DNA from: Eubacteriales bacterium
GTDB lineage: Bacteria; Bacillota; Clostridia; Oscillospirales; CAG-382
Length of the DNA stretch: 64,000 bases
Direction of reading: 5' to 3'
NCBI GenBank assembly: GCA_045589515.1
Contig: JAZNPH010000045.1
Location: forward strand, 5,560 to 69,559
The position numbers were made by a program, and so were the translations under genes. Below the pieces are notes generated by a model, which was not told where the DNA came from, did not search any database, and saw only the letters and a program-made list of their open reading frames with translations. This document shows positions 1-64,000 of this stretch, piece by piece (position 1 is the first letter of the stretch; every line of letters starts with the position of its first letter).

Positions 1-1
1 T

Positions 2-382
2 ACCATTGATTTCGAGAACATGACGCCTCCCGACCAGATTAACGGTGATCTCCTTTTCTGGATCTTGAATGCCGATCCTGCTTGTACTGTCAAAGAAAAC
101 GGTACTTTAGGCTTCCGTTTGACCTTTAAACTCAAGAGCGATAAACCCTTCGAAACCTCTATGCTTAGCATCGCAGAGCCGGAAGTTATTAACGGTGATC
201 TTCAGGAAATGTCTGAAGGTACGTACTCCATTTCCGTTGTTGCGCTCGACCAAAACACCGGGGGAGATAACGCCGGAGAGAGCACAGGTCTGAAGATCTT
301 CATTGCCGTCGCGGCAGCTGTTCTTGTCATCTGTGGTGGCGTTGGGATCTGGTACTTCGTCAGAAAGAAGAAGACCAAATGA
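2..382 (+). CDS. 3' end of a CDS entering from upstream; C-terminal part of a membrane-anchored extracellular protein
   Basis: The frame is open from nt 2 (TIDFENMTPP...), so the ATG at 20 is probably internal. A C-terminal hydrophobic helix IFIAVAAAVLVICGGVGIWYF is followed by the basic tail VRKKKTK. No family recognised. Confidence 0.4.
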   Translation, partial: TIDFENMTPPDQINGDLLFWILNADPACTVKENGTLGFRLTFKLKSDKPFETSMLSIAEPEVINGDLQEMSEGTYSISVVALDQNTGGDNAGESTGLKIFIAVAAAVLVICGGVGIWYFVRKKKTK

Positions 383-978
383 GAAGCTTAAAAGCTTTTT
401 GGTCGGCCTATTCTGCCAACCTCGTTAAATTCTGGACCAACCAAATCGTTATGTCCATTTTGGGCATTAGCGTAGGGCTGGCAACCATCGCGTTGGACAA
501 CACTCCCTTTGCGATTATCGGTTGCGTGTTCACCGTTGGCTTGCTTTGCTATTTACAGTACGACAACGCATTCCAACTGGGATTGAAAGATCACTATCGA
601 CCCATCGACGTTAAGAGACCTAAGCGAACGCTGGGACTAAAGATCGGTCTTCTTGGGTCCGTTCCCCTGATTGTATTTGTTGTGCTGGGGTTGCTTTTTC
701 AGTTGACCGGGTTAGAGTCGCCTACCGTAATCACTCAGTTGATCTATTATGCGATCCACGGCTCTTACGTCCAACTCCACGCGCTGATCAAATCTGCAGA
801 GCTGTTCCAAACAGCTTCTATGATGAACGGAGCGCTCAACTGGTTGCTCTGTCTGGCTTACGTTCTGCCTGCGCTTCTCTGTTCTGCCATCGGTTATCTC
901 TTAGGCGCGTACGACAAGCCGTTGCGTACTTTTTTTGGACTCAAATACGTTCCCGACGGAAAGAAAGAAAAGCATTGA
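379..978 (+). CDS. polytopic membrane protein, function unknown
   Basis: 199-aa ORF with several hydrophobic segments. Its start overlaps the upstream stop (ATGA at 379-382). No family recognised. Confidence 0.45.
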   Translation: MRSLKAFWSAYSANLVKFWTNQIVMSILGISVGLATIALDNTPFAIIGCVFTVGLLCYLQYDNAFQLGLKDHYRPIDVKRPKRTLGLKIGLLGSVPLIVFVVLGLLFQLTGLESPTVITQLIYYAIHGSYVQLHALIKSAELFQTASMMNGALNWLLCLAYVLPALLCSAIGYLLGAYDKPLRTFFGLKYVPDGKKEKH

Positions 979-1045
979 CCTTCATAAAATCGTTTCCCAT
1001 ACCATAAGATGACTTAGAGAAACACTGATAAAGGAATCGTACGGT

Positions 1046-1819
1046 ATGGGAAAACGGTCTCAATTTAATTTTAGAGAGCCGCGTTTCTTTTTGGTCTTTT
1101 TGACCATCTTGATTGCGGCTGTCATTCTATTTTACTTCATCGCCTCAATGATAACCTCGGTAGGGTATCAAACCTTTGCTGAAGCAAGCCAAACTACGGT
1201 TGCTTCCGAAAAGACGGTAACAATCATTCTGGATGCAGGGCACGGCGGTGAAGACCCGGGGGCAATTGCAAACGGTGTAACGGAAAAAGAGATCAATCTC
1301 ACTGTGACAAAAAAGATTGCCGCATTTCTAAAATTATCCGGATATAACGTGCGATTGACACGAGAAAGTGACCGTCTGCTATACAACGATGGGGAAGAGG
1401 CCCGTAAAAAGTTCTTTGACCTATACAATCGAGTGAAAATCGTAGCAGGGGAGTCCAACGCGATTTTTATCAGCATCCATATGAACAAATTCCCCATAGA
1501 AAGCTGCAAAGGCTTGCAGACGTTCTATTCCACAAACCACCCCTCCAATCAAGAACTGGCCAATATAATCCAAGAAAGCAATCGACTTTTGAACGCGGAA
1601 AACAAACGGAAGCCCAAGGAAGACCCCGGTACTATTTACGTATTAAAGAATCTCGAGATACCTTCTGTCCTGATAGAATGCGGATTTCTGTCCAACCCGG
1701 AGGAGGCAAAAATGCTTTCGGATATAAACTACCAGGAGGATCTCGCATTTACAATCTATTGCGGAATTATCCAATTCCTTCAGGAGAACCAAATTGAAAA
1801 CCAATTATATTTGCAATAA
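1046..1819 (+). CDS. cwlD: N-acetylmuramoyl-L-alanine amidase, CwlD-like (Amidase_3 fold, germination-type)
   Basis: N-terminal TM segment followed by LDAGHGGEDPGA ... ISIHMN ... ECGFLSN, the Zn-amidase signature of the CwlD/Amidase_3 family. Size is about right for CwlD. Confidence 0.75.
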   Translation: MGKRSQFNFREPRFFLVFLTILIAAVILFYFIASMITSVGYQTFAEASQTTVASEKTVTIILDAGHGGEDPGAIANGVTEKEINLTVTKKIAAFLKLSGYNVRLTRESDRLLYNDGEEARKKFFDLYNRVKIVAGESNAIFISIHMNKFPIESCKGLQTFYSTNHPSNQELANIIQESNRLLNAENKRKPKEDPGTIYVLKNLEIPSVLIECGFLSNPEEAKMLSDINYQEDLAFTIYCGIIQFLQENQIENQLYLQ

Positions 1820-3173
1820 TTGCGGCAACGTTACATCAAAATGGTATGGAAAATGCCCGGAATGCGATGCATGGAATACCATAGAGGAGCATATCGTCCA
1901 AGACGCTCCCATTGGGCAAAAGAACAAGCGTTCGCAACCCGGTTCTTATCCTACGATTTCGGAATCTAAAGCTAAAAAAATTTCCGAAATTGTCTTTCAA
2001 AAAGATATCCGTTTTATGACCGGCCTGGGAGAGTTTGATCGAGTTTTAGGCGGCGGTTTGGTAGAAGGCTCTGTTGTGCTCATCTCCGGAGAGCCCGGGA
2101 TCGGCAAATCCACGCTTTTGCTCCAAATTTGTCAGCACGTAGGAAATTCCGCTAAACTGCTATATGTGACCGGCGAGGAATCCGTGTCACAGATCAAACT
2201 TCGAGCCGAGCGAGTGGGAGTAAGCACGGATAATTTACTGTTATTAAGCGAGACATGTGTCAATAAAATCATACCCGAGATTGATGCAAACCAACCAAAT
2301 GTTGTTATTATAGACTCAATACAGACGATTTATGACGATAATTACCCGTCTTCTCCAGGCACGGTAACTCAGGTCAAACAAGCAACCATGCAATTGATCA
2401 CCAAAGCAAAGGAAGATCAGATCTCCATAATAATCGTAGGCCACGTTAACAAGGATGGCGCAATTGCAGGGCCCAAAGTGCTGGAGCATATGGTAGATGC
2501 CGTTCTGTATTTCGAAGGCGATAAGCAGCATGCTTACCGTATTATAAGAGCAGTAAAGAACCGTTACGGCTCCACAAATGAAATGGGCATGTTCGAAATG
2601 TCCGACGATGGTCTCACAGAGATTGAGAAGCCTTCTGAATTGATTTTAGAGCAAAGGCCCAAGGATGTACCCGGCAGCTGTGCCGTTGCAGTTATGGAAG
2701 GCACAAGGCCTCTGGTAACGGAGATCCAAGCATTATGTACTCAGACGTCCTATCCATCGCCCAGAAGAATGGCATCGGGATACGACTATAACCGCGTTTC
2801 GCTGTTACTTGCCGTACTGGAAAAGAGACTGGGGATGCGTTTTTCCAGTCAGGACGTTTATATCAATATTGCAGGAGGCATCCGTATCGACGAGCCTGCT
2901 TGTGACGCCGCTACTGCGTTGGCGTTGATTTCCAGTTATAAGGATCTTCCTGTTCCGGATGATCTCATCGTTATGGGCGAACTGGGCTTAGCGGGAGAAT
3001 GCCGTTCCATCAGCACGCTGGATCAGCGTTTGAGCAAAGCCGCAAGACTCGGATTCAAAAAAGCAGCCGTTCCGTTCCGAAACGCCGAAAGATTAAAAAA
3101 CAAGCATGGTTTGGAAATCATAAAGCTTCGCAGTGTTTATGATTTACTGAAACTACTGAAACCCCAAGAATAA
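1794..3173 (+). CDS. radA: DNA repair protein RadA/Sms
   Basis: N-terminal zinc finger CNNCG...CPECDAWNT, Walker A GEPGIGKST, KNRYG motif and a Lon-like C-terminal domain. TTG start at 1794 lies 6 nt after GGAGA. Confidence 0.95.
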   Translation: MKTNYICNNCGNVTSKWYGKCPECDAWNTIEEHIVQDAPIGQKNKRSQPGSYPTISESKAKKISEIVFQKDIRFMTGLGEFDRVLGGGLVEGSVVLISGEPGIGKSTLLLQICQHVGNSAKLLYVTGEESVSQIKLRAERVGVSTDNLLLLSETCVNKIIPEIDANQPNVVIIDSIQTIYDDNYPSSPGTVTQVKQATMQLITKAKEDQISIIIVGHVNKDGAIAGPKVLEHMVDAVLYFEGDKQHAYRIIRAVKNRYGSTNEMGMFEMSDDGLTEIEKPSELILEQRPKDVPGSCAVAVMEGTRPLVTEIQALCTQTSYPSPRRMASGYDYNRVSLLLAVLEKRLGMRFSSQDVYINIAGGIRIDEPACDAATALALISSYKDLPVPDDLIVMGELGLAGECRSISTLDQRLSKAARLGFKKAAVPFRNAERLKNKHGLEIIKLRSVYDLLKLLKPQE

Positions 3174-3177
3174 CCCC

Positions 3178-3230
3178 AAAACCGAGAAATTAACTTATTG
3201 TGATATATTTCTCGGTTTTAATCCCCTTTT
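3178..3230 (+). terminator. stem-loop downstream of radA
   Basis: aaaaccgagaaat (3178-3190) pairs with atttctcggtttt (3207-3219), followed by a T-containing tail. Confidence 0.5.
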
Positions 3231-3276
3231 GCAATATACAAAACTTGCATTTTGTATAATTGCATTGAGGTTTAAA

Positions 3277-3316
3277 GGGAGGTGCAGACAATCACAGTCT
3301 GCACCTCCCTTTTGTG
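3277..3316. terminator. GC-rich hairpin between convergent genes (bidirectional terminator candidate)
   Basis: gggaggtgcagac / gtctgcacctccc stem (3277-3309) followed by ttttgtg on the + strand. It sits just 3' of the minus-strand CDS ending at 3330. Confidence 0.5.
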
Positions 3317-3329
3317 TTATATAGCAAAT

Positions 3330-4328
3330 TTAACCGTGGTCAGTGAAAATAGGTTCCACTTCATCTTCTTCGGGAATCTCGTCGGGATGATCGCTGTAGT
3401 AAGGCTTGATCATATATTCATCGATCACAGGGTATGTACAATAAACGCCGATGAAGCCCAGAACACCAAAGGTAACAATGAGAGGCAGTACGATTCCGAA
3501 ATGCGGCATCGGCTTGTAGATCAGAAAATTCAAAAATATAATAGCCGCAGAAGAACCAATACAAGCAAGACTTCTCTTCCAACCAAGCAAAGTCATGTAA
3601 AGGGCGTTCTTCAGCATCTTCTTGAACTTAATGTCAAAGGTCATGGTGATCAAATAGATATAAAAACGCATGACATAGTAGATCAGCCCGAAGAACAGCA
3701 CGATATAGAAGGAGCTGAGAGAAAGTAAGCTACCGGATGCGGAAGCGCCTGCATGATATGCCATCAGATCATAAACGATAAAGATAATCATAAATGCATC
3801 CAAAATAGCGATTGGAAGTCCCACGCGAAGATTCTTTTTGATCACCGGAAAGAAATCGCTCCACGTAGAAACAGGTTCGCCCCGAGTAATGCTGCGGAAA
3901 TTATAGAGCATCCCAATGGTCGACAAACCAAAGGAAACAATCAGCAATAAAGCAGAATACATGAGTATCTTTGAAGTAGTAGACACAACAGGTACAGTCG
4001 CACTCAAGCCAAGCATCCCTTGAAGAGTGGTGAATACCGTACTGCTCTCCCCTGCTACCTCCATGCCGTAAATCTGACTATAAAGCGGTGTTGAGGGTGC
4101 AGCAACCTCAGGATCAAAAGTGCCGGAAATGCCAATGATGAATAAAATGATCGGAATGTTGCAAAGAGTAAAAATAAGATTTGTTCCGGAAATTTTTCCC
4201 AACCTGGTTCTAAGCAGATAAAAGAAATATCCGACTCCCATTTTTTTATCTTTCGCTACCTGTTTTTTAGAAACGCCTTTTCCGGTTCTATTTTCCGTTC
4301 CGGAAAAGAAATTATAAAGTCTTCCCAT
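3330..4328 (-). CDS. polytopic membrane protein (possibly YesL/DUF624-like)
   Basis: 332-aa ORF with a basic N-terminus followed by at least 6 hydrophobic helices. The family assignment is from memory only. Confidence 0.45.
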   Translation of the reverse strand: MGRLYNFFSGTENRTGKGVSKKQVAKDKKMGVGYFFYLLRTRLGKISGTNLIFTLCNIPIILFIIGISGTFDPEVAAPSTPLYSQIYGMEVAGESSTVFTTLQGMLGLSATVPVVSTTSKILMYSALLLIVSFGLSTIGMLYNFRSITRGEPVSTWSDFFPVIKKNLRVGLPIAILDAFMIIFIVYDLMAYHAGASASGSLLSLSSFYIVLFFGLIYYVMRFYIYLITMTFDIKFKKMLKNALYMTLLGWKRSLACIGSSAAIIFLNFLIYKPMPHFGIVLPLIVTFGVLGFIGVYCTYPVIDEYMIKPYYSDHPDEIPEEDEVEPIFTDHG

Positions 4329-4332
4329 GGAT

Positions 4333-5250
4333 TTATGCCCTCGGATGAAATTTCATATAACTATTCTTCATCTTGTCCTTCAAATACTGCGCATACCGCT
4401 GAGTAGAGGAAAGATCTTTATGACCAAGAATCTCCTGAATATCATGTATGTCCGCTCCGTTTTCCAGCAAATGGGTTGCAAAGGAATGGCGCAAGGTATG
4501 CGGTGTGATATCCTTGGTGATCTTTGCAGAGGAAACGTATGACTTGAGGATCTTCCAGAACCCCTGTCTTGTAAGCCGTTCACCGGAAATATTTACAAAT
4601 AACGCCCTTTCCTCGGAAGAATCGGCGAGAATCACTCTTGATTTATCCAAATACGTAGTAACAGCCTTCAAAGCAACAGGATACAACGGGATCAAACGCT
4701 CGTTTTCACCTTCGCCGCAACGAATACATGACACACTTAAATTCAGGTCATTCAAATCCAAACCGATCAGCTCCGAGACCTTGATGCCCGTGGCATAAAG
4801 AAGCTCCAACATAGCTTTATCGCGGATACCCTTGATATCGTTAACATCAGGTTGAGACAACAACGCATCCACCTCTTTTGAGGTCAGAACGTTAAGCTCC
4901 TTGTGAACCACTTTATCGTTGTGAACGTTCTTTGCGGGGTTAGCGTCAGCAAGACCCACGGAAAGAAGATACTGAAACAAACCGCGAAGAGAAGACAAGG
5001 AACGGCTGACAGAGGAAGACGAAAGTCCCTGGGCATTCAAATAAAGCTTGTACTCCTCTACATCCTCTTCGGTCAGTTGAGAAAAGCTGTGAATATCTCT
5101 TGCAATCGCAAAACCGAAAAATTTCTCTAGATCGCGACGATAAGCCTGAACGGTATTAGCAGAAGAATGTTTTTCATCACGCAGATACGCCAGGTAACGA
5201 TTTAATTGTATGGTAAGCTGCCCGGTAACTACCTGCATAAATAACTCCAA
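4333..5250 (-). CDS. xerD: site-specific tyrosine recombinase XerD-like
   Basis: N-terminal SAM-like core-binding domain (LAYLRDEKHSSANTVQAYRRDL). C-terminal catalytic residues lie in ...TPHTLRHSFATHLLENGADIHDIQEILGHKDLSSTQRY. Confidence 0.85.
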   Translation of the reverse strand: MELFMQVVTGQLTIQLNRYLAYLRDEKHSSANTVQAYRRDLEKFFGFAIARDIHSFSQLTEEDVEEYKLYLNAQGLSSSSVSRSLSSLRGLFQYLLSVGLADANPAKNVHNDKVVHKELNVLTSKEVDALLSQPDVNDIKGIRDKAMLELLYATGIKVSELIGLDLNDLNLSVSCIRCGEGENERLIPLYPVALKAVTTYLDKSRVILADSSEERALFVNISGERLTRQGFWKILKSYVSSAKITKDITPHTLRHSFATHLLENGADIHDIQEILGHKDLSSTQRYAQYLKDKMKNSYMKFHPRA

Positions 5251-5268
5251 CTTAAATCACGAAAATAC

Positions 5269-5796
5269 TTATATCACGAAAATAATAGACACAATCAAAG
5301 AAAGAACAAGTAACAGAAAATGACGATGAAATAACAAGTTACGCCAGCCCTGCAATCCCCTTTTCCAGGAGAAAATACCTTCGCAAGAAAGAAGCAAAAA
5401 AGAAAAAGAAAAGAAACAGAGCAAAATATAGTCGCCAGCGGTGGAAACACATCCATTGCCAATAGAATACCCGATGAAAATAAATACCCAAAGAACAGAC
5501 AGAGGTATTAAAACAAAAGCTAAGGCAGTCAATCCAAAAAGAAAAACAGCAATACAATGAACTGTCAAAAAAGAAGACAACTGCGTCGACAAGAAACCAT
5601 AACGAAGAAACCCACCCAGAAGCAACCCCCAAAATGCCGGAAAACACATGACAAGATAGCATATTTTCCCCTCGTGGAAATGCTTGTCAACTTCCATAAA
5701 AACACGGCGAAGCAACGCTCTGACCGCGACTGCCACGCCGTTCGGGGACGCTTTGTAAGGAACAAGAGCACGAACGGTAGTACGCTGAAAAGACAA
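5269..5796 (-). CDS. small polytopic membrane protein; weak candidate for SpoIIM-like
   Basis: Hydrophobic 175-aa ORF directly upstream of xerD. The SpoIIM idea rests only on rough xerD neighbourhood synteny in Firmicutes. Start codon uncertain. Confidence 0.3.
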   Translation of the reverse strand: MSFQRTTVRALVPYKASPNGVAVAVRALLRRVFMEVDKHFHEGKICYLVMCFPAFWGLLLGGFLRYGFLSTQLSSFLTVHCIAVFLFGLTALAFVLIPLSVLWVFIFIGYSIGNGCVSTAGDYILLCFFSFSFLLLSCEGIFSWKRGLQGWRNLLFHRHFLLLVLSLIVSIIFVI

Positions 5797-5837
5797 TCAA
5801 ATCACCTCAGCACACTATATGAAACGAGCCTGTGCTG

Positions 5838-6668
5838 TTATGACTCCAGAGATTTAGTTATCTCGTCCGCTCTTCTGGAGCAGGCAAACATAGCGTTCTT
5901 AACGATCCCGACAAAATCAGAATCCTCGAAAACCTTCATTGCTTCCAAAGTCGTGCCGCCGGGACTGCAAACGCGGCGGATCTCCTCGGCGGGAGTAAGT
6001 GTAGATTGCTCGATCATCTTCGCAGACCCGATAATGGTCTTAAGAATCAAAGGCAAAGCCTGCTTCTCGGAAATACCCTGCTCTTTCGCCCCTTCCAGCA
6101 TTGCCTGAACAAGAAGAAAAACATAAGCAGGAGAAGATCCGTTTACCGAGATTATGGGATTCAAAAGCTCTTCTTCCATCACCGAAACGGTAGCAACCGA
6201 AGACAGCAGACGGCAAACGTAAGCAAAAGACTTATTGTCAACCAAGTGATTCTTGCAAACCGCAACGGTACCTTCCCCGATCTGCAAAGGCATACCAGGC
6301 ATGGTACGGATCACGGGCACTTCAACGCCCGCATAACGGCAAATAAGCGTTGACGTAACGGAAGCCGCAATAGAAACGAAAATAGCGTTTGAGGGAAGCT
6401 CAGAGGCTTCACGGCACTCTGCAACCACCTCCGGAAAGCTCACTGGCTTAACACAAAGAAAAACATAGTCGGCTCCCGCAACAGCAGAGGCAATGGAATC
6501 GGCAGTAGAAACACCAATAGAACGGAAAGATGGATACCGCTCACTGCTTTTGCAGCAAACTGTAATCTCGGAAGCGTCCACCGCGCCGGAGGCAACCAAA
6601 CCTCTGATGATGGCGCCGCCCATATTTCCTCCGCCGATGAAGGCAAGCTTTGCGTTTCTTTTTGCCAT
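5838..6668 (-). CDS. proC: pyrroline-5-carboxylate reductase
   Basis: Rossmann motif LAFIGGGNMGGAIIRGL near the N-terminus; C-terminal ...VCSPGGTTLEAM. Start chosen at MAKRNAK (6668) rather than the longest ORF (6707). Confidence 0.9.
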   Translation of the reverse strand: MAKRNAKLAFIGGGNMGGAIIRGLVASGAVDASEITVCCKSSERYPSFRSIGVSTADSIASAVAGADYVFLCVKPVSFPEVVAECREASELPSNAIFVSIAASVTSTLICRYAGVEVPVIRTMPGMPLQIGEGTVAVCKNHLVDNKSFAYVCRLLSSVATVSVMEEELLNPIISVNGSSPAYVFLLVQAMLEGAKEQGISEKQALPLILKTIIGSAKMIEQSTLTPAEEIRRVCSPGGTTLEAMKVFEDSDFVGIVKNAMFACSRRADEITKSLES

Positions 6669-7133
6669 AAAAATCAATCCTTTGCTGAACGTGGTTATAT
6701 CATACATCTTTTCCTCAAAAAATTCAAGAGAGAATCGCGAAATAAATCATTTTCGTTAAAAAAGTAGAATTATCGGCCTATATTATGTCAACCGAATTAT
6801 GTATACCTTCGCAACCGGGACGCAAAAAGACATCATGTTGTGAAGTTCGGATCAACGAGCGCAAGATGTTGTTTGTGCATTTCGTCAAAGAGGCTTCGAC
6901 ATACCTCGCAATCTTTCGAGAAATCTCATTTTTTCGTTCGTCTCCTCTGTAAAAAAATCGAGGGGAAAACAGATCTAAAATAAAAAGAACGCCCCATATG
7001 AGGCGTACAGAGGATCAATCACCTCCAAGCACTAAAAAGGCAGTCAGGGACAGATCCCCTGCCCTTTTTTGACACCTTAAAAATTTACGTTAAAGTTCAT
7101 TCCTGAACACTTTTGCACTTTTTGAGGAACAAG

Positions 7134-7180
7134 AAAAACCCCTTGCATTGCTTGATTTTTAAGCAATACAAGGGGTTTCC
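7134..7180 (-). terminator. intrinsic terminator of ssrA
   Basis: On the minus strand: gaaaccccttgtattgctt-loop-aagcaatgcaaggggttt followed by ttcttg, immediately 3' of the tmRNA CCA end. Confidence 0.7.
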
Positions 7181-7194
7181 CTGCCGATCGTTTT

Positions 7195-7546
7195 TGGTGG
7201 AGGCGAGGGGAATCGAACCCCTGTCCTAAGATCCATCCGGAAAGCTTTCTCCGAGCGCAGAAGATTCTTACGTTCCCGATCCTGCAGGTGAATCCTCAAA
7301 CCGGCAGAAAAGGTAGCTTCATAAATTCATGACGAAACGCAAAGCTTAATTTCGTTCACGTTCACCGCTTAGTGACGCCATATCCCGAGCCGCGGTACTC
7401 TCGGGTATGACGGAAGCCACACTTAGGCAGCTACGAGATTGCTATTATTGTTAGCGTTTAATTTTAAAGTGCACATTTTAAGGAAGTTATGCGCTTCCGC
7501 TCGCTTACCTTCGTTCAAAATCCCAGTCGAAACCTTTACGCCCCCC
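7195..7546 (-). ncRNA. ssrA: transfer-messenger RNA (tmRNA, SsrA)
   Basis: The minus strand begins GGGGGGCGTAAAGGTTTCGACTGGGATTTTGAACG... and ends ...GGACAGGGGTTCGATTCCCCTCGCCTCCACCA (tRNA-Ala-like acceptor/T-arm). The internal tag ORF at 7423-7455 reads ANNNSNLVAA-stop. It lies immediately downstream of smpB. Confidence 0.9.
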
Positions 7547-7548
7547 TG

Positions 7549-8001
7549 TTATCGGTTCTGCTCCTTGAAGGCACGTTCCATTTCGCGCTTAGCAGAGCGT
7601 TCTGCATCCGCATCTCGTTTGTCGTACAATTTCTTACCGCGGCATAGACCTACCTCCATCTTCGCCCACTTCCCTTTAAAATATACGGAAAGAGGGATCA
7701 AAGAATAGCCCTTTTGTCCCACTTGACCAAACAGACGCATAATTTCCTTCTTGTGCATCAAAAGCCTGCGGGTGCGGTAAGGATCACGGTTAAAGATATT
7801 GCCCTGCTCGTAGGGACTGATGTGCATCCCGAACACAAGCAGCTCTCCGTTATCCACGCGGCAAAAGGAATCCTTCAGATTGATGGCTCCTTTGCGGAGA
7901 GACTTTACCTCCGTGCCGGTGAGCTCAAGACCAGCCTCGAATCTTTCGTCGACAAAATACTCATGATATGCTTTTTTGTTTTGAGAGACGATCTTGATCA
8001 T
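7549..8001 (-). CDS. smpB: SsrA-binding protein SmpB
   Basis: [34 protein letters not shown]... is a classic SmpB N-terminus, with a basic C-terminal tail. Start taken at MIKIV (8001). Confidence 0.93.
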
Positions 8002-8058
8002 CTCGCTCACAGGAGTCCCTCCTTTCGTGAATTCAGTTTTTACAGTATACAATATTTT

Positions 8059-8778
8059 TTATGAAAAATCAAGAGCGAAAATTGCCTGGAAGCAAGGTTT
8101 TTCAAGAGTTTTGTTCCACGCGATGGCTGTAAAGCCTTCAGAAGTCTTTTGAAACCGTAATTCGATCTCGTCGCCCAAGTACGCCTCGTGATCAAACAAG
8201 ATGCACAGCGCCCTTACAGGAGCTTCACAGACGTTTATCGGCGCATGATCCAAGATATAGTCGGAATAATAGCAATTGTTCAGATGCTTGTTTTCGTCCA
8301 ACTCGGTTAAAAGTACGTTCCTTGTTGCCGTATTTTCCACAGCAGTTTGGGAAACCCGTCTGGGAATAGGACCGAATTCAGATGCGGGCAAGGATTCCTT
8401 GATCTCATACGGAAGATCAGAGGGGCGAAGAATGGTTCGTTTCTGATAATTGATCAAAACCCAGCGGCTGTCCGCATTACATACCAACTCTTCCCCACTC
8501 CAGAGCTCAAAGGCGCGGAAAAAGGTCACTCCTTCCACCTTGTAGGGGTACGTGCGCAGGATCAATTGGTCTCCGGAAAGGATATCCTTATAGAAATCCA
8601 TACGCAGCTTGGTGATCACAAATACCATCGAATGTGCACGCATATTCTGATACGTCGCGCCTCGATCGGCAATATCCTCCAATGCGATTTGTTGAAAATA
8701 CCTTTGCAGAGCGGATGGCTTAACTCTGCCGTCCGGCAAAACATCATAACTGCAAATTGTAATCTTAGATTCTTTCAT
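8059..8778 (-). CDS. acyl-ACP thioesterase family protein
   Basis: 239 aa with a double hot-dog pattern (ICSYDVLPDGRVKPSALQRYFQQIALED...), typical of bacterial FatA/B-like acyl-ACP thioesterases. Confidence 0.75.
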   Translation of the reverse strand: MKESKITICSYDVLPDGRVKPSALQRYFQQIALEDIADRGATYQNMRAHSMVFVITKLRMDFYKDILSGDQLILRTYPYKVEGVTFFRAFELWSGEELVCNADSRWVLINYQKRTILRPSDLPYEIKESLPASEFGPIPRRVSQTAVENTATRNVLLTELDENKHLNNCYYSDYILDHAPINVCEAPVRALCILFDHEAYLGDEIELRFQKTSEGFTAIAWNKTLEKPCFQAIFALDFS

Positions 8779-8793
8779 AGTAAATTCATTCCA

Positions 8794-9792
8794 TTACAGT
8801 GTGTCCATGTCCGCCAAGGGATTCGCCTGCATGGCTTGCTCCAGCTTTTTATCGGATACGTGAGTATAGATCTGTGTGGTTGTCAATTGCTCGTGTCCGA
8901 GGATATCCTTCAAGACGCGGATATCTACGTCGCCGTTGTTATACATCAGGGTAGCAGCGGTGTGACGGAGCTTGTGGGTGGAATACCCCTTCCCCTCCAG
9001 ACCTGCCATTTTAAGCTGCTTCTTCACGATCCATTGAACGGTCTTGTTGGAAATGCGGTTCCCGCGGCTGCTCAAAAACAAAGCGTTTTTGTCCTTGATG
9101 GTTTCCGAGTGCGACCTTCCAAGCTGTTCTCTGATAGAGAGATACGAAACCAGAGCACTTTGGCAAGCCTTGTTCAGATAAATGGTACGTTGTTTATTCC
9201 CCTTACCGGTGACAACCATCTTTTTCATATCGCTTTCGATATGGCTGAGATTGATTCCCACAAGCTCGGAAAGACGCATTCCGCAATTCAGGAAAAATGT
9301 CAAAATACAGTAGTCCCGTTTGGCAGTATCCGAATCAGGATCCACACTTTCCAAAAGATCCTTGCTTTCGTCTAAGGATAAGTATTTGGGCAAAGCCTGG
9401 CGAACCGTTGGACTGTCGATATCTCTGGTAGGGTCTTGTTCCAGCTGACGGGATTTTGTGGTATGGTACTTATAAAAGGAACGTAATGAAGAAAGCTTAC
9501 GGGCTCTTGCCGTGGAGCCGTTCTTCTGATCTCTTGCCAACCAAAGAAGATAGGCATAGATCTCATCCGTGGTGACGCTTGCGACAAAATTCCGATCGAT
9601 GGATTCGATGGAGACTTCTGCTAAGGCTTCCTTGTCGCCGCGCTCTACCTGAACCTCTCCTCGGGAAACCAGCAGATACCGAAAGAAGGTGCGAAGATCA
9701 AGGTAATACTCCTTGACGGTTAGGGGAGAGCGCCCTTGGATGGTTTCTTTGTATGCGAGAAACGTTTGTATGATGGTGGGAATCCGTTCCAT
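8794..9792 (-). CDS. tyrosine-type recombinase, XerC-like
   Basis: Catalytic box ...STHKLRHTAATLMYNNGDVDIRVLKDILGHEQLTTTQIYTHV. Start chosen at MERIPT (9792), preceded by AAGGAGG. Confidence 0.85.
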   Translation of the reverse strand: MERIPTIIQTFLAYKETIQGRSPLTVKEYYLDLRTFFRYLLVSRGEVQVERGDKEALAEVSIESIDRNFVASVTTDEIYAYLLWLARDQKNGSTARARKLSSLRSFYKYHTTKSRQLEQDPTRDIDSPTVRQALPKYLSLDESKDLLESVDPDSDTAKRDYCILTFFLNCGMRLSELVGINLSHIESDMKKMVVTGKGNKQRTIYLNKACQSALVSYLSIREQLGRSHSETIKDKNALFLSSRGNRISNKTVQWIVKKQLKMAGLEGKGYSTHKLRHTAATLMYNNGDVDIRVLKDILGHEQLTTTQIYTHVSDKKLEQAMQANPLADMDTL

Positions 9793-9926
9793 AGCAACCC
9801 GACCTCCTTTTCGCCTTCTATTATATAACATTCGGACGCAATTTACAAGGTTTTTTTCACGAATTGGTTGACAGGAAACGAAAAAAATAGTATGATAGAT
9901 TTAGATATTATATGGAGGAACTATTT

Positions 9927-10541
9927 ATGAGCAATACTTCCGTTTATAACATTTTGGTCAAGGATTCTGTGGATTTCTCGGATGCCCCCAGGGCGGAGAT
10001 CTCCTGCTATAAGTGGACCGAGGGCTATACCCCCTATGCATTCGCCCAGCTGATTTACGTAAAGGACCTTGGACTTGCTTTGCACATGGAAGCTTTTGAA
10101 AGCGATCCTAAGCGATTCTATACCATGTATAACCAGCCCGTCTACACTGACAGCTGTCTGGAGTTCTTTGTAAACTGCAATCCCGCGCAGCCCTTGTATA
10201 TCAATTTTGAAATGAACGCTAACGGTGCCTTTCTTTCCGCTTTACGCCCCGGAAGAAAGGGTAAACAGCCCATTCACGAGTTGATGTCCGATCTTCCTGC
10301 CGTCATGGCCAAGAGATTTGAAGATCGCTGGACCGTGGACGCTTTCTTTACCTTGGCTCAGATCAAAACGTTGTTTGGCAAGGACAGTTTTGCCGAAGGA
10401 GATGTTCTGAAGGGTAATTTCTACAAGTGCGGCGATGAAACGCCTATTCCTCATTTCGGCATGTGGGCTCCCATTGATCTGGAGGCTCCCGATTTCCACA
10501 GACCCGAATTTTTCGGTGATCTGGTCATCGGAGCGTTTTAA
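9927..10541 (+). CDS. cytoplasmic protein resembling carbohydrate-binding family 9-like/DOMON-like domain proteins
   Basis: 204-aa product with no signal peptide. The first ATG (9912) overlaps the GGAGGA Shine-Dalgarno, so the start was moved to 9927. Family call is from memory and weak. Confidence 0.45.
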   Translation: MSNTSVYNILVKDSVDFSDAPRAEISCYKWTEGYTPYAFAQLIYVKDLGLALHMEAFESDPKRFYTMYNQPVYTDSCLEFFVNCNPAQPLYINFEMNANGAFLSALRPGRKGKQPIHELMSDLPAVMAKRFEDRWTVDAFFTLAQIKTLFGKDSFAEGDVLKGNFYKCGDETPIPHFGMWAPIDLEAPDFHRPEFFGDLVIGAF

Positions 10542-10543
10542 GT

Positions 10544-11110
10544 ATGGCTGCTAATTCCAAAAGAAGACCTTCTTCAAAAAAAATTCACATTTTCTTTTTG
10601 CGTGCTTTGCTCTTTTTGGGTTTTGTATTGTTGTTCGGAACACTGGCTTTACAGATTGCCAACATATTGCTTCCTGCGGCAATCCCTGAGGAAACGCCTC
10701 CGACGTTGGGGGTGCCTTCCAACGCATTTGCATTCACCAAGGAAAATCTCTTCCCTTTCCTGTTAGCGCCTCTGCTTGTGCTGATTGTTTGTTATTTGTA
10801 TCTCAAGAAGTATTTAACCAAAAACAACATATCTGCAATGGATCATATCCCCTATTTCCGCAAGCATCCTCACACTCTTTTCGGGAGAAAATTTTATAAT
10901 GCTTTTTCCGTTGGGGTTATAGGGTGCTCTGTGCTCTTTGCCGTAATCGGAAGTGTTTGCAACGGTATTCATGAATCCTGGTTCGGAACATTTACCGCAG
11001 TAGGATGCGTTTGCCTTTTGACTTTCGCTTCCAAAACATTGCGCCACACCAGACGTCAATATTTTGCCCATCGAAAAAAGAAGGCCGATGCGGGAGAAAT
11101 CAATCGATGA
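10544..11110 (+). CDS. membrane protein, unknown function
   Basis: 188 aa with basic N- and C-termini and 3-4 hydrophobic helices. Confidence 0.4.
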   Translation: MAANSKRRPSSKKIHIFFLRALLFLGFVLLFGTLALQIANILLPAAIPEETPPTLGVPSNAFAFTKENLFPFLLAPLLVLIVCYLYLKKYLTKNNISAMDHIPYFRKHPHTLFGRKFYNAFSVGVIGCSVLFAVIGSVCNGIHESWFGTFTAVGCVCLLTFASKTLRHTRRQYFAHRKKKADAGEINR

Positions 11111-12054
11111 GACAGTTGACCATAGGCCCTAACGATTGTGGCCAACGTATCGATAAATTCATGGGCAAGAGGTTCAAAACCATGCCCACTGCGTTGATCT
11201 ATAAGTTTATCCGCAAAAAATGCGTTGCAGTCAACAAGAAAAAGGTTGCGGAAAACTACATCCTGCAAGAGGGTGACGTCCTTTCCTTCTTCATCAGCGA
11301 CGAATTCTTCGGGGATTCCGCAAAAACAGAGCCTTTTCGCAAGTTGAAGCCAGAACTAAAAGTGGCTTACGAAGACGAAAACGTTTTGGTCATCGACAAG
11401 CCTGCCGGACTGATCGTGCATTCGGACGAAAAGGAAGGGTACAACACCCTGATCAACCATATTTTAGCCTATTTGTACCAGAAGGGCGAATATGATCCGG
11501 ACAAAGAGAATTGCTTTGCACCCGCATTATGCAACCGCATCGACAGAAACACGGAAGGTCTGGTGATCGCCGCCAAAAATGCCCGTGCGCTAGGCGAGAT
11601 GAACGAGATCATCAAGCAACGTCTGGTGGAAAAAAAGTATTTGACGGTGGTTCACGGCTTCCTCGACCAAAAACAAGGAGAGATCCGTTCCAGGCTGGAA
11701 AAGGATCAGAAGACCAACACCGTTCGGGTATCCAATAAATACGGAAAAGAAGCAATTACCCGTTACCGTGTCCTTCGCTCCAACATAGAAAAGGAGCTTA
11801 CCTTATTGGAGGTGGAGCTTCTTACCGGCCGAACCCATCAGATCCGCGCACAGTTTGCGTCTTTGGGACACCCACTTTTGGGGGACGGAAAATACGCCGT
11901 AAACAAGGAGGATCGTGCTATGGGGTATTCCTACCAGGCACTTTGCTCATACTCCTTGCGTTTTTTCCCGGGAAAAGAGTTTGCTCTGCTTTCTTACTTA
12001 AACGGAGTCACCGTTCACGCAGGCGAGCCTGCTTTTCTGAAGTTATTCGATTAA
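11107..12054 (+). CDS. rluD: RluA-family 23S rRNA pseudouridine synthase (RluD/RluC-like)
   Basis: S4-like N-terminal domain (QRIDKFMGKRF...), the catalytic motif HRIDRNTEGLV variant (CNRIDRNTEGLV), and the C-terminal GRTHQIRAQ. ATG at 11107 overlaps the upstream stop. Confidence 0.88.
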   Translation: MRQLTIGPNDCGQRIDKFMGKRFKTMPTALIYKFIRKKCVAVNKKKVAENYILQEGDVLSFFISDEFFGDSAKTEPFRKLKPELKVAYEDENVLVIDKPAGLIVHSDEKEGYNTLINHILAYLYQKGEYDPDKENCFAPALCNRIDRNTEGLVIAAKNARALGEMNEIIKQRLVEKKYLTVVHGFLDQKQGEIRSRLEKDQKTNTVRVSNKYGKEAITRYRVLRSNIEKELTLLEVELLTGRTHQIRAQFASLGHPLLGDGKYAVNKEDRAMGYSYQALCSYSLRFFPGKEFALLSYLNGVTVHAGEPAFLKLFD

Positions 12055-12065
12055 TACGCATCAAA

Positions 12066-12106
12066 CAAAAGAATCCTTATCCGCTTTGGGTAAGGATTCT
12101 TTGTTT
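12066..12106. terminator. bidirectional intrinsic terminator between convergent rluD and capG
   Basis: aagaatccttatcc / gggtaaggattctt stem flanked by an A-run and a T-run. Confidence 0.7.
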
Positions 12107-12108
12107 TG

Positions 12109-13293
12109 TCAGAATTTGCGCCAAACCATTTTGTTGACCACGCCGGTGTAGGATTGAATAATCTTCACAACCTTGGTGGAAACGTTTTCCTCGGTGTAAT
12201 CGGGGACGGGAATGCCGTGATGGGCATCCTTCGTCATTTCTACGGCTGTAAAAACAGCCTGGAGGAGCGAGGTCTCATCGATACCCGCCAGAATGAAGCA
12301 AGCCTTATCGAGGGCTTCAGGGCGTTCCGTAGAGGTTCGGATGCAAACCGCAGGGAACGGATTGCCGATGGAGGTGAAGAAAGAGCTTTCCTCCGGCAGG
12401 GTTCCGCTGTCGGAAACCACGGCGAAGGCGTTCATTTGCAAGCAGTTGTAATCGTGGAAGCCCAGGGGCTCGTGGCGGATGACACGGGAGTCCAAAACAA
12501 AGCCGGAGGATTCCAGACGGTTGCGAGAACGAGGATGGCAGGAGTATAGGATGGGCATATCGTATTTCTCTGCCAGCTTATTGATGGCGTTGAATAGCGA
12601 GAGGAAGTTCTTTTCCGTATCGATGTTCTCTTCCCTGTGGGCGGAAAGGAGGATGTACTTCCCTTTTTCCAGACCCAGACGGGTGTGGATATCGCTGGAC
12701 TTGATGGCTTCCAGATTCTCGTGAAGCACCTCCGCCATGGGAGAGCCTGTGACGTAGATGCGCTCCTTGGGCAGGCCGCATTCATGGAGGTAGCGGCGGG
12801 CGTGTTCGGAGTAGGCAAGGTTTACGTCGGAGATGATGTCCACGATGCGGCGGTTGGTTTCCTCGGGAAGGCATTCGTCTTTGCAACGGTTGCCCGCTTC
12901 CATGTGGAAGATGGGGATGTGCAGGCGTTTCGCGGCGATGGCGGACAGGCAGGAGTTGGTGTCCCCCAGGATCAGCAGAGCGTCGGGCTTGACGGCGTTC
13001 ATCAGCTTGTAGGCGCAGTTGATGATGTTGCCCACGGTGGCCCCCAGATCGTCGCCCACGGCGTTCATGTACACGTCGGGATCGGCAAGACCCAGGTCCT
13101 TGAAGAACACACCGTTCAAGTTGTAGTCGTAGTTTTGCCCTGTGTGAGCAAGGAGAGTATCAAAGTATTTGCGGCACTTTTTAATGACAGAGGCAAGGCG
13201 GATGATCTCCGGGCGGGTGCCCACGATGATCAGCAGCTTCAGCTTGCCGTTGTTTTGGAAATGCACGTCAGTGTAATCAAGTTTGAGGTTCAT
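12109..13293 (-). CDS. capG: UDP-N-acetylglucosamine 2-epimerase (non-hydrolysing), Cap5G/FnlC-like
   Basis: LLIIVGTRPEIIRL..., HMEAGNR and the C-terminal SDSGTLPEES are the WecB/Epimerase_2 signature. It is adjacent to a CapF-type gene. Confidence 0.85.
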   Translation of the reverse strand: MNLKLDYTDVHFQNNGKLKLLIIVGTRPEIIRLASVIKKCRKYFDTLLAHTGQNYDYNLNGVFFKDLGLADPDVYMNAVGDDLGATVGNIINCAYKLMNAVKPDALLILGDTNSCLSAIAAKRLHIPIFHMEAGNRCKDECLPEETNRRIVDIISDVNLAYSEHARRYLHECGLPKERIYVTGSPMAEVLHENLEAIKSSDIHTRLGLEKGKYILLSAHREENIDTEKNFLSLFNAINKLAEKYDMPILYSCHPRSRNRLESSGFVLDSRVIRHEPLGFHDYNCLQMNAFAVVSDSGTLPEESSFFTSIGNPFPAVCIRTSTERPEALDKACFILAGIDETSLLQAVFTAVEMTKDAHHGIPVPDYTEENVSTKVVKIIQSYTGVVNKMVWRKF

Positions 13294-13479
13294 AGGGTAA
13301 CTCCTTTAGGTTGGAGAGAATTAAAAACGTCCGTTAATACGGCGGACCCTTCTGCCATTTACCGAGCAAAAGAATCCGGGAGATATCTTCGCCTCCTCTG
13401 GGATAGAGGAGGAGCAGCCCCTCACAAGCGTAATCATAGAAAAATTCGCTTATGCGTCCTCCTGGCAAAATAGGCGGTA

Positions 13480-14646
13480 TTACTTCTCCACCGGTTCAAA
13501 AAACGTATCCGGATGATGGGGGTTGAAGCATTCATTTGCCCACATGAGGGTAACCAAATTTTCCGTTTCGGAGAGGTTGATGATATTATGGGTATACCCG
13601 GGGAGCATATGGACAGCCTGGATGTGTTCCCCGTCTACGTAGAAGTTCAACACTTCGTCGGTGCCGATCTTACGTTGCTGAATGAGCCCTTTGCCGGAAA
13701 CCACGATGAACAGCTCCCATTTTGTGTTGTGCCAATGCTGTCCCTTGGTGATGCCGGGCTTTGAAATGTTCACGGAAAACTGGCCGCGGGAGGGAGTTTT
13801 GAAAAGCTCGGTGAAGCTGCCTCTGGCGTCCTCGTTCATGTGCAGAGGAAAGGCTATTTTTTCTACTGGGAGATAGGAAAGGTAGGTGGAATACAACTTT
13901 TTGGCAAAGGAGTCCGCGGGGATGGCGGGCATCATCAAAGTGGAAGGCTGTGCTTTGAAGCTTTCCAGAAGGCTCACGATCTCCCCCAAAGTGACCTTAT
14001 GAGTGGTTGGGACGCGGCAATAATCGCCGTCGTGGTGTTCACTCCCGACCAGGGCGGCAAGCATTTCTTCCACCAGGTCGTCGATATAGAGAAGCTCCAG
14101 CTCGATGGCGGGATCGTTCACCGTAATGGGAAGGTCGTTTGCCATATTATAGCAGAAGGTTGCCACGGCGGAATTGTAGTTGGGGCGGCACCATTTCCCG
14201 AAAAGGTTGGGGAAACGGTAGACCAGCACCTTGGCTCCCATCTCGTTTCCGTAGGCAAAGAGGCACTCCTCCCCTGCTTTCTTGCTTCTGCCGTAATCGT
14301 TGTTGTAGCGGCCCTCCAGGGTTGCCTGGATAGACGAAGAGAGCATGACGGGACAGGTGTTGCGGTATTTCTTCAGGGTGTCCAGCAAGGTGGAGGTGAA
14401 GCCGAAGTTCCCAGCCATAAAGTCGGCAGGATCCTTGGGGCGGTTCACTCCTGCCAGGTGAAAAACGAAGTCCGCTTTTTCGCAGGCGGTCTCCAAAAGG
14501 TCTGCGGGAGACTCTACATCATAGAGGTAAAGCTCGTCCACGGTGATCCCAGAATGAGTTCTATCCTTGCCGTCTTTGATGTTTTGAAGTGCGCAGGTGA
14601 GGTTTTTGCCCACGAAGCCTGCGGAACCTGTAATGAGGATATTCAT
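13480..14646 (-). CDS. capF: CapF/FnlB-like bifunctional SDR-cupin protein (L-FucNAc-type nucleotide sugar pathway)
   Basis: N-terminal MNILITGSAGFVGKNL Rossmann/SDR half plus a C-terminal cupin half (GSFTELFKT...GITKGQHWHNTKWELFIVVSG). Confidence 0.82.
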   Translation of the reverse strand: MNILITGSAGFVGKNLTCALQNIKDGKDRTHSGITVDELYLYDVESPADLLETACEKADFVFHLAGVNRPKDPADFMAGNFGFTSTLLDTLKKYRNTCPVMLSSSIQATLEGRYNNDYGRSKKAGEECLFAYGNEMGAKVLVYRFPNLFGKWCRPNYNSAVATFCYNMANDLPITVNDPAIELELLYIDDLVEEMLAALVGSEHHDGDYCRVPTTHKVTLGEIVSLLESFKAQPSTLMMPAIPADSFAKKLYSTYLSYLPVEKIAFPLHMNEDARGSFTELFKTPSRGQFSVNISKPGITKGQHWHNTKWELFIVVSGKGLIQQRKIGTDEVLNFYVDGEHIQAVHMLPGYTHNIINLSETENLVTLMWANECFNPHHPDTFFEPVEK

Positions 14647-14809
14647 GGAATCGCCTTACCTTCCTTCACAAATATTCAACAGCAGTATACCACGAAACCT
14701 GTTTTTCGTCAAGGGATGAGCAGAAGGAGTTGAGGAAAAATACGTGAGTTTTGGCGATGAAAAAAGAAACCAGCACTCTGCAGACATGAGCAGAGTGCTG
14801 TAATATGCA

Positions 14810-16213
14810 TTATAATGCAATCATATCCCGGAACGCTTGAATATACGTTTCCGCCTGTTCTTCGGTAGAAGATTCGGCAAAAATACGAAGGAGAGGTTCC
14901 GTTCCCGAAAAACGACAGATAACGAAGTCCCCGTTTTCGAAGTAGACCTTGCATCCATCCTCGTAGTTCACGCGCTGTACGGGAATCGCAAAAGCGGGAA
15001 GCTGTTTGTCCACCATCAGCTGATGAACAATTGCGGCTTTGGCCTCAGGAGCAAATTGCAGATTGCTTTCCACCATGCAATGCACACCGTATTTTTCCTC
15101 CAGGGTGCGGAAATACTCGGAGGGAGACATACCGATCACAGAAATCATTTCGACAAACAAAGCCGCGGCATAAACGGAATCCTTGCCGTGAATATGTCCG
15201 CGAACGGTCAAGCCGCCGGAGGATTCACCGCCCAGAATTGCATCGGTTTCGTCAATCTTGGCACTGATGTACTTAAAGCCGATAGGAACCTCGTGGCAGG
15301 CTTCCCCGAGATCGGCAGCAAGCTTATCGAGCATGTGGGTCGTGGCAAGGTTTCTAACCACAGGACCTCTCCAGCCTTTATACTCATGGAGATAGTGATA
15401 CAGCATCACCAGGATCTTGTTGGCATCAATGTACGTACCATCGGAATCAATAATGCCAAGACGATCGCCGTCTCCATCCAAAGCAATGCCAAGCTCATAA
15501 CCGCCGCGCAAGACTTGTTCGGTAAGATCCTGCAGGGAATGAGGTGCAGGTGCGGGCATCATGCCACCAAAATAGGCATCCTTGTTGTAGTTGATAGGGT
15601 CAACGGTGCAACGGACGGTATACAAAATACACATCAAAGGATACATGCCGGAGCCGTGCATGGGATTAAACAGCAAGCGAGTGCCGTGGGCGCGCATGGC
15701 ATCGGTATTCAACTGAGAAAGAATGTCATCAATGTAATCGTTGAAAGGGTTGCGAAGGATCTCGCTATATTCGTTGGGAACGCTTTGATGCTTAACCTCG
15801 GAAGAGGTGATCTTTTCAATATACGCTTCAAGCTCCGCAGTGAATTCAACAGGAGCGTCTCTACCCTCGGAAACGATGATCTTGATGCCGTTGTAAGCAG
15901 AAGGGTTATGGCTTGCGGTAATCTCAATACCGAAATCCAAGCCGTGCTTCTGCACGTAATGCATGATCATAGGGGTAGGCATACTGCGTCCCATCAAAAT
16001 AACAGGAATTTTGTTAGCCGTCAGCACCTCCGCAAACCAAACCGAGGCTTCGTCAGAAAGGAAGCGACGATCGTGACCAATGATTACCTTCTGCTTATCC
16101 AAGCCTTTGTCGTGCAAAAGATCAGAAAAACCCTGAGCCACAAGATAAATGTTTTCTTTTGTAAACTCATCCCCAATGATGGCGCGCCATCCGCCGGTAC
16201 CAAATCGAATCAT
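14810..16213 (-). CDS. phosphoglucomutase/phosphomannomutase family protein
   Basis: MIRFGTGGWRAIIG N-terminus, active-site TASHNPSAYNGIK, metal loop DGDGDR. Confidence 0.88.
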   Translation of the reverse strand: MIRFGTGGWRAIIGDEFTKENIYLVAQGFSDLLHDKGLDKQKVIIGHDRRFLSDEASVWFAEVLTANKIPVILMGRSMPTPMIMHYVQKHGLDFGIEITASHNPSAYNGIKIIVSEGRDAPVEFTAELEAYIEKITSSEVKHQSVPNEYSEILRNPFNDYIDDILSQLNTDAMRAHGTRLLFNPMHGSGMYPLMCILYTVRCTVDPINYNKDAYFGGMMPAPAPHSLQDLTEQVLRGGYELGIALDGDGDRLGIIDSDGTYIDANKILVMLYHYLHEYKGWRGPVVRNLATTHMLDKLAADLGEACHEVPIGFKYISAKIDETDAILGGESSGGLTVRGHIHGKDSVYAAALFVEMISVIGMSPSEYFRTLEEKYGVHCMVESNLQFAPEAKAAIVHQLMVDKQLPAFAIPVQRVNYEDGCKVYFENGDFVICRFSGTEPLLRIFAESSTEEQAETYIQAFRDMIAL

Positions 16214-16235
16214 AAGATCCCCTCCATGAATAAAT

Positions 16236-16850
16236 TTATTGTTCTTCCGCGGCCGAACGTAAAATTCTCGCCCACAGTTGTTCTCTTCCCAAATCCTTTG
16301 CTGAGGAATAAAGAATAATCTCTGTTCCAGGGCGAAGAGCTGGGTGTTTTAAAATCTTATCAACGGCTTTTTGAAGCTCCGTTTTGTTGAGCTTGTCACA
16401 TTTCGTTGCAACAAGCATATAGGGAACGCCGAAGTGATCCATATATTGCAACATAGAAACATCGTCGGCAGTAAGACCGACTTTACAATCAACCAACTGC
16501 AAAACAAGCTTTAATGCTCCATTATCATAGAAATAGCCTTCGGTAAGAGAAGACCATTTCTGAATCTCGTTTTTCGGGCGTCGTGCAAATCCATAGCCGG
16601 GGAGATCCACCAACCAAAGCTTTCCATCAACATCGTAACAATTTACGGTAATGGTTTTACCGGGCTCGCTACTGACGCGGGCAAGTTTTTTGCGTCCCAA
16701 AAGAGAATTCACCAAAGAGCTCTTTCCCACATTGCTTCTGCCAGAAAGTGCGATCTGAGGTGCACCCTCCTTGACAAGCTGTGAAGGAAGCCCTGCTGTT
16801 AGACGCAAGATTGCATTGTGGAGGTTGACGCCCCCGAAGCTCATTTCCAT
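16236..16850 (-). CDS. engB: ribosome biogenesis GTPase YsxC/EngB
   Basis: G1 GRSNVGKSSL, G3 DLPGYG, G4 TKCDK; conserved position downstream of lon. Confidence 0.9.
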   Translation of the reverse strand: MEMSFGGVNLHNAILRLTAGLPSQLVKEGAPQIALSGRSNVGKSSLVNSLLGRKKLARVSSEPGKTITVNCYDVDGKLWLVDLPGYGFARRPKNEIQKWSSLTEGYFYDNGALKLVLQLVDCKVGLTADDVSMLQYMDHFGVPYMLVATKCDKLNKTELQKAVDKILKHPALRPGTEIILYSSAKDLGREQLWARILRSAAEEQ

Positions 16851-16868
16851 AAAACGCTCCTTTGCTAT

Positions 16869-19202
16869 TTAAGGGTTGACCGCAAGGCGAAGAACCTCGG
16901 AAACGTTCTTCACAGGAATCAATTTCAGATGCTCCTTGACCTCGCTGTCCAGCTCCTCGATATCGCCGCTGTTATCATAAGGAATGATAACGGTGTCGCA
17001 TCCGTATTTATAAGCGGCCATAGTCTTCTCCCGCAAGCCGCCGATAGGAAGCACACGCCCGGTCAGCGTGATCTCTCCCGTCATGGCTACGTTACGCTTA
17101 ACAGTCTTGCTGGTCAACTCGCTGACGAGAGCCGTACACAAAGTCACCCCGGCAGAAGGACCGTCTTTGGGAACAGCTCCCTCGGGAACGTGAATATGCA
17201 CGTCCTGCTTGACGTAAAACTCTGGATCGATCCCAAGTTCGTTGCTATGCTTGCGAATATAGCTTACAGCAGCCTTGGCACTTTCCTTCATAACGTCGCC
17301 CAGATTACCGGTAAGCTCCAGCTTGCCGGAGCCCTGCACGGTGCTTACTTCAACACGGAGAAGCTCGCCACCCAAAGAAGTCCAAGCCAAACCGTTCACA
17401 ATACCAATCTCGTCGGAATCGTTCATTTGCTCTCGTAAGTACTTCACGGGGCCGAGGAAGCGCTTTACGACGTCGGGAGTCACCCGGACAGACTTTCTCT
17501 TGCCGGAAACGATCTCCTTCGCTGTTTTACGACACACGGAGGCCACGGTGCGTTCAAGGTTACGAACGCCGTTTTCTCTGGTATAGCCGGAGATCATCAG
17601 CATGATGCCCTCGTCGGTGAAGCGGCACTGGGCTTTCTTCAAGCCGTGAGCCACCATCTGCTTAGGAATCAAATGGTTTTTGGCGATCGATAGTTTTTCC
17701 GTATCGGTGTAGCTGCTCATCTCAATCACTTCCAGTCGATCCAGAAGAGCATGAGGAACAGTATCCAAAGTATTTGCGGTGGCGATAAACATTACGGAAG
17801 ATAAGTCGTAGGGCAACTCAATGAAATGATCACGGAAGGTGTGGTTTTGTTCACCATCCAATACTTCCAAAAGTGCCGCCGCAGGATCGCCATGGGAATC
17901 TGTGGTCAATTTATCAAGCTCATCAAGAAGGATAACAGGATTAGATGTTCCTGCAAGCTTAACGGCGTTGATAATGCGACCGGGCATGGCGCCGATGTAC
18001 GTCTTTCTGTGACCGCGAATTTCCGCTTCATCGCGAATACCGCCCAAAGAAATACGTGCAAACTTGCGATCGACAGCACGAGCGATAGACTTTGCAACCG
18101 AAGTCTTACCCACACCGGGAGGCCCCACCAAGCAAAGGATCTGTCCTTTGATGTCCTGCTTCAACTGCTTAACGGAAAGGAACTCAAGAATGCGTTCTTT
18201 CACCTTCTCGATGCCGTCGTGATCTTCATCCAGGATCTTCTGGGCAACGGCAATATCCAAGCGATCTTTGCTGTATTTTTCCCAAGGAAGCTCTAAGCAA
18301 ACATCCAAATAATTATGGATAACAGAAGCCTCGGAGCTGCCGAAAGGCATTTTCGCAAGCTTGGATGCTTCTGACTTCAGTTTCTCCGCAACCTCGGCAG
18401 GAAGATTGGCCTCGGCAATACGTTTGGCGTATTCGCTTCCCTCTTCCCCGTCGCCGCCTTCTTCATCCATGCCAAGCTCACCGCGGATGGTGTTCAATTG
18501 CTCACGGAGATAAGCATCACGCTGACGACGCTGCAGGCGATATTTCACTTTGGATTGGATGGAATTTTCCAATTCCATCAATGCGATATTCTTTTCCAAA
18601 ATGTTGCAAAGCTTTTCGGCTCTCTTAACGGAGTCCACTTCTTCGAGAAGAAGCTTGCGATCCTCAAAATTGTTCAGGAAATTGCTGGCAAGGAAATCCG
18701 CAAGGACACCTGCATCATCAATGTGATGCAATTCCTCCAAGATCTCAGGAGAGGGTTTGTTGATATACCTTAAGTAATCGGAAAACAAAGCCCAAAGAGA
18801 GTCGATCACTCTCTGTTCCCGCTCGGGATGAGAGGAAGAGCTACGGTACGGGAGGATCTCGCTTTCCAAATGATCGTTTTCTAAGACAGTGGAAACCCGT
18901 CTGGCACGATAAAGACCTTCAGCCATGATCTGCAAATTACCGTTGGTCAAACGCAAAACGCTCTTGATATTGGCAACTACACCAACCTCAGCGAGATCGT
19001 AGTGACCCGGATCCTCAACTGCAGGATTTTTCTGAACTGCAAGATATACAGGCTGATCGTTTTCCATGGCAGTCTGCAAGGAAGCAACAGAAAGCTTACG
19101 GCCCAATTCAAAGCTCGTGGTAATACCGGGAAAAACCACGATGCCACGAAGTGCAATTGTAGGATATGTCAGCACTTCGGCTTTATCAAAAATCAAAGAC
19201 AT
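16869..19202 (-). CDS. lon: ATP-dependent Lon protease (LonA)
   Basis: LON N-domain, AAA+ Walker [10 protein letters not shown], proteolytic serine motif [10 protein letters not shown]. Confidence 0.95.
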
Positions 19203-19247
19203 AAAAACTAAATAACTCCAAGTAGTACTGTACTGAAAAGGTGCGGG

Positions 19248-20198
19248 TTATCTACCGAGAGATGCCGCTCCGATGATGCCGGCACGGTTGCCCAGCTCGG
19301 CGATCTTAATAATGGTCTTCTTATCGCTGTTACGGGAATACTGCTCCACTTCAACGATCTTCTTCAAGGGCTCCAAGAGCCCTTCTCTTTCGTTGCTGAC
19401 ACCGCCGCCGATGCTGAACACCTCGGGCTGGAACACGTTGATGAAATTGGTAACACCGCAAGCGAGATACCCGATGTAGGTATCTACAACCTCTTTAGCG
19501 GCCGCGTCACCGGCGCGATTGGCGTCAAAAGCGGTTCTGCCGTCAACGTTTTCCAGCTTACCGTCGCAAAGCTTCCACATAAGAGAATCCTTGTGCTGCT
19601 CCATTTTCTCGCGGGTCAACTCCATCAGTGCGGTCGCAGAAGCGTAGCACTCCAGACATCCCTTTCTGCCGCAAGTGCAGGGCTTTCCGTTATGAACGAT
19701 GACGGTGTGGCCAAGCTCAGCACCGGCGAAATTAAAGCCGGACAGAATTTTGCCATCAACAATGATACCGCCGCCTACGCCGGTACCCAGGGTCAGGAAA
19801 ACGGAGTCCTTATATCCCTTGGCTGCACCGAAGGTAGCCTCGCCCTTTGCAGCTGCATTTGCATCGTTATCAATATAGATCTTCTTGATGCCGGTAAGCG
19901 CCGAAAGCTTTTCCGCAATGGGATAATGGAGAAAAGGCAAGGTGCAAGCGTAAACGATCACGCCGCGCTCGCTGTCGTTGGTGCCGGGAGATGCGATGCC
20001 TGCATACTCCAAGTCCTCGGGCCGAACGCCGCCCTTTTCCAAAACACGCAGACAAAGGTCTGCCATATCCTTAGTGATACGGTCACCGTCTTCGTCTCTA
20101 ACGGTTGGACAGCTTTCCTGCACGAGAATATTGCCCTCCTCATCACAGAGGCCGGCTTTAATGGACATTCCGCCCAGATCGATTCCAAGATAATACAT
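19248..20198 (-). CDS. glcK: ROK-family glucokinase
   Basis: YYLGIDLGGMSIKAG ATP-binding N-terminus; ROK zinc motif GHTVIVHNGKPCTCGRKGCLECYAS. Confidence 0.85.
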   Translation of the reverse strand: MYYLGIDLGGMSIKAGLCDEEGNILVQESCPTVRDEDGDRITKDMADLCLRVLEKGGVRPEDLEYAGIASPGTNDSERGVIVYACTLPFLHYPIAEKLSALTGIKKIYIDNDANAAAKGEATFGAAKGYKDSVFLTLGTGVGGGIIVDGKILSGFNFAGAELGHTVIVHNGKPCTCGRKGCLECYASATALMELTREKMEQHKDSLMWKLCDGKLENVDGRTAFDANRAGDAAAKEVVDTYIGYLACGVTNFINVFQPEVFSIGGGVSNEREGLLEPLKKIVEVEQYSRNSDKKTIIKIAELGNRAGIIGAASLGR

Positions 20199-20222
20199 AT
20201 TCAATACCATTCCTTTTTTGAA

Positions 20223-21164
20223 TTACTGTCTGCTGGTAAATTCCATAAGACGCTTGTTAAACTCTTCAGCTGTGTTGTAGCCCATTTTCTTCTGTCTGTG
20301 GTTCATGGCGGCGATCTCGATAATAACCGCCAGGTTTCTACCCGGTTTTACGGGGATAGTGATGGAAGGAATCTTGATACCAAGCAGATCGGTATATTCA
20401 GCTTCCAATCCGAAACGCTCATACTGCTTTTCGGAATCCCAAGGCTCGTAGTTGATCACCAAGTCGACCTTCTCAGTATCTTTAACAGCACCCATACCAA
20501 AAATACGGCAAACGTCAACAATACCAATGCCGCGAAGCTCGATGTAGTGTTTGATCAGCTCCGGAGCAGAACCAACTAAGGTCTTATCGGACACCCGTTT
20601 CAACTCAACGGCATCATCCGCAATAAGGCGGTGACCGCGCTTTACCAGCTCAATCGCGGTCTCGCTCTTGCCGATGCCGCTTTCGCCCATCACCAAAATA
20701 CCTTCGCCATAAACCTCCACCAAAACACCGTGGGTGGTGATTCGCTCTGCCAGCAGAACGTTCAACTCAGAGGTAATGGCAGCAACTACTTTAGAGGTGT
20801 AGCCCTGAGAGCGGTAAAGAGGAGTCTCATATCGCTCGGCCATCTCCTTCATTTCCGGGAAAATGGGAAGCCCCGCTGTAACAATCACCATCACAAGGCT
20901 GTGAGAAAAGAAGGCTTCCAAAGACGCCTTACGCTGTTCCAGCGGCAAAGAGCAAAGATAGCTATGCTCCATGTTGCCAATCACCTGGATACGCTCGTTT
21001 TCAAAATCCTTATAAAACCCCGCCAAAGGCAATCCCGGACGGCTGGTGTCGGAGCGGGAAATATAACGGTCGTCAATATCTGTGGGTTCATAAATGGTCT
21101 CAAGCGAAAATTTATCGACGATAGCGCGAAGTTTTTCCTTGTGCTTAGGTCCTTTCATCTGCAT
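20223..21164 (-). CDS. hprK: HPr(Ser) kinase/phosphorylase
   Basis: Walker A GESGIGKSETA, followed by LIADD and the ELRGIGIVDV signature. Confidence 0.92.
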   Translation of the reverse strand: MQMKGPKHKEKLRAIVDKFSLETIYEPTDIDDRYISRSDTSRPGLPLAGFYKDFENERIQVIGNMEHSYLCSLPLEQRKASLEAFFSHSLVMVIVTAGLPIFPEMKEMAERYETPLYRSQGYTSKVVAAITSELNVLLAERITTHGVLVEVYGEGILVMGESGIGKSETAIELVKRGHRLIADDAVELKRVSDKTLVGSAPELIKHYIELRGIGIVDVCRIFGMGAVKDTEKVDLVINYEPWDSEKQYERFGLEAEYTDLLGIKIPSITIPVKPGRNLAVIIEIAAMNHRQKKMGYNTAEEFNKRLMEFTSRQ

Positions 21165-21849
21165 TTTTTGCTTCCTCCTGTAATTCGGTCGAAGAGCGAT
21201 TCTTAAGCCATTCGTTCAACCACATAGCGCCAAGAACGGAAAAAATAATCGCCAAAGGGATCAACACGCTTAATACCATAGTCGCTTTTGTATTGCCAAA
21301 AAGTCCGGCGAAAAGGGTGGCGTATTTGTAGAGCAGCACTTCCCCGCCATATACAATTCTGGTAGCAATATTAATCAGGACATTCGCCCCTTTTTCATAC
21401 TCCGGAGCTTCCAACAGCATGGATTGTGTTTCCAAAAAACCGCGAATAGCAAACTGATATGCGATCAAAACGGAAGCAATAAAATCCAATGCAAAGAAGA
21501 TGAATGCCGTATTCCGATATCGAGTAGCGTTTCGTTTCATAGCGACATCGGAAAGAGAGATCGGGTTTTCGGAAACGAAATACGCCCACAAGGAATACGT
21601 TGTTGCCAAAGCTTCTCCCTTACGCTCGTGAGAAGAAATGAGCGCAAGCCCATTCTCGCTTTCGGGAGAGCAATCTAACCATTCTACGCTGTAATACAAA
21701 ACATCATCGGTCATCTCAAAGGTATAGGAATTCTCCCCGCGAAAGAGCAAACGATACCCCTGCTTCCCGAGCTGATTTAACCAAAGACACTCATTTACAG
21801 AAGAGAAGAATCGTTTTTTGATTGTTTTTTGGGGAATCATAGCTTCCAC
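21145..21849 (-). CDS. membrane protein, DUF2812-like
   Basis: N-terminal soluble region (WLNQLGKQGYRLL...) followed by TM helices, as I remember for DUF2812 proteins. Overlaps the hprK start by 20 nt. Confidence 0.35.
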   Translation of the reverse strand: MEAMIPQKTIKKRFFSSVNECLWLNQLGKQGYRLLFRGENSYTFEMTDDVLYYSVEWLDCSPESENGLALISSHERKGEALATTYSLWAYFVSENPISLSDVAMKRNATRYRNTAFIFFALDFIASVLIAYQFAIRGFLETQSMLLEAPEYEKGANVLINIATRIVYGGEVLLYKYATLFAGLFGNTKATMVLSVLIPLAIIFSVLGAMWLNEWLKNRSSTELQEEAKNADERT

Positions 21850-21999
21850 GCGAACGACCTCCTAAATATACATAAACTCATATTGATTTATTATACCCGC
21901 TTTGTTTCGATTTGTCAATGTTATAACATGGATTTTCCAATGGTTTTTCCTTCCCTTTTCAAAAAATAATTATTTTTTGCGAATTTTTGAAAAACATAC

Positions 22000-22028
22000 T
22001 TGCAAAGGCGTCTCTTTTATGATATACT
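22000..22028 (+). promoter_or_regulatory. sigma-A-type promoter for the SRP RNA gene
   Basis: TTGCAA (22000-22005), 17-nt spacer, TATACT (22023-22028). Confidence 0.55.
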
Positions 22029-22042
22029 ACACTTTGTGAAAA

Positions 22043-22340
22043 CGGGATATGGAATATGGCCATACTATCCGGGGAGTTAGCGGTGCCTTGTACCTGCAAT
22101 CGGCTCCAGCAGGGGTGATATGCCAGCATGAGGGCAAAGTTTGTGTCGCTGCATCCATACAAAGCCGTTGAGAAATGGGTCCTGCGCAATTCGCACCTGT
22201 GAACCATGTCAGGTGGGGAACCAAGCAGCATTAAGCAGATCTGCGGATGTGCCGTGGGGCAGCCTGTTTTGAGGCCGAGTATGGGTTTCCGGATGGAGAT
22301 TTTGTTCGAACTTGGCTGTATGGTCATATTGCGTATCCCG
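22043..22340 (+). ncRNA. ffs: signal recognition particle RNA, long Bacillus-type (scRNA, with Alu domain)
   Basis: AGCGGTGCCTTGTACCTGCAATCGGCTCCAGCAGGGG matches the Alu-domain start of B. subtilis scRNA. The domain IV motif GTCAGGTGGGGAACCAAGCAGC lies at 22208-22229. 5' GGGATATGGAATATGGCCATAC pairs with 3' GTATGGTCATATTGCGTATCCC. Position is immediately upstream of dnaX. Ends are approximate. Confidence 0.85.
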
Positions 22341-22353
22341 TATTTTATAGGAG

Positions 22354-23889
22354 GTGGAGCCCGTGTATCAAGCTTTATACAGAAAATGGAGACCGCGCAC
22401 ATTCGATGAGATCTCAGGGCAACAGCACATCACAAAGATCCTTCGCTTGCAATGCATGGAAGATCGTGTATCGCACGCCTACTTGTTCTGCGGCACCAGA
22501 GGCACCGGCAAAACCTCTACTGCAAAGATTTTGGCAAAAGCGGTCAACTGCGAGAATCCCATTGACGGGAATCCTTGCAATTGTTGTTATGCCTGCACCT
22601 CTATCGACAGCGGTAATGCCACCGACGTTTTGGAAATCGACGCAGCCAGCAACAACGGCGTTGACGACATCCGTGATCTGCGCGACGAGGTGGTCTATCC
22701 CCCGTCCATGCTTAAAAAACGGGTTTATATCATCGACGAGGTTCACATGCTTTCCACCGGCGCATTCAATGCGTTGTTGAAAACTTTGGAAGAGCCTCCG
22801 GAATACATCGTCTTTGTGCTTGCAACTACAGAGCTAAACAAGCTGCCCGCCACCATCATTTCACGCTGTATTCGTTTTGATTTCAGTCGCTTGAGTGAAG
22901 AGATCATTGAAGAACGTTTGAATTACGTTGCACAGCAGGAGCAAATCCATTTGGGTGAAGGCGCTTCTGCATTGCTCGCAAGATTAGCCGACGGCGCATT
23001 ACGAGACGGTCTTTCGATTTTGGAAGCTTGCACTTCGGGTGTGGGCGACGGCAACGAGATCACTGCAGAGGCTATTCGAGAACGACTGGGAATTGCCGAT
23101 GCCGATCAGCTTTTGGCCTATTACCGAGGGATCTGCCAAAAAGATACCCCCTCCGCCCTAACAATTCTCGATGAAGTGCACGGCTCCTCCAAAGATATTA
23201 CTATTTTTCTGGAAGATGTCTCTGCCCTTGCTCGTGATTTATTGGTTCTCAAACAGCTTAAAGGCGGTACCACAAGAAGCGGTCTTATCCGCTTTCAAAA
23301 GGAAGCAAGGCAATTGCTTGAAGAATACCCCGATATACTCACTACGGAAGCTCTTTTCTATATTTGTTCCGTGCTTGAGGATACATTGGGACGCATTTCC
23401 AAGTACGCCACCAATAAAAAAATGTTATTGGAATTCGCAACCATTAAGCTGTGCGATTTTACGCTGTCGGATAGCAACAAGGCTTTGTTGGCAAGGCTTT
23501 CCAGATTAGAGAAGCTGTTGGCCAACGGAGGCGTTCAACCTCTTTCTTCTATGCCTGTTGTTGAAAAAACGATAGAAAAACCTCAACAGGTCGAAAAGAA
23601 GCCGTCTCCCGAGAGGAAGAGCAGCGAAGCGTTTACAAAATACGCAGAGCTTGCTGAAGAGATGATGGGGCATCCCGATCTACTCCCCTATATTCAAAAG
23701 ATTAAGGTATCCATAGAGGATGGAAAGTTCGTAATCACTGCCGATGGCTTTACCAATCAAATGTTACAGCTTGGTTCTAATCCTCAAGCCTTGAACGAGG
23801 CAATACGCATGGTGACAGGCCGAGCTTATGAAATCGTATTCCGCGACCGTACAAAAGCCATTGAAGAAGACCCCTTGAACGAATTATAA
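22354..23889 (+). CDS. dnaX: DNA polymerase III subunit gamma/tau
   Basis: YQALYRKWRPRTFDEISGQ, Walker A GTRGTGKTS, zinc module CENPIDGNPCNCCYAC. The real start may be the GTG at 22363 (MYQALY...), 7 nt after AGGAGGTGG. Confidence 0.93.
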   Translation: MEPVYQALYRKWRPRTFDEISGQQHITKILRLQCMEDRVSHAYLFCGTRGTGKTSTAKILAKAVNCENPIDGNPCNCCYACTSIDSGNATDVLEIDAASNNGVDDIRDLRDEVVYPPSMLKKRVYIIDEVHMLSTGAFNALLKTLEEPPEYIVFVLATTELNKLPATIISRCIRFDFSRLSEEIIEERLNYVAQQEQIHLGEGASALLARLADGALRDGLSILEACTSGVGDGNEITAEAIRERLGIADADQLLAYYRGICQKDTPSALTILDEVHGSSKDITIFLEDVSALARDLLVLKQLKGGTTRSGLIRFQKEARQLLEEYPDILTTEALFYICSVLEDTLGRISKYATNKKMLLEFATIKLCDFTLSDSNKALLARLSRLEKLLANGGVQPLSSMPVVEKTIEKPQQVEKKPSPERKSSEAFTKYAELAEEMMGHPDLLPYIQKIKVSIEDGKFVITADGFTNQMLQLGSNPQALNEAIRMVTGRAYEIVFRDRTKAIEEDPLNEL

Positions 23890-23908
23890 ATGCGAAAGGA
23901 TAAATATC

Positions 23909-24256
23909 ATGAAAGTAAGATTACCTAAAGGAATGGGCGGCGGCCCTTCCGACATGAATTCCATGATCCGCCAAGCGCAAAAAATGCAGGAACAAATGGC
24001 AGAAAAGCAGGCCGAATTGGATGAACGCGAATACGATGTTCAAGCAGGCGGCGGTGTAGTTGCTGTTAAGATCAAAGGTACCAAAGAGATTTTGGATATC
24101 TCCATTCAGCCCGAGATCATTGATCCCGATGATCCCGAAACCTTACAAGATATTCTCGTTGCCGCAATCAACGAGGCTATCAAGAAGGTCGAATCCACCA
24201 ACGAGCAGGAAATGAGCAAGATCGCAGGCGGAATGAACGTTCCGGGAATGTTCTGA
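23909..24256 (+). CDS. ybaB: YbaB/EbfC nucleoid-associated protein
   Basis: 115 aa with ...MIRQAQKMQEQM...VKIKGTKEILDISI... Canonical dnaX-ybaB-recR order. Confidence 0.9.
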   Translation: MKVRLPKGMGGGPSDMNSMIRQAQKMQEQMAEKQAELDEREYDVQAGGGVVAVKIKGTKEILDISIQPEIIDPDDPETLQDILVAAINEAIKKVESTNEQEMSKIAGGMNVPGMF

Positions 24257-24257
24257 T

Positions 24258-24845
24258 ATGACGCCCGCTCTCGAAAAACTGATTGCTCATTTTGCTGCGC
24301 TGCCTTCCATCGGAAGAAAAAGCGCAGTTCGTTTGGCGTACCATGTTCTTGACATGAGCGACGACACTGTTGCCGATTTTGCAAACGCATTGTTGGATGT
24401 AAAAAAGTCGATTGGCCTGTGTACCGTTTGTCAGTGCTACAGCGAGACAGAGATCTGTCGTTTTTGTGACGACGGGACAAGGGAAAGCAACGTGATTATG
24501 TGTGTGGAAGATAACCGTGCTTTGGAAGCTATCGAAGCTCTTCACGAATACCGCGGAAAGTACCACGTTTTGCACGGTGTCATCTCCCCCATCGATGGCG
24601 TCGGTCCCGATAAGCTGAAGATCAAGGAGCTTTTGGCACGACTTGACGACCGAGTTGAAGAAGTAATCATCGCAACAAATCCCAGTGTGGAAGGCGAGGC
24701 TACCGCGATGTATCTTGGAAGGCTGTTAAAGCCCCTGGGAATCAAAGTAACGCGCCTTGCGTACGGACTGCCCGTCGGCGGAACTTTGGAATACGCTGAC
24801 AATACAACTCTTCTGAAAGCCATTGAGGGCAGAACAGAAGTATAA
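24258..24845 (+). CDS. recR: recombination protein RecR
   Basis: Helix-hairpin-helix N-terminus LPSIGRKSAVRLAYH, C4 zinc finger CTVCQCYSE..CRFC, Toprim VEDNRALEAIE. Confidence 0.95.
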   Translation: MTPALEKLIAHFAALPSIGRKSAVRLAYHVLDMSDDTVADFANALLDVKKSIGLCTVCQCYSETEICRFCDDGTRESNVIMCVEDNRALEAIEALHEYRGKYHVLHGVISPIDGVGPDKLKIKELLARLDDRVEEVIIATNPSVEGEATAMYLGRLLKPLGIKVTRLAYGLPVGGTLEYADNTTLLKAIEGRTEV

Positions 24846-24856
24846 AAGTATTCATA

Positions 24857-24889
24857 GCAAAAAGCTGTCCTGCTCGGACAGCTTTTTTC
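24857..24889. terminator. bidirectional intrinsic terminator (ends recR on + and the pil-cohesin-TCS-kinase string on -)
   Basis: aaaagctgtcc-tgctc-ggacagctttt perfect 11-bp stem flanked by an A-run and a T-run. Confidence 0.8.
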
Positions 24890-24891
24890 GT

Positions 24892-25671
24892 TTACTTCTT
24901 TTTTGAATTGTTTTGCTTCCCTTTGAGATAGGGATTATCGCCATAGCCGTAGCCATAATCGCCCTTACCATACCCATAACGATAGTATTTTTTATAATAC
25001 TTCCCGTATCTATAGTAAGACCCTTTATAAAAACGGCTGTTGTGGATCGTCACTCGGTTCAAAACAGTTCCGAGAACAGGACAACCGCTTTTCTCAAGCT
25101 GCTCCAAAACGTTCTTGGCAAAATGTCTGCTGATGGTATTTGCACAGATTACCAATACAGAACCGTCACAATTCTTCGCGACAACGGCGGCATCAATAAC
25201 GGCCCCCAAGGGAGGAGTATCCACAATGATCATGTCGTATTGAGACTTCAGTTCCTCCAACAATTGAACGAATGCTGAGGAACCGAGAAGTTCTACAGGA
25301 TTGGGCGGCACAACGCCGGCAAACAAAATATCCAAATTGGAAAACTGTGTTTTACAAACGCATTCTTCAAAAGAATTTGTCTTGGAAATAACGCATGTGG
25401 TTCCCAAAGATACATCCTCGCCGAGTAACCGTCTGGCCATAACAGATTTTCTCAGGTCGGTATCTAAGAGCAGAACACGCTGGCCATCCTCCGCAAATGC
25501 TTTTGCGATTCCAAAGGAAACGGTGGTCTTACCATCGCTTTGTAAGCATGAGGTGACCATGATCACTTTATGATCCGCACCGCAAAAGCGAATATTGGTA
25601 CGTAAGGTCTTGAACGCCTCGGAAATTCTGTAATCATCCTGAAAATCAATCTGCACTTGAATTTGTTTCAT
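24892..25671 (-). CDS. CpsD/CapB-family bacterial tyrosine kinase (BY-kinase), cytoplasmic subunit
   Basis: Walker A SCLQSDGKTT, Walker A' LLLDTDLR, Walker B IIVDTPP. The Tyr-cluster C-terminus reads YYRYGKYYKKYYRYGYGKGDYGYGYGDNPY. Confidence 0.88.
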   Translation of the reverse strand: MKQIQVQIDFQDDYRISEAFKTLRTNIRFCGADHKVIMVTSCLQSDGKTTVSFGIAKAFAEDGQRVLLLDTDLRKSVMARRLLGEDVSLGTTCVISKTNSFEECVCKTQFSNLDILFAGVVPPNPVELLGSSAFVQLLEELKSQYDMIIVDTPPLGAVIDAAVVAKNCDGSVLVICANTISRHFAKNVLEQLEKSGCPVLGTVLNRVTIHNSRFYKGSYYRYGKYYKKYYRYGYGKGDYGYGYGDNPYLKGKQNNSKKK

Positions 25672-26525
25672 GACCGAGCGCCCTCCTTTCTTCCCGCGGA
25701 TTTCTTATGTTTCTCCTCAGTGATTTCCGTTTCGGGAATCATCGCCAATACAGGAAGGCCTAAGTATTTTTCCACGTCTTCAGAGGTATTGATCTTGTCG
25801 TCGCGTAAGTACAACAGTACTAAAACACCCGCTACGAGAGCCATACCAACCAAAGCTGCAAGAACAGCCAAGGTATAACGCTTGGAAGATGCAGGCATAT
25901 AAGATAAGCGAGGCTGTTCGTCAATGGCCACCTCTTCCACTCCAAAGAAGTCGGAAAGGCTGACCAGCGATGCTTTCAAAACGGCATTAGTCGCAGCGTA
26001 AGAGAGGATGGGATCGGTAGACTGTACAACCACTCGCAAATAATGCGTATTTTCCACATTCTCGATAGAAGTGGCAGATCGCAAGGTCTTCCAGTCAACG
26101 GATGCACAGATCTGACGAATGTACGATTCAAGCTCTGCCTCGTTTACCTGATTGGTGGCATCGAGATACACAGCTCGAAGCTCCTCCGGCAACAAGTCAA
26201 CTGCTTTGCGGAAATTTTCTTCCGTGGTCACACGGTAAATGTAGTCATCCATAACCATGCCGGTATAACTGATTTCGCTACTTCCGAACTGATTTTCCTT
26301 CTTTTCTACAAGGAAAATACTGCCGTAGGATTCATAGGTATCTACATAAGTTGCATCCGTATATACCATTGCAACACCGCCAAAAAGAATGGCTACCAGC
26401 AGAACCAGCCACCATTTCCCTATGACGGAAAGAAAGATATCCCAAATGGCAACGGTATTTTCTTGTTCGGATGCTTCCGAAGTATAATTCGTTACTTTCT
26501 TATTCTCCACAATACACCAACCCAA
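25668..26525 (-). CDS. Wzz/CapA/YwqC-type transmembrane modulator of the BY-kinase (polysaccharide co-polymerase fold)
   Basis: Two TM helices flank an extracellular domain. The C-terminal activator tail is ...DVEKYLGLPVLAMIPE. A 4-nt overlap links it to the kinase gene. Confidence 0.8.
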   Translation of the reverse strand: MGWCIVENKKVTNYTSEASEQENTVAIWDIFLSVIGKWWLVLLVAILFGGVAMVYTDATYVDTYESYGSIFLVEKKENQFGSSEISYTGMVMDDYIYRVTTEENFRKAVDLLPEELRAVYLDATNQVNEAELESYIRQICASVDWKTLRSATSIENVENTHYLRVVVQSTDPILSYAATNAVLKASLVSLSDFFGVEEVAIDEQPRLSYMPASSKRYTLAVLAALVGMALVAGVLVLLYLRDDKINTSEDVEKYLGLPVLAMIPETEITEEKHKKSAGRKEGARS

Positions 26526-26586
26526 AAATATTTACTGAAATATTATAACCAATTCGCAAAACGAGGACAAGGCGATTCGTGACGTT

Positions 26587-28131
26587 CTACTCCTCTTCCC
26601 CGGCGGGAATTGCAACCTTGATCTCAAAAACGCCCTCGGCAAAGAAAGGTACAGCAACGCCTCCGTATTTTTCCGCAATCTCATAAATGATCTGTAACCC
26701 CAAGCCATGACGGGTTCCGTCTTCCTTTGTGGTGTGGAACAAGCCGTTGTCCGCCACCCGGGGCTCTTTAATATAAGGATTGCGACAATCAATACGCATT
26801 ACGTTTTTTTCCATACGGATCATGATCTCAACCCATCGTTGATCCTCGGGCAAAAGGGATACAGCCTCCAAAGCATTTTGAAGGATATTATTCAACTCGC
26901 TGGCAATATCAGTATCCTTGATATCCAGCTTGGACGGCAAAACGGCATGGCAGCGAAAATCAGCGCCAAGCTTTTCGAAGCGCTCCTCGAACATCAAAAG
27001 CAGATAATTTGTCAGAATATGTCTGCAATATTGATCTGCACGAACCGTGGCAATATAATCTGTCATATTACCAAGGTATTCTTCCAACTGCCCATACTCT
27101 CCGTTTTTGCAAAGCATGGCAGCAACATTCAAGGTATTGGAAATATCGTGCTTGATTTTTCGTACAGAATCCTCGTATCTTTGAAGATTCTGCGCGTATT
27201 CCATATTGGCCTCGTCCCTCGAACGCAGCGTTTGCAATTGCAAAGTGTGCTGATGGTACTGCCTAAGGTAATTGACGATGATCAGGACTGAAGTTCCGAA
27301 AAAAACGATCGGATCCAGGACATTGGCACGCACCCAATTTAGCGAAAGATCGAACGTCACCAGTTCGTCCCTTACACGTGCGACGGAAAAACCGTTCCTA
27401 ATCAACACAACTACCGCATGAAAAACGATCACGGTAAAGAAAGATAGTACAAAAGCCGATCCGAAGGAACGCAGGAAGACGTTTTTCGACTTCCATTCCA
27501 GAAGAGAAAACAAAATCCCAAGAGCAAAGCAGAAAATAAACGCGATATCGCTGACAGTACTAAACCAAAATATCGTGCTTGACTCCATATTCCACGCCAA
27601 TGCAAACAGCAAGGCGGATGAAGCAAAACAATTTGCCAACACGAACGGTATATAGAAACGATCGTATCGACGCATATAGTAGATCAGGCACAAAAGTAAC
27701 GGCAGGACAGAGAGCTGCCCAAGTCCATCAGCGACCTGAGAAAACACGTGCGGTCTTGCGGCAGACAGCAAACGTCCGATCTTACCCAAGCAACTCAAAA
27801 CGCCCAACGAGGAACACCAGATCAACAAAACCGGAATTAACTGGAATTTATTCTCCCAGGCATTCATTAGGAAGACCACGCACATACATGCCAGCAGCAA
27901 CAAGAAAAAGCACATGGAGAAGAAATAGCCAATATAGGAATACCATTCCTCAAAAATCACATAGATTTCTTGAGAATCCGCCAACGCTGCCAAATCCCGC
28001 GGCAAACTGTCAAAGGAGAGAATGGTCATAATCTCCACAGCCAGAATAGCGGTAATCCCCAGCACGGAAAGTATAAACAGTCTTCTTTTTCGCCACCAAG
28101 CGGAAAAAGAGATCCTCTCTACCCGTTTCAT
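26587..28131 (-). CDS. AgrC/HPK10-like sensor histidine kinase (multi-TM sensor plus GHKL ATPase)
   Basis: About 6-7 N-terminal TM helices, H-box KIKHDISNTLN, N-box NILQNALEA, G-box HGLGLQI. Overlaps the LytTR regulator gene (ATGA). Confidence 0.8.
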   Translation of the reverse strand: MKRVERISFSAWWRKRRLFILSVLGITAILAVEIMTILSFDSLPRDLAALADSQEIYVIFEEWYSYIGYFFSMCFFLLLLACMCVVFLMNAWENKFQLIPVLLIWCSSLGVLSCLGKIGRLLSAARPHVFSQVADGLGQLSVLPLLLCLIYYMRRYDRFYIPFVLANCFASSALLFALAWNMESSTIFWFSTVSDIAFIFCFALGILFSLLEWKSKNVFLRSFGSAFVLSFFTVIVFHAVVVLIRNGFSVARVRDELVTFDLSLNWVRANVLDPIVFFGTSVLIIVNYLRQYHQHTLQLQTLRSRDEANMEYAQNLQRYEDSVRKIKHDISNTLNVAAMLCKNGEYGQLEEYLGNMTDYIATVRADQYCRHILTNYLLLMFEERFEKLGADFRCHAVLPSKLDIKDTDIASELNNILQNALEAVSLLPEDQRWVEIMIRMEKNVMRIDCRNPYIKEPRVADNGLFHTTKEDGTRHGLGLQIIYEIAEKYGGVAVPFFAEGVFEIKVAIPAGEEE

Positions 28132-28838
28132 AATGCGCCGATCATGGAAGCAAAGCGCTCCTGCGCCTCTTTATACGAGGGCTTGGCGATGGGAATAATG
28201 GACCCGTCGGTCATGATAAAACGATAGTTCTGCAAACGATGCACATAGCTCATATTTACAGCATAGCTTCTGTGACACTTGAAGAAATAGCTCCCCGGGA
28301 GCTCGGGAACAAACTCCGAAAAAACGCCGGAAAAGCGCAAGGTTTCCCCATTGTTCAGCTGCATTACGATGTCATGCCCCATGGATTCCAGATACAAAAT
28401 GCTTTCATATTGAACTACGGTTCTACCCTTGTATTTATCGTTGATCATAAACGTAGGACGCTTTAAATAGAGGGTCAGGATACGATCCAACAACGCGTGG
28501 ACATCCTTCTTTGAAATGGGTTTAGCAAGAAAAGTGATGGGATAAATGGAAAAAGCTTCCAATGCATAGTCGGTATTCGAGGACACAAAAACAATATTGG
28601 TGTCATCGCTTCGCTCTCTCATTTGCTTTGCAAATTCCATCCCGGAATCACTGCGAATCATAATATCCAAGAACAAAAGATCGAACTTCTGCTCCTTCTG
28701 CGCGCGTTCCAACTCAAACAGAGCCGTAAAAGCGTCCACACTGTACGGATAATTACGATATTCCATATATTCGGTGATATATTCCACCATACTATCATTG
28801 AAAACGCGTTCGTCGTCACAGATCGCAATACGGAACAT
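28128..28838 (-). CDS. LytR/AlgR-family response regulator (REC plus LytTR DNA-binding domain)
   Basis: MFRIAICDDE..., phospho-acceptor context LLFLDIMI, and a C-terminal LytTR region (ILYLES...FFKCHRSYAVNMSYV). Confidence 0.9.
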   Translation of the reverse strand: MFRIAICDDERVFNDSMVEYITEYMEYRNYPYSVDAFTALFELERAQKEQKFDLLFLDIMIRSDSGMEFAKQMRERSDDTNIVFVSSNTDYALEAFSIYPITFLAKPISKKDVHALLDRILTLYLKRPTFMINDKYKGRTVVQYESILYLESMGHDIVMQLNNGETLRFSGVFSEFVPELPGSYFFKCHRSYAVNMSYVHRLQNYRFIMTDGSIIPIAKPSYKEAQERFASMIGAL

Positions 28839-28873
28839 AGAAGCCTCCTAAAAGAACGATTTGCAAGAGTTAT

Positions 28874-30124
28874 TTAAATACTTTGCTTCTTACGGTACAA
28901 GAACAAAAGGCGCACCAACAAAGCAACAAGACAAATACCGCCTACAACAGCGATGCAAAGAATGATTCCCGTCCAGTTCCTTTCTTCGGGCTGAAACGGT
29001 GTAATGACCACGTCATTAATCGATTGAGAAGAGGAGGAGTCGATTACATCAGAGGAAGTAACAGAAACCGCTTCTTCGGAAGAGTCGGAAGACACGTTGC
29101 TTTCTTCATACTCGGACACTTCATCAGATTCCTCGATACTCTGTTCGTCGGAAGTGTTATCTATCGAAGAATCATCGGAGAAATCGGGTTCCTCCTCCGA
29201 TGAATCATCCGGCACGGAAAGCTCCTCTTCAGAAGAATCTTCCGGTAAAGACGGCTCTTCCTCGGAAGAATCATCAGAAGTCAAAGACTCATCCCCGGAA
29301 ACAATCTGAGAAATCTCCGGCGGACGCTCGCGGAACAACACGATGGTGTACTCCATTTCCGTACCGTCCTCAGCAGAAACCTTAACAGTAATGGGATTTG
29401 TACCTTCGGCCAAATCCCCTTCCGCCTCAACAATTACCGTTGCTGACGAATCATTTGGAACAGCTTGTATACGGTAGCGGGTATACTCATTGGGGACGGT
29501 TGCGCTATAAAAATCCACCTTGCTTGAAAACGCAGGATTTAACGTGGGGATAAAGCCTCGCTCATCCTCCTGCGCCTCAAAAACCGTGATGTTCAGGGAC
29601 TTTAAAGTAGCATCCGAGGATTTTTTATCAACAAATTTGACGGTAAAAGATGCGTCGTTAACGTCTTCGGTATGGGAGCCGTTCAAAATTTTACCGGAGG
29701 TGAAACGTACGGTGGTGCTACTCCCCAGCTTAGCTGTATCGTATACAAGAAACGTAAGATTCACCATTTTGGTAACAGTTCTTTCGTGGGTCAAAATGAC
29801 AGTTCCTGTATCAGCAAAGAAATGAAACTCTTTTTGATATTTGCCGTTGACAGGCTTCACGCCGGTCAGCTTCAAAACAGAATCATCGTACTCCAATACA
29901 CCCTGATAGCCGTATGCGCCAGAATCCAGCAACAATCTTACGGTAAAAGTATCTCCGGGACAAACTTCCTTTTCGGCAGAAAGCCTCGCTGTATAGCACA
30001 CGCCCACCAATTGGAGCGCAGAAACGCAAGGAATCAAAAGCATAACGGTCAGAAGAAGAGAAGCTACGCGTCTCTTCAAAGGCGTTTGGGTTTTATTTTT
30101 GGTATGATTACGATTCAAAATCAA
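28874..30124 (-). CDS. membrane-anchored surface protein: signal peptide, one cohesin-like domain, cadherin-like beta-sandwich domain, acidic Ser/Asp/Glu stalk, C-terminal TM anchor
   Basis: Cohesin-like pattern GDTFTVRLLLDSGAYGYQGVLEYDDSVLKLTGVKP...TVRFTSGKILNG. Cadherin-like pattern SSDATLKSLNITV...YTIVLFRE. DSSEEE repeats are followed by GIILCIAVVGGICLVALLVRLLFLYRKK. Confidence 0.7.
   Translation of the reverse strand: MILNRNHTKNKTQTPLKRRVASLLLTVMLLIPCVSALQLVGVCYTARLSAEKEVCPGDTFTVRLLLDSGAYGYQGVLEYDDSVLKLTGVKPVNGKYQKEFHFFADTGTVILTHERTVTKMVNLTFLVYDTAKLGSSTTVRFTSGKILNGSHTEDVNDASFTVKFVDKKSSDATLKSLNITVFEAQEDERGFIPTLNPAFSSKVDFYSATVPNEYTRYRIQAVPNDSSATVIVEAEGDLAEGTNPITVKVSAEDGTEMEYTIVLFRERPPEISQIVSGDESLTSDDSSEEEPSLPEDSSEEELSVPDDSSEEEPDFSDDSSIDNTSDEQSIEESDEVSEYEESNVSSDSSEEAVSVTSSDVIDSSSSQSINDVVITPFQPEERNWTGIILCIAVVGGICLVALLVRLLFLYRKKQSI
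29165..29285 (-). repeat. in-frame roughly 30-nt tandem repeats encoding (P/S)xDSSEEE(P/L)x
   Basis: Protein: TSDDSSEEEPSL PEDSSEEELSV PDDSSEEEPDF SDDSS. The + strand shows repeated ...cctcggaagaatcatc... units. Confidence 0.6.
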
Positions 30125-32057
30125 GCACTTCCTCTATAGGTTGTCCAACTTTATCTGCATGAATACGTAAATGACACGTCTCAGAATGTTGGAAATTCCC
30201 GCTCTTAAATGTAATGATAAGGCCTTCCATACGGAAGCACTTAGCACCGGTTTCGCTGGTCACAACCGGCAAGACATACGCGCCGCCAACGGAATCGATC
30301 CCCCGCAAAGAAATACCGGATACTTTTTGGAGATAGGGCATCAAGTTTTCAACAGTAACGTAGGGGCTTCCCATTCGTTGCGAATATGCGCTCAACACAA
30401 ACTGATGCAACGCTTTTGTATCCTCGGGAATGCGATCGCCGAATTCAGCTCGGAAGCTGCGGATCAGTCCGTTTTTCAGATTTGATTTTGCTTCCTCGAT
30501 AGCTGCTTTGCATGCCAAAGCATGGTCTTCTTTCACGGGAAGACTCTTTCGTTTAGCGACACGCTTCCATTGGACAATCAACCAAAGGAGCAATACCAAA
30601 ACGACACCGGCAATGACACCAATCACGATCAAGGTTTTACGATTGATAGTGAACAAAACAAATCCGCCAGAGTTTTCATCGGAGGAATCATCTCCTTCAG
30701 AGCTTTCCTCAGGCGAAGCCTCAGAAGAAGAGTCACCAACAAAACCGGGAATGTCCTCTGACTCCTCACTTTCTTCGCGAGAAGAATCCTCTTCGGAAAC
30801 GTCGGACTCTTCCTCGGAAACACCAGGTTCGGAGGATGTATCTTCGGAAGACTCCTGAGAAACCTCGGGCACTTCTTCACGCAAAAGGTTAATCGTATAC
30901 GTCTTCTCCGTCCCATCTTCGGCACGAACCTTGATGGCGATGATGTTCATCCCCTCATTGAGGCTACCTTCGGTCGCGGAAAGAACTTTTGCAGCAGAAT
31001 CACTGCAAACAGCATCGATCTTAAACGAAGAACACTCGTTGGAAACGGATCCGTTATACGACATAGTGTCGCTTGAAAAGGAGGGCTCCAACGTAAGGGT
31101 TGAACCGTCTCTGTCGTTATCTCCGCTGAATACTTTTACAGATAGGGATTTTAAAGTAGCATCAGCAGACTTCTTTTTTGTAATCTTCACAGTGGCGGAA
31201 GCATCGTTAACAGCAGTTGCTCTTGAGCCGTTTAACGCTTCACCGGAAGTAAAGCTGATCTTGGTATTGCCGACCTTCGCAGAATCCTTTACGGCAAAGG
31301 TAACCTTCAGCATTTTTGTTACACGAGTCGTATGGGTCACAACCGCCAAGCCGGTATCGCTATCGTAATCGGAGTTCTCTTTCAAATCGCCGTTTACAGG
31401 AGCGATCTTGGTCAATTTCAAAACCGAAGAATCATAGGAAAGAACACCGCGGTAACCAAATGCACCGTTGTCTAACGCTAAGCGGAGCGTAAAGGATTGT
31501 CCCTGCTGAGCTTCCGAATCTCCGGTAAGCTTAGCTGTATAGCGAATATCAGGTTCCGCCAAAGAAATATTAAAGGATAGGTCATCCATATATTCGGAAT
31601 CAAAGCCGTTGATCACTTCCCAATCGGTAAAGTATATGGAAGTGGTGCTGCCCGACACGGCATCATCCAAAACGGTATAGGTGATCGTCGCCATCTTTTT
31701 TGATGCCGTAGTATAGTCAACGATCAGCAAACCGGAGCCTTCGTCATAAAAGAAATCCTCTTCCAATTTCTTATCACCAGATTCGACGTTGGCGATCTCT
31801 AAAACAGAAGAATCATATTCTAAATAACCCATGCAACCTTCTGCAGCTTCATCCAGAGTCAAATTGATTGTAAAAGAGCTGCCAATGTATGCCTTGGTAT
31901 CGCCGGTAAGCTGCCCGGTGTAGCAAAGGCCCACCAAAGAGGTGGCACATACAACCGGGACGAGGAGAGCCAGAGACAAAAGGACGGCGAAGACTCTCTT
32001 TTGCAAGAAAGAGTTGATTCTATTTTTCACGGAATACGTATTCAAGGTTTCACACAT
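30108..32057 (-). CDS. bitopic membrane protein: signal peptide, two cohesin-like domains, cadherin-like domain, acidic stalk, TM helix, 152-aa cytoplasmic domain of unknown family
   Basis: Two copies of the ...(F/Y)G(C/Y)(M/R)G(Y/V)L(E/S)YDSSVL(E/K)... cohesin-like pattern, then SADATLKSLSVKV...YTINLLRE. TM helix LIVIGVIAGVVLVLLLWLIVQW is followed by KRVAKRK... through DFES. Paralogous to the downstream 416-aa gene, with a 17-nt overlap. Confidence 0.7.
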   Translation of the reverse strand: MCETLNTYSVKNRINSFLQKRVFAVLLSLALLVPVVCATSLVGLCYTGQLTGDTKAYIGSSFTINLTLDEAAEGCMGYLEYDSSVLEIANVESGDKKLEEDFFYDEGSGLLIVDYTTASKKMATITYTVLDDAVSGSTTSIYFTDWEVINGFDSEYMDDLSFNISLAEPDIRYTAKLTGDSEAQQGQSFTLRLALDNGAFGYRGVLSYDSSVLKLTKIAPVNGDLKENSDYDSDTGLAVVTHTTRVTKMLKVTFAVKDSAKVGNTKISFTSGEALNGSRATAVNDASATVKITKKKSADATLKSLSVKVFSGDNDRDGSTLTLEPSFSSDTMSYNGSVSNECSSFKIDAVCSDSAAKVLSATEGSLNEGMNIIAIKVRAEDGTEKTYTINLLREEVPEVSQESSEDTSSEPGVSEEESDVSEEDSSREESEESEDIPGFVGDSSSEASPEESSEGDDSSDENSGGFVLFTINRKTLIVIGVIAGVVLVLLLWLIVQWKRVAKRKSLPVKEDHALACKAAIEEAKSNLKNGLIRSFRAEFGDRIPEDTKALHQFVLSAYSQRMGSPYVTVENLMPYLQKVSGISLRGIDSVGGAYVLPVVTSETGAKCFRMEGLIITFKSGNFQHSETCHLRIHADKVGQPIEEVLDFES

Positions 32058-32073
32058 CCTTTATTTTTAATGA

Positions 32074-32592
32074 TTACGGGGCCTTCTCAACCACCGCTAA
32101 TTTCACGCGGAAAAGCTTGGCAAACTCCCGGTCGCCTATGGAATAAGAGATGCTAAGAAGGTTGGTGTCGGGCACCATAGTGATTTCAAAGGCGGTAATT
32201 TTGCTTTGAAGAAGCTCTGAAGATGCTCCATCCTCCGCCTTGAAAATGGTTAACGTTCCATCAACTGACCAAACCAACGATTCCCCCGTGGGAACATCTT
32301 CAAAAAAGTCTTCCGCCGTTTTAGTCCGAGAATAAAAGGAAATTACCTTGGAGCCGTTCTGTTGGTCGCGCTCATCAAGCAAAATGAAACAATCTTCATT
32401 TTCGAAAAGCAATTCTAACCGCTTATTCAGCAAATCGGCATCCTGTGCTGCAGAAGTACCGGTAACGATCATATTGTTAGAACGGATAGAGAACATCAGC
32501 AAAGTAAAAGCGGAAATGCCAACGATGGAAAGAATGGCGATAGCGCTGATCAACTCGATTAAGGTGACGCCTTTGTTAAGATTACGCTTCAT
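32074..32592 (-). CDS. type IV pilin-like protein (prepilin N-terminal cleavage/methylation domain)
   Basis: MKRNLNKG|VTLIELISAIAILSIVG: G-1, E+5 and a hydrophobic helix. Start at 32592 follows AGGAGG and forms an ATGA overlap with the upstream gene. Confidence 0.8.
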   Translation of the reverse strand: MKRNLNKGVTLIELISAIAILSIVGISAFTLLMFSIRSNNMIVTGTSAAQDADLLNKRLELLFENEDCFILLDERDQQNGSKVISFYSRTKTAEDFFEDVPTGESLVWSVDGTLTIFKAEDGASSELLQSKITAFEITMVPDTNLLSISYSIGDREFAKLFRVKLAVVEKAP

Positions 32593-33023
32593 TGGGACAC
32601 CTCCTGCCAAACAGACGAATCCCAACTAAAATACTTAGAAGCATTCCCCTTAGAGATCGTAATGATATAGGTTTCCCCCTCCGGTTTCTCGACAGTTACA
32701 GAAACGCCGTCAAAAAGATAATCTTCAGGATATTCTCCATCCAAGCCGCTCGAGCAACTGTCAAAAAATGCAACAAGAAGATTCTTTCCATCAGTCTCAA
32801 GTAGTAAATTGTCAATAGAAGTGCCTTGGTTAAGAGCGTTGTGGATCAGATCAGCGCAGAGCTCTACCTCGGCAAGGTGCTGTTGATTTTCCTCTGCCTG
32901 AATAGCGTTTCCATAATGGTTGAAAGAAAGAAAAATCGTCCAAGCCAGCAAAATGCTTGCAATAGCAAGTACAGCAACAACTGTCACAAGGCCTGCGCCA
33001 CGGTTTGCATTTCGTTTAACCAT
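32589..33023 (-). CDS. atypical minor pilin-like protein (PilX/ComGG-like N-terminus without Glu5)
   Basis: MVKRNANRGAGLVTVVAVLAIASILLAW has a basic leader and a hydrophobic helix but no E+5. It sits between two canonical pilin genes with overlapping stops and starts. Confidence 0.5.
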   Translation of the reverse strand: MVKRNANRGAGLVTVVAVLAIASILLAWTIFLSFNHYGNAIQAEENQQHLAEVELCADLIHNALNQGTSIDNLLLETDGKNLLVAFFDSCSSGLDGEYPEDYLFDGVSVTVEKPEGETYIITISKGNASKYFSWDSSVWQEVSQ

Positions 33024-33486
33024 AAGACAACAACCCCTTTCTCTCGATTACAAGGTCGTCGCCGCTTACAACATAAGTCACCTTAATGTCAACGCGACAG
33101 TAAGGTTTCACTAAGTTCGTTAGGGTTAATTCAAAGTGGTAACGGTTGTAAGAAAATTCCAACTTGTCACCGCTAAATTCGCTGGGAAGCCCCAGTATAT
33201 CAAGAGGTTCGGAAGCATATTTGACGAACTCGGCCAAAAACGCTGCTTTCAACTTGCCGAGATACTCAGCTTCATTCTTCGGATCGGCATCCTCATCCAT
33301 CTTAACCTGCATCTCTTCCAACAACATCATCACGTCATCTGCGGCGTCATTCATGGCAGACAAATGATAGGCCTTTGCATCTGTTTTTGCGGCCAATGCA
33401 AAAGAGGAAACGATCGGAAGAGAAATAATTCCCAAGATCGCTACAGCGACCAGAAGCTCTACAAAGCTAAAGCCTTTATTTTTCAT
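33016..33486 (-). CDS. type IV pilin (candidate major subunit of this locus)
   Basis: MKNKG|FSFVELLVAVAILGIISLPIV is a canonical class III signal with G-1/F+1/E+5. It is the first pilin gene after pilO. Confidence 0.8.
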   Translation of the reverse strand: MKNKGFSFVELLVAVAILGIISLPIVSSFALAAKTDAKAYHLSAMNDAADDVMMLLEEMQVKMDEDADPKNEAEYLGKLKAAFLAEFVKYASEPLDILGLPSEFSGDKLEFSYNRYHFELTLTNLVKPYCRVDIKVTYVVSGDDLVIERKGLLSYG

Positions 33487-33523
33487 ACCGAACGTCTCCT
33501 TTCTTTTGAATGTTTAATCGGAT

Positions 33524-34153
33524 TTATCCGAGAATGTTATCTGTTCCCACTTGGATACCGGGGATCTCGGGAGCCTCGTACTCATCCAGACCGGTAACGT
33601 AGTAACGGCGCAGAATCATAGTACCGGCAACAGTATCGGTTTGAGCATCGTAAGCGATTGTCAAGGAAACCAAAGACATGGGATTGTCTTCGTTCTCCAC
33701 CAAGTAGGTGATCAGCTCCTTGAATTCCTTGTATGGCAGGGAATAGCTGAAGGGGAAGGTCTTTTCATTCAAAACCAGCGAGCCGGTAGAGAATAATTTG
33801 GAATCTGCGCCAAATACGATCTGGGTCTGGGTTTGTTTGGTAATGCGTTCCAGATCGCGAATGAACAGGATCTGATCCTCTTCTAAAATCGCACCGGGCA
33901 TATCAACGGATTCCAGCAACGCCTGGGTTTGAAGTTTTACCTTAACAGCCTCTTCGGCGTAGTAAGACTCCTGAGAAAGATTGCCCTTGGCGGTAGCAAT
34001 CTTCAATTCCAGCAGGTCGATATTCTTTTCTGCATTTTCCTTTTCGGTTACGGCAGTGAGATAAAGATTATTGTAGCAATAGTACAAGCCGACAACGCCC
34101 ACAATCAAAAGGAGCAGGGCAACCATCCATTTTCTGATATAAACTTTTTTCAT
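33524..34153 (-). CDS. pilO: PilO-like type IV pilus alignment protein
   Basis: Short basic N-terminus, one TM helix (WMVALLLLIVGVVGLYY), a coiled-coil segment, then an approximately 120-aa globular part. Position directly after pilMN. Call rests on topology and synteny. Confidence 0.6.
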   Translation of the reverse strand: MKKVYIRKWMVALLLLIVGVVGLYYCYNNLYLTAVTEKENAEKNIDLLELKIATAKGNLSQESYYAEEAVKVKLQTQALLESVDMPGAILEEDQILFIRDLERITKQTQTQIVFGADSKLFSTGSLVLNEKTFPFSYSLPYKEFKELITYLVENEDNPMSLVSLTIAYDAQTDTVAGTMILRRYYVTGLDEYEAPEIPGIQVGTDNILG

Positions 34154-34171
34154 TGATCAATTGCCCTCCTT

Positions 34172-36427
34172 TCAAGATTGCGACGATTCGTCGGAGGTTT
34201 CCCCGGAGATCTCGTCAGAAACGTCCGGAAGCTCTTCAAATTCACCGGTATACTGCAATGCTACAGAGAAGGAAAGAATCTCGGTATTCACAATCTGCTG
34301 AGGTAATTTAATACCGCTTCCCTCTTCCGAATACTCGGTACGGACATGCTTAATGAAAATATTATCCCAAGTGTAGCCGAAGGATCCCATTTTATCGAGG
34401 TATCCGTTGTAATCCTCTTCGGTGATATCGAAATCAGACAAGGGGAAGACATTGTTGTTGACGTAGGTAAAGCTGTCAAGCACAGAAAGATCTTCCGTCT
34501 GGTTCGTATTCAAATATTTCACCATGGCATCCATAAGCTCATCTGCACGCTGTACCAAAGGATTATCGGCATACATAGGCTTCATAAGCTCAATCATGGA
34601 AAGAACGGTTTCGTCAACGGTATACTCCAAATACGTATGAGGAATATAGTTGGAGTACACATCAGCGGGTGAAAGCACACCGCTTTGCAGCATCGGAATC
34701 AACGCATCCAGCTGTGCCTGCGTATAGTCCTCATACTTGGAGGCAAGGTTCTCGCGAGACAAGTGCCCTTCGGAATCCAGCAAAGCATCGATATTATACC
34801 CGGTCACTTGAGAATCCTGGGTAATGGAGATCGCAGAAGGCGTTCCCATGGTGACAGAAGCGCAGTTGCGGAGCGTTTGGATCACATACGCAGCTTCCTC
34901 TCTGGTGCTGACGCGAATGTTCATGACTACGCCCTTGTCACTGACAGAAATACCGAACACGCGGAACTGAGAGGGCATTTTACGCTCTAACTCTTCAATG
35001 AACTGAACGAAATGATCGTTGTAAGTCTCCATATAATCGTCGATAGAGCCGATGCCCTTTTGGAGAGACTCATACAAGCTGACAGCATTTTGGTATGCGT
35101 TCTTCTCTTTGGTGGTATCGCCAAGAGCAATCAACTCAGCATTCAGCATGGATTCATGAGAGACGACAAGATCTCTATCCGCATCCGACATATATACCAA
35201 AGCACCGGAAATGGCACCGCAGATCAAGAAGCAAACGATACCAATGGCAAGGAGCGTATTCTGCACAGAACGATCATTGAAGACATCAAGCGCAGAAACA
35301 GTATTCGACTTCTGTCGGTTTGCCAAGTTAATAGGATGAATGCAGGCGCCGATAGGCGCTGCAAACTCAGCAAAGGAAAACGCAAAGGAATCACCGGCAT
35401 TGGCATATTTTTTTTCAAGCTCGCTCTCCAACGGAACCACAGGGAGATCCAGCTCGTGAGCCAATAGATCATTAAAGCCACCGTACAACAGGGAGCCGCC
35501 TACCAAATAGACCTCGATAGAACTGGTGGACGTAACAGAGAGATAATACTCTACGCTACGGCGAATAGAAACGATCAAAGAACGTAGTGCTCTGGTGCAG
35601 CGAGCCTTGTCGCCGGCATAAGCAGGATCATCCCCTCGCTCCAAGGCGGTATAGCACAGGTCGTCATCGCGATCACGCAGAAGCCGATCATAAGAAATCG
35701 GTTCATTTTCGTCGATAAGATCGGGAAGTAATTGAGCCATTAAGGCACTGGAGCCCACCGACAGCATTCTTTGGAGGCAGATGGTTCCGCCTTTCACAAA
35801 CGTCAACACGGCATGCTCAGAATAAACGGAAACGAGCAACTGCGTTTTTTCGGTATTGATTGTCTCCTTAACCAGATCTCTCGCGGAAACCTTCACAGCC
35901 TGGAAAACACCGTTGCCACCAAAGTCAATGGCCACAATATCCAATCCGACGTAGTTTGCAAATTGGTAATATGAACGAATGATATCTCTGGGAACGGCGC
36001 ACACCAAAAGCTTATGCATACGCTTGCCGTCCTCATCAACTTTTCCCAAACTGTTATAAATCAACTTGTAGTCGGAAATGTTAACAGGAAAATAGTCGGA
36101 GGCGTTTTGATACAGCAAAGTCTCGATCTTGGATTCCTTTACCAAAGGAATCGTAATCTCGCGGTTGATGATACGGGAGGAAGAGATCGAGAATGCAGCA
36201 CGGTCAGCAGAAACACCTACACGAGCAAGCGTTTCCTTGAAGGACTGACGGAATTTCTCGCTTTCCTGCACCAATCCATCTTCCGAAATAAGGTTCAAAG
36301 GGGTGGGTACCGTAAACGCATGGTAAATCTTAGGAGCTTTGGATTTAAAATCCATCTCCACCACACGAGTCACACCATTATCCAATTCAATGCCGAGTAC
36401 CTTCGGCGCACCAATTGTAATATTCAT
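34172..36427 (-). CDS. pilM: PilM-PilN fusion protein with a long extra C-terminal extracytoplasmic extension
   Basis: Residues 1-365 are actin-like PilM (VLGIELDNGVTRVVEM..., DIVAIDFGG, VYLVGGS). TM at 391-413 (LLAIGIVCFLICGAISGALVYM), PilN-like region to about 535, then 216 further residues ending in an acidic tail. Confidence 0.78.
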   Translation of the reverse strand: MNITIGAPKVLGIELDNGVTRVVEMDFKSKAPKIYHAFTVPTPLNLISEDGLVQESEKFRQSFKETLARVGVSADRAAFSISSSRIINREITIPLVKESKIETLLYQNASDYFPVNISDYKLIYNSLGKVDEDGKRMHKLLVCAVPRDIIRSYYQFANYVGLDIVAIDFGGNGVFQAVKVSARDLVKETINTEKTQLLVSVYSEHAVLTFVKGGTICLQRMLSVGSSALMAQLLPDLIDENEPISYDRLLRDRDDDLCYTALERGDDPAYAGDKARCTRALRSLIVSIRRSVEYYLSVTSTSSIEVYLVGGSLLYGGFNDLLAHELDLPVVPLESELEKKYANAGDSFAFSFAEFAAPIGACIHPINLANRQKSNTVSALDVFNDRSVQNTLLAIGIVCFLICGAISGALVYMSDADRDLVVSHESMLNAELIALGDTTKEKNAYQNAVSLYESLQKGIGSIDDYMETYNDHFVQFIEELERKMPSQFRVFGISVSDKGVVMNIRVSTREEAAYVIQTLRNCASVTMGTPSAISITQDSQVTGYNIDALLDSEGHLSRENLASKYEDYTQAQLDALIPMLQSGVLSPADVYSNYIPHTYLEYTVDETVLSMIELMKPMYADNPLVQRADELMDAMVKYLNTNQTEDLSVLDSFTYVNNNVFPLSDFDITEEDYNGYLDKMGSFGYTWDNIFIKHVRTEYSEEGSGIKLPQQIVNTEILSFSVALQYTGEFEELPDVSDEISGETSDESSQS

Positions 36428-36449
36428 TTTCGCTCACTTTCTGAATCTT

Positions 36450-37223
36450 TTATACGAGAAGTGAAATATACCATTCCACAAATGGATCACACAGGAACAA
36501 GGAAAGAAGGACACCTAAAGAAAGATAGGGACCCATGGCAAGAACGTGGTCTGCATTTGAGCGCTTCATCCGCACAGAATGTATCAATGAGCCAAGAATA
36601 CATCCTGCAAGAAATGCGAAGCATATCTTTTGCCAGCCTATCAAAAGGCCGCAGGCAGCCATAAGCTTGACATCTCCCCCGCCGATCGCTCTTCCTTTGG
36701 AAACCAAAAAGATCAAGAGCAAGGGAAGGCTGATGCAAAGAAGACCGATCAAAGAATCAAGCCAAGAAGACAAGTCTGTCAGCAGACGAACAACGCCAAG
36801 ACATCCGATGAAGATGTTGAAGCCCACAGGAATCTCATACGTACGAAAATCAATCACGCTCAAGGCTAACAGGGCAGAACACATGAGCGCCAACAACAAC
36901 GCATGAAGCAGAGGAATCATCTCTGCACCATCCGCGGGTAAATACCATGCAAAAACGAAAAACCAACAGACTGCATTCGCGCCTTCTACCAAAGGATATT
37001 GAGGTGAGAGACGCGCTTTGCAGTAGCGGCACTTCCCTCCCAGAGACAACCAGCTTACCACAGGAAATAAGTCGTACCAAGCTAAGCGATGTCCACAGGA
37101 CATACAGTGAGAAGGCGTTTTAACAAACTCTTCTTTTTTCGGAATGCGGAAAATCAGCACGTTCAGAAAACTACCGATCAATGCTCCGAACACAGCCGCA
37201 ATAGCGGCAATCAAATATCTCAT
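36450..37223 (-). CDS. pilD: prepilin peptidase/N-methyltransferase (A24 family)
   Basis: FLNVLIFRIP, zinc motif CMSCGH...CRYCK, active-site context GGGDVKLMAACG. Confidence 0.92.
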   Translation of the reverse strand: MRYLIAAIAAVFGALIGSFLNVLIFRIPKKEEFVKTPSHCMSCGHRLAWYDLFPVVSWLSLGGKCRYCKARLSPQYPLVEGANAVCWFFVFAWYLPADGAEMIPLLHALLLALMCSALLALSVIDFRTYEIPVGFNIFIGCLGVVRLLTDLSSWLDSLIGLLCISLPLLLIFLVSKGRAIGGGDVKLMAACGLLIGWQKICFAFLAGCILGSLIHSVRMKRSNADHVLAMGPYLSLGVLLSLFLCDPFVEWYISLLV

Positions 37224-37231
37224 ACACTACC

Positions 37232-38452
37232 TCATGCCGCACTGCCGAGCGCATCGTACATGGAGAACATGGGGAGCAAAATAGAACATACAACGATACC
37301 GACGATAGCAGCCATAACCAAAATAATAGCGGGTTCAAGAGCGGCGAGCAATGCCTTGGTTGCAGCCTCTACCTCCTCGTCGTAATAATCAGCGAGTCGA
37401 TCGAGCATCTCCTCCAGGTCGCCGGTTTCCTCGCCAATACCGGTCATGTGGTAAACCATGGGAGGGAACAAGCCATTGGACTCCAAAGGTACGGAAAGGT
37501 TCGCACCGGCAGCCGCTTCGTCACGGCAGAAAAGAACCGCCTCTTTGAAGTAGATATTATTCATATTTTTCGCAGTGATCTCCAAAGAATCGAGCATAGG
37601 AAGACCGGAGGAGGTCAACGTGCTCAAAGTTCTTGCAAAATTAGCGCTTGCACTCTTGACTGTCATATCGCCAAACAGCGGGAGCTTCATCACAATTTTT
37701 CCAAAGAAGTGTCTCCCTTTGTCGGTTTTCGAAAACATAACCAGCAGGCAAACCACGGCAAATATGCCCAGGAACAACTTCCACCAATGGGCAACCATCC
37801 AGTCGGAGAAGCCCATGACGATCTTTGTAATGAAAGGAAGATCCATGCCCATATCTTCAAAAACACCCGTAAAAGCAGGGATAACCATGACCATCATAAT
37901 CGCGACAACTACAACCACGACAACCAAAACGATCGTAGGATAAACCATAGCTTTTTTGACTGCACCCTTTACACGGGAACCCTTTTCGAAGTGATCCGCA
38001 AGACGGGAAAACGCCTTTTCCAAATTACCGGATGCTTCTCCCGCAGCAACCATGTTGATCATCATCGCAGGAAAAATATCGGGAGAATGAAGACGCATAG
38101 CGTCAGAAAGAGATTCACCCTTTTCGATCTGTGCATGAGTATCCAAAATCGCTTTCTTCAGACGAACATTTTGTGTCTGAGAAGCCAGCATGGTCAATGC
38201 TGCAAAAATAGGAATGCCGGCGCTGACAATACTCACAAACTGACGGCAGAAAACCCCCAGATCACGAGCTTTGACACGATTCAAAAACGGAAGATCAATA
38301 TCCTTTGTCAAAAGCCCCTGTTCCTTCAGCTCGATGGCGGTCAGATCACTGCGCTTCAAAAATGCGCGAGCTTGCTCCAGATCTTCCGCCTCGATACTGC
38401 CTTTTTTAATTTTACCAAGCGGGTTTACCGCAACATAACCGTAAGAAGGCAT
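37232..38452 (-). CDS. pilC: type IV pilus platform protein PilC (T2SS-F family)
   Basis: 406 aa with two T2SSF repeats and three TM helices. N-terminus YGYVAVNPLGKIKKGSIEAEDLEQARAFLK is typical. Confidence 0.92.
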   Translation of the reverse strand: MPSYGYVAVNPLGKIKKGSIEAEDLEQARAFLKRSDLTAIELKEQGLLTKDIDLPFLNRVKARDLGVFCRQFVSIVSAGIPIFAALTMLASQTQNVRLKKAILDTHAQIEKGESLSDAMRLHSPDIFPAMMINMVAAGEASGNLEKAFSRLADHFEKGSRVKGAVKKAMVYPTIVLVVVVVVVAIMMVMVIPAFTGVFEDMGMDLPFITKIVMGFSDWMVAHWWKLFLGIFAVVCLLVMFSKTDKGRHFFGKIVMKLPLFGDMTVKSASANFARTLSTLTSSGLPMLDSLEITAKNMNNIYFKEAVLFCRDEAAAGANLSVPLESNGLFPPMVYHMTGIGEETGDLEEMLDRLADYYDEEVEAATKALLAALEPAIILVMAAIVGIVVCSILLPMFSMYDALGSAA

Positions 38453-38473
38453 TTTTCACCTCGGTAACGAATA

Positions 38474-39535
38474 TCAAATGTTCATGATCTTTTTTTGTAA
38501 CGTAATGGGGTCGTGGGCAAAATCTACTGCCGTATTCAGGGAAATACGGCGCTGAAGGTACAACTCAGACAAATGATCATCCATTGTTTGCATCCCAAGT
38601 TTTTTACCGGTTTGAATATTGGAAGTGATCTGGAAGGTCTTATTCTCACGGATCAAATTACGAATGGCATTGGTTGCAACCATCACTTCGAAAGCCGCCT
38701 CTCGCTTACCATCTACGGTAGGCACCAGACTCTGACATAGAATGCATTCGATGGCATTGGCAAACTGGATGCGAATCTGCTGTTGTTGTTCCTCAGGGAA
38801 CGCGTCGATTACACGGTCCACGGTGGCCGCCGCACTGTTGGTATGTAAGGTAGCCAAAACCAAGTGGCCTGTCTCCGCCGCGGTTATGGCAGTGGAAATG
38901 GTTTCAAGGTCACGCATTTCTCCCACCAAAATAACATCGGGATCCTGACGCAAAGCGGCACGAAGAGCTGCGGAAAATGTTTTTGTATCCACGCCGATCT
39001 CTCTCTGATGGATGATAGACTGGATGTGAGGATGCACAAACTCTACCGGGTCTTCCAAGGTAACGATATGCTTTTTATAATTGCTGTTCAAGTAATTGAT
39101 CACAGCAGCAAGCGTCGTGGACTTACCGCTACCCGTAGGCCCTGTAACTAAGATCAACCCGCGCTTTTTGCAGGATGACTTCACCACCGCATCGGGGACC
39201 TTTGTTTCCTCGATGGTAGGCATTTTAACAGGAAGCAAACGCAAAGCCAAGGCGTAATTGCCTCGTTCATGATAAATGTTGCATCTTAATCGGGATAGCC
39301 CCTCAAAAGAATACGCAAAGTCCACTTCCCCGTCTCTTTCCAAAACGGAGCGGGTACGAGCATCCATGATCTCCTCCGCGCAAGAGATCACGTCTCTCTC
39401 GGTCAAGATCTCATCGTTCCAAAAAATCAGTTCACCGGAACAGCGGAACTGGATTGGTCTCCCCACAGAAATATGAATATCCGAAGCTTTTGCTTCCAAA
39501 GCACCTAAAATGGCGCCCCTCATTCGTTCAGCCAT
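38474..39535 (-). CDS. pilT: twitching-motility retraction ATPase PilT
   Basis: 353 aa. ASDIHI, Walker A GPTGSGKSTT, Asp box, Walker B ILVGEMRD, His box ATLHTNSA. Confidence 0.93.
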   Translation of the reverse strand: MAERMRGAILGALEAKASDIHISVGRPIQFRCSGELIFWNDEILTERDVISCAEEIMDARTRSVLERDGEVDFAYSFEGLSRLRCNIYHERGNYALALRLLPVKMPTIEETKVPDAVVKSSCKKRGLILVTGPTGSGKSTTLAAVINYLNSNYKKHIVTLEDPVEFVHPHIQSIIHQREIGVDTKTFSAALRAALRQDPDVILVGEMRDLETISTAITAAETGHLVLATLHTNSAAATVDRVIDAFPEEQQQQIRIQFANAIECILCQSLVPTVDGKREAAFEVMVATNAIRNLIRENKTFQITSNIQTGKKLGMQTMDDHLSELYLQRRISLNTAVDFAHDPITLQKKIMNI

Positions 39536-39580
39536 ATACTCTAAAGCCTTTCTTTTCTTCCAAACACAAATAAAGCGAGA

Positions 39581-41269
39581 TCAATCCTCGAAGGAAACGT
39601 TCAAGGATTCTCTGAAAGAGGTAATCCCCTCCAAAGCAAGTCGGATAGCACTTGCGCGAAGCGTGCTCATTCCGTTTGCAACGGCAGCCTTCTTAATGGT
39701 GTTGGCATTTTCCTTGCGGGAGATCATATATTTGATTTCCGGCGTAACTTCAAGGATCTCGTATACACCGATACGACCTGTAAAACCGGTCTGGTTGCAT
39801 CTCTGACAACCGACGGATTCGTACAACTCCACCTTACTGTCTGCAGGAAGCCCCATAAAGGCAAGCTCGTTGGGTTCCGCAAATTTCTTCTTCTTGCAGT
39901 GAGGGCACAAGCGGCGAACAAGTCGCTGTGCGATGATGCCCACCACAGAGTCTGCGATCAAATAACTGTCCACACCCATATCCAAAAGACGGGTAATGGA
40001 GCTCGCGGAGCTGTTGGTATGCAAGGTGCTGACCACCAAGTGACCTGTAATGGACGCTTGTACGGCGATCATTGCGGTCTCTGTATCACGAATCTCACCA
40101 ATCATGATAATATCCGGGTCCTGACGCAAAATGGAACGCAGTGCGTTAGCGAAGGTCATATCTGCCTTGGTGTTGACCTGAACCTGGTTGATGCCGTCGA
40201 TATTGGCCTCCACAGGGTCCTCGACGGTGATAATATTGGTGCTCTCGGCATTCAATTCACTCAAAGCGGTGTACAGAGTAGTGGACTTACCACTACCCGT
40301 AGGCCCGGTAATCAAAACGATGCCGTGGGGATGAGCCAGCAGATGGTCAAACTTTACAAGCTCGTCATCCGAGAAGCCAAGCAATCTTTTATCTCTGGTA
40401 AAATCTTGCTTTACCTGCAAACGAAGCACACACTTTTCGCCAAATACTGTGGGAAGGCAGGAAACACGGATGTCGTATTCCCGGTGATCCACAATGTAGG
40501 TAGCACGACCATCTTGAGGCTTACGCTTTTCCGAAATATCCATACCGCTGATGATCTTGATACGGGCAATAATGGCGGAAGCCAGCTGAGAAGCATACTT
40601 CACACGATTATACAGCACACCGTCGATTCGATAGCGAACACGAACGGATTCAGCAAGAGCTTCCACATGAATATCCGAAGCTCGCTGACGGGCAGCTTGC
40701 TCGATCATGGAGTTGACGATAACGACAATAGGAGAATTATTGATCTCATCTACCCTGTCATCCTCGGCCTCTTGGTTCATTTTTTCCCGCTCTTTGGTAT
40801 ACTGCTCAGCTACAGATAGGGTAGCGTTCCTGCCATAATAACGGTCAATCGCCGACATGATGTCCGTAGGCGTGGATACGTAAGGTTCAACGTGCATTCC
40901 CGTCACGATAGAAATATCGTCGATGGCGGTAATATTCATGGGATCAGAGATGGCTACGTACAACGTATTGGTGCCATCCTGAGCATACGCAAAAGGCATC
41001 ACACGATGACGGCGAAGAACAGAATACTCAACGAGAGACTGGATATCTTCTGCAATCTGCAAACCATTCAACACCACCATGGGTGCATCGTACTTCGCAG
41101 CGATCGCTTCCGCAAGCTGGGTTTCGTTTGCCAACCCACGCTCCAAAATGGTATCGTATTCGCTTTTCCCCGTTTCGGAAACCAACGCAAGAACCTCGTT
41201 TGCCGCTTCTGCGGATACAACGAGATGGTCCTGCAATATTTCGATCAAATGTTTTTTCTGGCTGTTCAT
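39581..41269 (-). CDS. pilB: type IV pilus assembly ATPase PilB (GspE family)
   Basis: 562 aa. N-terminal GSPII_E_N-like domain, Walker A GPTGSGKSTT, IMIGEIRD, tetracysteine CPHCK...CQRC. Confidence 0.93.
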   Translation of the reverse strand: MNSQKKHLIEILQDHLVVSAEAANEVLALVSETGKSEYDTILERGLANETQLAEAIAAKYDAPMVVLNGLQIAEDIQSLVEYSVLRRHRVMPFAYAQDGTNTLYVAISDPMNITAIDDISIVTGMHVEPYVSTPTDIMSAIDRYYGRNATLSVAEQYTKEREKMNQEAEDDRVDEINNSPIVVIVNSMIEQAARQRASDIHVEALAESVRVRYRIDGVLYNRVKYASQLASAIIARIKIISGMDISEKRKPQDGRATYIVDHREYDIRVSCLPTVFGEKCVLRLQVKQDFTRDKRLLGFSDDELVKFDHLLAHPHGIVLITGPTGSGKSTTLYTALSELNAESTNIITVEDPVEANIDGINQVQVNTKADMTFANALRSILRQDPDIIMIGEIRDTETAMIAVQASITGHLVVSTLHTNSSASSITRLLDMGVDSYLIADSVVGIIAQRLVRRLCPHCKKKKFAEPNELAFMGLPADSKVELYESVGCQRCNQTGFTGRIGVYEILEVTPEIKYMISRKENANTIKKAAVANGMSTLRASAIRLALEGITSFRESLNVSFED

Positions 41270-41338
41270 TCAGAGAACTCCTCTCTTGGGAATTCGTACA
41301 TGTGCACAAATAAACCCAAGATAAAATAATACGTTTAC

Positions 41339-41367
41339 ATTATATCCGAACAGATTCCCAAAGTCAA
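41339..41367 (-). promoter_or_regulatory. consensus sigma-A promoter upstream of pilB
   Basis: Minus strand: TTGACT (41367-41362), 17-nt spacer, TATAAT (41344-41339), about 70 nt upstream of the pilB ATG. AGAGGAG Shine-Dalgarno precedes the ATG. Confidence 0.6.
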
Positions 41368-41430
41368 GTTAAAAGAATGTAAAATATAGATTGTTTCAGG
41401 AAAAAACGTATTATTTACACGGTTTTTATA

Positions 41431-41463
41431 CAAAAAGAAAAGCGGCAATCAATGATTACCGCT
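41431..41463 (-). terminator. intrinsic terminator after the decarboxylase operon
   Basis: Minus strand: agcgg-taatcattgatt-gccgct followed by tttctttttg, 20 nt after the stop at 41484. Confidence 0.55.
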
Positions 41464-41483
41464 CTTGCAATTTGACATTGAAA

Positions 41484-42899
41484 TTACTTAACTTCTTTGA
41501 TGTTTACGAAGTACTTGGCTTCTGCATCGGAGAGGGCTTCTGCGATCTTAGAATCGGTATCGCGACGATCAAAGAACTTCATGGCAACCTGCTCGAACAG
41601 AGCATAGGAGAGAACATCCTCTTCCTGCTTTGCCTTGTCGCCCAGTTTTGCCTTGAGGTTCTCAAGCTCGGGCTTGATATTATCAGCGGGACGGCAGGTG
41701 ATCTGCTGTTCATCGCCGATGATCTTCTTAACAAAAGCGGGATCGATGGGCAGAGGAGTCTTACCGTAGTCACCGCGAACCAGGCCCTTGAACTCCTTGG
41801 TTACGGACTTATAACGCTCGCCGGTGAGCACGTTGAACACTGCCTGAGTACCGACGATCTGAGAGGAAGGAGTAACCAGAGGAGGATAACCTGCATCTGC
41901 ACGAACGCGAGGAACCTCTTCCAGAACCTGCTCCAGCTTATCGGACTGGTTAGCCTGCTTCAGCTGAGAGATCAGGTTGGACAGCATGCCGCCGGGAACC
42001 TGGTACAGAAGGGCGTTTACGTCTACCTTCAGCACCTTGGGATCCAACTGGCCGCTGGCAAGATACTTCTCACGCAGCTTGCTGAAGTGCTTGCTTACCA
42101 CGTCCAGCTTGTTCAGATCCAGACCGGTATCGAAAGGAGTGCCCTGGAGTGCGGCTACCAGAGGCTCGGTGGGAGCCTGGGAGGTGCCCAAAGACATGGG
42201 AGCGATGGCAGTATCCACAACGTCTACGCCAGCTTCAATGGCCTTCAGAATGGTCATGGAAGCAACGCCGGCGGTGTAGTGGGTATGAAGCTGTACAGGA
42301 ACCTTAACAACGGACTTGATGGCCTTTACCAGGTCATAAGCGTCGTAAGGCAGAAGCAGACCGGACATATCCTTGATACAGATGGAGTCTGCACCCATTT
42401 CCTCCAGAGTCTTCGCATACTTTGCATAGTACTCGTTGGTGAACACGGGACCGGTGGTGTAGGAGATAGCCGCCTGAACGTGGCCGCCTTCCTTCTTGGT
42501 AGCCTTGATGGCAGTCTGCAGGTTGCGGGGGTCGTTCAGAGCATCGAAAATACGCAGAATGTCGATACCGTTTGCGATGGACTTCTGTACGAAGTATTCA
42601 ACGACGTCATCGGCATAGTGACGATAGCCAAGGATGTTCTGGCCGCGGAACAGCATCTGCAGCTTAGTATTCTTTACATGGTCGCGGATGGTGCGGAGAC
42701 GATCCCAGGGATCCTCGTTCAAGAAACGGAGGCAGGAGTCAAAGGTTGCGCCGCCCCAAGCTTCGAGAGAGTGATAACCGACCTTATCCATTTCGTCCAG
42801 GATGGGAAGCATCTCATCCATGGTCATACGGGTAGCGATCAGGGACTGGTGAGAGTCACGCAGTACGGTTTCTGTAATCTTAACAGGTCTTTTTTCCAT
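41484..42899 (-). CDS. oxaloacetate decarboxylase alpha / carboxyltransferase 5S-type subunit (no fused biotinyl domain)
   Basis: ITETVLRDSHQSLIATRMT...LEAWGGATFD...RGQNILGYRHY is the PycB/OadA TIM-barrel signature. At 471 aa the protein ends before any AMKM biotinyl motif. Confidence 0.88.
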   Translation of the reverse strand: MEKRPVKITETVLRDSHQSLIATRMTMDEMLPILDEMDKVGYHSLEAWGGATFDSCLRFLNEDPWDRLRTIRDHVKNTKLQMLFRGQNILGYRHYADDVVEYFVQKSIANGIDILRIFDALNDPRNLQTAIKATKKEGGHVQAAISYTTGPVFTNEYYAKYAKTLEEMGADSICIKDMSGLLLPYDAYDLVKAIKSVVKVPVQLHTHYTAGVASMTILKAIEAGVDVVDTAIAPMSLGTSQAPTEPLVAALQGTPFDTGLDLNKLDVVSKHFSKLREKYLASGQLDPKVLKVDVNALLYQVPGGMLSNLISQLKQANQSDKLEQVLEEVPRVRADAGYPPLVTPSSQIVGTQAVFNVLTGERYKSVTKEFKGLVRGDYGKTPLPIDPAFVKKIIGDEQQITCRPADNIKPELENLKAKLGDKAKQEEDVLSYALFEQVAMKFFDRRDTDSKIAEALSDAEAKYFVNIKEVK

Positions 42900-42919
42900 A
42901 TATCAGTACCGCCTTTCAA

Positions 42920-44116
42920 TTACTTAAACAGGGTAAGGAAGACGCCGGCTGCAACTGCAGAACCGATAACGCCTGCCACGTTGGGGCCCATGGCGTGCAT
43001 CAGAAGGAAGTTGGAAGGATTCGCCTCCTGGCCAACCTTCTGGGCAACACGAGCTGCCATGGGAACAGCGGAAACACCCGCGGAGCCGATCAGAGGATTG
43101 ATCTTGCCGCCGGTAATAAAGCTCATCAGCTTGCCGAAGAGCACGCCTGCAAGGGTTGCAAACGCGAAGGCACACAGACCAAGAACGATGATGTACAGGG
43201 TCTTGGGATCCAGGAAGGTATCTGCCTTAGCAGTAGCACCGACGCAAACGCCCAGCATAATGGTGACGATGTTCATCAACTCGTTCTGAGCAGTCTTGGA
43301 AAGACGCTCGGTAACGCCGGAAACACGCAGCAGGTTACCCAGCATCAGCATACCAACCAGAGACAGAGCGGAGGGCAGGATGGCGGAAACCACCAGAGCT
43401 ACCACGATGGGGAAAATGATCTGCTCGGTCTTAGAAACGGGACGGAGCACGTCCATCTTGATCATACGCTCCTTCTTGGAGGTGAAGGCCTTCATAATAG
43501 GAGGCTGGATCATGGGAACCAATGCCATGTAGGAGTATGCGGCAACGGCGATAGCGCCCAACAGAGCGGGAGCCAGGGTCTTGGTTACGTAGATCGCAGT
43601 AGGACCGTCTGCACCACCGATGATACCGATGGATGCGGCCTCGGGAACGGTAAAGCCAAGGAGCAAAGCGCCGATAAATGCGGCAAATACGCCGAACTGA
43701 GCAGCCGCGCCCAAAAGCAAGCTCTTGGGGTTTGCGATCAGGGGGCTGAAGTCGGTCATTGCACCGACGCCCAGGAAGATCAGCGGAGGGAAGATACCCA
43801 GCTTAACGCCCAGGTACAGGTAGTCCAGCAAGCCGCCGTGAGCACCAAGCTCTGCCCAGTTGATCACAGCGCCATTGTCCTGAACGAAGAACTCCATGTG
43901 GAAGATAGCATCGCTGAGGGTGGGAATGTTGGTCAACAGCATACCGAACGCGATGGGCAACAGCAACAGGGGCTCGAACTTACGGACGATACCCAAGTAG
44001 AACAGAACAGCCACAATGGCATACATAACGAGATATTTCCAGCCGCCGTCCATAAAGCCGTCGATGATATAGCTAAATGCGGAGGACTCGTAAATACCCT
44101 TCAAAGCTTCTAACAT
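42920..44116 (-). CDS. Na+-translocating decarboxylase beta subunit
   Basis: 398-aa polytopic protein (OadB/GcdB/MmdB family) with ...[13 protein letters not shown]...[10 protein letters not shown].... Confidence 0.92.
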
Positions 44117-44161
44117 TCTAATTTCACACCTTTCTCAATTGTTTCAAGCGAAGAAAGATGA

Positions 44162-44551
44162 TTAACCGAGAACCAGCAGAACGTCGCCGGAGTTAACGGT
44201 TGCGCCTTCGTTTACGTTTACGGAGTTTACAACGCCGTCACGGGGAGCCATAACCTCGTTCTCCATCTTCATAGCCTCGAAGATGCACAGAACGTCGCCC
44301 TTCTTAACAGCCTGGCCTGCCTTTACGGGAACCTTCACGATGGTACCGGGCATGGGGCAAGTGATGGATTCGCCTGCGCCTGCGGGAGCGGGTGCTGCTG
44401 CGGGAGCGGGTGCTGCTGCAGGTGCGGGTGCTGCTGCGGGAGCAGGAGCTGCTGCAGGTGCGGCTGCGGGAGCGTAGGTTGCGTTGGGATCAGCGTTTTC
44501 AACAACGACTTCGTACTTAACGCCGTTAACGGTTACAATGTATTTTTTCAT
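44162..44551 (-). CDS. biotin carboxyl carrier subunit of the decarboxylase
   Basis: MKKYIVTVNGVKYEVVVE, an Ala-Pro linker, then the biotinyl motif EAMKMENEV. Start moved to 44551 (MKKYIV) from the longest ORF. Confidence 0.88.
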   Translation of the reverse strand: MKKYIVTVNGVKYEVVVENADPNATYAPAAAPAAAPAPAAAPAPAAAPAPAAAPAPAGAGESITCPMPGTIVKVPVKAGQAVKKGDVLCIFEAMKMENEVMAPRDGVVNSVNVNEGATVNSGDVLLVLG

Positions 44552-44571
44552 TTTAATCAATCTCCTTAAAT

Positions 44572-45138
44572 TTATTGAAGTTTGGTGACAGAAATTACTT
44601 TGAATGCGCATTCGGACTCGCCGCGCTCTGCAGCAATGGCAGCAGTAGCAATGGCAACGATGAGCTGTTCATCGTCAGCGGCGGGAGCAACGGGTGCTGC
44701 AGGGGCGGGTGCGGGAGCAGCCTTGGGTGCTTCTGCAGGCTTCTTAGAGCCGGAAGTGGCGAACAGCTTGAACACGTACAGGATCGCCATGATCAAAATC
44801 AGAACCAAGAATACGACGGCCATACCGATACCGGCCACCTGTAAGCCATACATAAACTTTTCTCCGATAGGTGCATCGGGATCGATGTTAGCAAAGCCGC
44901 TGGAAAACTTGTCGACCTCTGCGGGAGCTGTAACGCTTTCCTCGGTTTGTGCGGCAGAAGATTCCGTTTCGACTTCGGCTTCCTCCGCGAAGGCCACGAC
45001 GCCGGTCATCGCCAGCAGTGCAAAAGCCAACACGCAAGTCAACAGAATCCGAAGGAACTTTCTGTTTTTCGTGCCTGAATCTCTGAGACTCAAGTTAACA
45101 CATCCTTTCTTTTTTCGGGCTGACCCACAGTCAGCCAT
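44572..45138 (-). CDS. OadG-family gamma subunit with an unusual N-terminal extension
   Basis: Core FMYGLQVAGIGMAVVFLVLILIMAILYVFKLF plus the C-terminal ...DDEQLIVAIATAAIAAE... is OadG-like. Start is uncertain: a TTG at 45093 follows AAAGGA by 9 nt and would give a signal-peptide-like N-terminus, and an internal ATG lies at 44853. Confidence 0.65.
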   Translation of the reverse strand: MADCGSARKKKGCVNLSLRDSGTKNRKFLRILLTCVLAFALLAMTGVVAFAEEAEVETESSAAQTEESVTAPAEVDKFSSGFANIDPDAPIGEKFMYGLQVAGIGMAVVFLVLILIMAILYVFKLFATSGSKKPAEAPKAAPAPAPAAPVAPAADDEQLIVAIATAAIAAERGESECAFKVISVTKLQ

Positions 45139-45423
45139 TTTATTTTTTTACGAAATAATAATACTCTAAAATTCATAAAAAATCAAGAGAATTTTCAAAT
45201 ATTTTCTAAAACTGTATTTTCCGCTTACAGAAACGATATTTGCCATAAAAATATGTGGGATATTCACAATCTCACACAATATATAGAATACCACTCCCCC
45301 GCCTCAAGCAAAATAATAATTATCCCCCCGTAAAACGGGGGGTATTTCATTTTCGGGCAAAGCCCTAAACGCTACTGGCTACGCACAAGTGCGTTTTAGA
45401 TTGGCCTGCCAGCCATGCAACTA

Positions 45424-45894
45424 TTACTTACTACCCGTAAACGGGTCCCGTGGGTCGAACATGCTCAACTGATCGCTTTCCTGATCCCGCTTCAACTGTT
45501 CTGATATGTATTTCTTGATTTCCTTCGTGTTCTTCCCCACGGTATCAACGTAATATCCCTTACACCAAAATTCGCGATTTCGGTATGCGAACTTCATGTT
45601 TCCCCATCTTTGGAATATCAGCAATGCGCTTTTTCCTTTCAAATAGCCCATGAATCCCGAAACGCTCATTTTGGGCGGGATACTCACCAGCAGATGTATG
45701 TGGTCAGGGCAAACTTCTCCCTCGATTATTTCTACACCTTTCCATTGGCATAATTGGCGAAGTATCTCTCTTATCTCCAAACGTTTCTCTTCAAAAAATA
45801 CTTTTCTTCGGTATTTTGGCGCAAATACAATATGGTACTTGCAATTCCATTTCGTATGTGCTAAACTACTTGTGTCTATGGCTTCTTTTTTCAT
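45424..45894 (-). CDS. tnpA: IS200/IS605-family Y1 (HUH) transposase TnpA
   Basis: WNCKYHIVFAPKYRRKVF (HUH motif region), PDHIHLLVSIPPK, the catalytic Tyr region GYYVDTVG. 156 aa. Confidence 0.92.
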   Translation of the reverse strand: MKKEAIDTSSLAHTKWNCKYHIVFAPKYRRKVFFEEKRLEIREILRQLCQWKGVEIIEGEVCPDHIHLLVSIPPKMSVSGFMGYLKGKSALLIFQRWGNMKFAYRNREFWCKGYYVDTVGKNTKEIKKYISEQLKRDQESDQLSMFDPRDPFTGSK

Positions 45895-45898
45895 AGAT

Positions 45899-45967
45899 AA
45901 ATCCTCCGATTGTGTTTTTTGTTTTCGACTGGCAGGTCAAATTCATTATATCACAATCGGAGGATTT
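45899..45967 (-). promoter_or_regulatory. 5'-UTR stem-loop sequestering the tnpA Shine-Dalgarno
   Basis: Perfect 16-bp stem aaatcctccgattgtg / cacaatcggaggattt (45899-45914 and 45952-45967). The GGAGGA SD (45902-45907, 7 nt before the ATG) lies in the 3' arm on the mRNA. Confidence 0.6.
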
Positions 45968-46029
45968 TTTCTCAACGGTTAACCTCTTTTGAACCACGCG
46001 ACTATCGCGTGGTTTTCGTTGTACAAAAA

Positions 46030-46066
46030 GCATCCCGGTCAGGTAGATCGGGATGCTTTGTTTTGG
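46030..46066 (-). terminator. intrinsic terminator of the 5'-nucleotidase gene
   Basis: Minus strand: gcatcccg-atctacctgac-cgggatgc followed by tttttgtac. The + strand also has a T-rich tail, so it may act in both directions. Confidence 0.7.
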
Positions 46067-46141
46067 CAAGAGAACTGCTTGCGGAAGAGCCTATGGGTTA
46101 AGAGCGAACCCTTTTTTCGAAAAAAGGAACGATTGGTGCTT

Positions 46142-48019
46142 TTACAGCGCTTTCTTTTTGCGCTTGGTGCAAAGGATCGCCATAGTCATACTGCTCAGAA
46201 GCAGGAGGACTGCGGAGAACAGGGTTTCGGCGGTGTCCCCTGTTGCAGGGATGGATTTGACGGTGATTCTGCCGCAGCCTGTCACGGAGCTGTAGTCGAT
46301 GAGCATAGCGGGGTATTTGGCAAGGAGGGGGGAATTTGCGGCCTTGATCACGCCGTTTTCAAAGGCGGAAACGTAGTTGGCCAGCACCATGTAGTCTTCC
46401 ATAACGTAGTCCAGGACGTTTTCCCCGCCGTTGAGCATGGCAAAGCCGCCGCCCAAATCCCGCAGAGTGTAGTTATAGCCTGCCAAACCGTAGGTGGCGT
46501 TCAGGTCGAGGGGTTGCCAGGTGTTCGTGGCCTTGTCATAGATCTTTACGTCACGGACGCGGTATTCCGCGGGGCCTTGCACCCAAACGTCCAGATCATC
46601 CGCTACGGTGGTATTGGGGATGGCTGTATTGACAGTGTAGGTCACGCCGGAGACGTGGAGGAAGCTTCCGTTTTCCGCTTCCCCTGCGAAGCGGGCGCCC
46701 CATTCCAGCATATCCAGAATTTGCTGTCCGTTGACACGCAACAGGCAGGCAACGTTGCCAAAGGGGTGGATGTCCTTGCAGGTCTTGTAGGTCAGGTCGC
46801 CTGTGAGGGCTTGATTGCGGACACCGCCGCCGTTCATCACGGCAATATCTACGTCCAGCCCCATATCGTCGAAGAGGTAATAGAGAGCGTCTGCGGCGAG
46901 GTCGCCGGAGTTGGTCTCCACCATGCGCACCAGGCGGTTGCCCTCGGCGTCGTAGTTATCAAAGGTGATCTCAGAGGAACCGATTTTCTGACCCAGTTGT
47001 TGGTCAATGGTTTGCATCCAGGTGTTTTTGATCTCCGCAACGGCGGTGTCGGAAAGGAGGGTGCTTTGGTAAAGCTCGGAGGTAAGGGTACCGCTTTCGG
47101 GGTCGTATTCGATGAAATCGGTGGTGATCTCCCCTGTTTCGGAGTCAATGATCATCATGCCGATACGGTTGAAGTATTCCCCTGTTTGGGTAAGGAGGAC
47201 GGAGTTGCCGTCCTTGTCGGTGACGGTCTGCCCTTTCATCACGGTGTGAGAATGGCCGTCGATGAAGGCGTCCAGACCGCTGACTGCGGCAATGGTGGCC
47301 TGGCTCGTCCAAGGCCCCGAGGAGGCGTCTACACCCAAGTGTCCCAGGGCAATGACTTTGGTTGCACCGGCGGCTTTGGCATCGTTGACAGCCGTTTGGA
47401 CGTCCCTGTGCAGGTCGGCTCCGTCGTCACCGCCTGCGATGCCGTAGATGAAGCTCCCGTTTTCGTCTTGAAAATACGCAGGAGAGGATTTGGAGAAGGT
47501 TTCGGGGGTGGTGATACCCACGAAGGCGACGGTCTCTTCCCCGCAGGGGAACAGGACGAAGCTTTCCAGAACGTTTTCTCTGCGGATGCCGTCTTTTTCA
47601 TGATAAAAATTGCATGAAAGATAAGGAAACTCCGCCAGCGAGATTGCGTTGAGACAGCCCTGCATTTTGTAGTCGAATTCGTGGTTGCCCAACGTGGCCA
47701 CGTCGTACGCGGCGGCGTTCATCAGTCGGAGGATGGTCTCCCCTTGATCCATGGCGCCGTAGGCCGTGCCCTGGATGTGATCCCCCGCATCCGCCAGCAG
47801 AACGTAGCGGTAGCGAGTCTGCAGATCCTGCTTTACAGCGGCGATGACGTCGTAGCTCAGTTCGCCGTCGATGTAGGTATGTATATCGTTGGTGTAGAGG
47901 ATCACCACGTCTTCGGAAAGCTGTGCTTCCTCGGCCTGCACAGCCGTAGGAAGGAGGGTGATGAGCAGGAATGCGCACAAGAAAACGCTCAATACTCTGA
48001 TCGTTGATGGTTGTTTCAT
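46142..48019 (-). CDS. secreted bifunctional metallophosphatase/5'-nucleotidase with a C-terminal sortase-type sorting signal
   Basis: Signal peptide ...TAVQA|EE, metallophosphatase motifs (YTNDIHTY, GDHIQG, GNHEFD), a 5'-nucleotidase C-domain. C-terminus IPATGD plus hydrophobic helix plus KRKKK. Confidence 0.88.
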   Translation of the reverse strand: MKQPSTIRVLSVFLCAFLLITLLPTAVQAEEAQLSEDVVILYTNDIHTYIDGELSYDVIAAVKQDLQTRYRYVLLADAGDHIQGTAYGAMDQGETILRLMNAAAYDVATLGNHEFDYKMQGCLNAISLAEFPYLSCNFYHEKDGIRRENVLESFVLFPCGEETVAFVGITTPETFSKSSPAYFQDENGSFIYGIAGGDDGADLHRDVQTAVNDAKAAGATKVIALGHLGVDASSGPWTSQATIAAVSGLDAFIDGHSHTVMKGQTVTDKDGNSVLLTQTGEYFNRIGMMIIDSETGEITTDFIEYDPESGTLTSELYQSTLLSDTAVAEIKNTWMQTIDQQLGQKIGSSEITFDNYDAEGNRLVRMVETNSGDLAADALYYLFDDMGLDVDIAVMNGGGVRNQALTGDLTYKTCKDIHPFGNVACLLRVNGQQILDMLEWGARFAGEAENGSFLHVSGVTYTVNTAIPNTTVADDLDVWVQGPAEYRVRDVKIYDKATNTWQPLDLNATYGLAGYNYTLRDLGGGFAMLNGGENVLDYVMEDYMVLANYVSAFENGVIKAANSPLLAKYPAMLIDYSSVTGCGRITVKSIPATGDTAETLFSAVLLLLSSMTMAILCTKRKKKAL

Positions 48020-48116
48020 AAATACCTCCTGTGGGAATATGGATCTATGGTTTTATTCTACTCGGTTATGGCGAGAAATGCAAGAGTTTTTTGAAAAAAA
48101 CCGAATGCGGTTTCGA

Positions 48117-48160
48117 TAAAAAACGACCCGCTTACCATTTGGTAAAACAGGTCGTTTTTC
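48117..48160 (-). terminator. intrinsic terminator at the end of the SipW/giant-protein locus
   Basis: Minus strand: aaaacgacc...ggtcgtttt stem with the nested ttacc/ggtaa pair, followed by ttatcg. A second small hairpin aaaccg-catt-cggttt plus a T-run lies just downstream. Confidence 0.65.
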
Positions 48161-48162
48161 GG

Positions 48163-51100
48163 TTATTGGATCAAGAAATAATACTCGGCCTCCGCCACGG
48201 TGATCAAGCCCTGCTCGGCGGTCAAAACCAAGCAATAGCTGTTCGCAGAGTTACCTGCAAGAGAAATCTCCAGCTCTACGGTGTGTGCAATGAAATCCTT
48301 CGTGTCGATCTTTCTGGTGACGGCGGTACTGCTGTAGGTGCCGTCCTCGCTCTTGACCATCAGAACCAGCTCCAGCTCATGAGTGGGAGGCAGGTCTGCC
48401 CAGGAGACGGTTACCACAGCGGTAGCACCCACCTCATACAGCTTTTTGTCGGCGGTGATCTTCAGAGAAACGTTTTCACTGCGCACCGCTTTCAGCTTGA
48501 GCTCGGCGGAACGGAGAAGCTCGCCGTTCATGGGAGAGCCTTCCGCACGGGAGTTGGAGGAGCGCCATTCCACAGTGAATTGGTATTCCGTCTCGGTCTC
48601 GGGGAGTAGCCCGGATACCAGAGTGACGGTGATGAAGCCGCCGCCCTGCAGCATGGGATACACAAATTCTCCGTTGCTGTTGGCGTAGATCTCGGTGGTG
48701 GCTTCCCCGTTCTTCACCAAAAGGTGAGCGTCCGCGGGAAGGGTGACTCCGGATTGCGGGATGAATACCAGAGCTTCATCGCGGTTTTTCCACTTGGAGG
48801 CAATTCCCGCAGAGGGAGTGTAGATATAGTCAAGCTCGCCGTAATTCCCAGTAGCCGACAAGGTGTAGGAGGGTGCATCCTTTAAGGAGGTAACTGCCTG
48901 TTCCTGAACGTTTGCCGCACCGGAAGCGTCAGCCTTGTCTGCCGTAAGGGCGGTGGTCAAGGTATCCCCTGCCACGGTGCTGTCCGCGCGGGAGAAGTCT
49001 ACCACAAACTGCAGATTCAACGAGCCGTTTCCGTATGAGAATTTGATCTCTTCCGTGCCGAGGCGGACAAAGGAGGTCAGCTCCAGCGACGAATAGCCGG
49101 AAGCATCTGCCCAATAGTAAATGCCGGTGTTGCGATCCAACATCAGAACCGTGGTTCCGGTAGGAAGGGCGGCACTGAACATCAGCTTTATCGCCTTGTA
49201 CTCGGTGCTGTCGTAGTTGTCCACGTCAAAATAGACGGTGAAAGCGGAATCGCGGCTGATGGTTGCGGTGTCCGTGGTCACGGTTCCGAAGACCTGGTCC
49301 TCGGTGACCTTGGAGGAGACGGTCATCAGCTTTTTGGCGTCGGAAATGGTGATGGTGATGGTACAATCGGCGGGAATGTTATTGATCACATAGACCCCAA
49401 CAGAACCGTTTGGTGTAAGCACCGCTTCGCGGTCGTCCAAACCCTCGGTTTCTGTTTGAATGGTTACCGCATGCCCTATGGGATAGAAATAGCCGCTCTG
49501 CAAGGTATATTGCAAAGTGATACCGTTTTCCAGATTCGTGCCGTTGGCTTTCTCAAGGGTATATTGGATCCCCTCTCCGCAAATGACCTCCACCTTCACG
49601 TTACCGGTAAAGAAATATACGCTGTCCGCCGCTATTTGGGGAGAGGCGTTGTAGTTTGCCCCCTCGCTGTAGCGGGCGTAGATATAGTAGTTGGTCAGAG
49701 CGACGTTCAGCTCAAATTTGGCGGCATAGCCACCTTCAAGATCGCTTCCCTTGATCCATTCGGTAGAATACTCGACGCCGTTCGCGTAATACACCACGCG
49801 GTACTCGGCGTAGGAATCGTAACCGTCAGTGCCCGTCAAAGGAGAATTGGGAACGGGATATACCGAAAGAATCGAGCCGTCTGCGTCAATATTTGCATCG
49901 AACTTGGGTTTTTCGGCAGGTGCAGACTGGTCGGCCTTGGCGATGGTATAGGTGACGGATGCGGTACAATCTCCCGCCGTTACGGAGGCGGTGTAGGTTC
50001 CCGCGTACTTGGGAATACCAACATCCGTATCCCCTTGCCGATAGGTAACGGGCAGGCTCCAGGAGGAAGAACAGTAAACGCGGACGGGATGCTCCGCCTT
50101 GTCGTATACGGTGTTTTCCGCCGTCAGGGTGATCTGCTCGCTGTATCCGCCGCACTCACAGTCTCTGCGGAGAGTTCCGCCGTTTGCGGAATAGGTATAG
50201 GTATGGGTTTCGGGGTTATGGTCGCATTTTTGCCAAACGGCGTACAGGGTCACTACCTCGCCTTTTTTGGTGGTCAGGTTGGTGACCGTATCTTGATCTC
50301 CGTACTCCACTCCGCCGTCGGGGGTAGTGGACCAGCCTTGGAACAGATAACCGGGACGCGCGAATTGATTGGCGTCCAATTGAGTGGGCATGTCGTAGGT
50401 AAAGTTGACGCTGGGCATATTGCCGGAGTAGGTCTCCCCTGCAGGCACGTTGGGATCGTAGATCACGGTGTAGCCGTTGGGTTCCCAAATGGCATACAGG
50501 ATCAAGTCGCCGATAGGCTCTCCGTCGAACGTGTAGACCGACGAGACGTTAAACCAACCGGTTGCCTCACCCGGGTGCATCCCATACTCGTAGTCATCCA
50601 AGGGATCGTCGCTTTTGCCGGAGGAGGTGTTCCAGCCCTTGATGGTATAGCCGGGGTGGCTGTAGATGTTACCGCTGATGGTTACCTTGGAACCGATTAC
50701 TATCTCCAAAGACTTATACTGTCCGGTGGTGACGTTGGTGATGGGGTCGGTGAAGTTCTCGTAATAGTGGAGCTTGTAATACGCTTTCGTAATACGGTGG
50801 TCCTCGAAGTAGTCCCCCTCTTTTTTGATGTCGACGGTGATGACGTCCGAAATACGGGGGTTGGTCATATCACCCCACAGATCCATCTGACCGCCGGTGA
50901 CGTAAATGGAGTTCTCTACGTGGGTGTTGCCGAAGTTGGAATCCTGCTTTTCTTCATCCTGATGCTGAGAGGTGGTCACGGTGACCTTACCGCCGTCCAC
51001 TCTCATGAAATCGCTTTGACCATTGTCGGCGTTGGCGCTACTGCCTTTTTCCTCCAAGCAGTAGAGGTTCAGCACCGTGGAGGTATTACCGGTGACGTAC

Positions 51101-53751
51101 ACACCGCCGCCGGAAGCCAAAGAGGAATTGTATTTGATCACGGGACAGGTAACTGCATCGGCGCGGCCGTGGGGAACGTCCGAAAGCTTATTGCCATCGT
51201 CATCCACGTGCCTCTTATTGACGCCTACCGTTACCTCGATCTTCTCGGTGCCGTCTTGTGCGCCCACAACGGCCAAAGCACCGCCGTTACCGGTGGCTTC
51301 GTTATCGCTGACAGAACCGCTGTAAACGTTAACCGTTACATTTTGATCGTTTGCGCTGACGTAGATGCCGCCGCCCATACCGTTTTGGGCAGTGTTGCCG
51401 TCCACGTTACCGCCGGTCATTTGGTAGTTACCGTTGTTGACAGCGATACCGCCGCCGCTGTTCTGCGCCGTGTTGGCAGAAATGCTGCCGTTGGTAACCT
51501 CGACGTCGCCGCCGTTGATATAGGCACCGCCGCCATTCTCGGATGCGGAGTTGCCTGTGATGCTACCGCCGTTGACGGTAAATTTGCCGCCGCCAAGGTA
51601 GACACCGCCGCCGTTTTGTGCAGCGGAATTGGCTTTGATCTCGCCGCCTTCAACGGTCATTTCGCCGCCGCCAAGGTAGACACCGCCGCCGTTTTGGGTG
51701 GAGGAGCAGCCTTTGATCACGGCTTCCCCGGAGATGGTACAAGTGCCTGCGGTCATGTAGATCGCGCCGCCGTTTTCAGCCGCACAATTTTGAATGGTAC
51801 CGCCGGAAATCTCTACGGTTCCTCGGGAATCGTTCATATACACGGCGCCGCCGTTTTGCTGGGCATAAATAAACTGAGAAGTATCGCCTGTATCCACGCT
51901 ATGGAGGGTACCGCCTGTCATTATAAAGCTACAAGGCTGGGTGCCACCTTCCGACATCAGGAACTGGCCGCTGATATCGCCGCCGGAAATATCTGCTTTT
52001 GCGTAGCCAAGGCTACCCTCGGTATTTAAAGTATCACCGCCGCCGATGGAACCGGTTTTGATGACACCGTCGGTAACGTATACTTCTGCCGCACCGCCGT
52101 TACCGCCGGTACCACCTTTGCCGCCACCGATGGAAGCGGCTGTTAAGGAGCCTCCGTTGATCTTCACGGTAGCATCGCCGCCGTTGCCTATCTCGTTTCC
52201 GGCACCGCCGCCGATGGAACCGCCGACAGTCATGGTGCCTCCCTTGACGGTAATGGTTGCGCTGCCTCCATTGCCGGATTGACTCAGGCCACCGCCGATG
52301 CCGCCGGAAAGCGTAACGTTTGCCGTTCCGGAAATCGTTACGTCCGCGCTACCGCCCACACCGCTGGCACTGTCGCCGCCGCCAATGGAGCTGGCGATCA
52401 CAGTTCCGCCGGAAATGTTGATGGTCGCTTTACCGCCTGTAGAAGTTGAGCTGTTGCCGCCGCCGATGCCGTTGCCGAAGGTACCGTAGGCTTCCACATA
52501 GCCACCCTTGATCGTGACGGTACCGGTGGCGCCGCCGGCATTAAAGGAGCTTCCGGAGCCGATGGCAACACCGCCTACCACCTTATCATATGGCTTGTCC
52601 GGGGAGGTAATATTTGAACCATTAACATAGATCTTGCCATGGTTTTTTGCGTACACTTTGCCGCCGGTAATGGTAATATTGGAAGTGCCACCGGCACTGA
52701 ACCAACCGATGCCGCCTCCAATAGCCGCCCCTGTTCCATTGCAATGGGCGATGACCTCACCACCGGAAATCGTCATGGTACAAGACCCGTTTCCGCCGGC
52801 ACCGATGGCGGTACAGTTCTCCGCATAGGTGGTCAAGACCTGCAATTTGCCACCTGCGATCTCTAAGTTGGTTACGTTTGATACGCTGTCGTTTCCGCCA
52901 ATACCGGAATTCCAATGGTTATAGCTGGCGTTAGAGTTAACAAACGCATCGATCTGATCCTCAGGCACCTTTACAGGAATATATAAAGAGCCTCCGTCGA
53001 TTGCACCGTCGCCATTAATATCCGTGATTTTCAAGGAAGAACCGGCTGCATTACCCTGCGTATAATAATGAATCGCTCGAACAATGTTTTCGCCCTTCAA
53101 ACGCAAGATTACCTTTTTTGCCAAGGACTGATTTCCCGGCTGCATATCAATCGTTCCCTGAGCGTAGCTTGCCACATAGGACGTATTCGGAACGTGACCG
53201 CTTTTTGACGGACTTCCTAAATGGATGCCGGAAAGAGTAACGTCAAAGGGATCGGCAACCGCTCCGGTAAATTGAATGGTATTGGTTGAATAAGAAGAGA
53301 CGTCACTTTGTGTGATGACGTAGATATTGGAAGCTGCATGAGTTCCGGTAACAGCTCCCCCATTACCGGAGTAAGTGGCACCCAGGGTAACGCTTCCCTT
53401 GGAAAGGTCGAAGACCACCAGCTTTCCGATGGGGCCGACGGGATCGCTTTCCGTGCCGTTGGCTTTGACGCGAATGTATTTTCCCTCGTCGACGGCGGTG
53501 ATGTCATAATAGAAGTCGTTGGCACCGCTAATGTCGGCAAAGGTCCCGTCTACAGTGTCTGCTCTCTGCCACTGATAAGAAGCAGAGGAAGCTTCGGTTT
53601 TAGCTACCAAACGGGAACCGTTGGGCAAAACGGTCACGGGAGAGGCCGCCCATACGAATACTACGAAGAAAGATAAAACAAAGACGCTTACAACAAAAAG
53701 CAGACCCACTGCATAAAGGAGATGAGCGTTTTTTACGTTGTTCTTTTTCAT
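48163..53751 (-). CDS. giant secreted surface protein (1862 aa): signal peptide, Gly-rich and parallel beta-helix (PMP-like) repeats, two Listeria-Bacteroides-type repeats, C-terminal region shared with the 1513-aa paralogue
   Basis: Signal ...VFVWA|AS. Repeats SIGGG..., NGGGVYLGGG.., NGGAIYM, NGGALAV. GYTIKGWNTS...LYAIWE and GYLFQGWSTTPDG...LYAVWQ are Flg_new/List_Bact-type repeats. No LPXTG, SLH or C-terminal TM. Confidence 0.8.
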   Translation of the reverse strand: MKKNNVKNAHLLYAVGLLFVVSVFVLSFFVVFVWAASPVTVLPNGSRLVAKTEASSASYQWQRADTVDGTFADISGANDFYYDITAVDEGKYIRVKANGTESDPVGPIGKLVVFDLSKGSVTLGATYSGNGGAVTGTHAASNIYVITQSDVSSYSTNTIQFTGAVADPFDVTLSGIHLGSPSKSGHVPNTSYVASYAQGTIDMQPGNQSLAKKVILRLKGENIVRAIHYYTQGNAAGSSLKITDINGDGAIDGGSLYIPVKVPEDQIDAFVNSNASYNHWNSGIGGNDSVSNVTNLEIAGGKLQVLTTYAENCTAIGAGGNGSCTMTISGGEVIAHCNGTGAAIGGGIGWFSAGGTSNITITGGKVYAKNHGKIYVNGSNITSPDKPYDKVVGGVAIGSGSSFNAGGATGTVTIKGGYVEAYGTFGNGIGGGNSSTSTGGKATINISGGTVIASSIGGGDSASGVGGSADVTISGTANVTLSGGIGGGLSQSGNGGSATITVKGGTMTVGGSIGGGAGNEIGNGGDATVKINGGSLTAASIGGGKGGTGGNGGAAEVYVTDGVIKTGSIGGGDTLNTEGSLGYAKADISGGDISGQFLMSEGGTQPCSFIMTGGTLHSVDTGDTSQFIYAQQNGGAVYMNDSRGTVEISGGTIQNCAAENGGAIYMTAGTCTISGEAVIKGCSSTQNGGGVYLGGGEMTVEGGEIKANSAAQNGGGVYLGGGKFTVNGGSITGNSASENGGGAYINGGDVEVTNGSISANTAQNSGGGIAVNNGNYQMTGGNVDGNTAQNGMGGGIYVSANDQNVTVNVYSGSVSDNEATGNGGALAVVGAQDGTEKIEVTVGVNKRHVDDDGNKLSDVPHGRADAVTCPVIKYNSSLASGGGVYVTGNTSTVLNLYCLEEKGSSANADNGQSDFMRVDGGKVTVTTSQHQDEEKQDSNFGNTHVENSIYVTGGQMDLWGDMTNPRISDVITVDIKKEGDYFEDHRITKAYYKLHYYENFTDPITNVTTGQYKSLEIVIGSKVTISGNIYSHPGYTIKGWNTSSGKSDDPLDDYEYGMHPGEATGWFNVSSVYTFDGEPIGDLILYAIWEPNGYTVIYDPNVPAGETYSGNMPSVNFTYDMPTQLDANQFARPGYLFQGWSTTPDGGVEYGDQDTVTNLTTKKGEVVTLYAVWQKCDHNPETHTYTYSANGGTLRRDCECGGYSEQITLTAENTVYDKAEHPVRVYCSSSWSLPVTYRQGDTDVGIPKYAGTYTASVTAGDCTASVTYTIAKADQSAPAEKPKFDANIDADGSILSVYPVPNSPLTGTDGYDSYAEYRVVYYANGVEYSTEWIKGSDLEGGYAAKFELNVALTNYYIYARYSEGANYNASPQIAADSVYFFTGNVKVEVICGEGIQYTLEKANGTNLENGITLQYTLQSGYFYPIGHAVTIQTETEGLDDREAVLTPNGSVGVYVINNIPADCTITITISDAKKLMTVSSKVTEDQVFGTVTTDTATISRDSAFTVYFDVDNYDSTEYKAIKLMFSAALPTGTTVLMLDRNTGIYYWADASGYSSLELTSFVRLGTEEIKFSYGNGSLNLQFVVDFSRADSTVAGDTLTTALTADKADASGAANVQEQAVTSLKDAPSYTLSATGNYGELDYIYTPSAGIASKWKNRDEALVFIPQSGVTLPADAHLLVKNGEATTEIYANSNGEFVYPMLQGGGFITVTLVSGLLPETETEYQFTVEWRSSNSRAEGSPMNGELLRSAELKLKAVRSENVSLKITADKKLYEVGATAVVTVSWADLPPTHELELVLMVKSEDGTYSSTAVTRKIDTKDFIAHTVELEISLAGNSANSYCLVLTAEQGLITVAEAEYYFLIQ
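51586..51696 (-). repeat. 78-nt in-frame tandem repeat inside the beta-helix region (33-nt core identical)
   Basis: gccgccgccaaggtagacaccgccgccgttttg occurs at 51586-51618 and again at 51664-51696. It encodes NGGGVYLGGG(E/K)(M/F)TV(E/N)GG(E/S)I... 26-aa units. Confidence 0.8.
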
Positions 53752-53766
53752 AGTGCGTCTCTCCTT

Positions 53767-54588
53767 TTATGATGATAGGTCTTCTTTCTTGGCAATGTAT
53801 ATACCGTCGATGGTAATGATGAAATCTTCTATGGTATAGTTTTCGGGGTTGTCCACAAAGAAGCGGTAGGTATAGGAAGAATAGTTCTTGGTGAAGTTTG
53901 CGCTGTCTTTAAAAGAAATTGCTTGATAGGCGCCGTCTTTATAGTTATAGATCTCCCGCAGGGCGGGGTCGGTATTGTCGGGAATCAAGCCTGCTTTATC
54001 GCAGGAGACATACAGGGCACCTGCCACATTCTCCGTCCACACCGTAAGCAGGACGTAGGCGCTGTGAGAGGTATCCAGGTGTTTATACACGTTTTCCGCT
54101 TGGTCGGAAACGCGGAATTCTGCAGTCAAGGTCTGTTCGTAGCCTGCTTCTCCTGTGGCAACCACCGTATAGGTATTCCCCTTTTGGAGCTCCGACAGGG
54201 TGATGGTAACAGAAGACAGCTCGTTCCCCTTCAAGGTTCCGCCGGATACGCTGAGGGTGGGAGCGGGGGTCTGCTCTTCCTTGCAGGTCACGGACAGGGT
54301 GTAGGTTATATCGTCCTCGGAAAAACGCAGTTTGTCGATATGGTTTTCCAGAGTAAAAGTAACCGAGGTGGAGGTTGCATTCAGGACGTACTCTCCCTTG
54401 GTCTCTTTTAAAAGATTGCTGGTGAAGTAAAACTCCTTGGCATCAAACAGGTTTTCACCTTCGTTGGAATGGATATACTTGGCGAAAACACCGCCAAGGA
54501 TGGCCATCAGCACCACCGCCAGAACGCCGGTGATGATGTATTTGCGCTGAGAAAAGAACTTGTTATGGGATTTGCTTTGCTTTTCCAT
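53767..54588 (-). CDS. medium (273 aa) secreted protein with SipW-cognate-like N-terminus; paralogue of 59775..60521
   Basis: ...YIITGVLAVVLMAILGGVFAKYIHSNEGENLFDAKEFYFTSNLL. Shares FY..S(D/N)LL, LR.SE and PDNTDP motifs with the 248-aa protein. Start at 54588 (MEKQSK) is preceded by AAAGGAGA. Confidence 0.6.
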   Translation of the reverse strand: MEKQSKSHNKFFSQRKYIITGVLAVVLMAILGGVFAKYIHSNEGENLFDAKEFYFTSNLLKETKGEYVLNATSTSVTFTLENHIDKLRFSEDDITYTLSVTCKEEQTPAPTLSVSGGTLKGNELSSVTITLSELQKGNTYTVVATGEAGYEQTLTAEFRVSDQAENVYKHLDTSHSAYVLLTVWTENVAGALYVSCDKAGLIPDNTDPALREIYNYKDGAYQAISFKDSANFTKNYSSYTYRFFVDNPENYTIEDFIITIDGIYIAKKEDLSS

Positions 54589-54605
54589 CGGCAAGTCTCC
54601 TTTCG

Positions 54606-55097
54606 TCAATCTACCTGATGGGCTTCAATGAGAATCTCCACCAGATCTACCATGCCCATATATTCCAAAGCGCCTTCGGGATCCCAAAAGGCAGTAATGG
54701 TTACGGTGGACTCGGTGTTGGGCTCAATGTAGCAGGTAACCACACACTTCTTTTGAACCGGTTCGGAGCCGTTCACGGAGAACGCATACGGAATATTGCC
54801 GGTTTTGTTTTGGATGGTCACCTTGTAGCCCACGGCGACCTCGCTGTTGTTGGTAACGAGGATCTCTCTTTCAACCGTCCCGGGGACCGCATCAATGGTG
54901 AATTCCGATTGGAATGACGTGGCATTCTCGGAAATGTCAAATTTAGCAACCCGAGCAGAATCCTGCCCCGAGGAGGTGGTTGTGTAGCGGGCGTAAAGTC
55001 CCGAGAGCATGGAGGTGGAAAAGGCCGTCATACACAAAAGAATGAGAGCGAGGCGGATCATGAAATGCCCGATATAAATTCTGTTTTTACCGTTCAT
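54606..55097 (-). CDS. small (163 aa) TasA/camelysin-like candidate fibre subunit with SipW-cognate-like signal
   Basis: MNGKNRIYIGHFMIRLALILLCMTAFSTSMLSGLYARYTTTSSGQDSARVAKFDI... is near-identical in its N-terminus to 60533..61039. Ends ...LIEAHQVD. Confidence 0.6.
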   Translation of the reverse strand: MNGKNRIYIGHFMIRLALILLCMTAFSTSMLSGLYARYTTTSSGQDSARVAKFDISENATSFQSEFTIDAVPGTVEREILVTNNSEVAVGYKVTIQNKTGNIPYAFSVNGSEPVQKKCVVTCYIEPNTESTVTITAFWDPEGALEYMGMVDLVEILIEAHQVD

Positions 55098-55197
55098 TCG
55101 GAAACTACCCCTTTCTCTGATAATGCCTATTTATAGACCTATAGGGACGCGATGGAAAAGATACGCCACGCGTCCCTATGGTAAGCTTTCATTTCGG

Positions 55198-58100
55198 TTA
55201 CTCCAAGACAATCAAGCTGATGGGAACCTGAATCGTCTCGTTGTCGTTGTACGCTTTCAACAGCAAACGATAGGTTCCGGGAGATGTTTCGCCGCTGAGC
55301 TTCACCACCACGGTACCGTCTGCCAATAAACCGCATTTAAACACGCCGTAGTCGCCCTGTGTTACATCGTTCACCGCTTCGATGACGTTGGTTTGCGTCA
55401 CGTAGGCGGCGCCGATCTTCCTTTGGCATTCCACGGTAATAGTGTCGGCATTTTGGGTTTTAAGTTTCACGGTCAGTGCTGTGGTAAGCTCCTCGGTGTG
55501 GAGCAAACGATCGCTGACGAAATCCACCCGCAATGATGGTTTCGTTTTGTCGGAGACAGCAAGATTCACGGGAGCTGCAACGGCATTCCCCATCATCGGG
55601 GCAGAGCCGTCTGCGGTTGCGGACGCCCAAAGCTCTATTTTCAACGTAGCAGACTTTACCGTTGGCGAATGGAAGGAAAGCGTTACAGTTCCATCCCCCT
55701 CCTGGACAGACGGCAAAGGAATCAAGAAGGTTCCTGCACCGGACATGTAATAGCGGGAATCTCCCACTTTTACATAGGAATTCACAGGAAGTGCCGACGA
55801 AGATCCCGAGCTGATCACCAAAGAGAAATTTCTGTTGGTGTAGCGGGAATCAGAAACGGAGCACTCCGTTTTGTAATCCAGTGTGATCTCTTCCTCCACG
55901 GAAACGGATACCTGAGAGGTGGAGAGGGAAAACTCCCTCTTTTTCACCGTTTGGAAGGTTAGAGAAGCAGGCGCGGTATCGTCCGTGCCGGATTTGATAG
56001 TCCTTTGCAGGGAAACGGTGTTGGTTCGGCAGGTCTCCCCCGCTTCCGGGAAGGAGACGAGGAATAGCAACCGCTCCGTTGTCACCGCTGTGCTTTGGGA
56101 CTCTGTAAAGAACCCGTTTTCGCCCATGACCTTGAAGGATTTCAAAGGAATCTCGGTGGACGTCCCGTCTGCCGTATAATGATAATACTTCAGAGACGCA
56201 GAATCCGTCCAGTCGATCATGGTGATGGTGGTGCCTTCTGCCAAAGGCTTTCCGTTTTCAAAAACAAGCTTGAGATCCTGATAGTTGGCAGGAATATAGT
56301 CCTTTGTGACAAACTGTGCCGTAAAGGCAGAATCGGCGCTGACCACCGCACTTGTTTTCCCTTCGAAGGGAACGAAGACTTTACCTGCAACAATGGCAGA
56401 GCTGGTTGCTTCAGCCGCGGCAAGCTCGCGGCGGATGGTGATGAACACCGGTACGATAACGCCGTTATCCCCTACCAGCGTCAGTGCAACAGTACGTTCC
56501 GTTACGATATCGCTGAGAGCGTTTGCGTTTTCGATGGTGAAGATAAATTCGGGAGCTGTGTTCCTCGGCAAGGATCCGACCAAGGTATCGTCCTTTTTGA
56601 TGGGAACGGGGGGGCTTCCCACTTCGTCGGTGGCGCTGTTTTTCACCGAAACCTTGATACGGAAGTTTTCGTTTGCTTCCGCACTGGAGGCGGAGCTGAA
56701 GTCATACGTGCCGTCCATCAGGTTCACGTTGAAGGGTGTAATATGCTTGATGGAATAAGACTGAGCCAATATAAACTGTGGGAGAACGAAGGATGCGGTT
56801 TTGGAACCGTCCAGAGGCTCGCCCTTGGCCGCAGTCAAGGTGATCGATTTGGGAACTTCCGGAGTATATTGGAGCGTAATGGTACAGCCATCGGTAGATT
56901 GGATACCTGCAGTACTGTTGGAGCCAATGGTATAATGATAATAGCCACGGCTGTGCCAACGGATCTTCATACCTGCGAGCTGGGGATACTCCGTATCCTC
57001 CCCTGTGTATTTCAGGGGCACGGAAATAACACTGACCGACCCGTTGTTGATGATATCTCCATCTGCTATCACCTTAATGGCAGTAACCTCTTCCCAGGTT
57101 TTTCCGGAAGGAAGCGTTTCCACCCAATTTTGGGCACTATAAGCTTGATCGTAATTTTTCACTTCGTCAAAGCAATATCGAAGCTTTAATGGGGTCCCCT
57201 GCTGATTGTGCAGCGTTGGAGCGGAGCTGACCGCCAAAGTGATGTCGCACTGCTCCACAAAGTTGGAGTTGAGATCAAAGCCCTTCTTGGCGATGGGGAT
57301 GATGTAGTAGAAATCTTTTGCAGTACCGCCTTCGATGCACTTCACCTGCAACTGATAGGTAACGATATCCGCAAAGTTCTCCATGGGAACGTTGCTTCCG
57401 CTTTCTCCCTTGGAATTGATCAGGCTGTCAGTAATATCCAGCTCTGCGGGACGGGCAAAAAAGGTGACGGAGCCTGCAGAAGCGAAGCACCCCACATTAT
57501 CGCCGGTTCTCCCGTCACCGGTCAAGTCATACGTATCTTTTACAGCATTCTTTGAATACGAACCTCCGGCACCATTGCTCCTTTTATATCCGGCAACAAA
57601 CACACATTCGCGCAAATTAATCGTTCGGGTCGACATCGTGCTGTCGCTATTCAATTGAAGCGAAAACGATAATGTATTGCCGTGGGGCAATGCCCCTAAA
57701 GTCTCGTTATAATATCCAATCTTTTCGCCTCGTTTAAACTCGATGATGTAAAAAACATCCGTTGCACTAACCGGTTTAGGGGTTACATTAGCAACCTCAA
57801 GCGTTCCGCCCACATATTTGGCGGTAATGGAAGCAGTATTCACCGTAACGCCTTTGGGCAAAAGAAGACCGAGTCGAATATCGTTGAGACACGCATTACT
57901 GGTATAAGGGTATCGAATGACAAACACTCTGCCGCTAATTGTGACAGAACCGCCTGCATTTACGGAATTCGAAGATAGCGCAGCAGCTTCCAAGCCGTAT
58001 GATACACCGGTACCGTTGTCAAAAACCGAACTGCAGGTTGCATTGAAAACTTTATTCTTCTCCTCGCCGTCAACGGTGTATAACGTAATTCTATGCACCG

Positions 58101-59739
58101 GCTTTATAGCAGGCATCTCGGAAATGTTCACATATCCCCAAATCGTGCCGGCGGAATATGCGGCAGAAGAGGCACCGGCGTGGTATGCTTTACTGTTTCC
58201 CGGCAGATTCCCCATAGAATAGGAAAGCATTTTGAAATAATATGCACGATGATCCGCCGGAAGATTATTGCGGGAAAAAACCAGATAATGAGCTTCTGTT
58301 ATGGTTTTGCCCGGAGAGTAGTGCGGATTCTTGACAGAAGTCGTGAAAGAGCGCCCCTCAAAGGCAGGATTTCCGTCCCGATCCACCAAAGTATACTCAA
58401 TGGAAATCATCTCCGTATCTCTGTCACACATCAAGTTGACGGTGGTAACAGATACATGGTTTGTTTCATTGGTATCAAAAGAAAGTTCTATCCAAAGAGG
58501 CCCGCTACCGTTCAATGCGGAATCGTTGCGCATGGCAAGCGTTCCCATTAACTGAACTGCCTCCAAATCCAAAACATTTGCTTTCCCGTTCACGGTGTGA
58601 GCCTTTAAAACCGCCTCGGTATTGGTATCAAGGCGAATTGCAAAAGTATGATCCTTTAACGTTCTTCCGTCAATACTTACGGAAACCTTACCGTAGAATG
58701 TATAGTTGCCGGGAACGGATTTTAGTGCTTCCGGCGCTGAAAACAGAATTTCAAACAATTTTGAACTTTTGAAATACATCTGCTCTGCTCTGATTTGAAC
58801 AACACCCGTCTCCTCGTCATAAGATTCCGTAAACACAGGTGTCCCATTCGCCGTCGACAAAGAAACATTGCTGTACTTCAATCTATGGGTCGTACCGCTC
58901 ACGGTACACACAGGAAGACTGATACTGACCTTTAAATCTTTAATCAGATTATCACAACCTAAATTGTTCGATGAAAAATAAGAAAAAATAGTTTTAAGAG
59001 TCCCTTCGGCACCCATAATATCCGTGGCAACGGAGGAACCGCCAACCAAATAGGACGAAGTCGTCGTCTCATACGAAAGCTGACCGGAAACGGTGATCTG
59101 TTTCAAAGAAACCGAAGGTCCAACCGGTTCAAAAACACCTTCCCCATTTTCCTGCATCAACGTGAATTTCAAAAGCGGGGTTTCCCCATCGCCCAGGCCA
59201 CTGCCATTCTGCTTATCCCATAGGCCAGGGGTAAATCGGAACGGCAAGCTCATGGTAAGCGCATTTAAGCCCTCATTCAAGGTATAGGTCAATTGAGCAT
59301 AACTGTACTTATGCGGCGTATATTCTCCATCGGTATTGACCGTAAAAGGATCATTTCTCTGTGCCGTGATGGTAGCGTCCCCAGAAGAAGGATCGTCGGT
59401 TAGATTCACATACAGCACAGGGTCCATTTCAATTACGAAACGGTACTGCTTGTCCGTGGACATACCATCTATCTGAAGCCACAAATAACGGTCCGTGGAG
59501 GTGTAGTTTGCGTTGTCATACTCCCAGTCGGTCAATTTGGAGCCTTCCTGTGTGAGAGGGGTATCCAAGCTGGCTCGGTCGGCGTCGAAATACAGTCCCG
59601 CAGAGAAGCTGACATCACCTGCGGTATAAACCGCTTCTTCGGCGGCGGCAACCGTCGGGAGCGGGGGCATCAGGGGACAAAGGACGCAAAAGGTCAAAAG
59701 CCCTGCCAACAAACGCAATCCGATTCTTCTGTTGTTCAT
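55198..59739 (-). CDS. giant secreted surface protein (1513 aa), no recognised catalytic or anchor motif; C-terminal ~380 aa homologous to the 1862-aa protein
   Basis: Signal peptide ...LPTVAAA|EEA and a long beta-rich sequence. C-terminal VSADSAFTAQFVTKDYIPANYQDLKLVF...GTTITMID matches ISRDSAFTVYFDVDNYDSTEYKAIKLMF...GTTVLMLD of the other giant. Confidence 0.75.
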   Translation of the reverse strand: MNNRRIGLRLLAGLLTFCVLCPLMPPLPTVAAAEEAVYTAGDVSFSAGLYFDADRASLDTPLTQEGSKLTDWEYDNANYTSTDRYLWLQIDGMSTDKQYRFVIEMDPVLYVNLTDDPSSGDATITAQRNDPFTVNTDGEYTPHKYSYAQLTYTLNEGLNALTMSLPFRFTPGLWDKQNGSGLGDGETPLLKFTLMQENGEGVFEPVGPSVSLKQITVSGQLSYETTTSSYLVGGSSVATDIMGAEGTLKTIFSYFSSNNLGCDNLIKDLKVSISLPVCTVSGTTHRLKYSNVSLSTANGTPVFTESYDEETGVVQIRAEQMYFKSSKLFEILFSAPEALKSVPGNYTFYGKVSVSIDGRTLKDHTFAIRLDTNTEAVLKAHTVNGKANVLDLEAVQLMGTLAMRNDSALNGSGPLWIELSFDTNETNHVSVTTVNLMCDRDTEMISIEYTLVDRDGNPAFEGRSFTTSVKNPHYSPGKTITEAHYLVFSRNNLPADHRAYYFKMLSYSMGNLPGNSKAYHAGASSAAYSAGTIWGYVNISEMPAIKPVHRITLYTVDGEEKNKVFNATCSSVFDNGTGVSYGLEAAALSSNSVNAGGSVTISGRVFVIRYPYTSNACLNDIRLGLLLPKGVTVNTASITAKYVGGTLEVANVTPKPVSATDVFYIIEFKRGEKIGYYNETLGALPHGNTLSFSLQLNSDSTMSTRTINLRECVFVAGYKRSNGAGGSYSKNAVKDTYDLTGDGRTGDNVGCFASAGSVTFFARPAELDITDSLINSKGESGSNVPMENFADIVTYQLQVKCIEGGTAKDFYYIIPIAKKGFDLNSNFVEQCDITLAVSSAPTLHNQQGTPLKLRYCFDEVKNYDQAYSAQNWVETLPSGKTWEEVTAIKVIADGDIINNGSVSVISVPLKYTGEDTEYPQLAGMKIRWHSRGYYHYTIGSNSTAGIQSTDGCTITLQYTPEVPKSITLTAAKGEPLDGSKTASFVLPQFILAQSYSIKHITPFNVNLMDGTYDFSSASSAEANENFRIKVSVKNSATDEVGSPPVPIKKDDTLVGSLPRNTAPEFIFTIENANALSDIVTERTVALTLVGDNGVIVPVFITIRRELAAAEATSSAIVAGKVFVPFEGKTSAVVSADSAFTAQFVTKDYIPANYQDLKLVFENGKPLAEGTTITMIDWTDSASLKYYHYTADGTSTEIPLKSFKVMGENGFFTESQSTAVTTERLLFLVSFPEAGETCRTNTVSLQRTIKSGTDDTAPASLTFQTVKKREFSLSTSQVSVSVEEEITLDYKTECSVSDSRYTNRNFSLVISSGSSSALPVNSYVKVGDSRYYMSGAGTFLIPLPSVQEGDGTVTLSFHSPTVKSATLKIELWASATADGSAPMMGNAVAAPVNLAVSDKTKPSLRVDFVSDRLLHTEELTTALTVKLKTQNADTITVECQRKIGAAYVTQTNVIEAVNDVTQGDYGVFKCGLLADGTVVVKLSGETSPGTYRLLLKAYNDNETIQVPISLIVLE

Positions 59740-59774
59740 TGCTTTCTCCCCCCTTCGATGTCGTTGAAAATTTC

Positions 59775-60521
59775 TTACGGAACTGCTTTTGTCACAGTGA
59801 TCTGGCTGCTGTAATCCTTGGCGGGATCATTTTTATAAAAAGTAAACGTATACTGAGAATTTGCTTTGACGGTCACTTGGCAGGACATTCCGCTTGCGAA
59901 AGCCAGCAAAGGATCCGTATTATCGGGGACGACGCCATCAAGCCAGGAAATGATAACGTCCCCATGATAATCCGTCGTGGTAACGACAACATGCAGAAAA
60001 GGACTACCTATATTGTCATTTACCTGAACAGCCAGGTCAACGTTTTCCGCCACAACGGTGAAGCGCCCCTGCAATCTGGTTACGTAGGGAGACGTAGACG
60101 TGACGGTAACGGTGTAAACACCCGGTTCAAGGCCGTCAAAGGTAACGATCTCTTCGTCTCGAACACCCGCAGACAACGCAATGGTTTGCTTTTTCTCCCC
60201 GAAAGAAGAGGTCAGCACCACCTCGCATTGAACGGCAGTCTCGGAAACCCGTAATTCGTCGGGATAGTTCATCAACCGAAAGGAGATCTCCTTGACACCC
60301 GCTTGCAGAGTATACAAGGGAATCGGTTCGGTTTCAACCGCCAAAAGATCGCTTTCCAAGTAGAAGCTTTTGGCAATATAGGGCGTATCGGAGGTTTCCG
60401 CCGAAACGTATTTTGCCAACGTATACACACCCGCAGACACCGCAACGGCAAGCACGAGAAACGCCGTCACGGACAGGAGAATCATTCTGTTGTGGCGGGG
60501 AACTTGCTTGCGATTGTTCAC
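59775..60521 (-). CDS. medium (248 aa) secreted protein with SipW-cognate-like N-terminus; paralogue of 53767..54588
   Basis: ...MILLSVTAFLVLAVAVSAGVYTLAKYVSAETSDTPYIAKSFYLESDLL... and ...GVVPDNTDPLL.... Confidence 0.6.
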   Translation of the reverse strand: MNNRKQVPRHNRMILLSVTAFLVLAVAVSAGVYTLAKYVSAETSDTPYIAKSFYLESDLLAVETEPIPLYTLQAGVKEISFRLMNYPDELRVSETAVQCEVVLTSSFGEKKQTIALSAGVRDEEIVTFDGLEPGVYTVTVTSTSPYVTRLQGRFTVVAENVDLAVQVNDNIGSPFLHVVVTTTDYHGDVIISWLDGVVPDNTDPLLAFASGMSCQVTVKANSQYTFTFYKNDPAKDYSSQITVTKAVP

Positions 60522-60532
60522 CGGATTACCTC

Positions 60533-61039
60533 TTAATCGATCTGTTCTGTTTCTATAATCACCTGCAAAGCGTCCATTTCAAACGCTTGGGTAGCAGGCT
60601 GGGGAGATTCCCAAAGGATCTGTACCTCGTAGGTAACGGATTGAGATTCCCCTGCGTGGAAAACGCCTTGGATCTTGTCGATCTTCGTTTGCTCTCCCCC
60701 ATCCACCTTAAAGTACGTAAAGGCGAGGGGAAGGTTTTTCGTCAGATTGATCACCTTGACGCGGTATGTCTGGGCAACCTCGCAGACGGAACCGCCCTCC
60801 GTGTTTGTTATGGTAAAGCGGATGCGGTTTTCTTCACCCGGGGCGGCATACAGATCGGACAGGGTATAGGTCGCATCCCCGGCCATCAGCGCCACACGGG
60901 CGGAATCCTGCCCCGAGGATTTGGTGAGATAACGAGCATAGAGTCCCGACAGCATGGCAGTGGTGAAGGCGGTTGCGCACAAAAGAATCAATGCGAGACG
61001 CATGGTGAACTGTCCGCTAAGTATCCGTTTTTTGTCCAC
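60533..61039 (-). CDS. small (169 aa) TasA/camelysin-like candidate fibre subunit with SipW-cognate-like signal
   Basis: Start set at GTG 61039 (AAGGAGGG 6 nt upstream), because alignment with the 163-aa paralogue begins at DKKRILSGQFTMRLALILLCATAFTTAMLSGLYARYLTKSSGQDSARVA. Ends ...IIETEQID. Confidence 0.6.
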   Translation of the reverse strand: MDKKRILSGQFTMRLALILLCATAFTTAMLSGLYARYLTKSSGQDSARVALMAGDATYTLSDLYAAPGEENRIRFTITNTEGGSVCEVAQTYRVKVINLTKNLPLAFTYFKVDGGEQTKIDKIQGVFHAGESQSVTYEVQILWESPQPATQAFEMDALQVIIETEQID

Positions 61040-61055
61040 GATGCGCCCTCCTTTT

Positions 61056-61643
61056 TTAGTCTTCGGTCTTCTCTTGCGTGTCTTCGGGTTGGTTCTGCAT
61101 AGATTGCAGGCGGCGGATCTCTTCCTTGATCTGCTCCAATTCATCCATGGATTCCTGTTTTTCCTTGCGGAAGGAACGTTCCATCAGGAAGAAAGCGGCG
61201 CCGAGGATGAGAATGATGCCCAAGGGAGAACGGATGAAGGTGAGGATCAGCCCCACATAGGGCAGAGAGGCCACCACTTCCCCTTTGATGTCGGAAAGCT
61301 TGATGGCGGGATCCGCAGTTTGATTGGCATCCCCTTGGGTGACGACGGATTCACCGTCGATGGAAATGATGCGGTGGACGATGAGTGTTCCGTAGCTTTG
61401 GTACACCACCACGTCCCCCACCTCGTAGGAATCCCGCGCGATGACGATGATCATATCGTTGACTTGAAGCTCCGGTTCCATGCTGCCGGAAAGCACCACG
61501 GAGGTTGCGAAGCCCAAGGGCATGGGCATTTTGTTGCCGCCGAGGCTGCGGGCGTTCCAGGAATACAATTGGATTCCCAGAAAAGCACCTGCCAGGGCGA
61601 TGATCACAATGCGCAGGATCAGGCGTTTTGTGTTGGTCTTCAT
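61056..61643 (-). CDS. sipW: archaeal/ER-type signal peptidase I (SipW-like, S26B)
   Basis: VLSGSMEPELQVNDMII...GDVVVY...LIVHRII...TQGDANQTADP is the Ser/His S26B pattern as in B. subtilis SipW. A C-terminal TM helix is followed by a charged tail. ATG at 61643 forms an ATGA overlap with the upstream stop. Confidence 0.88.
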   Translation of the reverse strand: MKTNTKRLILRIVIIALAGAFLGIQLYSWNARSLGGNKMPMPLGFATSVVLSGSMEPELQVNDMIIVIARDSYEVGDVVVYQSYGTLIVHRIISIDGESVVTQGDANQTADPAIKLSDIKGEVVASLPYVGLILTFIRSPLGIILILGAAFFLMERSFRKEKQESMDELEQIKEEIRRLQSMQNQPEDTQEKTED

Positions 61644-62560
61644 AAGGTATCGTATGCAGAGTGTCTGTTTTTTGCTTGGTAAACCACGTAAAGCCCTGCA
61701 AGGGCCGCCAAAGCGATCAACAACCACCAGAAGGTAGAGTTATCGTCCCCGGTGACAGGCAGGTCGCCGCTGCTGTTATCGGAATCGGCACTTTGCTTGG
61801 CGTTGGTTTCGATGATCACGGTGAGGGTGACCTCCTGGTTTTCCACTGCAAGGTTGCCCAGGTATGTGTCGTACTCGTCGTCCCCTTCAAAAGCCCATTC
61901 CCAATCCATGGTGTAGGTATGCTGTCTGCCTGCGCCGATGGTGCTTTCGCACACCATGCCGTCCAGATCCAGAATATCCTCAAAGGAATCTTCGGAGCCT
62001 ACGGCATAGCTTCCGTCGGCAGTGCGGAGGCGCACCTTGATGGGAACGTCGTGATCGCTGAAGTTGACGAAGGCGGAAAGGTCCAGAGAGTAATCCAAAG
62101 CGAAATCGCCGGAATTTTCCAGAGTGAAGGTATATGCGTTGGAGGTGCCGGGGGCGATGACCTTATCGGTGCCGCCGTCCACGGTGATCTTGCCCTCCCC
62201 GTTTTCATAGGAGACCTTGAACAGCTCCACGTTGGTAATGCCGTTCCAGATGGTATTTTCGTCCGCGGGAGTGGAAGACGTATCCAGAGGACGGAAGGTG
62301 TTCAACGCATAGGGAGAAGCGGGGATCTTCAGCTCCGCTTCGGGGAAGGTGATGCGGCCGTCTTCATCCATTCTGCCCACACGCACGGTGGTACGTGCGT
62401 GGGAGCGGGTAAGGGAAAACACGTTGCGGGAGGGCTCGCCGGAAAAGGGAGTGAGGCGGCTACCCAGCATCACCAGAGCGCAGGCTTCGAAAAGGAGCAG
62501 CAAAGCGATGAGAACGCTGAACACGCTGTTATTCTTTTTGAGGCTTTTGTACTCGTTCAT
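61640..62560 (-). CDS. TasA-like-domain surface protein with LPXTG cell-wall sorting signal
   Basis: N-terminal TM/signal. Body motifs SNAYTFTLENSGDFALDYSL and HTYTMDWEWAFEGDDEYDTYLGNLAVENQEVTLTVIIET parallel the 235-aa protein (FDISWKWLFEGDN...DTVLGDAA...LKIDITVTQ). C-terminus LPVTGD plus hydrophobic helix plus KNRH. Confidence 0.7.
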   Translation of the reverse strand: MNEYKSLKKNNSVFSVLIALLLLFEACALVMLGSRLTPFSGEPSRNVFSLTRSHARTTVRVGRMDEDGRITFPEAELKIPASPYALNTFRPLDTSSTPADENTIWNGITNVELFKVSYENGEGKITVDGGTDKVIAPGTSNAYTFTLENSGDFALDYSLDLSAFVNFSDHDVPIKVRLRTADGSYAVGSEDSFEDILDLDGMVCESTIGAGRQHTYTMDWEWAFEGDDEYDTYLGNLAVENQEVTLTVIIETNAKQSADSDNSSGDLPVTGDDNSTFWWLLIALAALAGLYVVYQAKNRHSAYDTL

Positions 62561-62644
62561 ATACGCTTTTATCCTCCTTTTGGGTAGGTTGTAGGAAGTT
62601 CTCTTCCCTTTGTAGACTTCCGTAGGAGCACGGGAGCTTGCAAA

Positions 62645-62693
62645 GAAAAAAGAGGGGAATACGCCCCTCCGACCCGGCCACGTCGGGTCGGAG
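62645..62693 (-). terminator. intrinsic terminator/attenuator directly after the 235-aa subunit gene
   Basis: Minus strand: ctccgacccg-acgtgg-ccgggtcggag, then gagggg-cgtatt-cccctc followed by ttttttc. Confidence 0.7.
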
Positions 62694-62722
62694 AGACGAA
62701 AAGTGCTTTTTTGTGTGTTTGA

Positions 62723-63430
62723 TTAGTCGATCTGGGTAACGGTGATATCGATTTTAAGACCAATATTCAAATCTGCCAATGCAGCAGCATCGCCAAGCAC
62801 GGTATCGTACACATCGGTCTGTTTAATCTTCTCGCCGGAGTTATCACCTTCGAACAGCCATTTCCAACTAATGTCAAACGCTGTACCATTAGTAATCTCG
62901 GACAAATCCTTGTTAGGATCATACTTTGCAGAGTATGCCTCGATTTTTTCTTCAACGGCAGCGATAAAGCCGTCCGCATTATCATAATCTAAACCAGAAA
63001 CAGTTTCAGTACCAATGGTAAAGACAACAGGGCAGTAGAACTTGTCTACTTCGTCTACTTCAACCAACCAATTATCAGAAAGAGTCATGGTCGCCACAAA
63101 CTTTACGTCAACTGCAACCTCAGGAGTTCCTGCAAGCGTAATCTCGGTAAGCTTACCCTGAGTACCGGGGGCGAGAACAAAATCCTTGTCACCAGTTCCA
63201 GAAGATACAGAATAAGTTCCGGTAAAATTATCATCTTCTTTCGCGTAGTCTTTTAAAAACAAGGTGTTGTTTTCAGCAACGATTTTAACACCGAACTTTG
63301 CAACTCTTGCGGTGTCGGTTGCGCTGTCAGAAGTAACATACTTCGCGAAGGTGCCGCTGATGGCGCAGGTGGACATGAGAACTGCGATCAAGAGAACGGA
63401 AGCCAGTCTCATCATCTTGTTTTTCTTCAT
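62723..63430 (-). CDS. 235-aa TasA/BsaA-like candidate major fibre subunit with SipW-cognate-like signal
   Basis: MKKNKMMRLASVLLIAVLMSTCAISGTFAKYVTSDSATDTARVAKFGV... with a strong SD (GAAAGGAG). Followed by its own terminator. Ends ...IDITVTQID. Confidence 0.65.
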   Translation of the reverse strand: MKKNKMMRLASVLLIAVLMSTCAISGTFAKYVTSDSATDTARVAKFGVKIVAENNTLFLKDYAKEDDNFTGTYSVSSGTGDKDFVLAPGTQGKLTEITLAGTPEVAVDVKFVATMTLSDNWLVEVDEVDKFYCPVVFTIGTETVSGLDYDNADGFIAAVEEKIEAYSAKYDPNKDLSEITNGTAFDISWKWLFEGDNSGEKIKQTDVYDTVLGDAAALADLNIGLKIDITVTQID

Positions 63431-63733
63431 AAAAATTTTTCTCCTTTCATGTTGGTTCCGATTTACGATCAGAACCTTTTATTTATCCCTCACGGGAGAA
63501 TATTGCCGGGCATCCACGTGTTTTTTATGGTTGCCCATCGCGGAGAATGCCGCGGCATTTTTTATATTCACCCTCAGCGTGGCTTCCGAGGGATAAATAA
63601 CGGTTGTGTAGATGCGGTGGGGAGGCAATCCCCTCCGTCTCGCTATCGCGAGCCACCTCCCCTTGCTAAGGGGAGGCTTTTTGGCGAGGGAAAGACGGGT
63701 GGGTAGATTCGCGGGAGGCAATCCCTCAAAAAT

Positions 63734-64000
63734 TCACTCTGCCTTATTCTCTTCGGGGGCAGATTCTTTCGAAGGAGCTTCCGCAGGTTCTTCCGCAGGC
63801 GCTTCCGAGGGAGCGGTATTGGCGTTCTGCTGAGCCTGACGGGCGCGGAGGGTTTCCAGCTCTGCCAAGAGGGCCTTGGTGTCCGCTTGCTTTTCCTTAT
63901 CGAACTTGCGGCGGCGGAGCATCTCATAGGCGACAAAGATGCCCACGGGAAGGACGATGCACACCAGCAGACCGGGAGTGGTCTGGAGGAACATGGCCAC
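63734..64000 (-). CDS. 3' end of a second SipW-like signal peptidase gene (5' part outside the window)
   Basis: FLQTTPGLLVCIVLPVGIFVAYEMLRRRKFDKEKQ...LLAELETLRARQ aligns with the C-terminal TM helix and charged tail of the SipW at 61056..61643 (FIRSPLGIILILGAAFFLMERSFRKEKQ...EEIRRLQS). The catalytic part is not visible. Confidence 0.55.
   Translation of the reverse strand: MAMFLQTTPGLLVCIVLPVGIFVAYEMLRRRKFDKEKQADTKALLAELETLRARQAQQNANTAPSEAPAEEPAEAPSKESAPEENKAE

Follow-up and report, generated by a model that had tools for sequence, protein, structure and literature searches.

Donor-strand fibres built from TasA- and BsaA-type subunits have been described, and loci of the TasA superfamily are predicted to encode, in addition, a peptidase, minor subunits, tip proteins and LPXTG anchors (PMC9674648; PMC11580942; 10.64898/2026.01.04.697558). 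In the TapA-SipW-TasA system of Bacillus subtilis (8AUR; PMC9674648; PMC10151520), the operon includes a gene for a dedicated archaeal-type signal peptidase, a special N-terminal signal is followed by a strand-forming extension, a minor accessory subunit is present, and the fold is a beta-sandwich. In Clostridium perfringens, the SipW-BsaA-BsaB-BsaC operon (PMC11580942) gives rise to a SipW-dependent fibre from several paralogous subunits; most strains possess an LPXTG-bearing BsaB-like subunit, and a large extra protein, BsaC, is encoded at the end of the operon. The formation of heteropolymers by strand exchange has already been raised in the preprint on the Bsa system, and the export of BsaA and BsaC is reported to depend on pilus proteins (PMC11580942). 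For AbpX, AbpA and Tafi (10.64898/2026.01.04.697558; PMC9245690; PMC12337348), the predicted layout comprises a signal peptidase, major and minor subunits, a tip protein and an anchor of the membrane, SLH or LPXTG kind. Much of this layout appears to recur in the operon described here, which we rate as a variant among the recently recognised TasA-superfamily heteropolymer loci. A literature search for this operon type in Oscillospiraceae, or for SipW operons with giant adhesins, retrieved general remarks in two preprints only.

The operon lies in a DNA stretch of 64,000 nucleotides (the window) from an uncultured gut bacterium of the Clostridia. The initial annotation had presented two successive trios of a small, a medium and a giant gene as a unit bounded by positions 48163 and 61039. 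The six open reading frames are indeed found on the minus strand at the coordinates it gave, and both trios fall inside these bounds, but the functional unit had been cut short: the trios form the far end of one ten-gene operon, which occupies the minus strand from position 48163 to beyond 64000, i.e., at least as far upstream as the window edge. Four genes of the same strand had been overlooked; they encode two SipW-type signal peptidases, a major subunit of 235 amino acids and an LPVTG-anchored subunit of 306 amino acids, and these genes, which lie immediately upstream of the trios, reveal the nature of the system. The motif G-x-[FY]-A-[KR]-Y occurs in just five open reading frames of the 64-kb window, all five of them within the operon.

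Scans of all operon proteins against Pfam and NCBIfam recognised only a peptidase, a sorting signal and one Flg_new repeat. None of the window proteins matched the TasA or BsaA models; the domains of the major, small, medium and anchor proteins gave no match to Peptidase_M73 (Pfam), TIGR04090 (BsaA), TIGR04088 or TIGR04089 at E-values up to 0.1-1, and PDB sequence searches with profiles of the major and small families, and with both giants as single sequences, were equally empty. By sequence, the window proteins stand outside the TasA/camelysin families of the B. subtilis system, and they belong to other sequence families than AbpX, AbpA and Tafi. The locus further differs from TapA-SipW-TasA by its two peptidases, its sortase-anchored subunit and its at least four subunit classes, and while TasA operons lack giant partners, those of the window operon comprise 1500-1900 amino acids.

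Of the first signal peptidase gene, SipW-A, the window, which truncates it, contains the 3' end (63734..64000, minus strand), encoding a C-terminal membrane helix and a charged tail. This 88-residue fragment is 88% identical to the C-terminus of a 243-residue peptidase from locus L016 (comparison loci from other genomes carry L numbers), 50-57% identical to the product of the first gene in the operons of L001, L003, L014, L017 and L019, and 37% identical to that of L005; the full-length homologues possess the SM[QY]P, H and GD.NN boxes. The second peptidase, SipW-B (61056..61643, minus strand), has about 195 residues when counted from the ATG that overlaps the stop codon of the anchor gene (ATGA). 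It passes the cut-off of the archaeal-type signal peptidase I model TIGR02228 (E=7e-21; 74.7 bits against 51.85) and matches the SipW model with E=5e-18, under the cut-off of that model; its SGSMEP, VHRI and GDAN boxes can be read directly. A dedicated archaeal/ER-type signal peptidase I is thus encoded in the operon (SipW-B), with SipW-A at the 5' end. Unlike those of the AbpX, AbpA and Tafi loci, the window peptidases are of the two-helix type and occur as a pair.

The putative major fibre subunit (235 amino acids; 62723..63430, minus strand) has an N-terminal membrane helix, the motif GTFAKY and the strand DTARVA, and it ends in TVTQID. Its homologues in public data fall into 7054 clusters at E<=1e-3, all of them unnamed or hypothetical and free of Pfam domains and NCBIfam models, and they stem mostly from metagenome-assembled genomes of Clostridia, Oscillospiraceae and Ruminococcaceae. 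The signal and the donor-strand segment are held in common with the small proteins (50% identity over 38 residues). The anchor subunit (306 amino acids; 61640..62560, minus strand) combines a major-like domain with a C-terminal LPVTGD motif, a membrane helix and a basic tail, which together form a sortase sorting signal (TIGR01167 LPXTG anchor, 20.9 bits at a cut-off of 15.9, residues 267-299); the AKY/ARVA segment is absent from this protein. In other loci, the anchor carries xPx[TM]GD followed by a helix in five of the eight cases checked, and those of L010, L012 and L019 possess only a helix and a charged tail. The 5'-nucleotidase encoded directly downstream of the operon bears the same xPxTGD sorting signal, the sole one in the window outside the operon. 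When the signal and strand segments were removed, hhalign linked the major and anchor domains at 98.7% (E=2e-16) and the small and anchor domains at 95.7% (E=9e-9). These profile alignments indicate that one domain is common to the small, major and anchor proteins; the major subunit and the anchor are tied to the small-protein fold via hhalign, since the predicted models are those of the small and medium proteins.

Small protein 1 (60533..61039, minus strand) has 168 residues and not 169 as initially counted; it consists of a membrane helix with the motif LYARY, the strand DSARVA and one beta-sandwich, and it ends in EQID. Small protein 2 (163 amino acids; 54606..55097, minus strand) is 42% identical to it over 171 columns (BLASTP, E=3e-33). 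The near-identical block reported for this pair does exist, although it is not the N-terminal 45 residues but spans 37-38 residues behind a tail of 12-13 residues. Within this block (RLALILLC...DSARVA), 32 of 37 residues are identical (86%), and only 14 of these 32 are specified by the same codon, a pattern that points to selection on the peptide rather than to gene conversion. The AF2 model of small protein 1 (pLDDT 80.5) shows a helix at residues 9-37, a segment of low confidence at residues 38-54, and then eight strands; the DSARVA segment has a pLDDT below 55 in this monomer model, which fits a strand that folds only inside a partner. Foldseek ranks the TasA fibre first (8aur_A, E=5.2e-4), ahead of the bundling pilus related to the AbpX, AbpA and Tafi loci (7ueg_A, E=1e-3). 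This fold match is modest: TM values reach 0.37-0.41 (0.37-0.39 for the two best) when normalised on the whole query with its membrane helix. The two structures are the two solved non-usher donor-strand fibres, 7ueg_A being archaeal, and the chaperone-usher pilins FimG, FimF, PapA and CsuA/B follow next. The conserved G-x-[FY]-A-[KR]-Y precedes D[ST]ARVA in the major and small proteins and AK.FY.ES.LL in the medium proteins; the TIGR04088-type signal model is unmatched by the subunit N-termini.

Medium protein 1 (248 amino acids; 59775..60521, minus strand) possesses a membrane helix, an invariant AKY, an invariant AK.FY.ES.LL segment and two beta-sandwich domains. The AKY behind the helix is invariant throughout the medium family and is also found in the major subunit. 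Medium protein 2 (273 amino acids; 53767..54588, minus strand) is 30% identical to medium protein 1 (260 columns, BLASTP E=6e-18), and the motifs FY..S[DN]LL, LR.SE and G[VL][VI]PDNTDP noted earlier are present in both. The medium homologues form 36 clusters. For the AF2 model of medium protein 1 (pLDDT 90.2), Foldseek returned generic tandem Ig-like matches only, and PapD-like chaperones are missing from the best 50 fold matches.

Giant 1 (type 1; 1513 amino acids; 55198..59739, minus strand) has an ordinary Sec signal peptide and neither a wall anchor nor a Pfam or PDB match. Giant 2 (type 2; 1862 amino acids; 48163..53751, minus strand) likewise starts with a Sec signal peptide and contains glycine-rich repeats of 26-28 residues, mirrored at the DNA level by repeats at 51430-52470 that recur every 78-84 nt, and a Flg_new (Listeria-Bacteroides) repeat at residues 1094-1171 (Pfam PF09479, E=9e-8). 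Wall-binding or anchoring domains were found in neither giant by the Pfam and NCBIfam scans. Giants of the same type are collinear over their full length: giant 1 with those of L001, L003, L005, L009 and L010 over about 1500 residues (46% identity over 1494 residues), and giant 2 with that of L013 (36% over 2121 alignment columns). The two types had been said to share only their last 370 or so residues. There is one significant segment near the C-termini, but it comprises about 345 residues, namely 1081-1424 of the 1513 residues of giant 1 (55468..56499, minus strand) and 1440-1782 of the 1862 residues of giant 2 (48406..49434, minus strand; BLASTP, 27% identity, E=3e-12), and weaker similarity extends beyond it to the C-termini in the global alignment. 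A profile of this region retrieved 359 representative proteins, with a C-terminal position among the matches listed. We propose that it may serve as a docking region; hhalign with shallow and deep profiles detected no relation to the small, medium, major or anchor proteins.

The comparison loci were gathered by exact-protein look-ups, and scans of a genome collection and of metagenomes with the medium profile gave one locus each. The fixed order claimed for the trio holds in other genomes: a giant gene follows directly after the medium gene in ten of ten other distinct loci, and the small gene is located directly upstream of the medium gene in nine of them, no small gene having been found in L009. 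All nine other distinct loci in which upstream genes can be seen exhibit, as far as the contigs reach, the order peptidase, major, anchor, peptidase, small, medium, giant; one of these nine carries both modules. In L016, the core is near that of the window (SipW-B 85%, anchor 62% and major subunit 56% identical) and the tip module is different, which indicates that modules have been exchanged between fibre cores. The distances point in the same direction. Those of the medium protein and the giant C-terminus correlate with r=0.91 overall and with r=0.75 within type 1, those of SipW-B and the anchor with r=0.88, and the medium and giant distances are uncorrelated with those of SipW-B and the anchor; the small protein is intermediate, as would be expected of an adaptor. 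It should be noted that these correlations are derived from seven modules, the pairs of which are non-independent. The proteins of a third module type showed no relation to the window families in hhalign comparisons apart from one weak match; a small-like protein of 174 amino acids from L016 weakly matches the anchor (86.9%, E=4e-6).

The tandem arrangement of the two modules invites the view that they arose by a recent local duplication in which the body of the adhesin was subsequently replaced while the accessory proteins stayed conserved. The modules are adjacent and identical in gene order, and the block of 37 residues in the small proteins is highly similar, but similarity at the DNA level is confined to one stretch of 129-143 nt with 72-74% identity (about 130 nt at 74%) and many synonymous differences, and the codon differences in the conserved block led us to reject a recent duplication as well as gene conversion. 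The closest relatives of each module reside in other organisms; small protein 2 is closest to those of L013, L019 and the second module of L003, and medium protein 2 is 42% identical to the medium proteins of L013 and of the second L003 module and 39% identical to that of L018. Moreover, type 1 and type 2 modules each also occur singly, and the succession of a type 1 and a type 2 module recurs in L003. Body replacement fares no better: between the modules, the accessory proteins (42% and 30%) are about as diverged as the giant C-termini (27%), each type of giant is accompanied by a medium protein of its own type in the different genomes, and the N-terminal bodies of 105 full-length giants with the shared C-terminal region fall into two families only. 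We consider a recent duplication with swapped bodies to be highly improbable; the sequence comparisons indicate that the duplication is ancient. Of the cassette notion advanced in the initial annotation, the movement of the trio as a unit relative to the operon core is retained, and the display of an adhesin through accessory proteins fits the evidence, but the picture of swapped payloads on fixed accessories does not hold.

We favour, with a probability of roughly 0.6, the view that the two trios serve as alternative tip modules within one operon, which builds a SipW-processed, wall-anchored, TasA-like surface fibre. To the gene content and order, the homologies, the motifs, the fold similarity and the co-variation established here, this model would add signal cleavage, strand exchange, an order of the subunits in the fibre and adhesion. 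On export, the major, small and medium proteins would carry an N-terminal membrane helix ending in G-x-[FY]-A-[KR]-Y, and cleavage at this position by one of the two operon-encoded archaeal-type peptidases would release a strand at the new N-terminus, which reads D[ST]ARVA in the major subunit and the small protein and AK.FY.ES.LL in the medium protein. Each freed strand would then enter the beta-sandwich of the next subunit by donor-strand exchange. Because the anchor has a major-like domain devoid of such a strand together with an LPVTG signal, it would accept the strand of the last major subunit and terminate the fibre, and a housekeeping sortase would couple it to the cell wall. The small protein, whose strand is that of the major subunit, could thereby plug into the fibre, and the medium protein with its two Ig-like domains would bridge it to the conserved C-terminal region of the giant; the latter, equipped with an ordinary signal peptide alone and lacking an anchor, would be attached through the medium protein. 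The small and medium proteins would thus be minor adaptor subunits that attach a giant adhesin to a donor-strand fibre, and the two diverged modules would yield fibres with two different adhesive tips.

Alternatively, the N-terminal helices might escape cleavage and act as membrane anchors. In that case, the small and medium proteins would be membrane-tethered assembly factors, i.e., TapA- or CapP-like chaperones, nucleators or helpers of giant export, that fold or hand over the giant or start the polymerisation of the major subunit, and not structural parts of the fibre. The long and confidently predicted helices in both models are compatible with this, as is the build of the medium protein, whose two Ig domains and about 200 residues recall pilus chaperones in general. 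TapA is reported to act as a chaperone of TasA by strand complementation (PMC10151520), CapP is reported to be chaperone-like (PMC13082335), and the tight co-variation of the medium protein and the giant is what a dedicated chaperone and its client would show. However, the invariant AKY behind the helix, common to the medium and major proteins, points to a common processing, the small protein combines the strand motif of the major subunit with a pilin-like fold, and the lack of PapD-like chaperones among the best 50 fold matches of the medium protein also speaks against such a role; we regard it as unlikely. The giants could also act on their own, as secreted or matrix adhesins whose genes simply share a transcript with those of a TasA-like matrix fibre, with the small and medium proteins as extra minor matrix proteins that are not physically linked to them. 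The C-terminal region of the giants showed no sequence relation to any subunit, and C. perfringens BsaC shares an operon with BsaA and BsaB without a report of fibre attachment (PMC11580942). Yet the giants bear no domain that would hold them at the wall, they directly follow the medium gene in every one of the other distinct loci, their C-terminus co-varies with the medium protein and neither of the two with the core, and one conserved C-terminal region sits on two otherwise unrelated bodies. Independence of the giants therefore appears distinctly improbable to us.

Taken further, the model of alternative tip modules leads to a broader and more tentative proposal, to which we give somewhat less than an even chance. 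The operon would represent a widespread, unannotated class of heteropolymeric pili in gut and rumen Clostridia, in which paired SipW peptidases, by cleaving the signal peptides, drive a donor-strand assembly that starts at the tip, a sortase-linked subunit without a strand ends and anchors the fibre, and exchangeable three-gene tip modules, consisting of an adaptor, a bridge and a giant adhesin, set the binding specificity. Such pili would be a Gram-positive counterpart of the chaperone-usher pili that manages without chaperone or usher. As pure speculation, one may add that the invariant Asp of the D[ST]ARVA strand might in addition lock the subunits covalently, as in BsaA. Should the model of alternative tip modules hold, such loci would encode one of the main organelles by which abundant uncultured bacteria of gut and rumen attach to surfaces, and the tip modules would decide what these bacteria stick to. 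TasA-type strand exchange, so far a principle of simple matrix fibres, would then also apply to a wall-anchored pilus of many parts that bears giant adhesins. The seven gene families defined here could become annotation models.

The chaperone-usher pili of Gram-negative bacteria (type 1, P) follow the same logic, with a major rod, short adaptors (FimF/FimG), a tip adhesin (FimH) and a basal terminating subunit (PapH), and their pilins are among the fold matches of the small protein, a resemblance that is limited to the pilin fold. The window system has no periplasmic chaperone, usher or outer membrane, and strand release would occur by signal-peptide cleavage; its giants are 5-10 times larger than FimH and have no recognisable pilin domain. 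Membership in this group was rejected, since no PapD-like chaperone or usher was detected and the host belongs to the Clostridia, which are of the Gram-positive type, and has LPXTG proteins. Sortase-assembled SpaA-type pili of Gram-positive bacteria likewise possess an LPXTG base subunit that fixes the fibre to the wall and a large tip adhesin. In the window, the sorting signal is present on one operon protein only, there is no pilin motif, and non-covalent joining would apply; the sortase TLxTC motif is absent from all open reading frames of at least 100 amino acids, and Cna-B or SpaA domains were matched by Pfam in none of the operon proteins. This assignment, too, was rejected because of the missing pilus-specific sortase in the window, the single sorting signal and the lack of Cna-B/SpaA domains. 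What sets the operon apart from the AbpX, AbpA and Tafi loci is a putative tip encoded by a module of three genes, one of them for a giant adhesin, of which two diverged copies exist. The large BsaC protein (70 kDa) is of the von Willebrand A kind, unlike the giants with their C-terminal region. The BsaA model TIGR04090 is unmatched by the window proteins; only L014 and L017 approach it, with the tail proteins of their type-3 modules (E about 1e-9, under the cut-off), a match that speaks for the fibre model.

Several structures in the non-coding DNA may bear on the expression of the operon. A terminator-like hairpin with a T-run, detected by a consensus scan, follows directly 3' of the major subunit gene (62649..62670, minus strand), and a second, GC-rich hairpin can be read from the DNA just upstream of it; the former is possibly a partial terminator that sets the subunit ratios. 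The gap of 100 nt between giant 1 and small protein 2 contains an 11-bp stem-loop lacking a T-run (55141..55179, minus strand; read by eye). Just past the stop codon of giant 2, an inverted repeat with 15-nt arms, an 11-nt loop and A/T runs on both sides (48119..48159, without strand assignment) likely marks the end of the operon, presumably as a terminator. Phase variation by inversion was dropped from consideration, as no convincing inverted repeats of the invertible-promoter type surround the modules. Type IV pilus genes are located near the operon within the window, a point of resemblance to the C. perfringens Bsa system in view of the reported dependence of BsaA and BsaC export on pilus proteins.

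The six open reading frames of the two tip modules lie, all on the minus strand, at the positions assigned to them in the initial annotation (small 1, 60533-61039; medium 1, 59775-60521; giant 1, 55198-59739; small 2, 54606-55097; medium 2, 53767-54588; giant 2, 48163-53751). That annotation lacked four further genes located immediately upstream on the same strand. They encode signal peptidase A (63734-64000, minus), of which the window edge leaves only the 3' end; a putative fibre subunit of 235 amino acids (aa), the major subunit (62723-63430, minus), whose N-terminus MKKNKMMRLASVLLIAVLMSTCAISGTFAKYVTSDSATDTARVA is similar to those of the small proteins; a 306-aa anchor subunit (61640-62560, minus) that carries a C-terminal LPVTGD with membrane helix and basic tail and passes the LPXTG anchor model; and signal peptidase B (61056-61643, minus), whose score exceeds the curated cut-off for archaeal-type signal peptidase I and which has a match to the SipW model as well. 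The medium proteins possess the same post-helix motif (TLAKY and VFAKY), and all five open reading frames with this AKY-type motif in the whole window are found inside the operon. The genes are tightly spaced, those for the anchor and peptidase B overlap by ATGA, a terminator-like hairpin is present 3' of the major subunit gene, and an inverted repeat flanked by A/T runs is positioned 3' of giant 2. Given these features and the common strand, the modules belong to a single ten-gene operon rather than to two isolated trios. An 11-bp stem-loop without a T-run (55141-55179, minus) between giant 1 and small 2, which lie 100 nt apart, could serve as an RNA processing or stability element separating the two modules.

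Pairwise BLASTP alignments revealed significant similarity within all three paralogue pairs, which confirms the noted module duplication with small corrections. Identity between the small proteins (168 and 163 aa) is 42% (E=3e-33); their near-identical N-terminal block, originally put at 45 residues, exists but comprises 37-38 residues that follow a short N-terminal tail. Their C-terminal residues are EQID and HQVD, and those of the major subunit are TQID. The medium proteins (248 and 273 aa) share 30% identity (E=6e-18), and the motifs that had been quoted for them are present in both. The giants (1513 and 1862 aa), which carry ordinary Sec signal peptides without an anchor, were said to share their last 370 or so residues; a single significant segment is indeed found near the C-termini, but it spans residues 1081-1424 versus 1440-1782 (27% identity, E=3e-12), and weaker similarity runs on from there to the C-termini.

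Homologous loci (L001-L019) were gathered by looking up contigs that bear homologues of the medium, small and major subunit genes. A medium gene directly followed by a giant gene is present in ten distinct loci besides the window, which stems from the metagenome-assembled genome of an uncultured member of the Clostridia. In nine of these, upstream genes are visible and, as far as each contig reaches, follow the order peptidase A, major subunit, anchor, peptidase B, small, medium, giant; the expected conservation of the trio in other genomes is thus borne out. In the tenth locus, L009, no upstream genes, including a small gene, were found. A single module is present in L001/L002/L008, L005-L007, L010/L011, L012, L013, L018 and L019, while L003/L004 carries two, like the window. 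Across the loci, the shortest giant has 1513 aa and the longest about 4300 aa. In L005-L007 (rumen or gut metagenome contigs), genes for a relaxase, a MobC-like protein, a tyrosine integrase and a serine recombinase flank the whole operon (1-6500 and 18900-20744), which therefore appears to be carried by a mobile element. The giant of these contigs is extended at its N-terminus by about 240 additional, cysteine-rich residues, and an indel distinguishes the giant genes of L005 and L006 (1765 versus 1723 aa). In a word-indexed search, the medium and small families are rare (36 and 42 clusters, respectively); the major subunit family comprises 7054 clusters, all unnamed and none with a Pfam domain. 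An exhaustive profile search recovered the shared giant region from 359 representative proteins, and among the listed matches it is situated at the C-terminal end of proteins of 1436-2871 aa.

When every component was compared by BLAST with every locus, the medium and giant proteins split into identical two types: type 1 comprises module 1 of the window, the first module of L003, and those of L001, L005, L009, L010 and L019, and type 2 comprises module 2 of the window, the second module of L003, and those of L013 and L018; L012 is too divergent for assignment to either. The small proteins divide in the same way, except that of L019, which is closer to small 2. Giants of the same type are collinear over their full length (46% identity over 1494 residues; 36% over 2121 alignment columns), whereas those of different types have only a region of about 345 residues in common. 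The C-terminal 480 residues of 105 full-length giants constitute one family, their N-terminal bodies exactly two. The reading of the locus as a display cassette stands, but that of constant accessories around swapped payloads does not, since the accessories diverge along with two stable adhesin types. At the DNA level, the window modules resemble each other over about 130 nt (74%) and nowhere else, and the conserved 37-residue block of the small proteins uses the same codon at only 14 of 32 identical residues, which argues for an ancient duplication and for maintenance of the block by selection on the peptide. Within giant 2 (51430-52470), the DNA repeats itself every 78-84 nt, and the glycine-rich units encoded there, 26-28 residues long (GGxG, NGGG[VA]Y), suggest a beta-helical repeat body; type-2 giants span 1436 to 2871 aa, a range that may reflect expansion of these repeats.

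Tip modules are exchanged between operon cores (peptidases, major subunit and anchor), as L016 illustrates. Its core is close to that of the window (peptidase B 85%, anchor 62%, major subunit 56% and the peptidase A fragment 88% identical), and despite this its tip module is of a third kind, with a small-like protein, an AKY protein of 188 aa, a giant of 1632 aa whose C-terminus differs, and a 195-aa tail protein. In L014 and L017 the type-3 module is similar but lacks the 188-aa gene; the tail proteins of both hit the BsaA family model at E about 1e-9, a score that stays below its cut-off. Across these sites (L014/L015, 7037-12477; L016, 12392-19044; L017, 12414-18137), the small-like proteins measure 174-210 aa, the giants, which terminate in a DWSW[KR][YH] motif, 1404-1632 aa, and the tail proteins 181-195 aa; a sortase and a Cna-B protein are encoded downstream in L014/L015. 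In pairwise-identity matrices over seven modules, a small sample with non-independent pairs, the medium protein co-varies with the giant C-terminus (r=0.91; 0.75 within type 1) and peptidase B with the anchor (r=0.88), the correlation between these two sets is near zero, and the small protein is intermediate. Together with L019, where medium and giant are of type 1 and the small protein is nearer to type 2, this fits a tip unit (medium and giant) and a core unit, with the small protein as a putative adaptor between them.

In the AlphaFold2 model of the small protein (pLDDT 80.5), a membrane helix is followed by a stretch of low confidence, in which DSARVA lies, and by a single beta-sandwich. 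Among PDB structures, this model best matches the TasA fibre (8aur_A, E=5.2e-4) and, next, an archaeal bundling pilus (7ueg_A, E=1e-3), with chaperone-usher pilins ranking after these two; inclusion of the helix in the query accounts in part for the low TM-scores (0.37-0.41). The medium model (pLDDT 90.2) consists of a helix and two beta-sandwich domains with only generic Ig-like matches. Profile comparisons, run with the signal and strand segments removed, link the major subunit to the anchor (98.7%, E=2e-16) and the small protein to the anchor (95.7%, E=9e-9), and weakly the small protein to the first domain of the medium protein (68-85%); the giant C-terminal region has no profile link to any operon subunit family compared.

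In its proposed working the system can be likened to TasA/BsaA fibres, and its proteins fall outside the curated TasA and BsaA family models in sequence. Its logic also recalls the adaptors, tip adhesin and terminator of chaperone-usher pili and the wall-linked base of sortase pili, but the defining features of each pilus class are absent, and we rejected both assignments. TasA fibres assemble by donor-strand exchange (PMC9674648), TapA is a strand-complementing chaperone (PMC10151520), and in the BsaA model a new, membrane-tethered subunit takes up the growing oligomer's strand and is cleaved by SipW only afterwards (PMC11580942). Combining our results with this literature, we propose a tip-first assembly; whatever in it goes beyond gene content, homology, motifs and fold similarity is inferred. 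The medium protein would hold the giant adhesin first; its freed N-terminal strand would insert into the small protein, whose major-type strand would in turn insert into the first major subunit, and further major subunits would then join one by one. The anchor, with an acceptor domain but without a strand, would therefore end the fibre and be joined to the wall by sortase. A wall-anchored 5'-nucleotidase encoded directly after the operon (46142-48019, minus) has the sorting signal IPATGD, of the same xPxTGD shape as the LPVTGD of the anchor; hence, the genome should encode a matching sortase, and none lies within the window.

The general layout has already been noted in two preprints: TasA/BsaA paralogues share operons with LPXTG proteins, peptidases and sortases and might assemble into heteropolymers (PMC11580942), and TasA-superfamily loci often contain tip proteins and minor subunits as well as anchors of the LPXTG or SLH kind (10.64898/2026.01.04.697558). 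Our literature search brought up no account of these genes as a set, nor of the small-medium-giant module and its two types. The interest of the system lies in a large, unannotated family present in abundant gut bacteria; its mechanism is a proposal.

A complete cluster of type IV pilus genes (32074-41269, minus), situated some 7 kb downstream of the operon, encodes PilB- and PilT-like ATPases, PilC, a prepilin peptidase, a PilM-domain protein and two N-methyl pilins, and in L016 a pilin gene is positioned immediately 3' of the tip module. In C. perfringens, export of both BsaA oligomers and BsaC reportedly relies on proteins of the type IV pilus (PMC11580942). A two-component pair of LytTR type (GHKL histidine kinase and LytTR response regulator; 26587-28838, minus), about 20 kb from the operon, is a possible regulator of it; such pairs are found immediately upstream of the homologous operons, in divergent orientation, in L013 (1885-3872), L014/L015 (1463-3450) and L017 (6943-8930). 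Two genes between the pilus cluster and the two-component pair (28874-32057, minus) encode proteins that look secreted and contain cohesin and cadherin-like beta-sandwich domains. An operon for a sodium-pumping oxaloacetate decarboxylase (alpha, beta, biotin carrier and gamma subunits; 41484-45138, minus) is separated from the 5'-nucleotidase gene by an IS200-type Y1 transposase gene (45424-45894, minus; E=2e-40), and similar transposase genes adjoin the homologous operons of L014/L015 and L017.

Follow-up and report, generated by a model that had tools for sequence, protein, structure and literature searches.

A divergent clostridial gene cluster with a shared N-terminal junction suggests a surface fiber of the TasA/BsaA kind

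The present study suggests, at a probability that we put at roughly 0.55, that a gene cluster within a 64,000-nucleotide stretch of DNA from a Eubacteriales bacterium (hereafter the window) encodes a cell-surface fiber of the TasA/BsaA kind, and that an N-terminal motif common to five of its proteins is the business end of the fiber subunits. Judged from sequence, the junction that this motif marks in the five secreted proteins is most likely the predicted cleavage site of dedicated SipW-type signal peptidases. By analogy with the characterized fibers, it is plausible that the residues behind the junction act as a donor strand in the A and b proteins, and doubtful that they do so in the c proteins. 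The system appears to be a divergent, uncharacterized but widespread relative of the TasA/BsaA surface-fiber systems.

Results

A Junction Motif Common to Three Protein Families

An initial annotation had proposed that five proteins have an N-terminal motif in common, and coordinates, alignment, and a regular-expression search all agree with it: the minus strand carries all five ORFs where they had been placed, with the N-termini that had been quoted. The pattern G-x-[FYW]-x(0-2)-A-[KR]-Y, searched in six frames (127,996 codons), gave six matches against ~0.56 expected from composition, and five of the six are the five named ORFs, each match lying directly after the N-terminal hydrophobic stretch. 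The same search bears out that the two giant proteins and the LPXTG protein do not carry the motif. There are, however, three independent families (A, b, and c) rather than five, because B1 and B2 are paralogues of each other, as are C1 and C2. Chance or simple paralogy as the source of the motif was rejected because it is kept across ~80 species. A sixth match to the pattern is found at 27570-27593 of the minus strand.

The A, b, and c N-termini each consist of a basic n-region and a hydrophobic stretch, followed by the junction [GS]-x-[FY]-(x0-2)-A-[KR]-Y. Alignment of the five proteins gives three invariant junction columns, G26, A29, and Y31 in protein A numbering. Relative to the predicted cut, position -1 is an invariant Ala in all five and position -3 is T, L, or V, both in keeping with the demands of a peptidase I site, and a Gly or Ser stands two to four residues ahead of the conserved Ala. 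Downstream, the logos of A and b are alike (A0, [KR]1, Y2, D10, and A12-R13-V14-A15-K16-F17, numbered from the conserved Ala), and family b keeps the junction and the residues that follow it as in A, with identical spacing, despite diverged bodies. As first described, the second half of the motif read A(R/K)-x-(A/F) in all five proteins; this holds for A and b, where A-R-V-A-K-F at +12 to +17 is a true common block, but not for the c-type proteins, which keep AKY and have their own block, F-Y-F-[TS]-S-x-L, the first Phe of which likewise lies at +17.

Protein A and Its Family

Protein A (235 aa; 62723..63430, minus strand), the putative major fiber subunit, belongs to an uncharacterized family. 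Its 7054 homologues are without a Pfam domain, and the few that are named are called "hypothetical protein"; the family forms 3260 representative clusters and more than 7000 clusters at 90% identity, with relatives in at least 509 species genomes. A literature search on the family in Oscillospiraceae or Ruminococcaceae found nothing specific, the A-family profile had no match among PDB sequences, and the A and B2 sequences gave no useful match to PDB chains; a search of public assemblies for the exact A sequence gave no record.

The predicted signal peptide of A (aa 1-29; 63344..63430, minus strand) ends in ISGTFA, and a model helix at residues 2-24 together with the conserved junction points to a cut at A29↓K30. 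The first 19 mature residues, KYVTSDSATDTARVAKFGV (63287..63343, minus strand), combine low entropy with low pLDDT and constitute the candidate donor strand and hinge. Throughout the family, there is little or no variation at G26, T27, A29, K30, and Y31, with K30, E104, and D209 invariant. The best-conserved portion of family A is the junction together with mature residues 1-19; entropy averages 1.05 bits over these 19 residues versus 2.16 bits over the body, and the eight best-conserved 19-residue windows all fall within residues 13-47. The AF2 model of A (pLDDT 84) consists of a signal helix (residues 2-24), a low-confidence coil, and then a beta-sandwich; residues 25-48 of this monomer are coil, with pLDDT 54-63 over residues 21-40. 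When the model was compared with the PDB, the top match was the TasA fiber, 8aur_A (probability 0.93, E = 1.9e-3), with a TM-score of only 0.31 and an rmsd of 9.7.

The b-Type and c-Type Proteins

B1 (168 aa; 60533..61039, minus strand) and B2 (163 aa; 54606..55097, minus strand) are assigned by motif match as putative b-type minor subunits, and the junction of both reads SGLYA↓RY (60929-60946 and 54984-55001, respectively). The A-family profile matches B1 at the N-terminus only (E = 2.9e-12) and B2 in its N-terminal module (E = 1.6e-16), and B2 and A are identical at 17 of 37 residues across the junction.

The putative c-type subunit C1 (248 aa; 59775..60521, minus strand), likewise assigned by motif, has the junction GVYTLA↓KY (60408-60431), and its body clusters with that of C2 and with 13 ORFs from the related loci. 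C2 (273 aa; 53767..54588, minus strand), with GGVFA↓KY at 54475-54492, has 286 homologues, among which A36, Y38, F53, Y54, F55, and L60 are invariant (the last four counted in 51 homologues). Its AF2 model (pLDDT 90) contains two Ig-like domains. The AKY junction of the model lies within one unbroken predicted helix spanning residues 11-43, and the second block, EFYFTSNLL, falls in residue blocks of pLDDT 94 and 96, where beta structure begins. Against the PDB, the C2 model yields generic two-domain Ig-like matches and its body is not TasA-like; PapD-like matches, with target-normalized TM-scores of 0.35-0.43, reflect generic two-Ig-domain similarity.

Because the iterative locus searches merged most families, partly via the common signal, the family comparison was redone with hhalign on the bodies only. 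This comparison linked A to a (99.9%) and b to a (94.9%), and the c-type bodies had no link in it to A, a, or b.

An LPXTG Protein, Two Giants, and a Hairpin

Protein a (306 aa; 61640..62560, minus strand) has an A-like body, matched by the A-family profile over aa 113-256, and an LPVTG sorting signal, and lacks the AKY junction; it is the putative wall-anchored base subunit. Its C-terminus consists of LPVTGD, a hydrophobic stretch, and KNRH and matches TIGR01167 at 20.9 bits (cut-off 15.9), and by this C-terminal signal protein a is a sortase substrate of the LPXTG type. Homologues of protein a in most related loci end in the same way, xPxTG leading into a hydrophobic stretch and then a basic tail. 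The sortase motif TLxTC was found in none of the ORFs longer than 150 aa in the window.

The giant G1 (1513 aa; 55198..59739, minus strand) has a conventional signal, TVAAA↓EE, no C-terminal anchor, and no Pfam match; it shares a homologous C-terminal region of ~345 aa with G2 (E = 3e-12). G2 (1862 aa; 48163..53751, minus strand) also begins with a conventional signal and contains a Listeria-Bacteroides repeat (PF09479, E = 9.4e-8). The giant comes after b or c in most related loci. Between genes A and a lies a terminator-like hairpin (62651..62670, minus strand) with a 7-pair stem, of which five pairs are G-C, followed by the T run TTTTTTCTTTG. Hairpins of this kind are not above chance in number across the region, and this one is suggestive by its position only.

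Two SipW-Type Peptidases and a Conserved Gene Order

Two signal peptidase genes flank A and a. Upstream of gene A, the window end cuts the first SipW-type peptidase, S1 (63734..64000, minus strand), leaving an 88-aa C-terminal tail. In a related locus, L001, S1 has 243 aa, and its tail matches this fragment with 86% identity over 49 aa (E = 3e-30). The second, S2 (195 aa; 61056..61643, minus strand), the start of which overlaps the stop of gene a, matches the SipW-type (ER/archaeal-type S26) model TIGR02228 at 74.7 bits (cut-off 51.85, E = 7e-21) and keeps the SGSMEP, VHRI, and GDAN motifs with the catalytic Ser, His, and Asp. Judged by these motifs, S2 is an ER/archaeal-type signal peptidase I (S26B) that is catalytically intact. 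Orthology of S2 to Bacillus SipW was considered and rejected (NF046067, 65 bits vs 190).

A SipW-like peptidase, and usually two, stands beside the A homologue in 83 of 83 related loci (~80 Clostridia species). The genes are most often arranged as S1 - A - a - S2 - b - (c) - giant - (d), and S1 precedes A in 70 of the loci. In L001, a type IV pilin gene adjoins the cluster. Products of the genes that follow the giant in related loci match the BsaA-family model TIGR04090 at E ~4e-11 and 43 bits, below the cut-off of 60, and the TasA family at 79%. No BsaA-like gene was found in the window, and TIGR04090 matched none of the five proteins and only two of 141 A-family members (E = 0.016).

Comparison with the TasA Signal

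The junction of TasA-family proteins reads GGGTWA↓AFND. Alignment by hhalign sets GGTWAAF in register with SGTFAKY, at a probability of only 23.5% and over the signal region only, and none of the comparisons with a 59-member TasA alignment was significant (A, 23.5%; a, 2.1%; b, 11.3%; c1, 6.2%). With a single TasA sequence, the A family (A3) gave a probability of 0.1% and a nonsignificant 13-residue match in the last strand (...ITVTQ vs ...FEATQ). None of the five proteins matched PF12389 (TasA/camelysin, Peptidase_M73) at E ≤ 1. Scoring the N-termini with the SipW-cognate signal model TIGR04088, a check put forward in the initial annotation, gave no match for the full proteins at E ≤ 1 or for the isolated N-termini at E ≤ 10, in a search where HMMER filters may drop very weak matches. 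The likeness that had been drawn to SipW-processed TasA/camelysin signals is a partial one: the nearby SipW-type peptidases, the -1 and -3 residues, and the weak hhalign register speak for it, but no match to TIGR04088, PF12389, or TIGR04090 does.

Discussion

We propose that the dedicated peptidases cut behind the invariant Ala and would thereby make [KR]-Y the new N-terminus, in the way that SipW acts on GGTWA↓AF of TasA, and that the freed N-terminal segment, chiefly KYVTSDSATDT, would enter the next subunit as a beta-strand. The donor strand of TasA directly follows the cleavage site, as had been noted at the outset, and comprises residues 28-38, the first 11 mature residues, with F29, I32, and F39 as its anchors (PMC9674648). 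By analogy, only the first ~11 of the 20 residues would make up the strand itself, and the invariant Tyr at +2 would correspond to TasA F29. BsaA also polymerizes by N-terminal donor-strand exchange, its disordered N-terminal segment entering the next subunit (PMC11580942).

Within this framework there is, however, a second way to read the motif, which has a lesser chance of being right: it may be a cleavage and recognition site only. The peptidases would read [KR]-Y at P1'-P2', the residues behind it would belong to each protein's own fold or to a secretion or folding signal, and the subunits would associate otherwise or not at all. Conservation in family A is compatible with such a role, the c-region having the lowest entropy of any stretch (0.48 bits), as are the pLDDT of 86 for ARVAKFGV in the A monomer model, the confidently modeled FYF block of C2, and the A, a, and b bodies, which are without a significant sequence link to TasA. 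Yet 19 conserved residues on the primed side exceed what peptidase I enzymes of the S26 type are known to need. Moreover, residues 30-40 of A are modeled as a low-confidence coil outside the fold, and the anchored protein a keeps the body and drops the segment. TasA and BsaA, both of them characterized relatives with a dedicated SipW, use exactly this segment as the donor strand. Collectively, these points argue against recognition alone.

It is improbable that the hydrophobic N-termini are uncleaved signal anchors that tether the five proteins in the membrane, with AKY at its surface and the peptidases acting on other substrates, for instance the giants or protein a. The predicted helix of C2 that runs through AKY would fit this arrangement, as would the published BsaA model, in which the signal sequence holds the oligomers at the membrane until SipW acts (PMC11580942). 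However, a small residue at -1 with T, L, or V at -3 occurs in five of five proteins, the Gly or Ser ahead of the Ala is typical of a helix-breaking c-region, and the register agrees with the experimentally defined TasA site; the giants, for their part, have ordinary AxA-type sites, for which a special peptidase is unneeded.

Two further readings are unlikely, and the first of them very much so. Protein A would be a lipoprotein if the conserved Cys that stands seven positions ahead of the Ala were lipidated after a signal peptidase II cut, leaving AISGTFAKY... as a tether. A Cys occupies that position in 86% of A homologues, residue 22 is at the usual lipobox distance, and the SP_0198 lipoprotein model finds seven of 141 A-family members, with E = 1.7e-6 at best. 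But a lipobox reads [LVI][ASTVI][GAS]C, usually with [AGS] before the Cys, whereas 70% of the A family have Thr in that place, with Ser in 27% and Ala in 4% (the A protein of the window reads LMSTC); Ser replaces the Cys in 13% of homologues, no Cys stands there in the b and c proteins, which nevertheless have the downstream junction, and the conserved pairing with SipW-type peptidases would be left unexplained. A type IV pilin reading was rejected because the conserved junction follows the hydrophobic stretch instead of preceding it and because no G-F-x-x-x-E motif is present; such pilins carry class III signal peptides, with a short basic leader, a G↓F/M cut ahead of the hydrophobic helix, and Glu5.

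On the preferred reading, in which cleavage frees a donor strand, A subunits would form the shaft, the LPXTG protein a would be the wall-anchored base, and each b-c pair would join one giant adhesin to the fiber; the hairpin behind gene A may hold the major subunit in excess. A bolder proposal, which we offer tentatively and at well below even odds, is that Gram-positive bacteria have a third type of pilus, widespread among gut Clostridia, and that the cluster encodes it. Its base would be sortase-anchored, its shaft would consist of A subunits joined noncovalently by donor-strand exchange, and the giants would be interchangeable adhesins at its tip, with a separate b-c adaptor pair delivering each of them. 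The two SipW paralogues would be gatekeepers of assembly, freeing the donor strand only where the fiber is put together, and the invariant N-terminal Lys and the body Glu/Asp might lock subunits covalently as in BsaA.

If the fiber reading is true, a large and wholly unannotated family forms the fiber shaft in many gut Oscillospiraceae, Acutalibacteraceae, Lachnospiraceae, and relatives, and the giant adhesins on the fiber probably determine what these commensals bind. The fiber would join sortase anchoring and donor-strand exchange, principles usually met apart. It would also widen the SipW-type signal class, setting GTFA↓KY beside GTWA↓AF; current curated models miss the GTFA↓KY class, and annotation pipelines therefore label all these genes hypothetical.

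Among known systems, tapA-sipW-tasA of Bacillus subtilis likewise encodes an ER-type signal peptidase together with its substrates. The junction of TasA, G-T-aromatic-A followed by x-aromatic, and the conserved segment straight after the cut (a predicted cut in our proteins) are alike, and the TasA fiber (PDB ID code 8AUR) has a beta-sandwich subunit that the A model resembles weakly. In contrast, the bodies here have no detectable sequence homology to TasA, Lys/Arg-Tyr rather than Ala-Phe follows the cut, the peptidases number two and not one, an A-like subunit with a sortase anchor takes the place of TapA, and the cluster also has giants (1500-1900 aa) and several families of minor subunits. 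The sipW-bsaA-bsaB-bsaC system of Clostridium perfringens is a clostridial SipW-dependent matrix or fiber system with paralogous subunits, as the present one would be, and in some strains it has an LPXTG-bearing paralogue; operons that combine BsaA/TasA paralogues with LPXTG proteins, peptidases, and sortases have been reported (PMC11580942). Unlike the BsaA system, the cluster has no vWA protein.

Archaeal bundling pili (AbpA, PDB ID code 7UEG) are chaperone-free jelly-roll filaments in which signal peptidase I cleavage exposes the donor strand (PMC9245690). The proposed logic here would be analogous, with an N-terminal donor strand freed by a peptidase I cut, although AbpA is archaeal and without a dedicated peptidase gene nearby, and 7UEG is not among the best 50 of the 182 PDB matches of the A model. 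Finally, the cluster differs from the chaperone-usher pili (Pap, Fim, and CFA/I) in its Gram-positive host and sortase anchoring, with no usher and no demonstrated chaperone, but the proposed logic would be reminiscent of theirs: a major subunit, minor adaptors, N-terminal strand exchange, and, at the tip, a large adhesin that lacks a donor segment.

A Nine-Gene Cluster Encodes Five Proteins with a Common N-Terminal Junction

We give a probability of about 0.55 to a reading in which five proteins of the window are cut by SipW-type signal peptidases at a shared N-terminal junction, the newly exposed segment then serving as a donor strand between subunits. Their genes belong to a set of nine complete genes arranged in tandem on the minus strand at 48163–63430. 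In gene order these encode A, the putative major fibre subunit (62723–63430; 235 aa); a, an LPXTG protein with an A-like body (61640–62560; 306 aa) whose C terminus has LPVTGD followed by a hydrophobic stretch and then a basic tail; the signal peptidase S2 (61056–61643; 195 aa); the minor subunits B1 (60533–61039; 168 aa) and C1 (59775–60521; 248 aa); the giant protein G1 (55198–59739; 1513 aa); B2 (54606–55097; 163 aa); C2 (53767–54588; 273 aa); and a second giant, G2 (48163–53751; 1862 aa). Upstream, on the same strand, is an 88-aa fragment, S1, cut off by the window end (63734–64000). A hairpin and T run resembling a terminator (62651–62670, minus strand), directly 3′ of A in the 162-nt gap between A and a, could serve as an attenuator through which more of the major subunit is made than of the minor ones. 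Toward their C termini the giants are homologous (G1 residues 1081–1424 and G2 residues 1440–1782; 27% identity, E 3e-12), and this region looks like a common attachment module beneath variable heads, the N-terminal parts of the two being unlike each other; both are without a C-terminal anchor.

Adjoining the cluster on the minus strand is a 5′-nucleotidase gene (46142–48019; PF02872 plus a metallophosphoesterase domain), the product of which carries an IPATGD sorting signal and is a predicted second sortase substrate; no sortase motif was found among the ORFs over 150 aa in the window. Just downstream of the cluster region lies an IS200-type Y1 transposase gene (45424–45894, minus strand; PF01797, E 2.4e-40). 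The neighboring biotin-dependent Na+-transporting decarboxylase genes (OAD alpha-like, beta, gamma, and biotin carrier; 41484–45138, minus strand) are ordinary metabolism, without relation to the junction.

The initial annotation had quoted the N termini of A, B1, B2, C1, and C2 correctly, and the common junction that it described in them is borne out by an alignment in which Gly, Ala, and Tyr do not vary. Translated in all six frames, the window contains six matches to G-x-[FYW]-x(0-2)-A-[KR]-Y where 0.56 would be expected, and five of these are the five ORFs, in each of which the match ends the N-terminal hydrophobic stretch. Because B1/B2 and C1/C2 are paralogue pairs, the junction is seen in three families rather than in five independent cases.

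Conservation Extends Beyond the Junction into the Mature Segment

With the conserved Ala numbered 0, the family A module reads T(−2), F/Y(−1), A0, K1, Y2, V3, T4, and then D10, x, A12, R13, V14, A15, K16, F/W17, G18, V19, most of these positions being 95–100% conserved. The b-type proteins have identical spacing (A0, R/K1, Y2, then D10, x, A12, R13, V14, A/I15, x, F17). Thus the second half of the motif, which had been attributed to all five proteins, holds for A and b in both block and spacing, whereas the C1/C2-like proteins keep A-K-Y and follow it with another block, F-Y-F-[TS]-S-x-L, of which the first Phe likewise falls at +17. A and B2 agree at 17 of 37 residues across the junction, and the A profile aligns on B1 and B2 over the N-terminal part only. 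Once N termini were removed, profile–profile comparison joined a both to A (99.9%) and to b (94.9%) but left c unlinked to A, a, or b; a is therefore an A-type body without the junction, and b carries the junction on a diverged body.

Entropy in family A is 0.48 bits in the c-region, 1.05 bits over mature residues 1–19, and 2.16 bits in the body, and the eight most conserved 19-residue windows all fall within residues 13–47. The c-region minimum favors the alternative that the junction is a recognition site only, and the conservation that continues into the mature segment argues against it; we consider this alternative rather unlikely.

The Cluster Type Is Widespread in Clostridia

A has 7054 relatives (E ≤ 0.001, 90%-identity clusters) and, separately, 3260 representative clusters at 50% identity, and a relative is encoded in at least 509 species-representative genomes; the 7054 carry no Pfam domain, and the small number with a name are "hypothetical." Judged from record titles, the 80 loci kept are nearly all from Clostridia metagenome-assembled genomes, many from gut or fecal samples. 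In every one of the 83 loci analyzed, a SipW-type peptidase ORF stands beside A, and in most of them there are two. The genes typically run S1–A–a–S2–b–(c)–giant, with a small protein, d, often encoded next, and nearly every a protein has an xPxTG sorting signal at its C terminus. Compared with this layout, the window has the b–c–giant module twice and lacks d. Most related loci encode the BsaA-like d after the giant (L001 18457–19044, L004 8010–8543, L007 17881–18441, and others), its junction reading G-T-V-L-A-Y-M-F. The Oscillospiraceae locus L001 also has, before the cluster, a sortase/SpaA pilus cluster that includes an S26 peptidase of its own (1–8529) and a type IV pilin gene after it (19217–19588), the latter of interest because BsaA export reportedly depends on type IV pilus proteins.

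Two Signal Peptidases and a Predicted Cleavage Site

S2 passes the ER/archaeal-type signal peptidase model TIGR02228 (74.7 bits; cut-off 51.85), with its catalytic Ser, His, and Asp motifs intact (SGSMEP, VHRI, GDAN). The S1 fragment shares 86% identity with the C-terminal tail of another SipW-type peptidase, one encoded before A in a related locus, and is itself the tail of a second peptidase of this type. Two paralogues flanking the A–a pair are the rule in related loci, and since catalytic motifs are mostly kept in both, inactive chaperone-like copies are unlikely.

Type I signal peptidase sites follow a general (−3,−1) rule. All five proteins have the conserved Ala at −1 and T, L, or V at −3, which is compatible with such a site. 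The likeness to TasA, the Bacillus subtilis fiber protein, proposed in the initial annotation was partly recovered: the TasA family reads GGGTWA/AFND, cut after A, the mature chain in the fiber structure begins AFND, and hhalign sets GGTWAAF on SGTFAKY in register, with a probability of only 23.5%. The SipW-cognate signal model TIGR04088 matched none of the five N termini. Given the weak register and this missing match, we infer, as a well-supported prediction rather than a demonstrated fact, that cleavage would fall at A29/K30 in A and at the equivalent sites in the other four. SipW-type cleavage itself we judge likely.

A Candidate Donor Strand

The TasA donor strand comprises residues 28–38, the first eleven after cleavage, with hydrophobic anchors F29, I32, and F39, and its deletion abolishes fibers (PMC9674648). 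In Clostridium perfringens BsaA, a disordered N-terminal segment is inserted in the next subunit and then locked by an isopeptide bond (PMC11580942). The AF2 model of protein A has a pLDDT of 84 and leaves residues 25–48 as coil, with confidence of 54–63 over residues 21–40 and 86 over 41–50; its best PDB match is the TasA fiber subunit (probability 0.93, E 1.9e-3), but with a TM-score of only 0.31. By analogy, the invariant Tyr at +2 would correspond to TasA F29, the candidate strand proper would be KYVTSDSATDT, and ARVAKFGV would be a hinge or the first body strand. We hold the chances of this donor-strand role to be about even.

The C2 model (pLDDT 90) has a single helix (residues 11–43) running through the junction, a low-confidence linker, and two Ig-like domains; its FYF block lies within residue blocks of pLDDT 94–96, and its PDB matches are generic. 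This continuous helix would favor retention of the N termini as uncleaved signal anchors, and the −3/−1 residues argue against it; we judge such retention improbable. Cys22 of A (63365–63367) precedes the putative cleavage Ala by seven residues and is conserved across 86% of homologues, and 7 of 141 family members match a lipoprotein family model; processing of A as a lipoprotein at this Cys is very improbable.

Under the preferred reading of cleavage followed by strand exchange, the subunits would be exported by Sec, S1 and/or S2 would cut behind the conserved Ala, and the freed N terminus would insert in the sheet of a neighboring subunit. A would then form the shaft and a its wall-anchored end, with b and c as adaptors for the giants.

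Relation to Known TasA/BsaA Systems

PF12389, TIGR04088, and TIGR04090 match none of the five proteins, and family A taken together is matched by no curated NCBIfam model. In related loci, the d proteins match the BsaA model (E about 4e-11, under the cut-off) and the TasA family (79% probability), which connects the wider cluster type with the TasA/BsaA systems. The BsaA preprint had already placed BsaA/TasA paralogues in operons alongside LPXTG proteins, signal peptidases, and sortases, with the suggestion of heteropolymers built through strand exchange (PMC11580942), and the window cluster is therefore a divergent relative of these systems rather than a new principle. New here are families A, b, and c, the [KR]-Y variant of the junction, the presence of two peptidases, the sortase-anchored subunit with its A-like body, and the giants with their common C-terminal region.

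Follow-up and report, generated by a model that had tools for sequence, protein, structure and literature searches.

The 64-kb window, by which we mean the whole stretch of DNA that was analysed, carries a cassette of genes for what appears to be a surface fibre (Table 1). Two SipW-type signal peptidase genes flank those of the major fibre subunit and of a 306-aa protein, called here the anchor subunit, and the minor subunits and giant proteins come after. The cassette (sipW-a, major, anchor, sipW-b, minor subunits, giant protein) is conserved, the commonest order being sipW-a, major, anchor, sipW-b, minor. Among 46 loci of gut and rumen Clostridia, sipW-b stands directly 3′ of the anchor gene in 45, a major-like gene lies 5′ of the anchor gene in 41, and sipW-a is found upstream in at least 36.

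Table 1. Features of the fibre cassette and its surroundings, from high to low coordinates (positions are those of the window)
Feature	Position	Strand	Basis
sipW-a 3′ end, second archaeal-type signal peptidase I, runs off the window	63734..64000	-	orthologue match
Major fibre subunit, 235 aa	62723..63430	-	signal peptide end ...ISGTFA-KYVT, then DTARVAKFGV
RNA hairpin of 15 bp with a U-rich run after it, in the gap separating the major and anchor genes	62662..62698	-	folding energy
Anchor subunit, 306 aa	61640..62560	-	ORF, TIGR01167 match and paralogy to the major subunit
LPVTG codons (residues 267-271)	61748..61762	-	TIGR01167 and family-wide GG-x-P-x-T-G-D
sipW-b, 195-aa archaeal/ER-type signal peptidase I	61056..61643	-	TIGR02228, 75.2 bits
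Minor subunit 1a, 168 aa, GTG start	60533..61039	-	hhalign/HMM, N-terminal part only
Minor subunit 2a, 248 aa, AKYVS-type signal	59775..60521	-	weak match to major profile, N-terminus only
Giant secreted protein a, 1513 aa, ordinary signal peptide	55198..59739	-	position orthologous to giants of relatives
Minor subunit 1b, 163 aa, paralogue of 1a (41.5 % identity)	54606..55097	-	
Minor subunit 2b, 280 aa, paralogue of 2a (29.6 % identity)	53767..54609	-	
Giant secreted protein b, 1862 aa, Listeria-Bacteroides repeat	48163..53751	-	
5′-nucleotidase, sorting signal IPATGD, hydrophobic stretch and KRKKK	46142..48019	-	

The reading frame of the anchor subunit was verified and is preceded by an AAGGAGG ribosome-binding site. 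Its product had originally been predicted to carry an LPXTG sorting signal, and this is borne out by the NCBIfam model TIGR01167, LPXTG_anchor, whose cut-off of 15.9 bits it passes with 20.9. The protein ends in ...SSGDLPVTGDDNSTFWWLLIALAALAGLYVVYQAKNRHSAYDTL. After LPVTG come two aspartates, a hydrophobic stretch of 19 residues (residues 277-295, nt 61676-61732; segment FWWLLIALAALAGLYVVYQ) and the positively charged tail KNRH; arginine or lysine is kept at alignment positions 297-300 across the anchor family. The rest of the protein consists of a basic N-terminus with a hydrophobic segment at about residues 13-33, short conserved strands at 47-49 and 57-64, a variable linker (65-100) and a beta-sandwich body (103-256), which leads into the sorting signal. 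In place of the GT(F/Y)A.(Y/F) of the other subunits the N-terminus has SRL..F/Y. At about 21 residues its hydrophobic segment is long, and there is no clear cleavage site behind it. The anchor may remain in the membrane, in which case the wall linkage would be partly redundant. The predicted topology, with a basic N-terminus and hydrophobic segment at one end and the hydrophobic stretch and KNRH at the other, would place LPVTG outside the cell rather than in the cytoplasm.

The family to which this protein belongs is large (486 clusters at E<=1e-30), is unannotated in Pfam and NCBIfam, and has members known exclusively from metagenome assemblies. Column conservation was counted on 145 representatives that are mutually <=50 % identical. 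The motif columns proved to be conserved to a degree comparable with residues of the fold core (P in 119, T in 140, G in 135 and D in 125 of the 145), with GG-x-P-x-T-G-D as the family consensus, so that the sorting signal is a character of the family at large. An xPxTG followed by a hydrophobic stretch was found in 109 of 150 representatives, most of the others having xxTGD, and Gram_pos_anchor was matched by 38 of 100 family members.

Three close relatives (L002, L010 and L012) have PVLGDD or PELGDD in place of PxTGD, and the threonine is therefore dispensable in some lineages. The anchor homologues of L004 and L045 possess no motif, and at eight loci the homologue ends in a hydrophobic stretch and a cytoplasmic uL15-like domain, the same synteny being kept. 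Members that lack the motif thus retain a C-terminal hydrophobic stretch together with either a charged tail or a cytoplasmic domain, which fits an anchoring role. Since some relatives use a membrane anchor, with or without the uL15-like domain, anchoring seems to be the constant feature and the sortase link one solution to it.

The window holds two sorting signals, the second being the IPATGD of the 5′-nucleotidase, yet no sortase gene, as had been noted before; both a scan for the TLxTC motif and tblastn with four sortases were negative across the 64 kb. Near the cassette a sortase was found in only four of 43 species, the flanks of these related loci extending up to 10 kb and many being shorter. 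At locus L023 the gene next upstream of sipW-a, in the same orientation, encodes a class B sortase (TIGR03064, 185 bits), and a homologue 75 % identical to it was detected at the matching position of L022 (tblastn only). The anchors of both loci end in KPPNTGDD.

The body of the anchor is related to that of the neighbouring major subunit. With sequences common to both alignments removed, hhalign of the two families gave a probability of 98.6 % (E 6.4e-16) over residues 112-256 of the anchor and 56-233 of the major subunit; leaving two shared sequences in inflates this figure to 99.9 %. A profile HMM built from anchor-family proteins alone matches the 235-aa protein of the window (E 1.3e-13), and the reciprocal match has an E value of 4.4e-7. 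The kinship that had been proposed from shared body motifs holds in substance, though not for every motif: W.W.FEGD...YDT.LG is literally common to the two proteins (BLASTP E 2e-4), whereas FTLENSG of the anchor corresponds only in position to ITLAGTPE of the 235-aa protein. The residues of highest conservation in the major body (APGT, W.W.FE and D.YDT.LG) are all retained. Judged by these profile comparisons, the 306-aa protein is a diverged copy, or paralogue, of the major subunit. The major family itself has >7054 homologues, none of which has a Pfam or NCBIfam match.

The likeness between anchor and major subunit is limited to the body. The canonical module GT(F/Y)A(K/R)Y...ARVA, common to the major and all four minor subunits, has not been kept in the anchor. 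In the minor subunits, similarity to the major profile is restricted to N-terminal positions 6-60. For minor 1a the hhalign match to the major family (96.5 %) covers residues 12-51 only, the major HMM matches it at positions 6-46 only, and what it has in common with the major subunit is the signal and the N-terminal motif SGLYARYLT..SGQDSARVA. Giant protein a has counterparts of 1604-2166 aa at the orthologous position in L001, L002, L004 and L005, and is a candidate tip protein or adhesin; the C-terminal ~360 aa of giant b are 27 % identical to it.

The stop codon of the anchor gene (TGA, 61642-61640) overlaps the ATG of sipW-b (61643-61641) in an ATGA at 61640-61643, which agrees with the translational coupling proposed earlier, and no Shine-Dalgarno sequence is visible for sipW-b itself. 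The sipW-b product exceeds the cut-off of the archaeal-type signal peptidase I model TIGR02228 (51.85). Because it scores only 65.9 against the Bacillus SipW equivalog NF046067, for which the cut-off is 190, we class it by sequence as SipW-like and not as a SipW orthologue. The 88-aa fragment of sipW-a matches the C-terminus of a full-length orthologue (L001:8259-9026; TIGR02228, 100.5 bits), and the two peptidases fall into separate orthologous groups. Between the major and anchor genes the RNA is predicted to fold into a stable hairpin (MFE -32.4 kcal/mol, z -4.1, none of 200 shuffles being equally stable), and a terminator scan marked a terminator-like site at 62670-62651. This hairpin may have a part in setting the major:minor subunit ratio.

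The relationship of these proteins to TasA is less evident. PF12389 (Peptidase_M73) was matched by neither the anchor nor the major subunit, nor by 26 major-family and 100 anchor-family members; the SipW-signal model found no match among the proteins of the window or the same family members in Pfam/NCBIfam scans, and the anchor matched no Pfam family at all. Against an alignment of 111 genuine TasA/CalY sequences hhalign returned a probability of 5-13 %, and against a single TasA an E value of 0.045-0.064. Two features of these alignments are suggestive without being significant: a strand APGT..Y.F.L.N.G..LDY is aligned with KPGD...F.F.N.GSLAIKE of TasA, and the signal end GTFAKY with TasA GTWAAF. 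Profile searches of PDB sequences gave no significant match to AbpX, the matches being sub-threshold (anchor profile E 0.23-0.28), and otherwise returned hydrophobic-tail artefacts.

In Foldseek searches the AF2 model of the anchor (pLDDT 71) had TasA 5of2 as its top-probability match (probability 0.99, E 3.4e-3, TM 0.41), while that of the major subunit (pLDDT 74.5) gave the TasA fibre 8aur_A at rank 1 (E 9.3e-3) and the Tafi pilus 9p0a_C at rank 2. With the full-length models of either protein no match fell below E 1e-3 and TM-scores were 0.3-0.4, values probably depressed by the transmembrane helices and disordered linkers of these models. The original description as TasA-like applies at most to fold, to the setting of the genes and to the motif of the signal peptide, and does not extend to PF12389 or to profile probability, and we regard the TasA link of the anchor and major subunits as weak. 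In the major model, residues 26-42, right after the signal helix, have pLDDT <50. The anchor is modelled as a compact monomer in which residues 47-49 and 57-64 form strands (block-mean pLDDT ~64-84) that may pack against the body; if they do, the anchor may be self-complemented or itself a strand donor.

The arrangement resembles the tapA-sipW-tasA operon of B. subtilis in having a SipW-type peptidase of its own, a fibre subunit whose signal peptide has a GT(W/F)A-type end, and an accessory or anchor gene directly 5′ of sipW with overlapping stop and start codons, as is also the case for tapA and sipW (PMC10151520). TapA joins TasA through strand complementation (PMC9674648), and TasA subunits are joined by N-terminal donor strands; the jelly-roll of TasA is the best structural match here, at E values above 1e-3. 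Unlike the accessory protein of our cassette, which is a subunit paralogue with a sortase signal, TapA is not a paralogue of TasA, has a complete Ig fold and is non-covalently attached. The B. subtilis operon also differs from the cassette with its two SipW paralogues, several minor subunits and giant proteins. The anchor is homologous to the major subunit and not to TapA, which it resembles in position and function only. To our knowledge, TapA is confined to some Bacillus species.

In most strains of C. perfringens one bsaB-like paralogue has an LPXTG motif and a class B sortase gene adjoins sipW; the authors of that study speculate that the LPXTG paralogue anchors BsaA oligomers to peptidoglycan; the BsaA oligomers of strain 13 are membrane-anchored, not wall-anchored (PMC11580942). 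Bsa and the present loci have SipW and subunits of probable TasA-superfamily type in common, and srtB is the first gene of the L023 cassette, with its homologue in L022. The bsa operon, in which BsaA has an isopeptide 'lock' (N-E-K triad), differs in possessing a single sipW and a vWA protein (BsaC), whereas the cassette in our window, likened to it by gene layout, has no adjoining sortase. In bacterial AbpX loci the fibril gene is accompanied by genes for minor subunits, tip proteins, a signal peptidase I and an anchor with an LPXTG motif, which AF3 predicts to form donor-strand-complemented oligomers with the fibril subunit, and archaeal Tafi loci use membrane anchors (10.64898/2026.01.04.697558). 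The idea of LPXTG anchors in TasA-superfamily loci is thus not new (PMC11580942; 10.64898/2026.01.04.697558). Anchors of the AbpX type, for which Clostridium amylolyticum A0A1M6GRE1 is an example, are LPXTG or SLH anchors, and the associated peptidase has ten TM helices, unlike the short SipW-like enzymes seen here (190-250 aa).

Two further systems offer parallels for a specialized basal subunit. SpaB of Corynebacterium diphtheriae is a basal pilin, an LPXTG minor subunit that ends growth, upon which sortase hands the polymer to the wall. In such sortase-assembled Gram-positive pili a pilin-specific sortase also builds the shaft, by means of isopeptide bonds, whereas here strand complementation presumably keeps the shaft together and the action of sortase would be limited to the base. 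In chaperone-usher pili the rod subunit has a specialized paralogue, PapH, which terminates donor-strand polymerisation at the cell-proximal end. This system differs in being Gram-negative, in needing a chaperone and usher and in lacking covalent anchoring, and its plug/socket polarity may be opposite.

We consider it probable, at roughly 0.6, that a heteropolymeric SipW-dependent surface fibre has the 306-aa protein as its basal, cell-proximal subunit. A sortase-linked paralogue at the base of the fibre had been suggested in the original prediction, and the paralogy to the major subunit, the conserved signal, the position next to sipW-b in 45 of 46 loci and the srtB genes of relatives all speak for it. 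The anchor would be exported, its body lying outside the membrane, and a sortase encoded elsewhere in the genome, possibly of class B, would cut LPVTG between T and G and link the threonine to peptidoglycan. Beta-strand complementation of the kind seen in TasA, BsaA and AbpX fibres would join the beta-sandwich to the polymer. In this scheme the anchor has kept the body of the major subunit (the 'socket') and lost the N-terminal module ...GTFA-KY...ARVAKW (the 'plug'), and the minor subunits are its reverse, with the plug retained and the body diverged. From this pattern we infer that the last major subunit inserts its N-terminal strand into the socket of the anchor. Once the strand is taken up, the fibre would stop growing at its base and be held to the wall, with the minor subunits and the giant adhesin placed distally, and the hairpin after the major gene together with the overlap of anchor stop and sipW-b start would keep anchor and peptidase at low and matched levels.

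The polarity might also be the opposite. A TapA-like nucleator would donate its own N-terminal strand, either the V-I-x-L at residues 47-50 or SDARTTVRVG at 53-62, on a long flexible leash to the first major subunit, and the fibre would start at the wall. We think this rather unlikely, although it has a precedent in B. subtilis, where TapA donates its N-terminus to TasA, precedes sipW with overlapping codons and is located at the cell surface. I48 and L50 are conserved in 115-117 of the 145 representatives, and the variable linker of 40-50 residues that comes next would be suited to a leash. SDARTTVRVG, a motif of the close clade of the anchor, resembles SDTARVAKWG of the major subunit, but conservation of TTVRVG does not reach into the wider anchor family. 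Moreover, the donor module present in the major and the four minor subunits is the very part that the anchor does not have, and a nucleator would have no need to keep the whole major body, TapA being a complete and unrelated Ig fold.

Retention of the synteny by relatives that have PVLGDD, a uL15-like domain or no motif is what would be expected of an assembly platform tethered in the membrane together with SipW-b, through its C-terminal and perhaps its N-terminal segment, with PxTG unprocessed or only occasionally processed; the membrane-anchored BsaA oligomers of C. perfringens strain 13 and the membrane anchors of Tafi loci are in keeping with this. Conservation of P-x-T-G-D like that of core residues in most of the family is, however, hard to account for unless a transpeptidase reads the motif, and the class B sortase heading the L023 cassette and its homologue in L022 likewise make such a platform improbable. 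The protein could conceivably be an independent wall-anchored surface protein, for example an adhesin, which was once a fibre subunit and is now displayed as a monomer. The compact AF2 monomer, with its N-terminal segments as strands, would agree with this, but the place between the major gene and sipW-b is almost invariant and the signature residues of the major body have been retained, and we hold it to be very improbable. A chance origin of LPVTG on a membrane protein, for which only the short length of the motif could be adduced, is effectively ruled out by the TIGR01167 score and by the conservation of the motif among representatives <=50 % identical; in addition, the hydrophobic stretch and basic tail are correctly placed C-terminal to it.

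How SipW-dependent TasA-type fibres are attached to Gram-positive cells is only partly understood, the earlier LPXTG anchors being predictions. The cassette provides a clean genetic layout for the sortase-anchor idea, in that a paralogue bearing a sorting signal lies between the major subunit and the peptidase to which it is coupled. Cassettes of this kind are abundant in gut and rumen Clostridia that have not been cultured, and relatives of the major subunit number more than 7000. Going beyond the basal-subunit reading, we tentatively suggest, giving the whole combination somewhat less than even odds, a hybrid pilus that is widespread in gut Clostridia and whose donor-strand shaft is ended by a subunit paralogue fixed to peptidoglycan by sortase. 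The two anciently diverged SipW enzymes would in that case split the work by signal type, one serving the GT(F/Y)A(K/R)Y subunits and the anchor-coupled one SRL..F/Y, and in some lineages the anchor would be wired to the cytoplasmic uL15-like domain. If true, a single fibre would unite donor-strand polymerisation with sortase anchoring, and a common adhesive organelle of gut commensals would have been missed by present annotation.

The sorting signal of the 5′-nucleotidase has the same P-x-T-G-D flavour as that of the anchor. By its sequence this enzyme is a predicted second substrate for the same kind of sortase, and lies outside the fibre.

The ORF of the candidate anchor is a real gene with a good ribosome-binding site, and its 306-aa product begins with MNEYKSLKK, as do all of its relatives. 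The C-terminus runs from LPVTG-DDNST through FWWLLIALAALAGLYVVYQ to A-KNRH and scores 20.9 bits with the NCBIfam model LPXTG_anchor (cut-off 15.9), bearing out the sorting signal of the original prediction. The proposed overlap with a sipW gene was also seen: the anchor TGA (61642-61640) overlaps the ATG (61643-61641) of sipW-b, a gene that lacks its own Shine-Dalgarno sequence. The 195-aa sipW-b product is a signal peptidase I of the archaeal/ER type (TIGR02228, 75.2 bits; cut-off 51.85), and its resemblance to the Bacillus SipW model lies below the cut-off of that model.

The anchor had been predicted to share its body with the 235-aa major subunit of the fibre. Direct BLASTP supports this for the W.W.FEGD...YDT.LG stretch only (E 2e-4); the support for a shared body comes from profiles. 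After the sequences present in both alignments had been taken out, hhalign paired anchor residues 112-256 with major-subunit residues 56-233 (98.6 % probability, E 6.4e-16; an inflated 99.9 % with two shared sequences kept). An HMM built from anchor-family proteins only found the window's major subunit at 1.3e-13, and the reverse comparison gave 4.4e-7. Because of these profile comparisons, the anchor is judged a genuine paralogue of the major subunit. The major and minor subunits differ in their bodies and have an N-terminal module, the plug, in common; the anchor appears to have kept the major subunit's body and to carry, in place of the plug, SRL..F/Y together with a conserved short strand and a linker of 40-50 residues that varies. 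The major-subunit family (>7054 matches at E<=1e-3 among 8000 candidates scored) has no coverage at all in Pfam or NCBIfam; K45 does not vary across it and E104 and N173 hardly do, three residues that might form a BsaA-like isopeptide triad.

A word-indexed search with the anchor returned 26 relatives, and a full search by profile across 1.84 billion cluster representatives gave 4333 with E<=1e-3, 486 of them with E<=1e-30. Nearly all of the top 150 are about 300 aa long and span the profile completely or for the greater part; xPxTG with a hydrophobic stretch behind it occurs in 109 of them, and xxTGD in most of the others. Among 145 aligned representatives the motif positions, which GG precedes, have P in 119, T in 140, G in 135 and D in 125, a conservation comparable to that of the core fold residues. 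Gram_pos_anchor (Pfam) matched 38/100 members. The predicted sorting signal is a family character of the anchors. A chance LPXTG motif is ruled out by this family-wide conservation.

Anchor-family members lacking PxTG occupy the same place in the cassette and have different C-terminal ends. In three loci (L002, L010, L012; 46-50 % identity) TP(V/E)LGDD replaces PxTGDD, with Leu at the position of the Thr after which sortase would cut, and the hydrophobic stretch and basic tail are kept. Two others (L004, L045) end in a hydrophobic stretch and a long charged tail. Eight further loci have anchors that also lack the motif, and in these the hydrophobic stretch leads through a linker rich in Pro and Glu to a cytoplasmic Ribosomal_L27A/uL15-like domain; PF00828 scored 34-45 bits (cut-off 21.5) in the three tested, L036, L039 and L041, and L031, L035, L038, L040 and L044 have the same C-terminal sequence. 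This would put a domain resembling a ribosomal protein on the inner side of the putative fibre anchor. The constant feature of the family is a body kept at the cell surface, for which the sortase signal is the commonest means.

As originally noted, the 64-kb window contains no sortase detectable by motif scan or by tblastn with four sortases from related loci, yet it has two sorting signals, LPVTG and an IPATGD on a 5'-nucleotidase. The gene of the latter adjoins an IS200-type Y1 transposase, and genes for the alpha, beta and gamma subunits of oxaloacetate decarboxylase lie just past the transposase. In an Oscillospiraceae MAG (L023) the first cassette gene, directly upstream of and co-oriented with sipW-a, the signal peptidase gene ahead of the major-subunit gene, encodes a sortase of class B (TIGR03064, 185 bits); at the matching coordinates in L022, tblastn alone shows a 75 %-identical homologue. 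This arrangement recalls C. perfringens srtB adjoining sipW. Both anchors end in KPPNTGDD, reminiscent of (S/P)PxTG, the motif of clostridial SrtB. Two other loci have class C sortases 7-9 kb away. In the loci apart from these, the sortase would have to be encoded at a distance.

The cassette was surveyed in five contigs carrying homologues and 43 species from a genome collection, the ORFs being assigned by SipW, major-subunit and anchor HMMs. Among 46 non-redundant loci having an anchor gene, sipW directly follows it in 45, a major-like gene precedes it in 41, and a second sipW lies further upstream in at least 36, contig ends cutting the others; the window conforms to this pattern. Both SipW paralogues are retained in almost every cassette. 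The best hit always fell within the same group (36/36 for sipW-a, 44/44 for sipW-b), and identity is 47-55 % inside either group and 29 % between them; the two form separate orthologous groups that diverged anciently. In its N-terminal signal (SRL..F/Y) the anchor departs from the GT(F/Y)A(K/R)Y found in the other subunits, and the substrates of the two peptidases may therefore differ. The cassette is hosted by uncultured Oscillospiraceae, Ruminococcaceae, Lachnospiraceae, Acutalibacteraceae and Christensenella of the gut and rumen, with one MAG labelled Eggerthellaceae. Whole or partial cassettes in MAGs that bear non-Clostridia labels (L045, Eggerthellaceae; L048, 'Tenericutes') could reflect horizontal transfer or binning error.

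Features of the window and of related loci (L handles)
Feature	Position	Strand	Remarks
sipW-a tail (ORF fragment), upstream of major-subunit gene	63734-64000	-	relative at L001:8259-9026
Major subunit	62723-63430	-	
15-bp GC-rich hairpin then U-rich run, between major and anchor genes	62662-62698	-	-32.4 kcal/mol, z -4.1
Anchor	61640-62560	-	
Two tandem minor-subunit modules	48163-61039	-	
IS200-type Y1 transposase and oxaloacetate decarboxylase region	45424-45894 and 41484-45138	-	
Class B sortase	L023:6669-7436		
Sortase homologue	L022:7233-7991		
Anchor with uL15-like domain (example)	L039:2305-3654		

Paralogy, sorting signal, topology features and synteny together support the suggestion that a sortase-linked paralogue forms the base of the fibre, and a sortase-anchored basal subunit is the best current hypothesis for the 306-aa protein (probability roughly 0.6). 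The major subunit secreted last would insert its N-terminal strand into the sheet of the anchor, strand acceptance would stop growth at the base, and sortase would afterwards attach the whole fibre to peptidoglycan. The logic parallels that of basal pilins and PapH, and the base-growth model drawn for BsaA (PMC11580942) agrees with it. The chief alternative is a nucleator like TapA, where the anchor would donate its own N-terminal strand; this stays plausible through the clade-specific segment SDARTTVRVG, the conservation of I48/L50 and the N-terminal strands that are modelled with confidence in the anchor monomer. We infer that an anchor which accepts a strand, ends growth and is fixed by sortase is the simplest reading.

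PF12389, the TasA/camelysin Pfam family, was never matched in scans of window proteins and family members, and profile-profile probabilities against 111 true TasA/CalY proteins were 5-13 % (the TasA query is identical to PDB 8aur over residues 28-261). By sequence, the fibre proteins are not members of that family. In Foldseek, TasA 5of2 was the highest-probability match of the anchor model (0.99, E 3.4e-3, TM 0.41), and the major-subunit model ranked the TasA fibre 8aur_A first (E 9.3e-3) and the Tafi pilus second; AbpX fell just under threshold in the anchor sequence-profile search. Because of these matches, the presence of SipW genes and a signal that ends in GT(F/W)A, we place the system with moderate confidence in the wider TasA superfamily, not in TasA proper. 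In most C. perfringens strains a bsaB-like gene carries LPXTG and srtB is adjacent to it, and Kivimaki et al. speculate that the bsaB-like product anchors BsaA to peptidoglycan (PMC11580942); the AbpX preprint describes LPXTG anchors in bacterial loci, with AF3-predicted co-polymerisation with the fibril subunit (10.64898/2026.01.04.697558). The LPXTG-anchor idea is thus already in the literature as a prediction, and what is new here is another large, unannotated family of that kind.

The very stable hairpin that separates the major-subunit gene from the anchor gene probably acts as a leaky terminator or stabilises the transcript; its placement would fit the layout usual where shaft subunit is produced in far greater amounts than the accessory proteins. 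After sipW-b come two tandem paralogous modules (168/248/1513 aa and 163/280/1862 aa), each with two minor subunits, one small and one larger, and a giant secreted protein with an ordinary signal peptide; in this order, the counterparts in the two modules share 41.5 %, 29.6 % and 27 % identity. The 168- and 163-aa proteins have in common with the major subunit only the signal and N-terminal module, SG(L/T)(Y/F)A(R/K)Y...SG.DSARVA (hhalign 96.5 % over residues 12-51; HMM positions 6-60), of which the 248- and 280-aa proteins carry a weaker version. The two modules may be alternative fibre tips. Four related loci (L001, L002, L004, L005) have one giant protein of this type each within the stretch examined.
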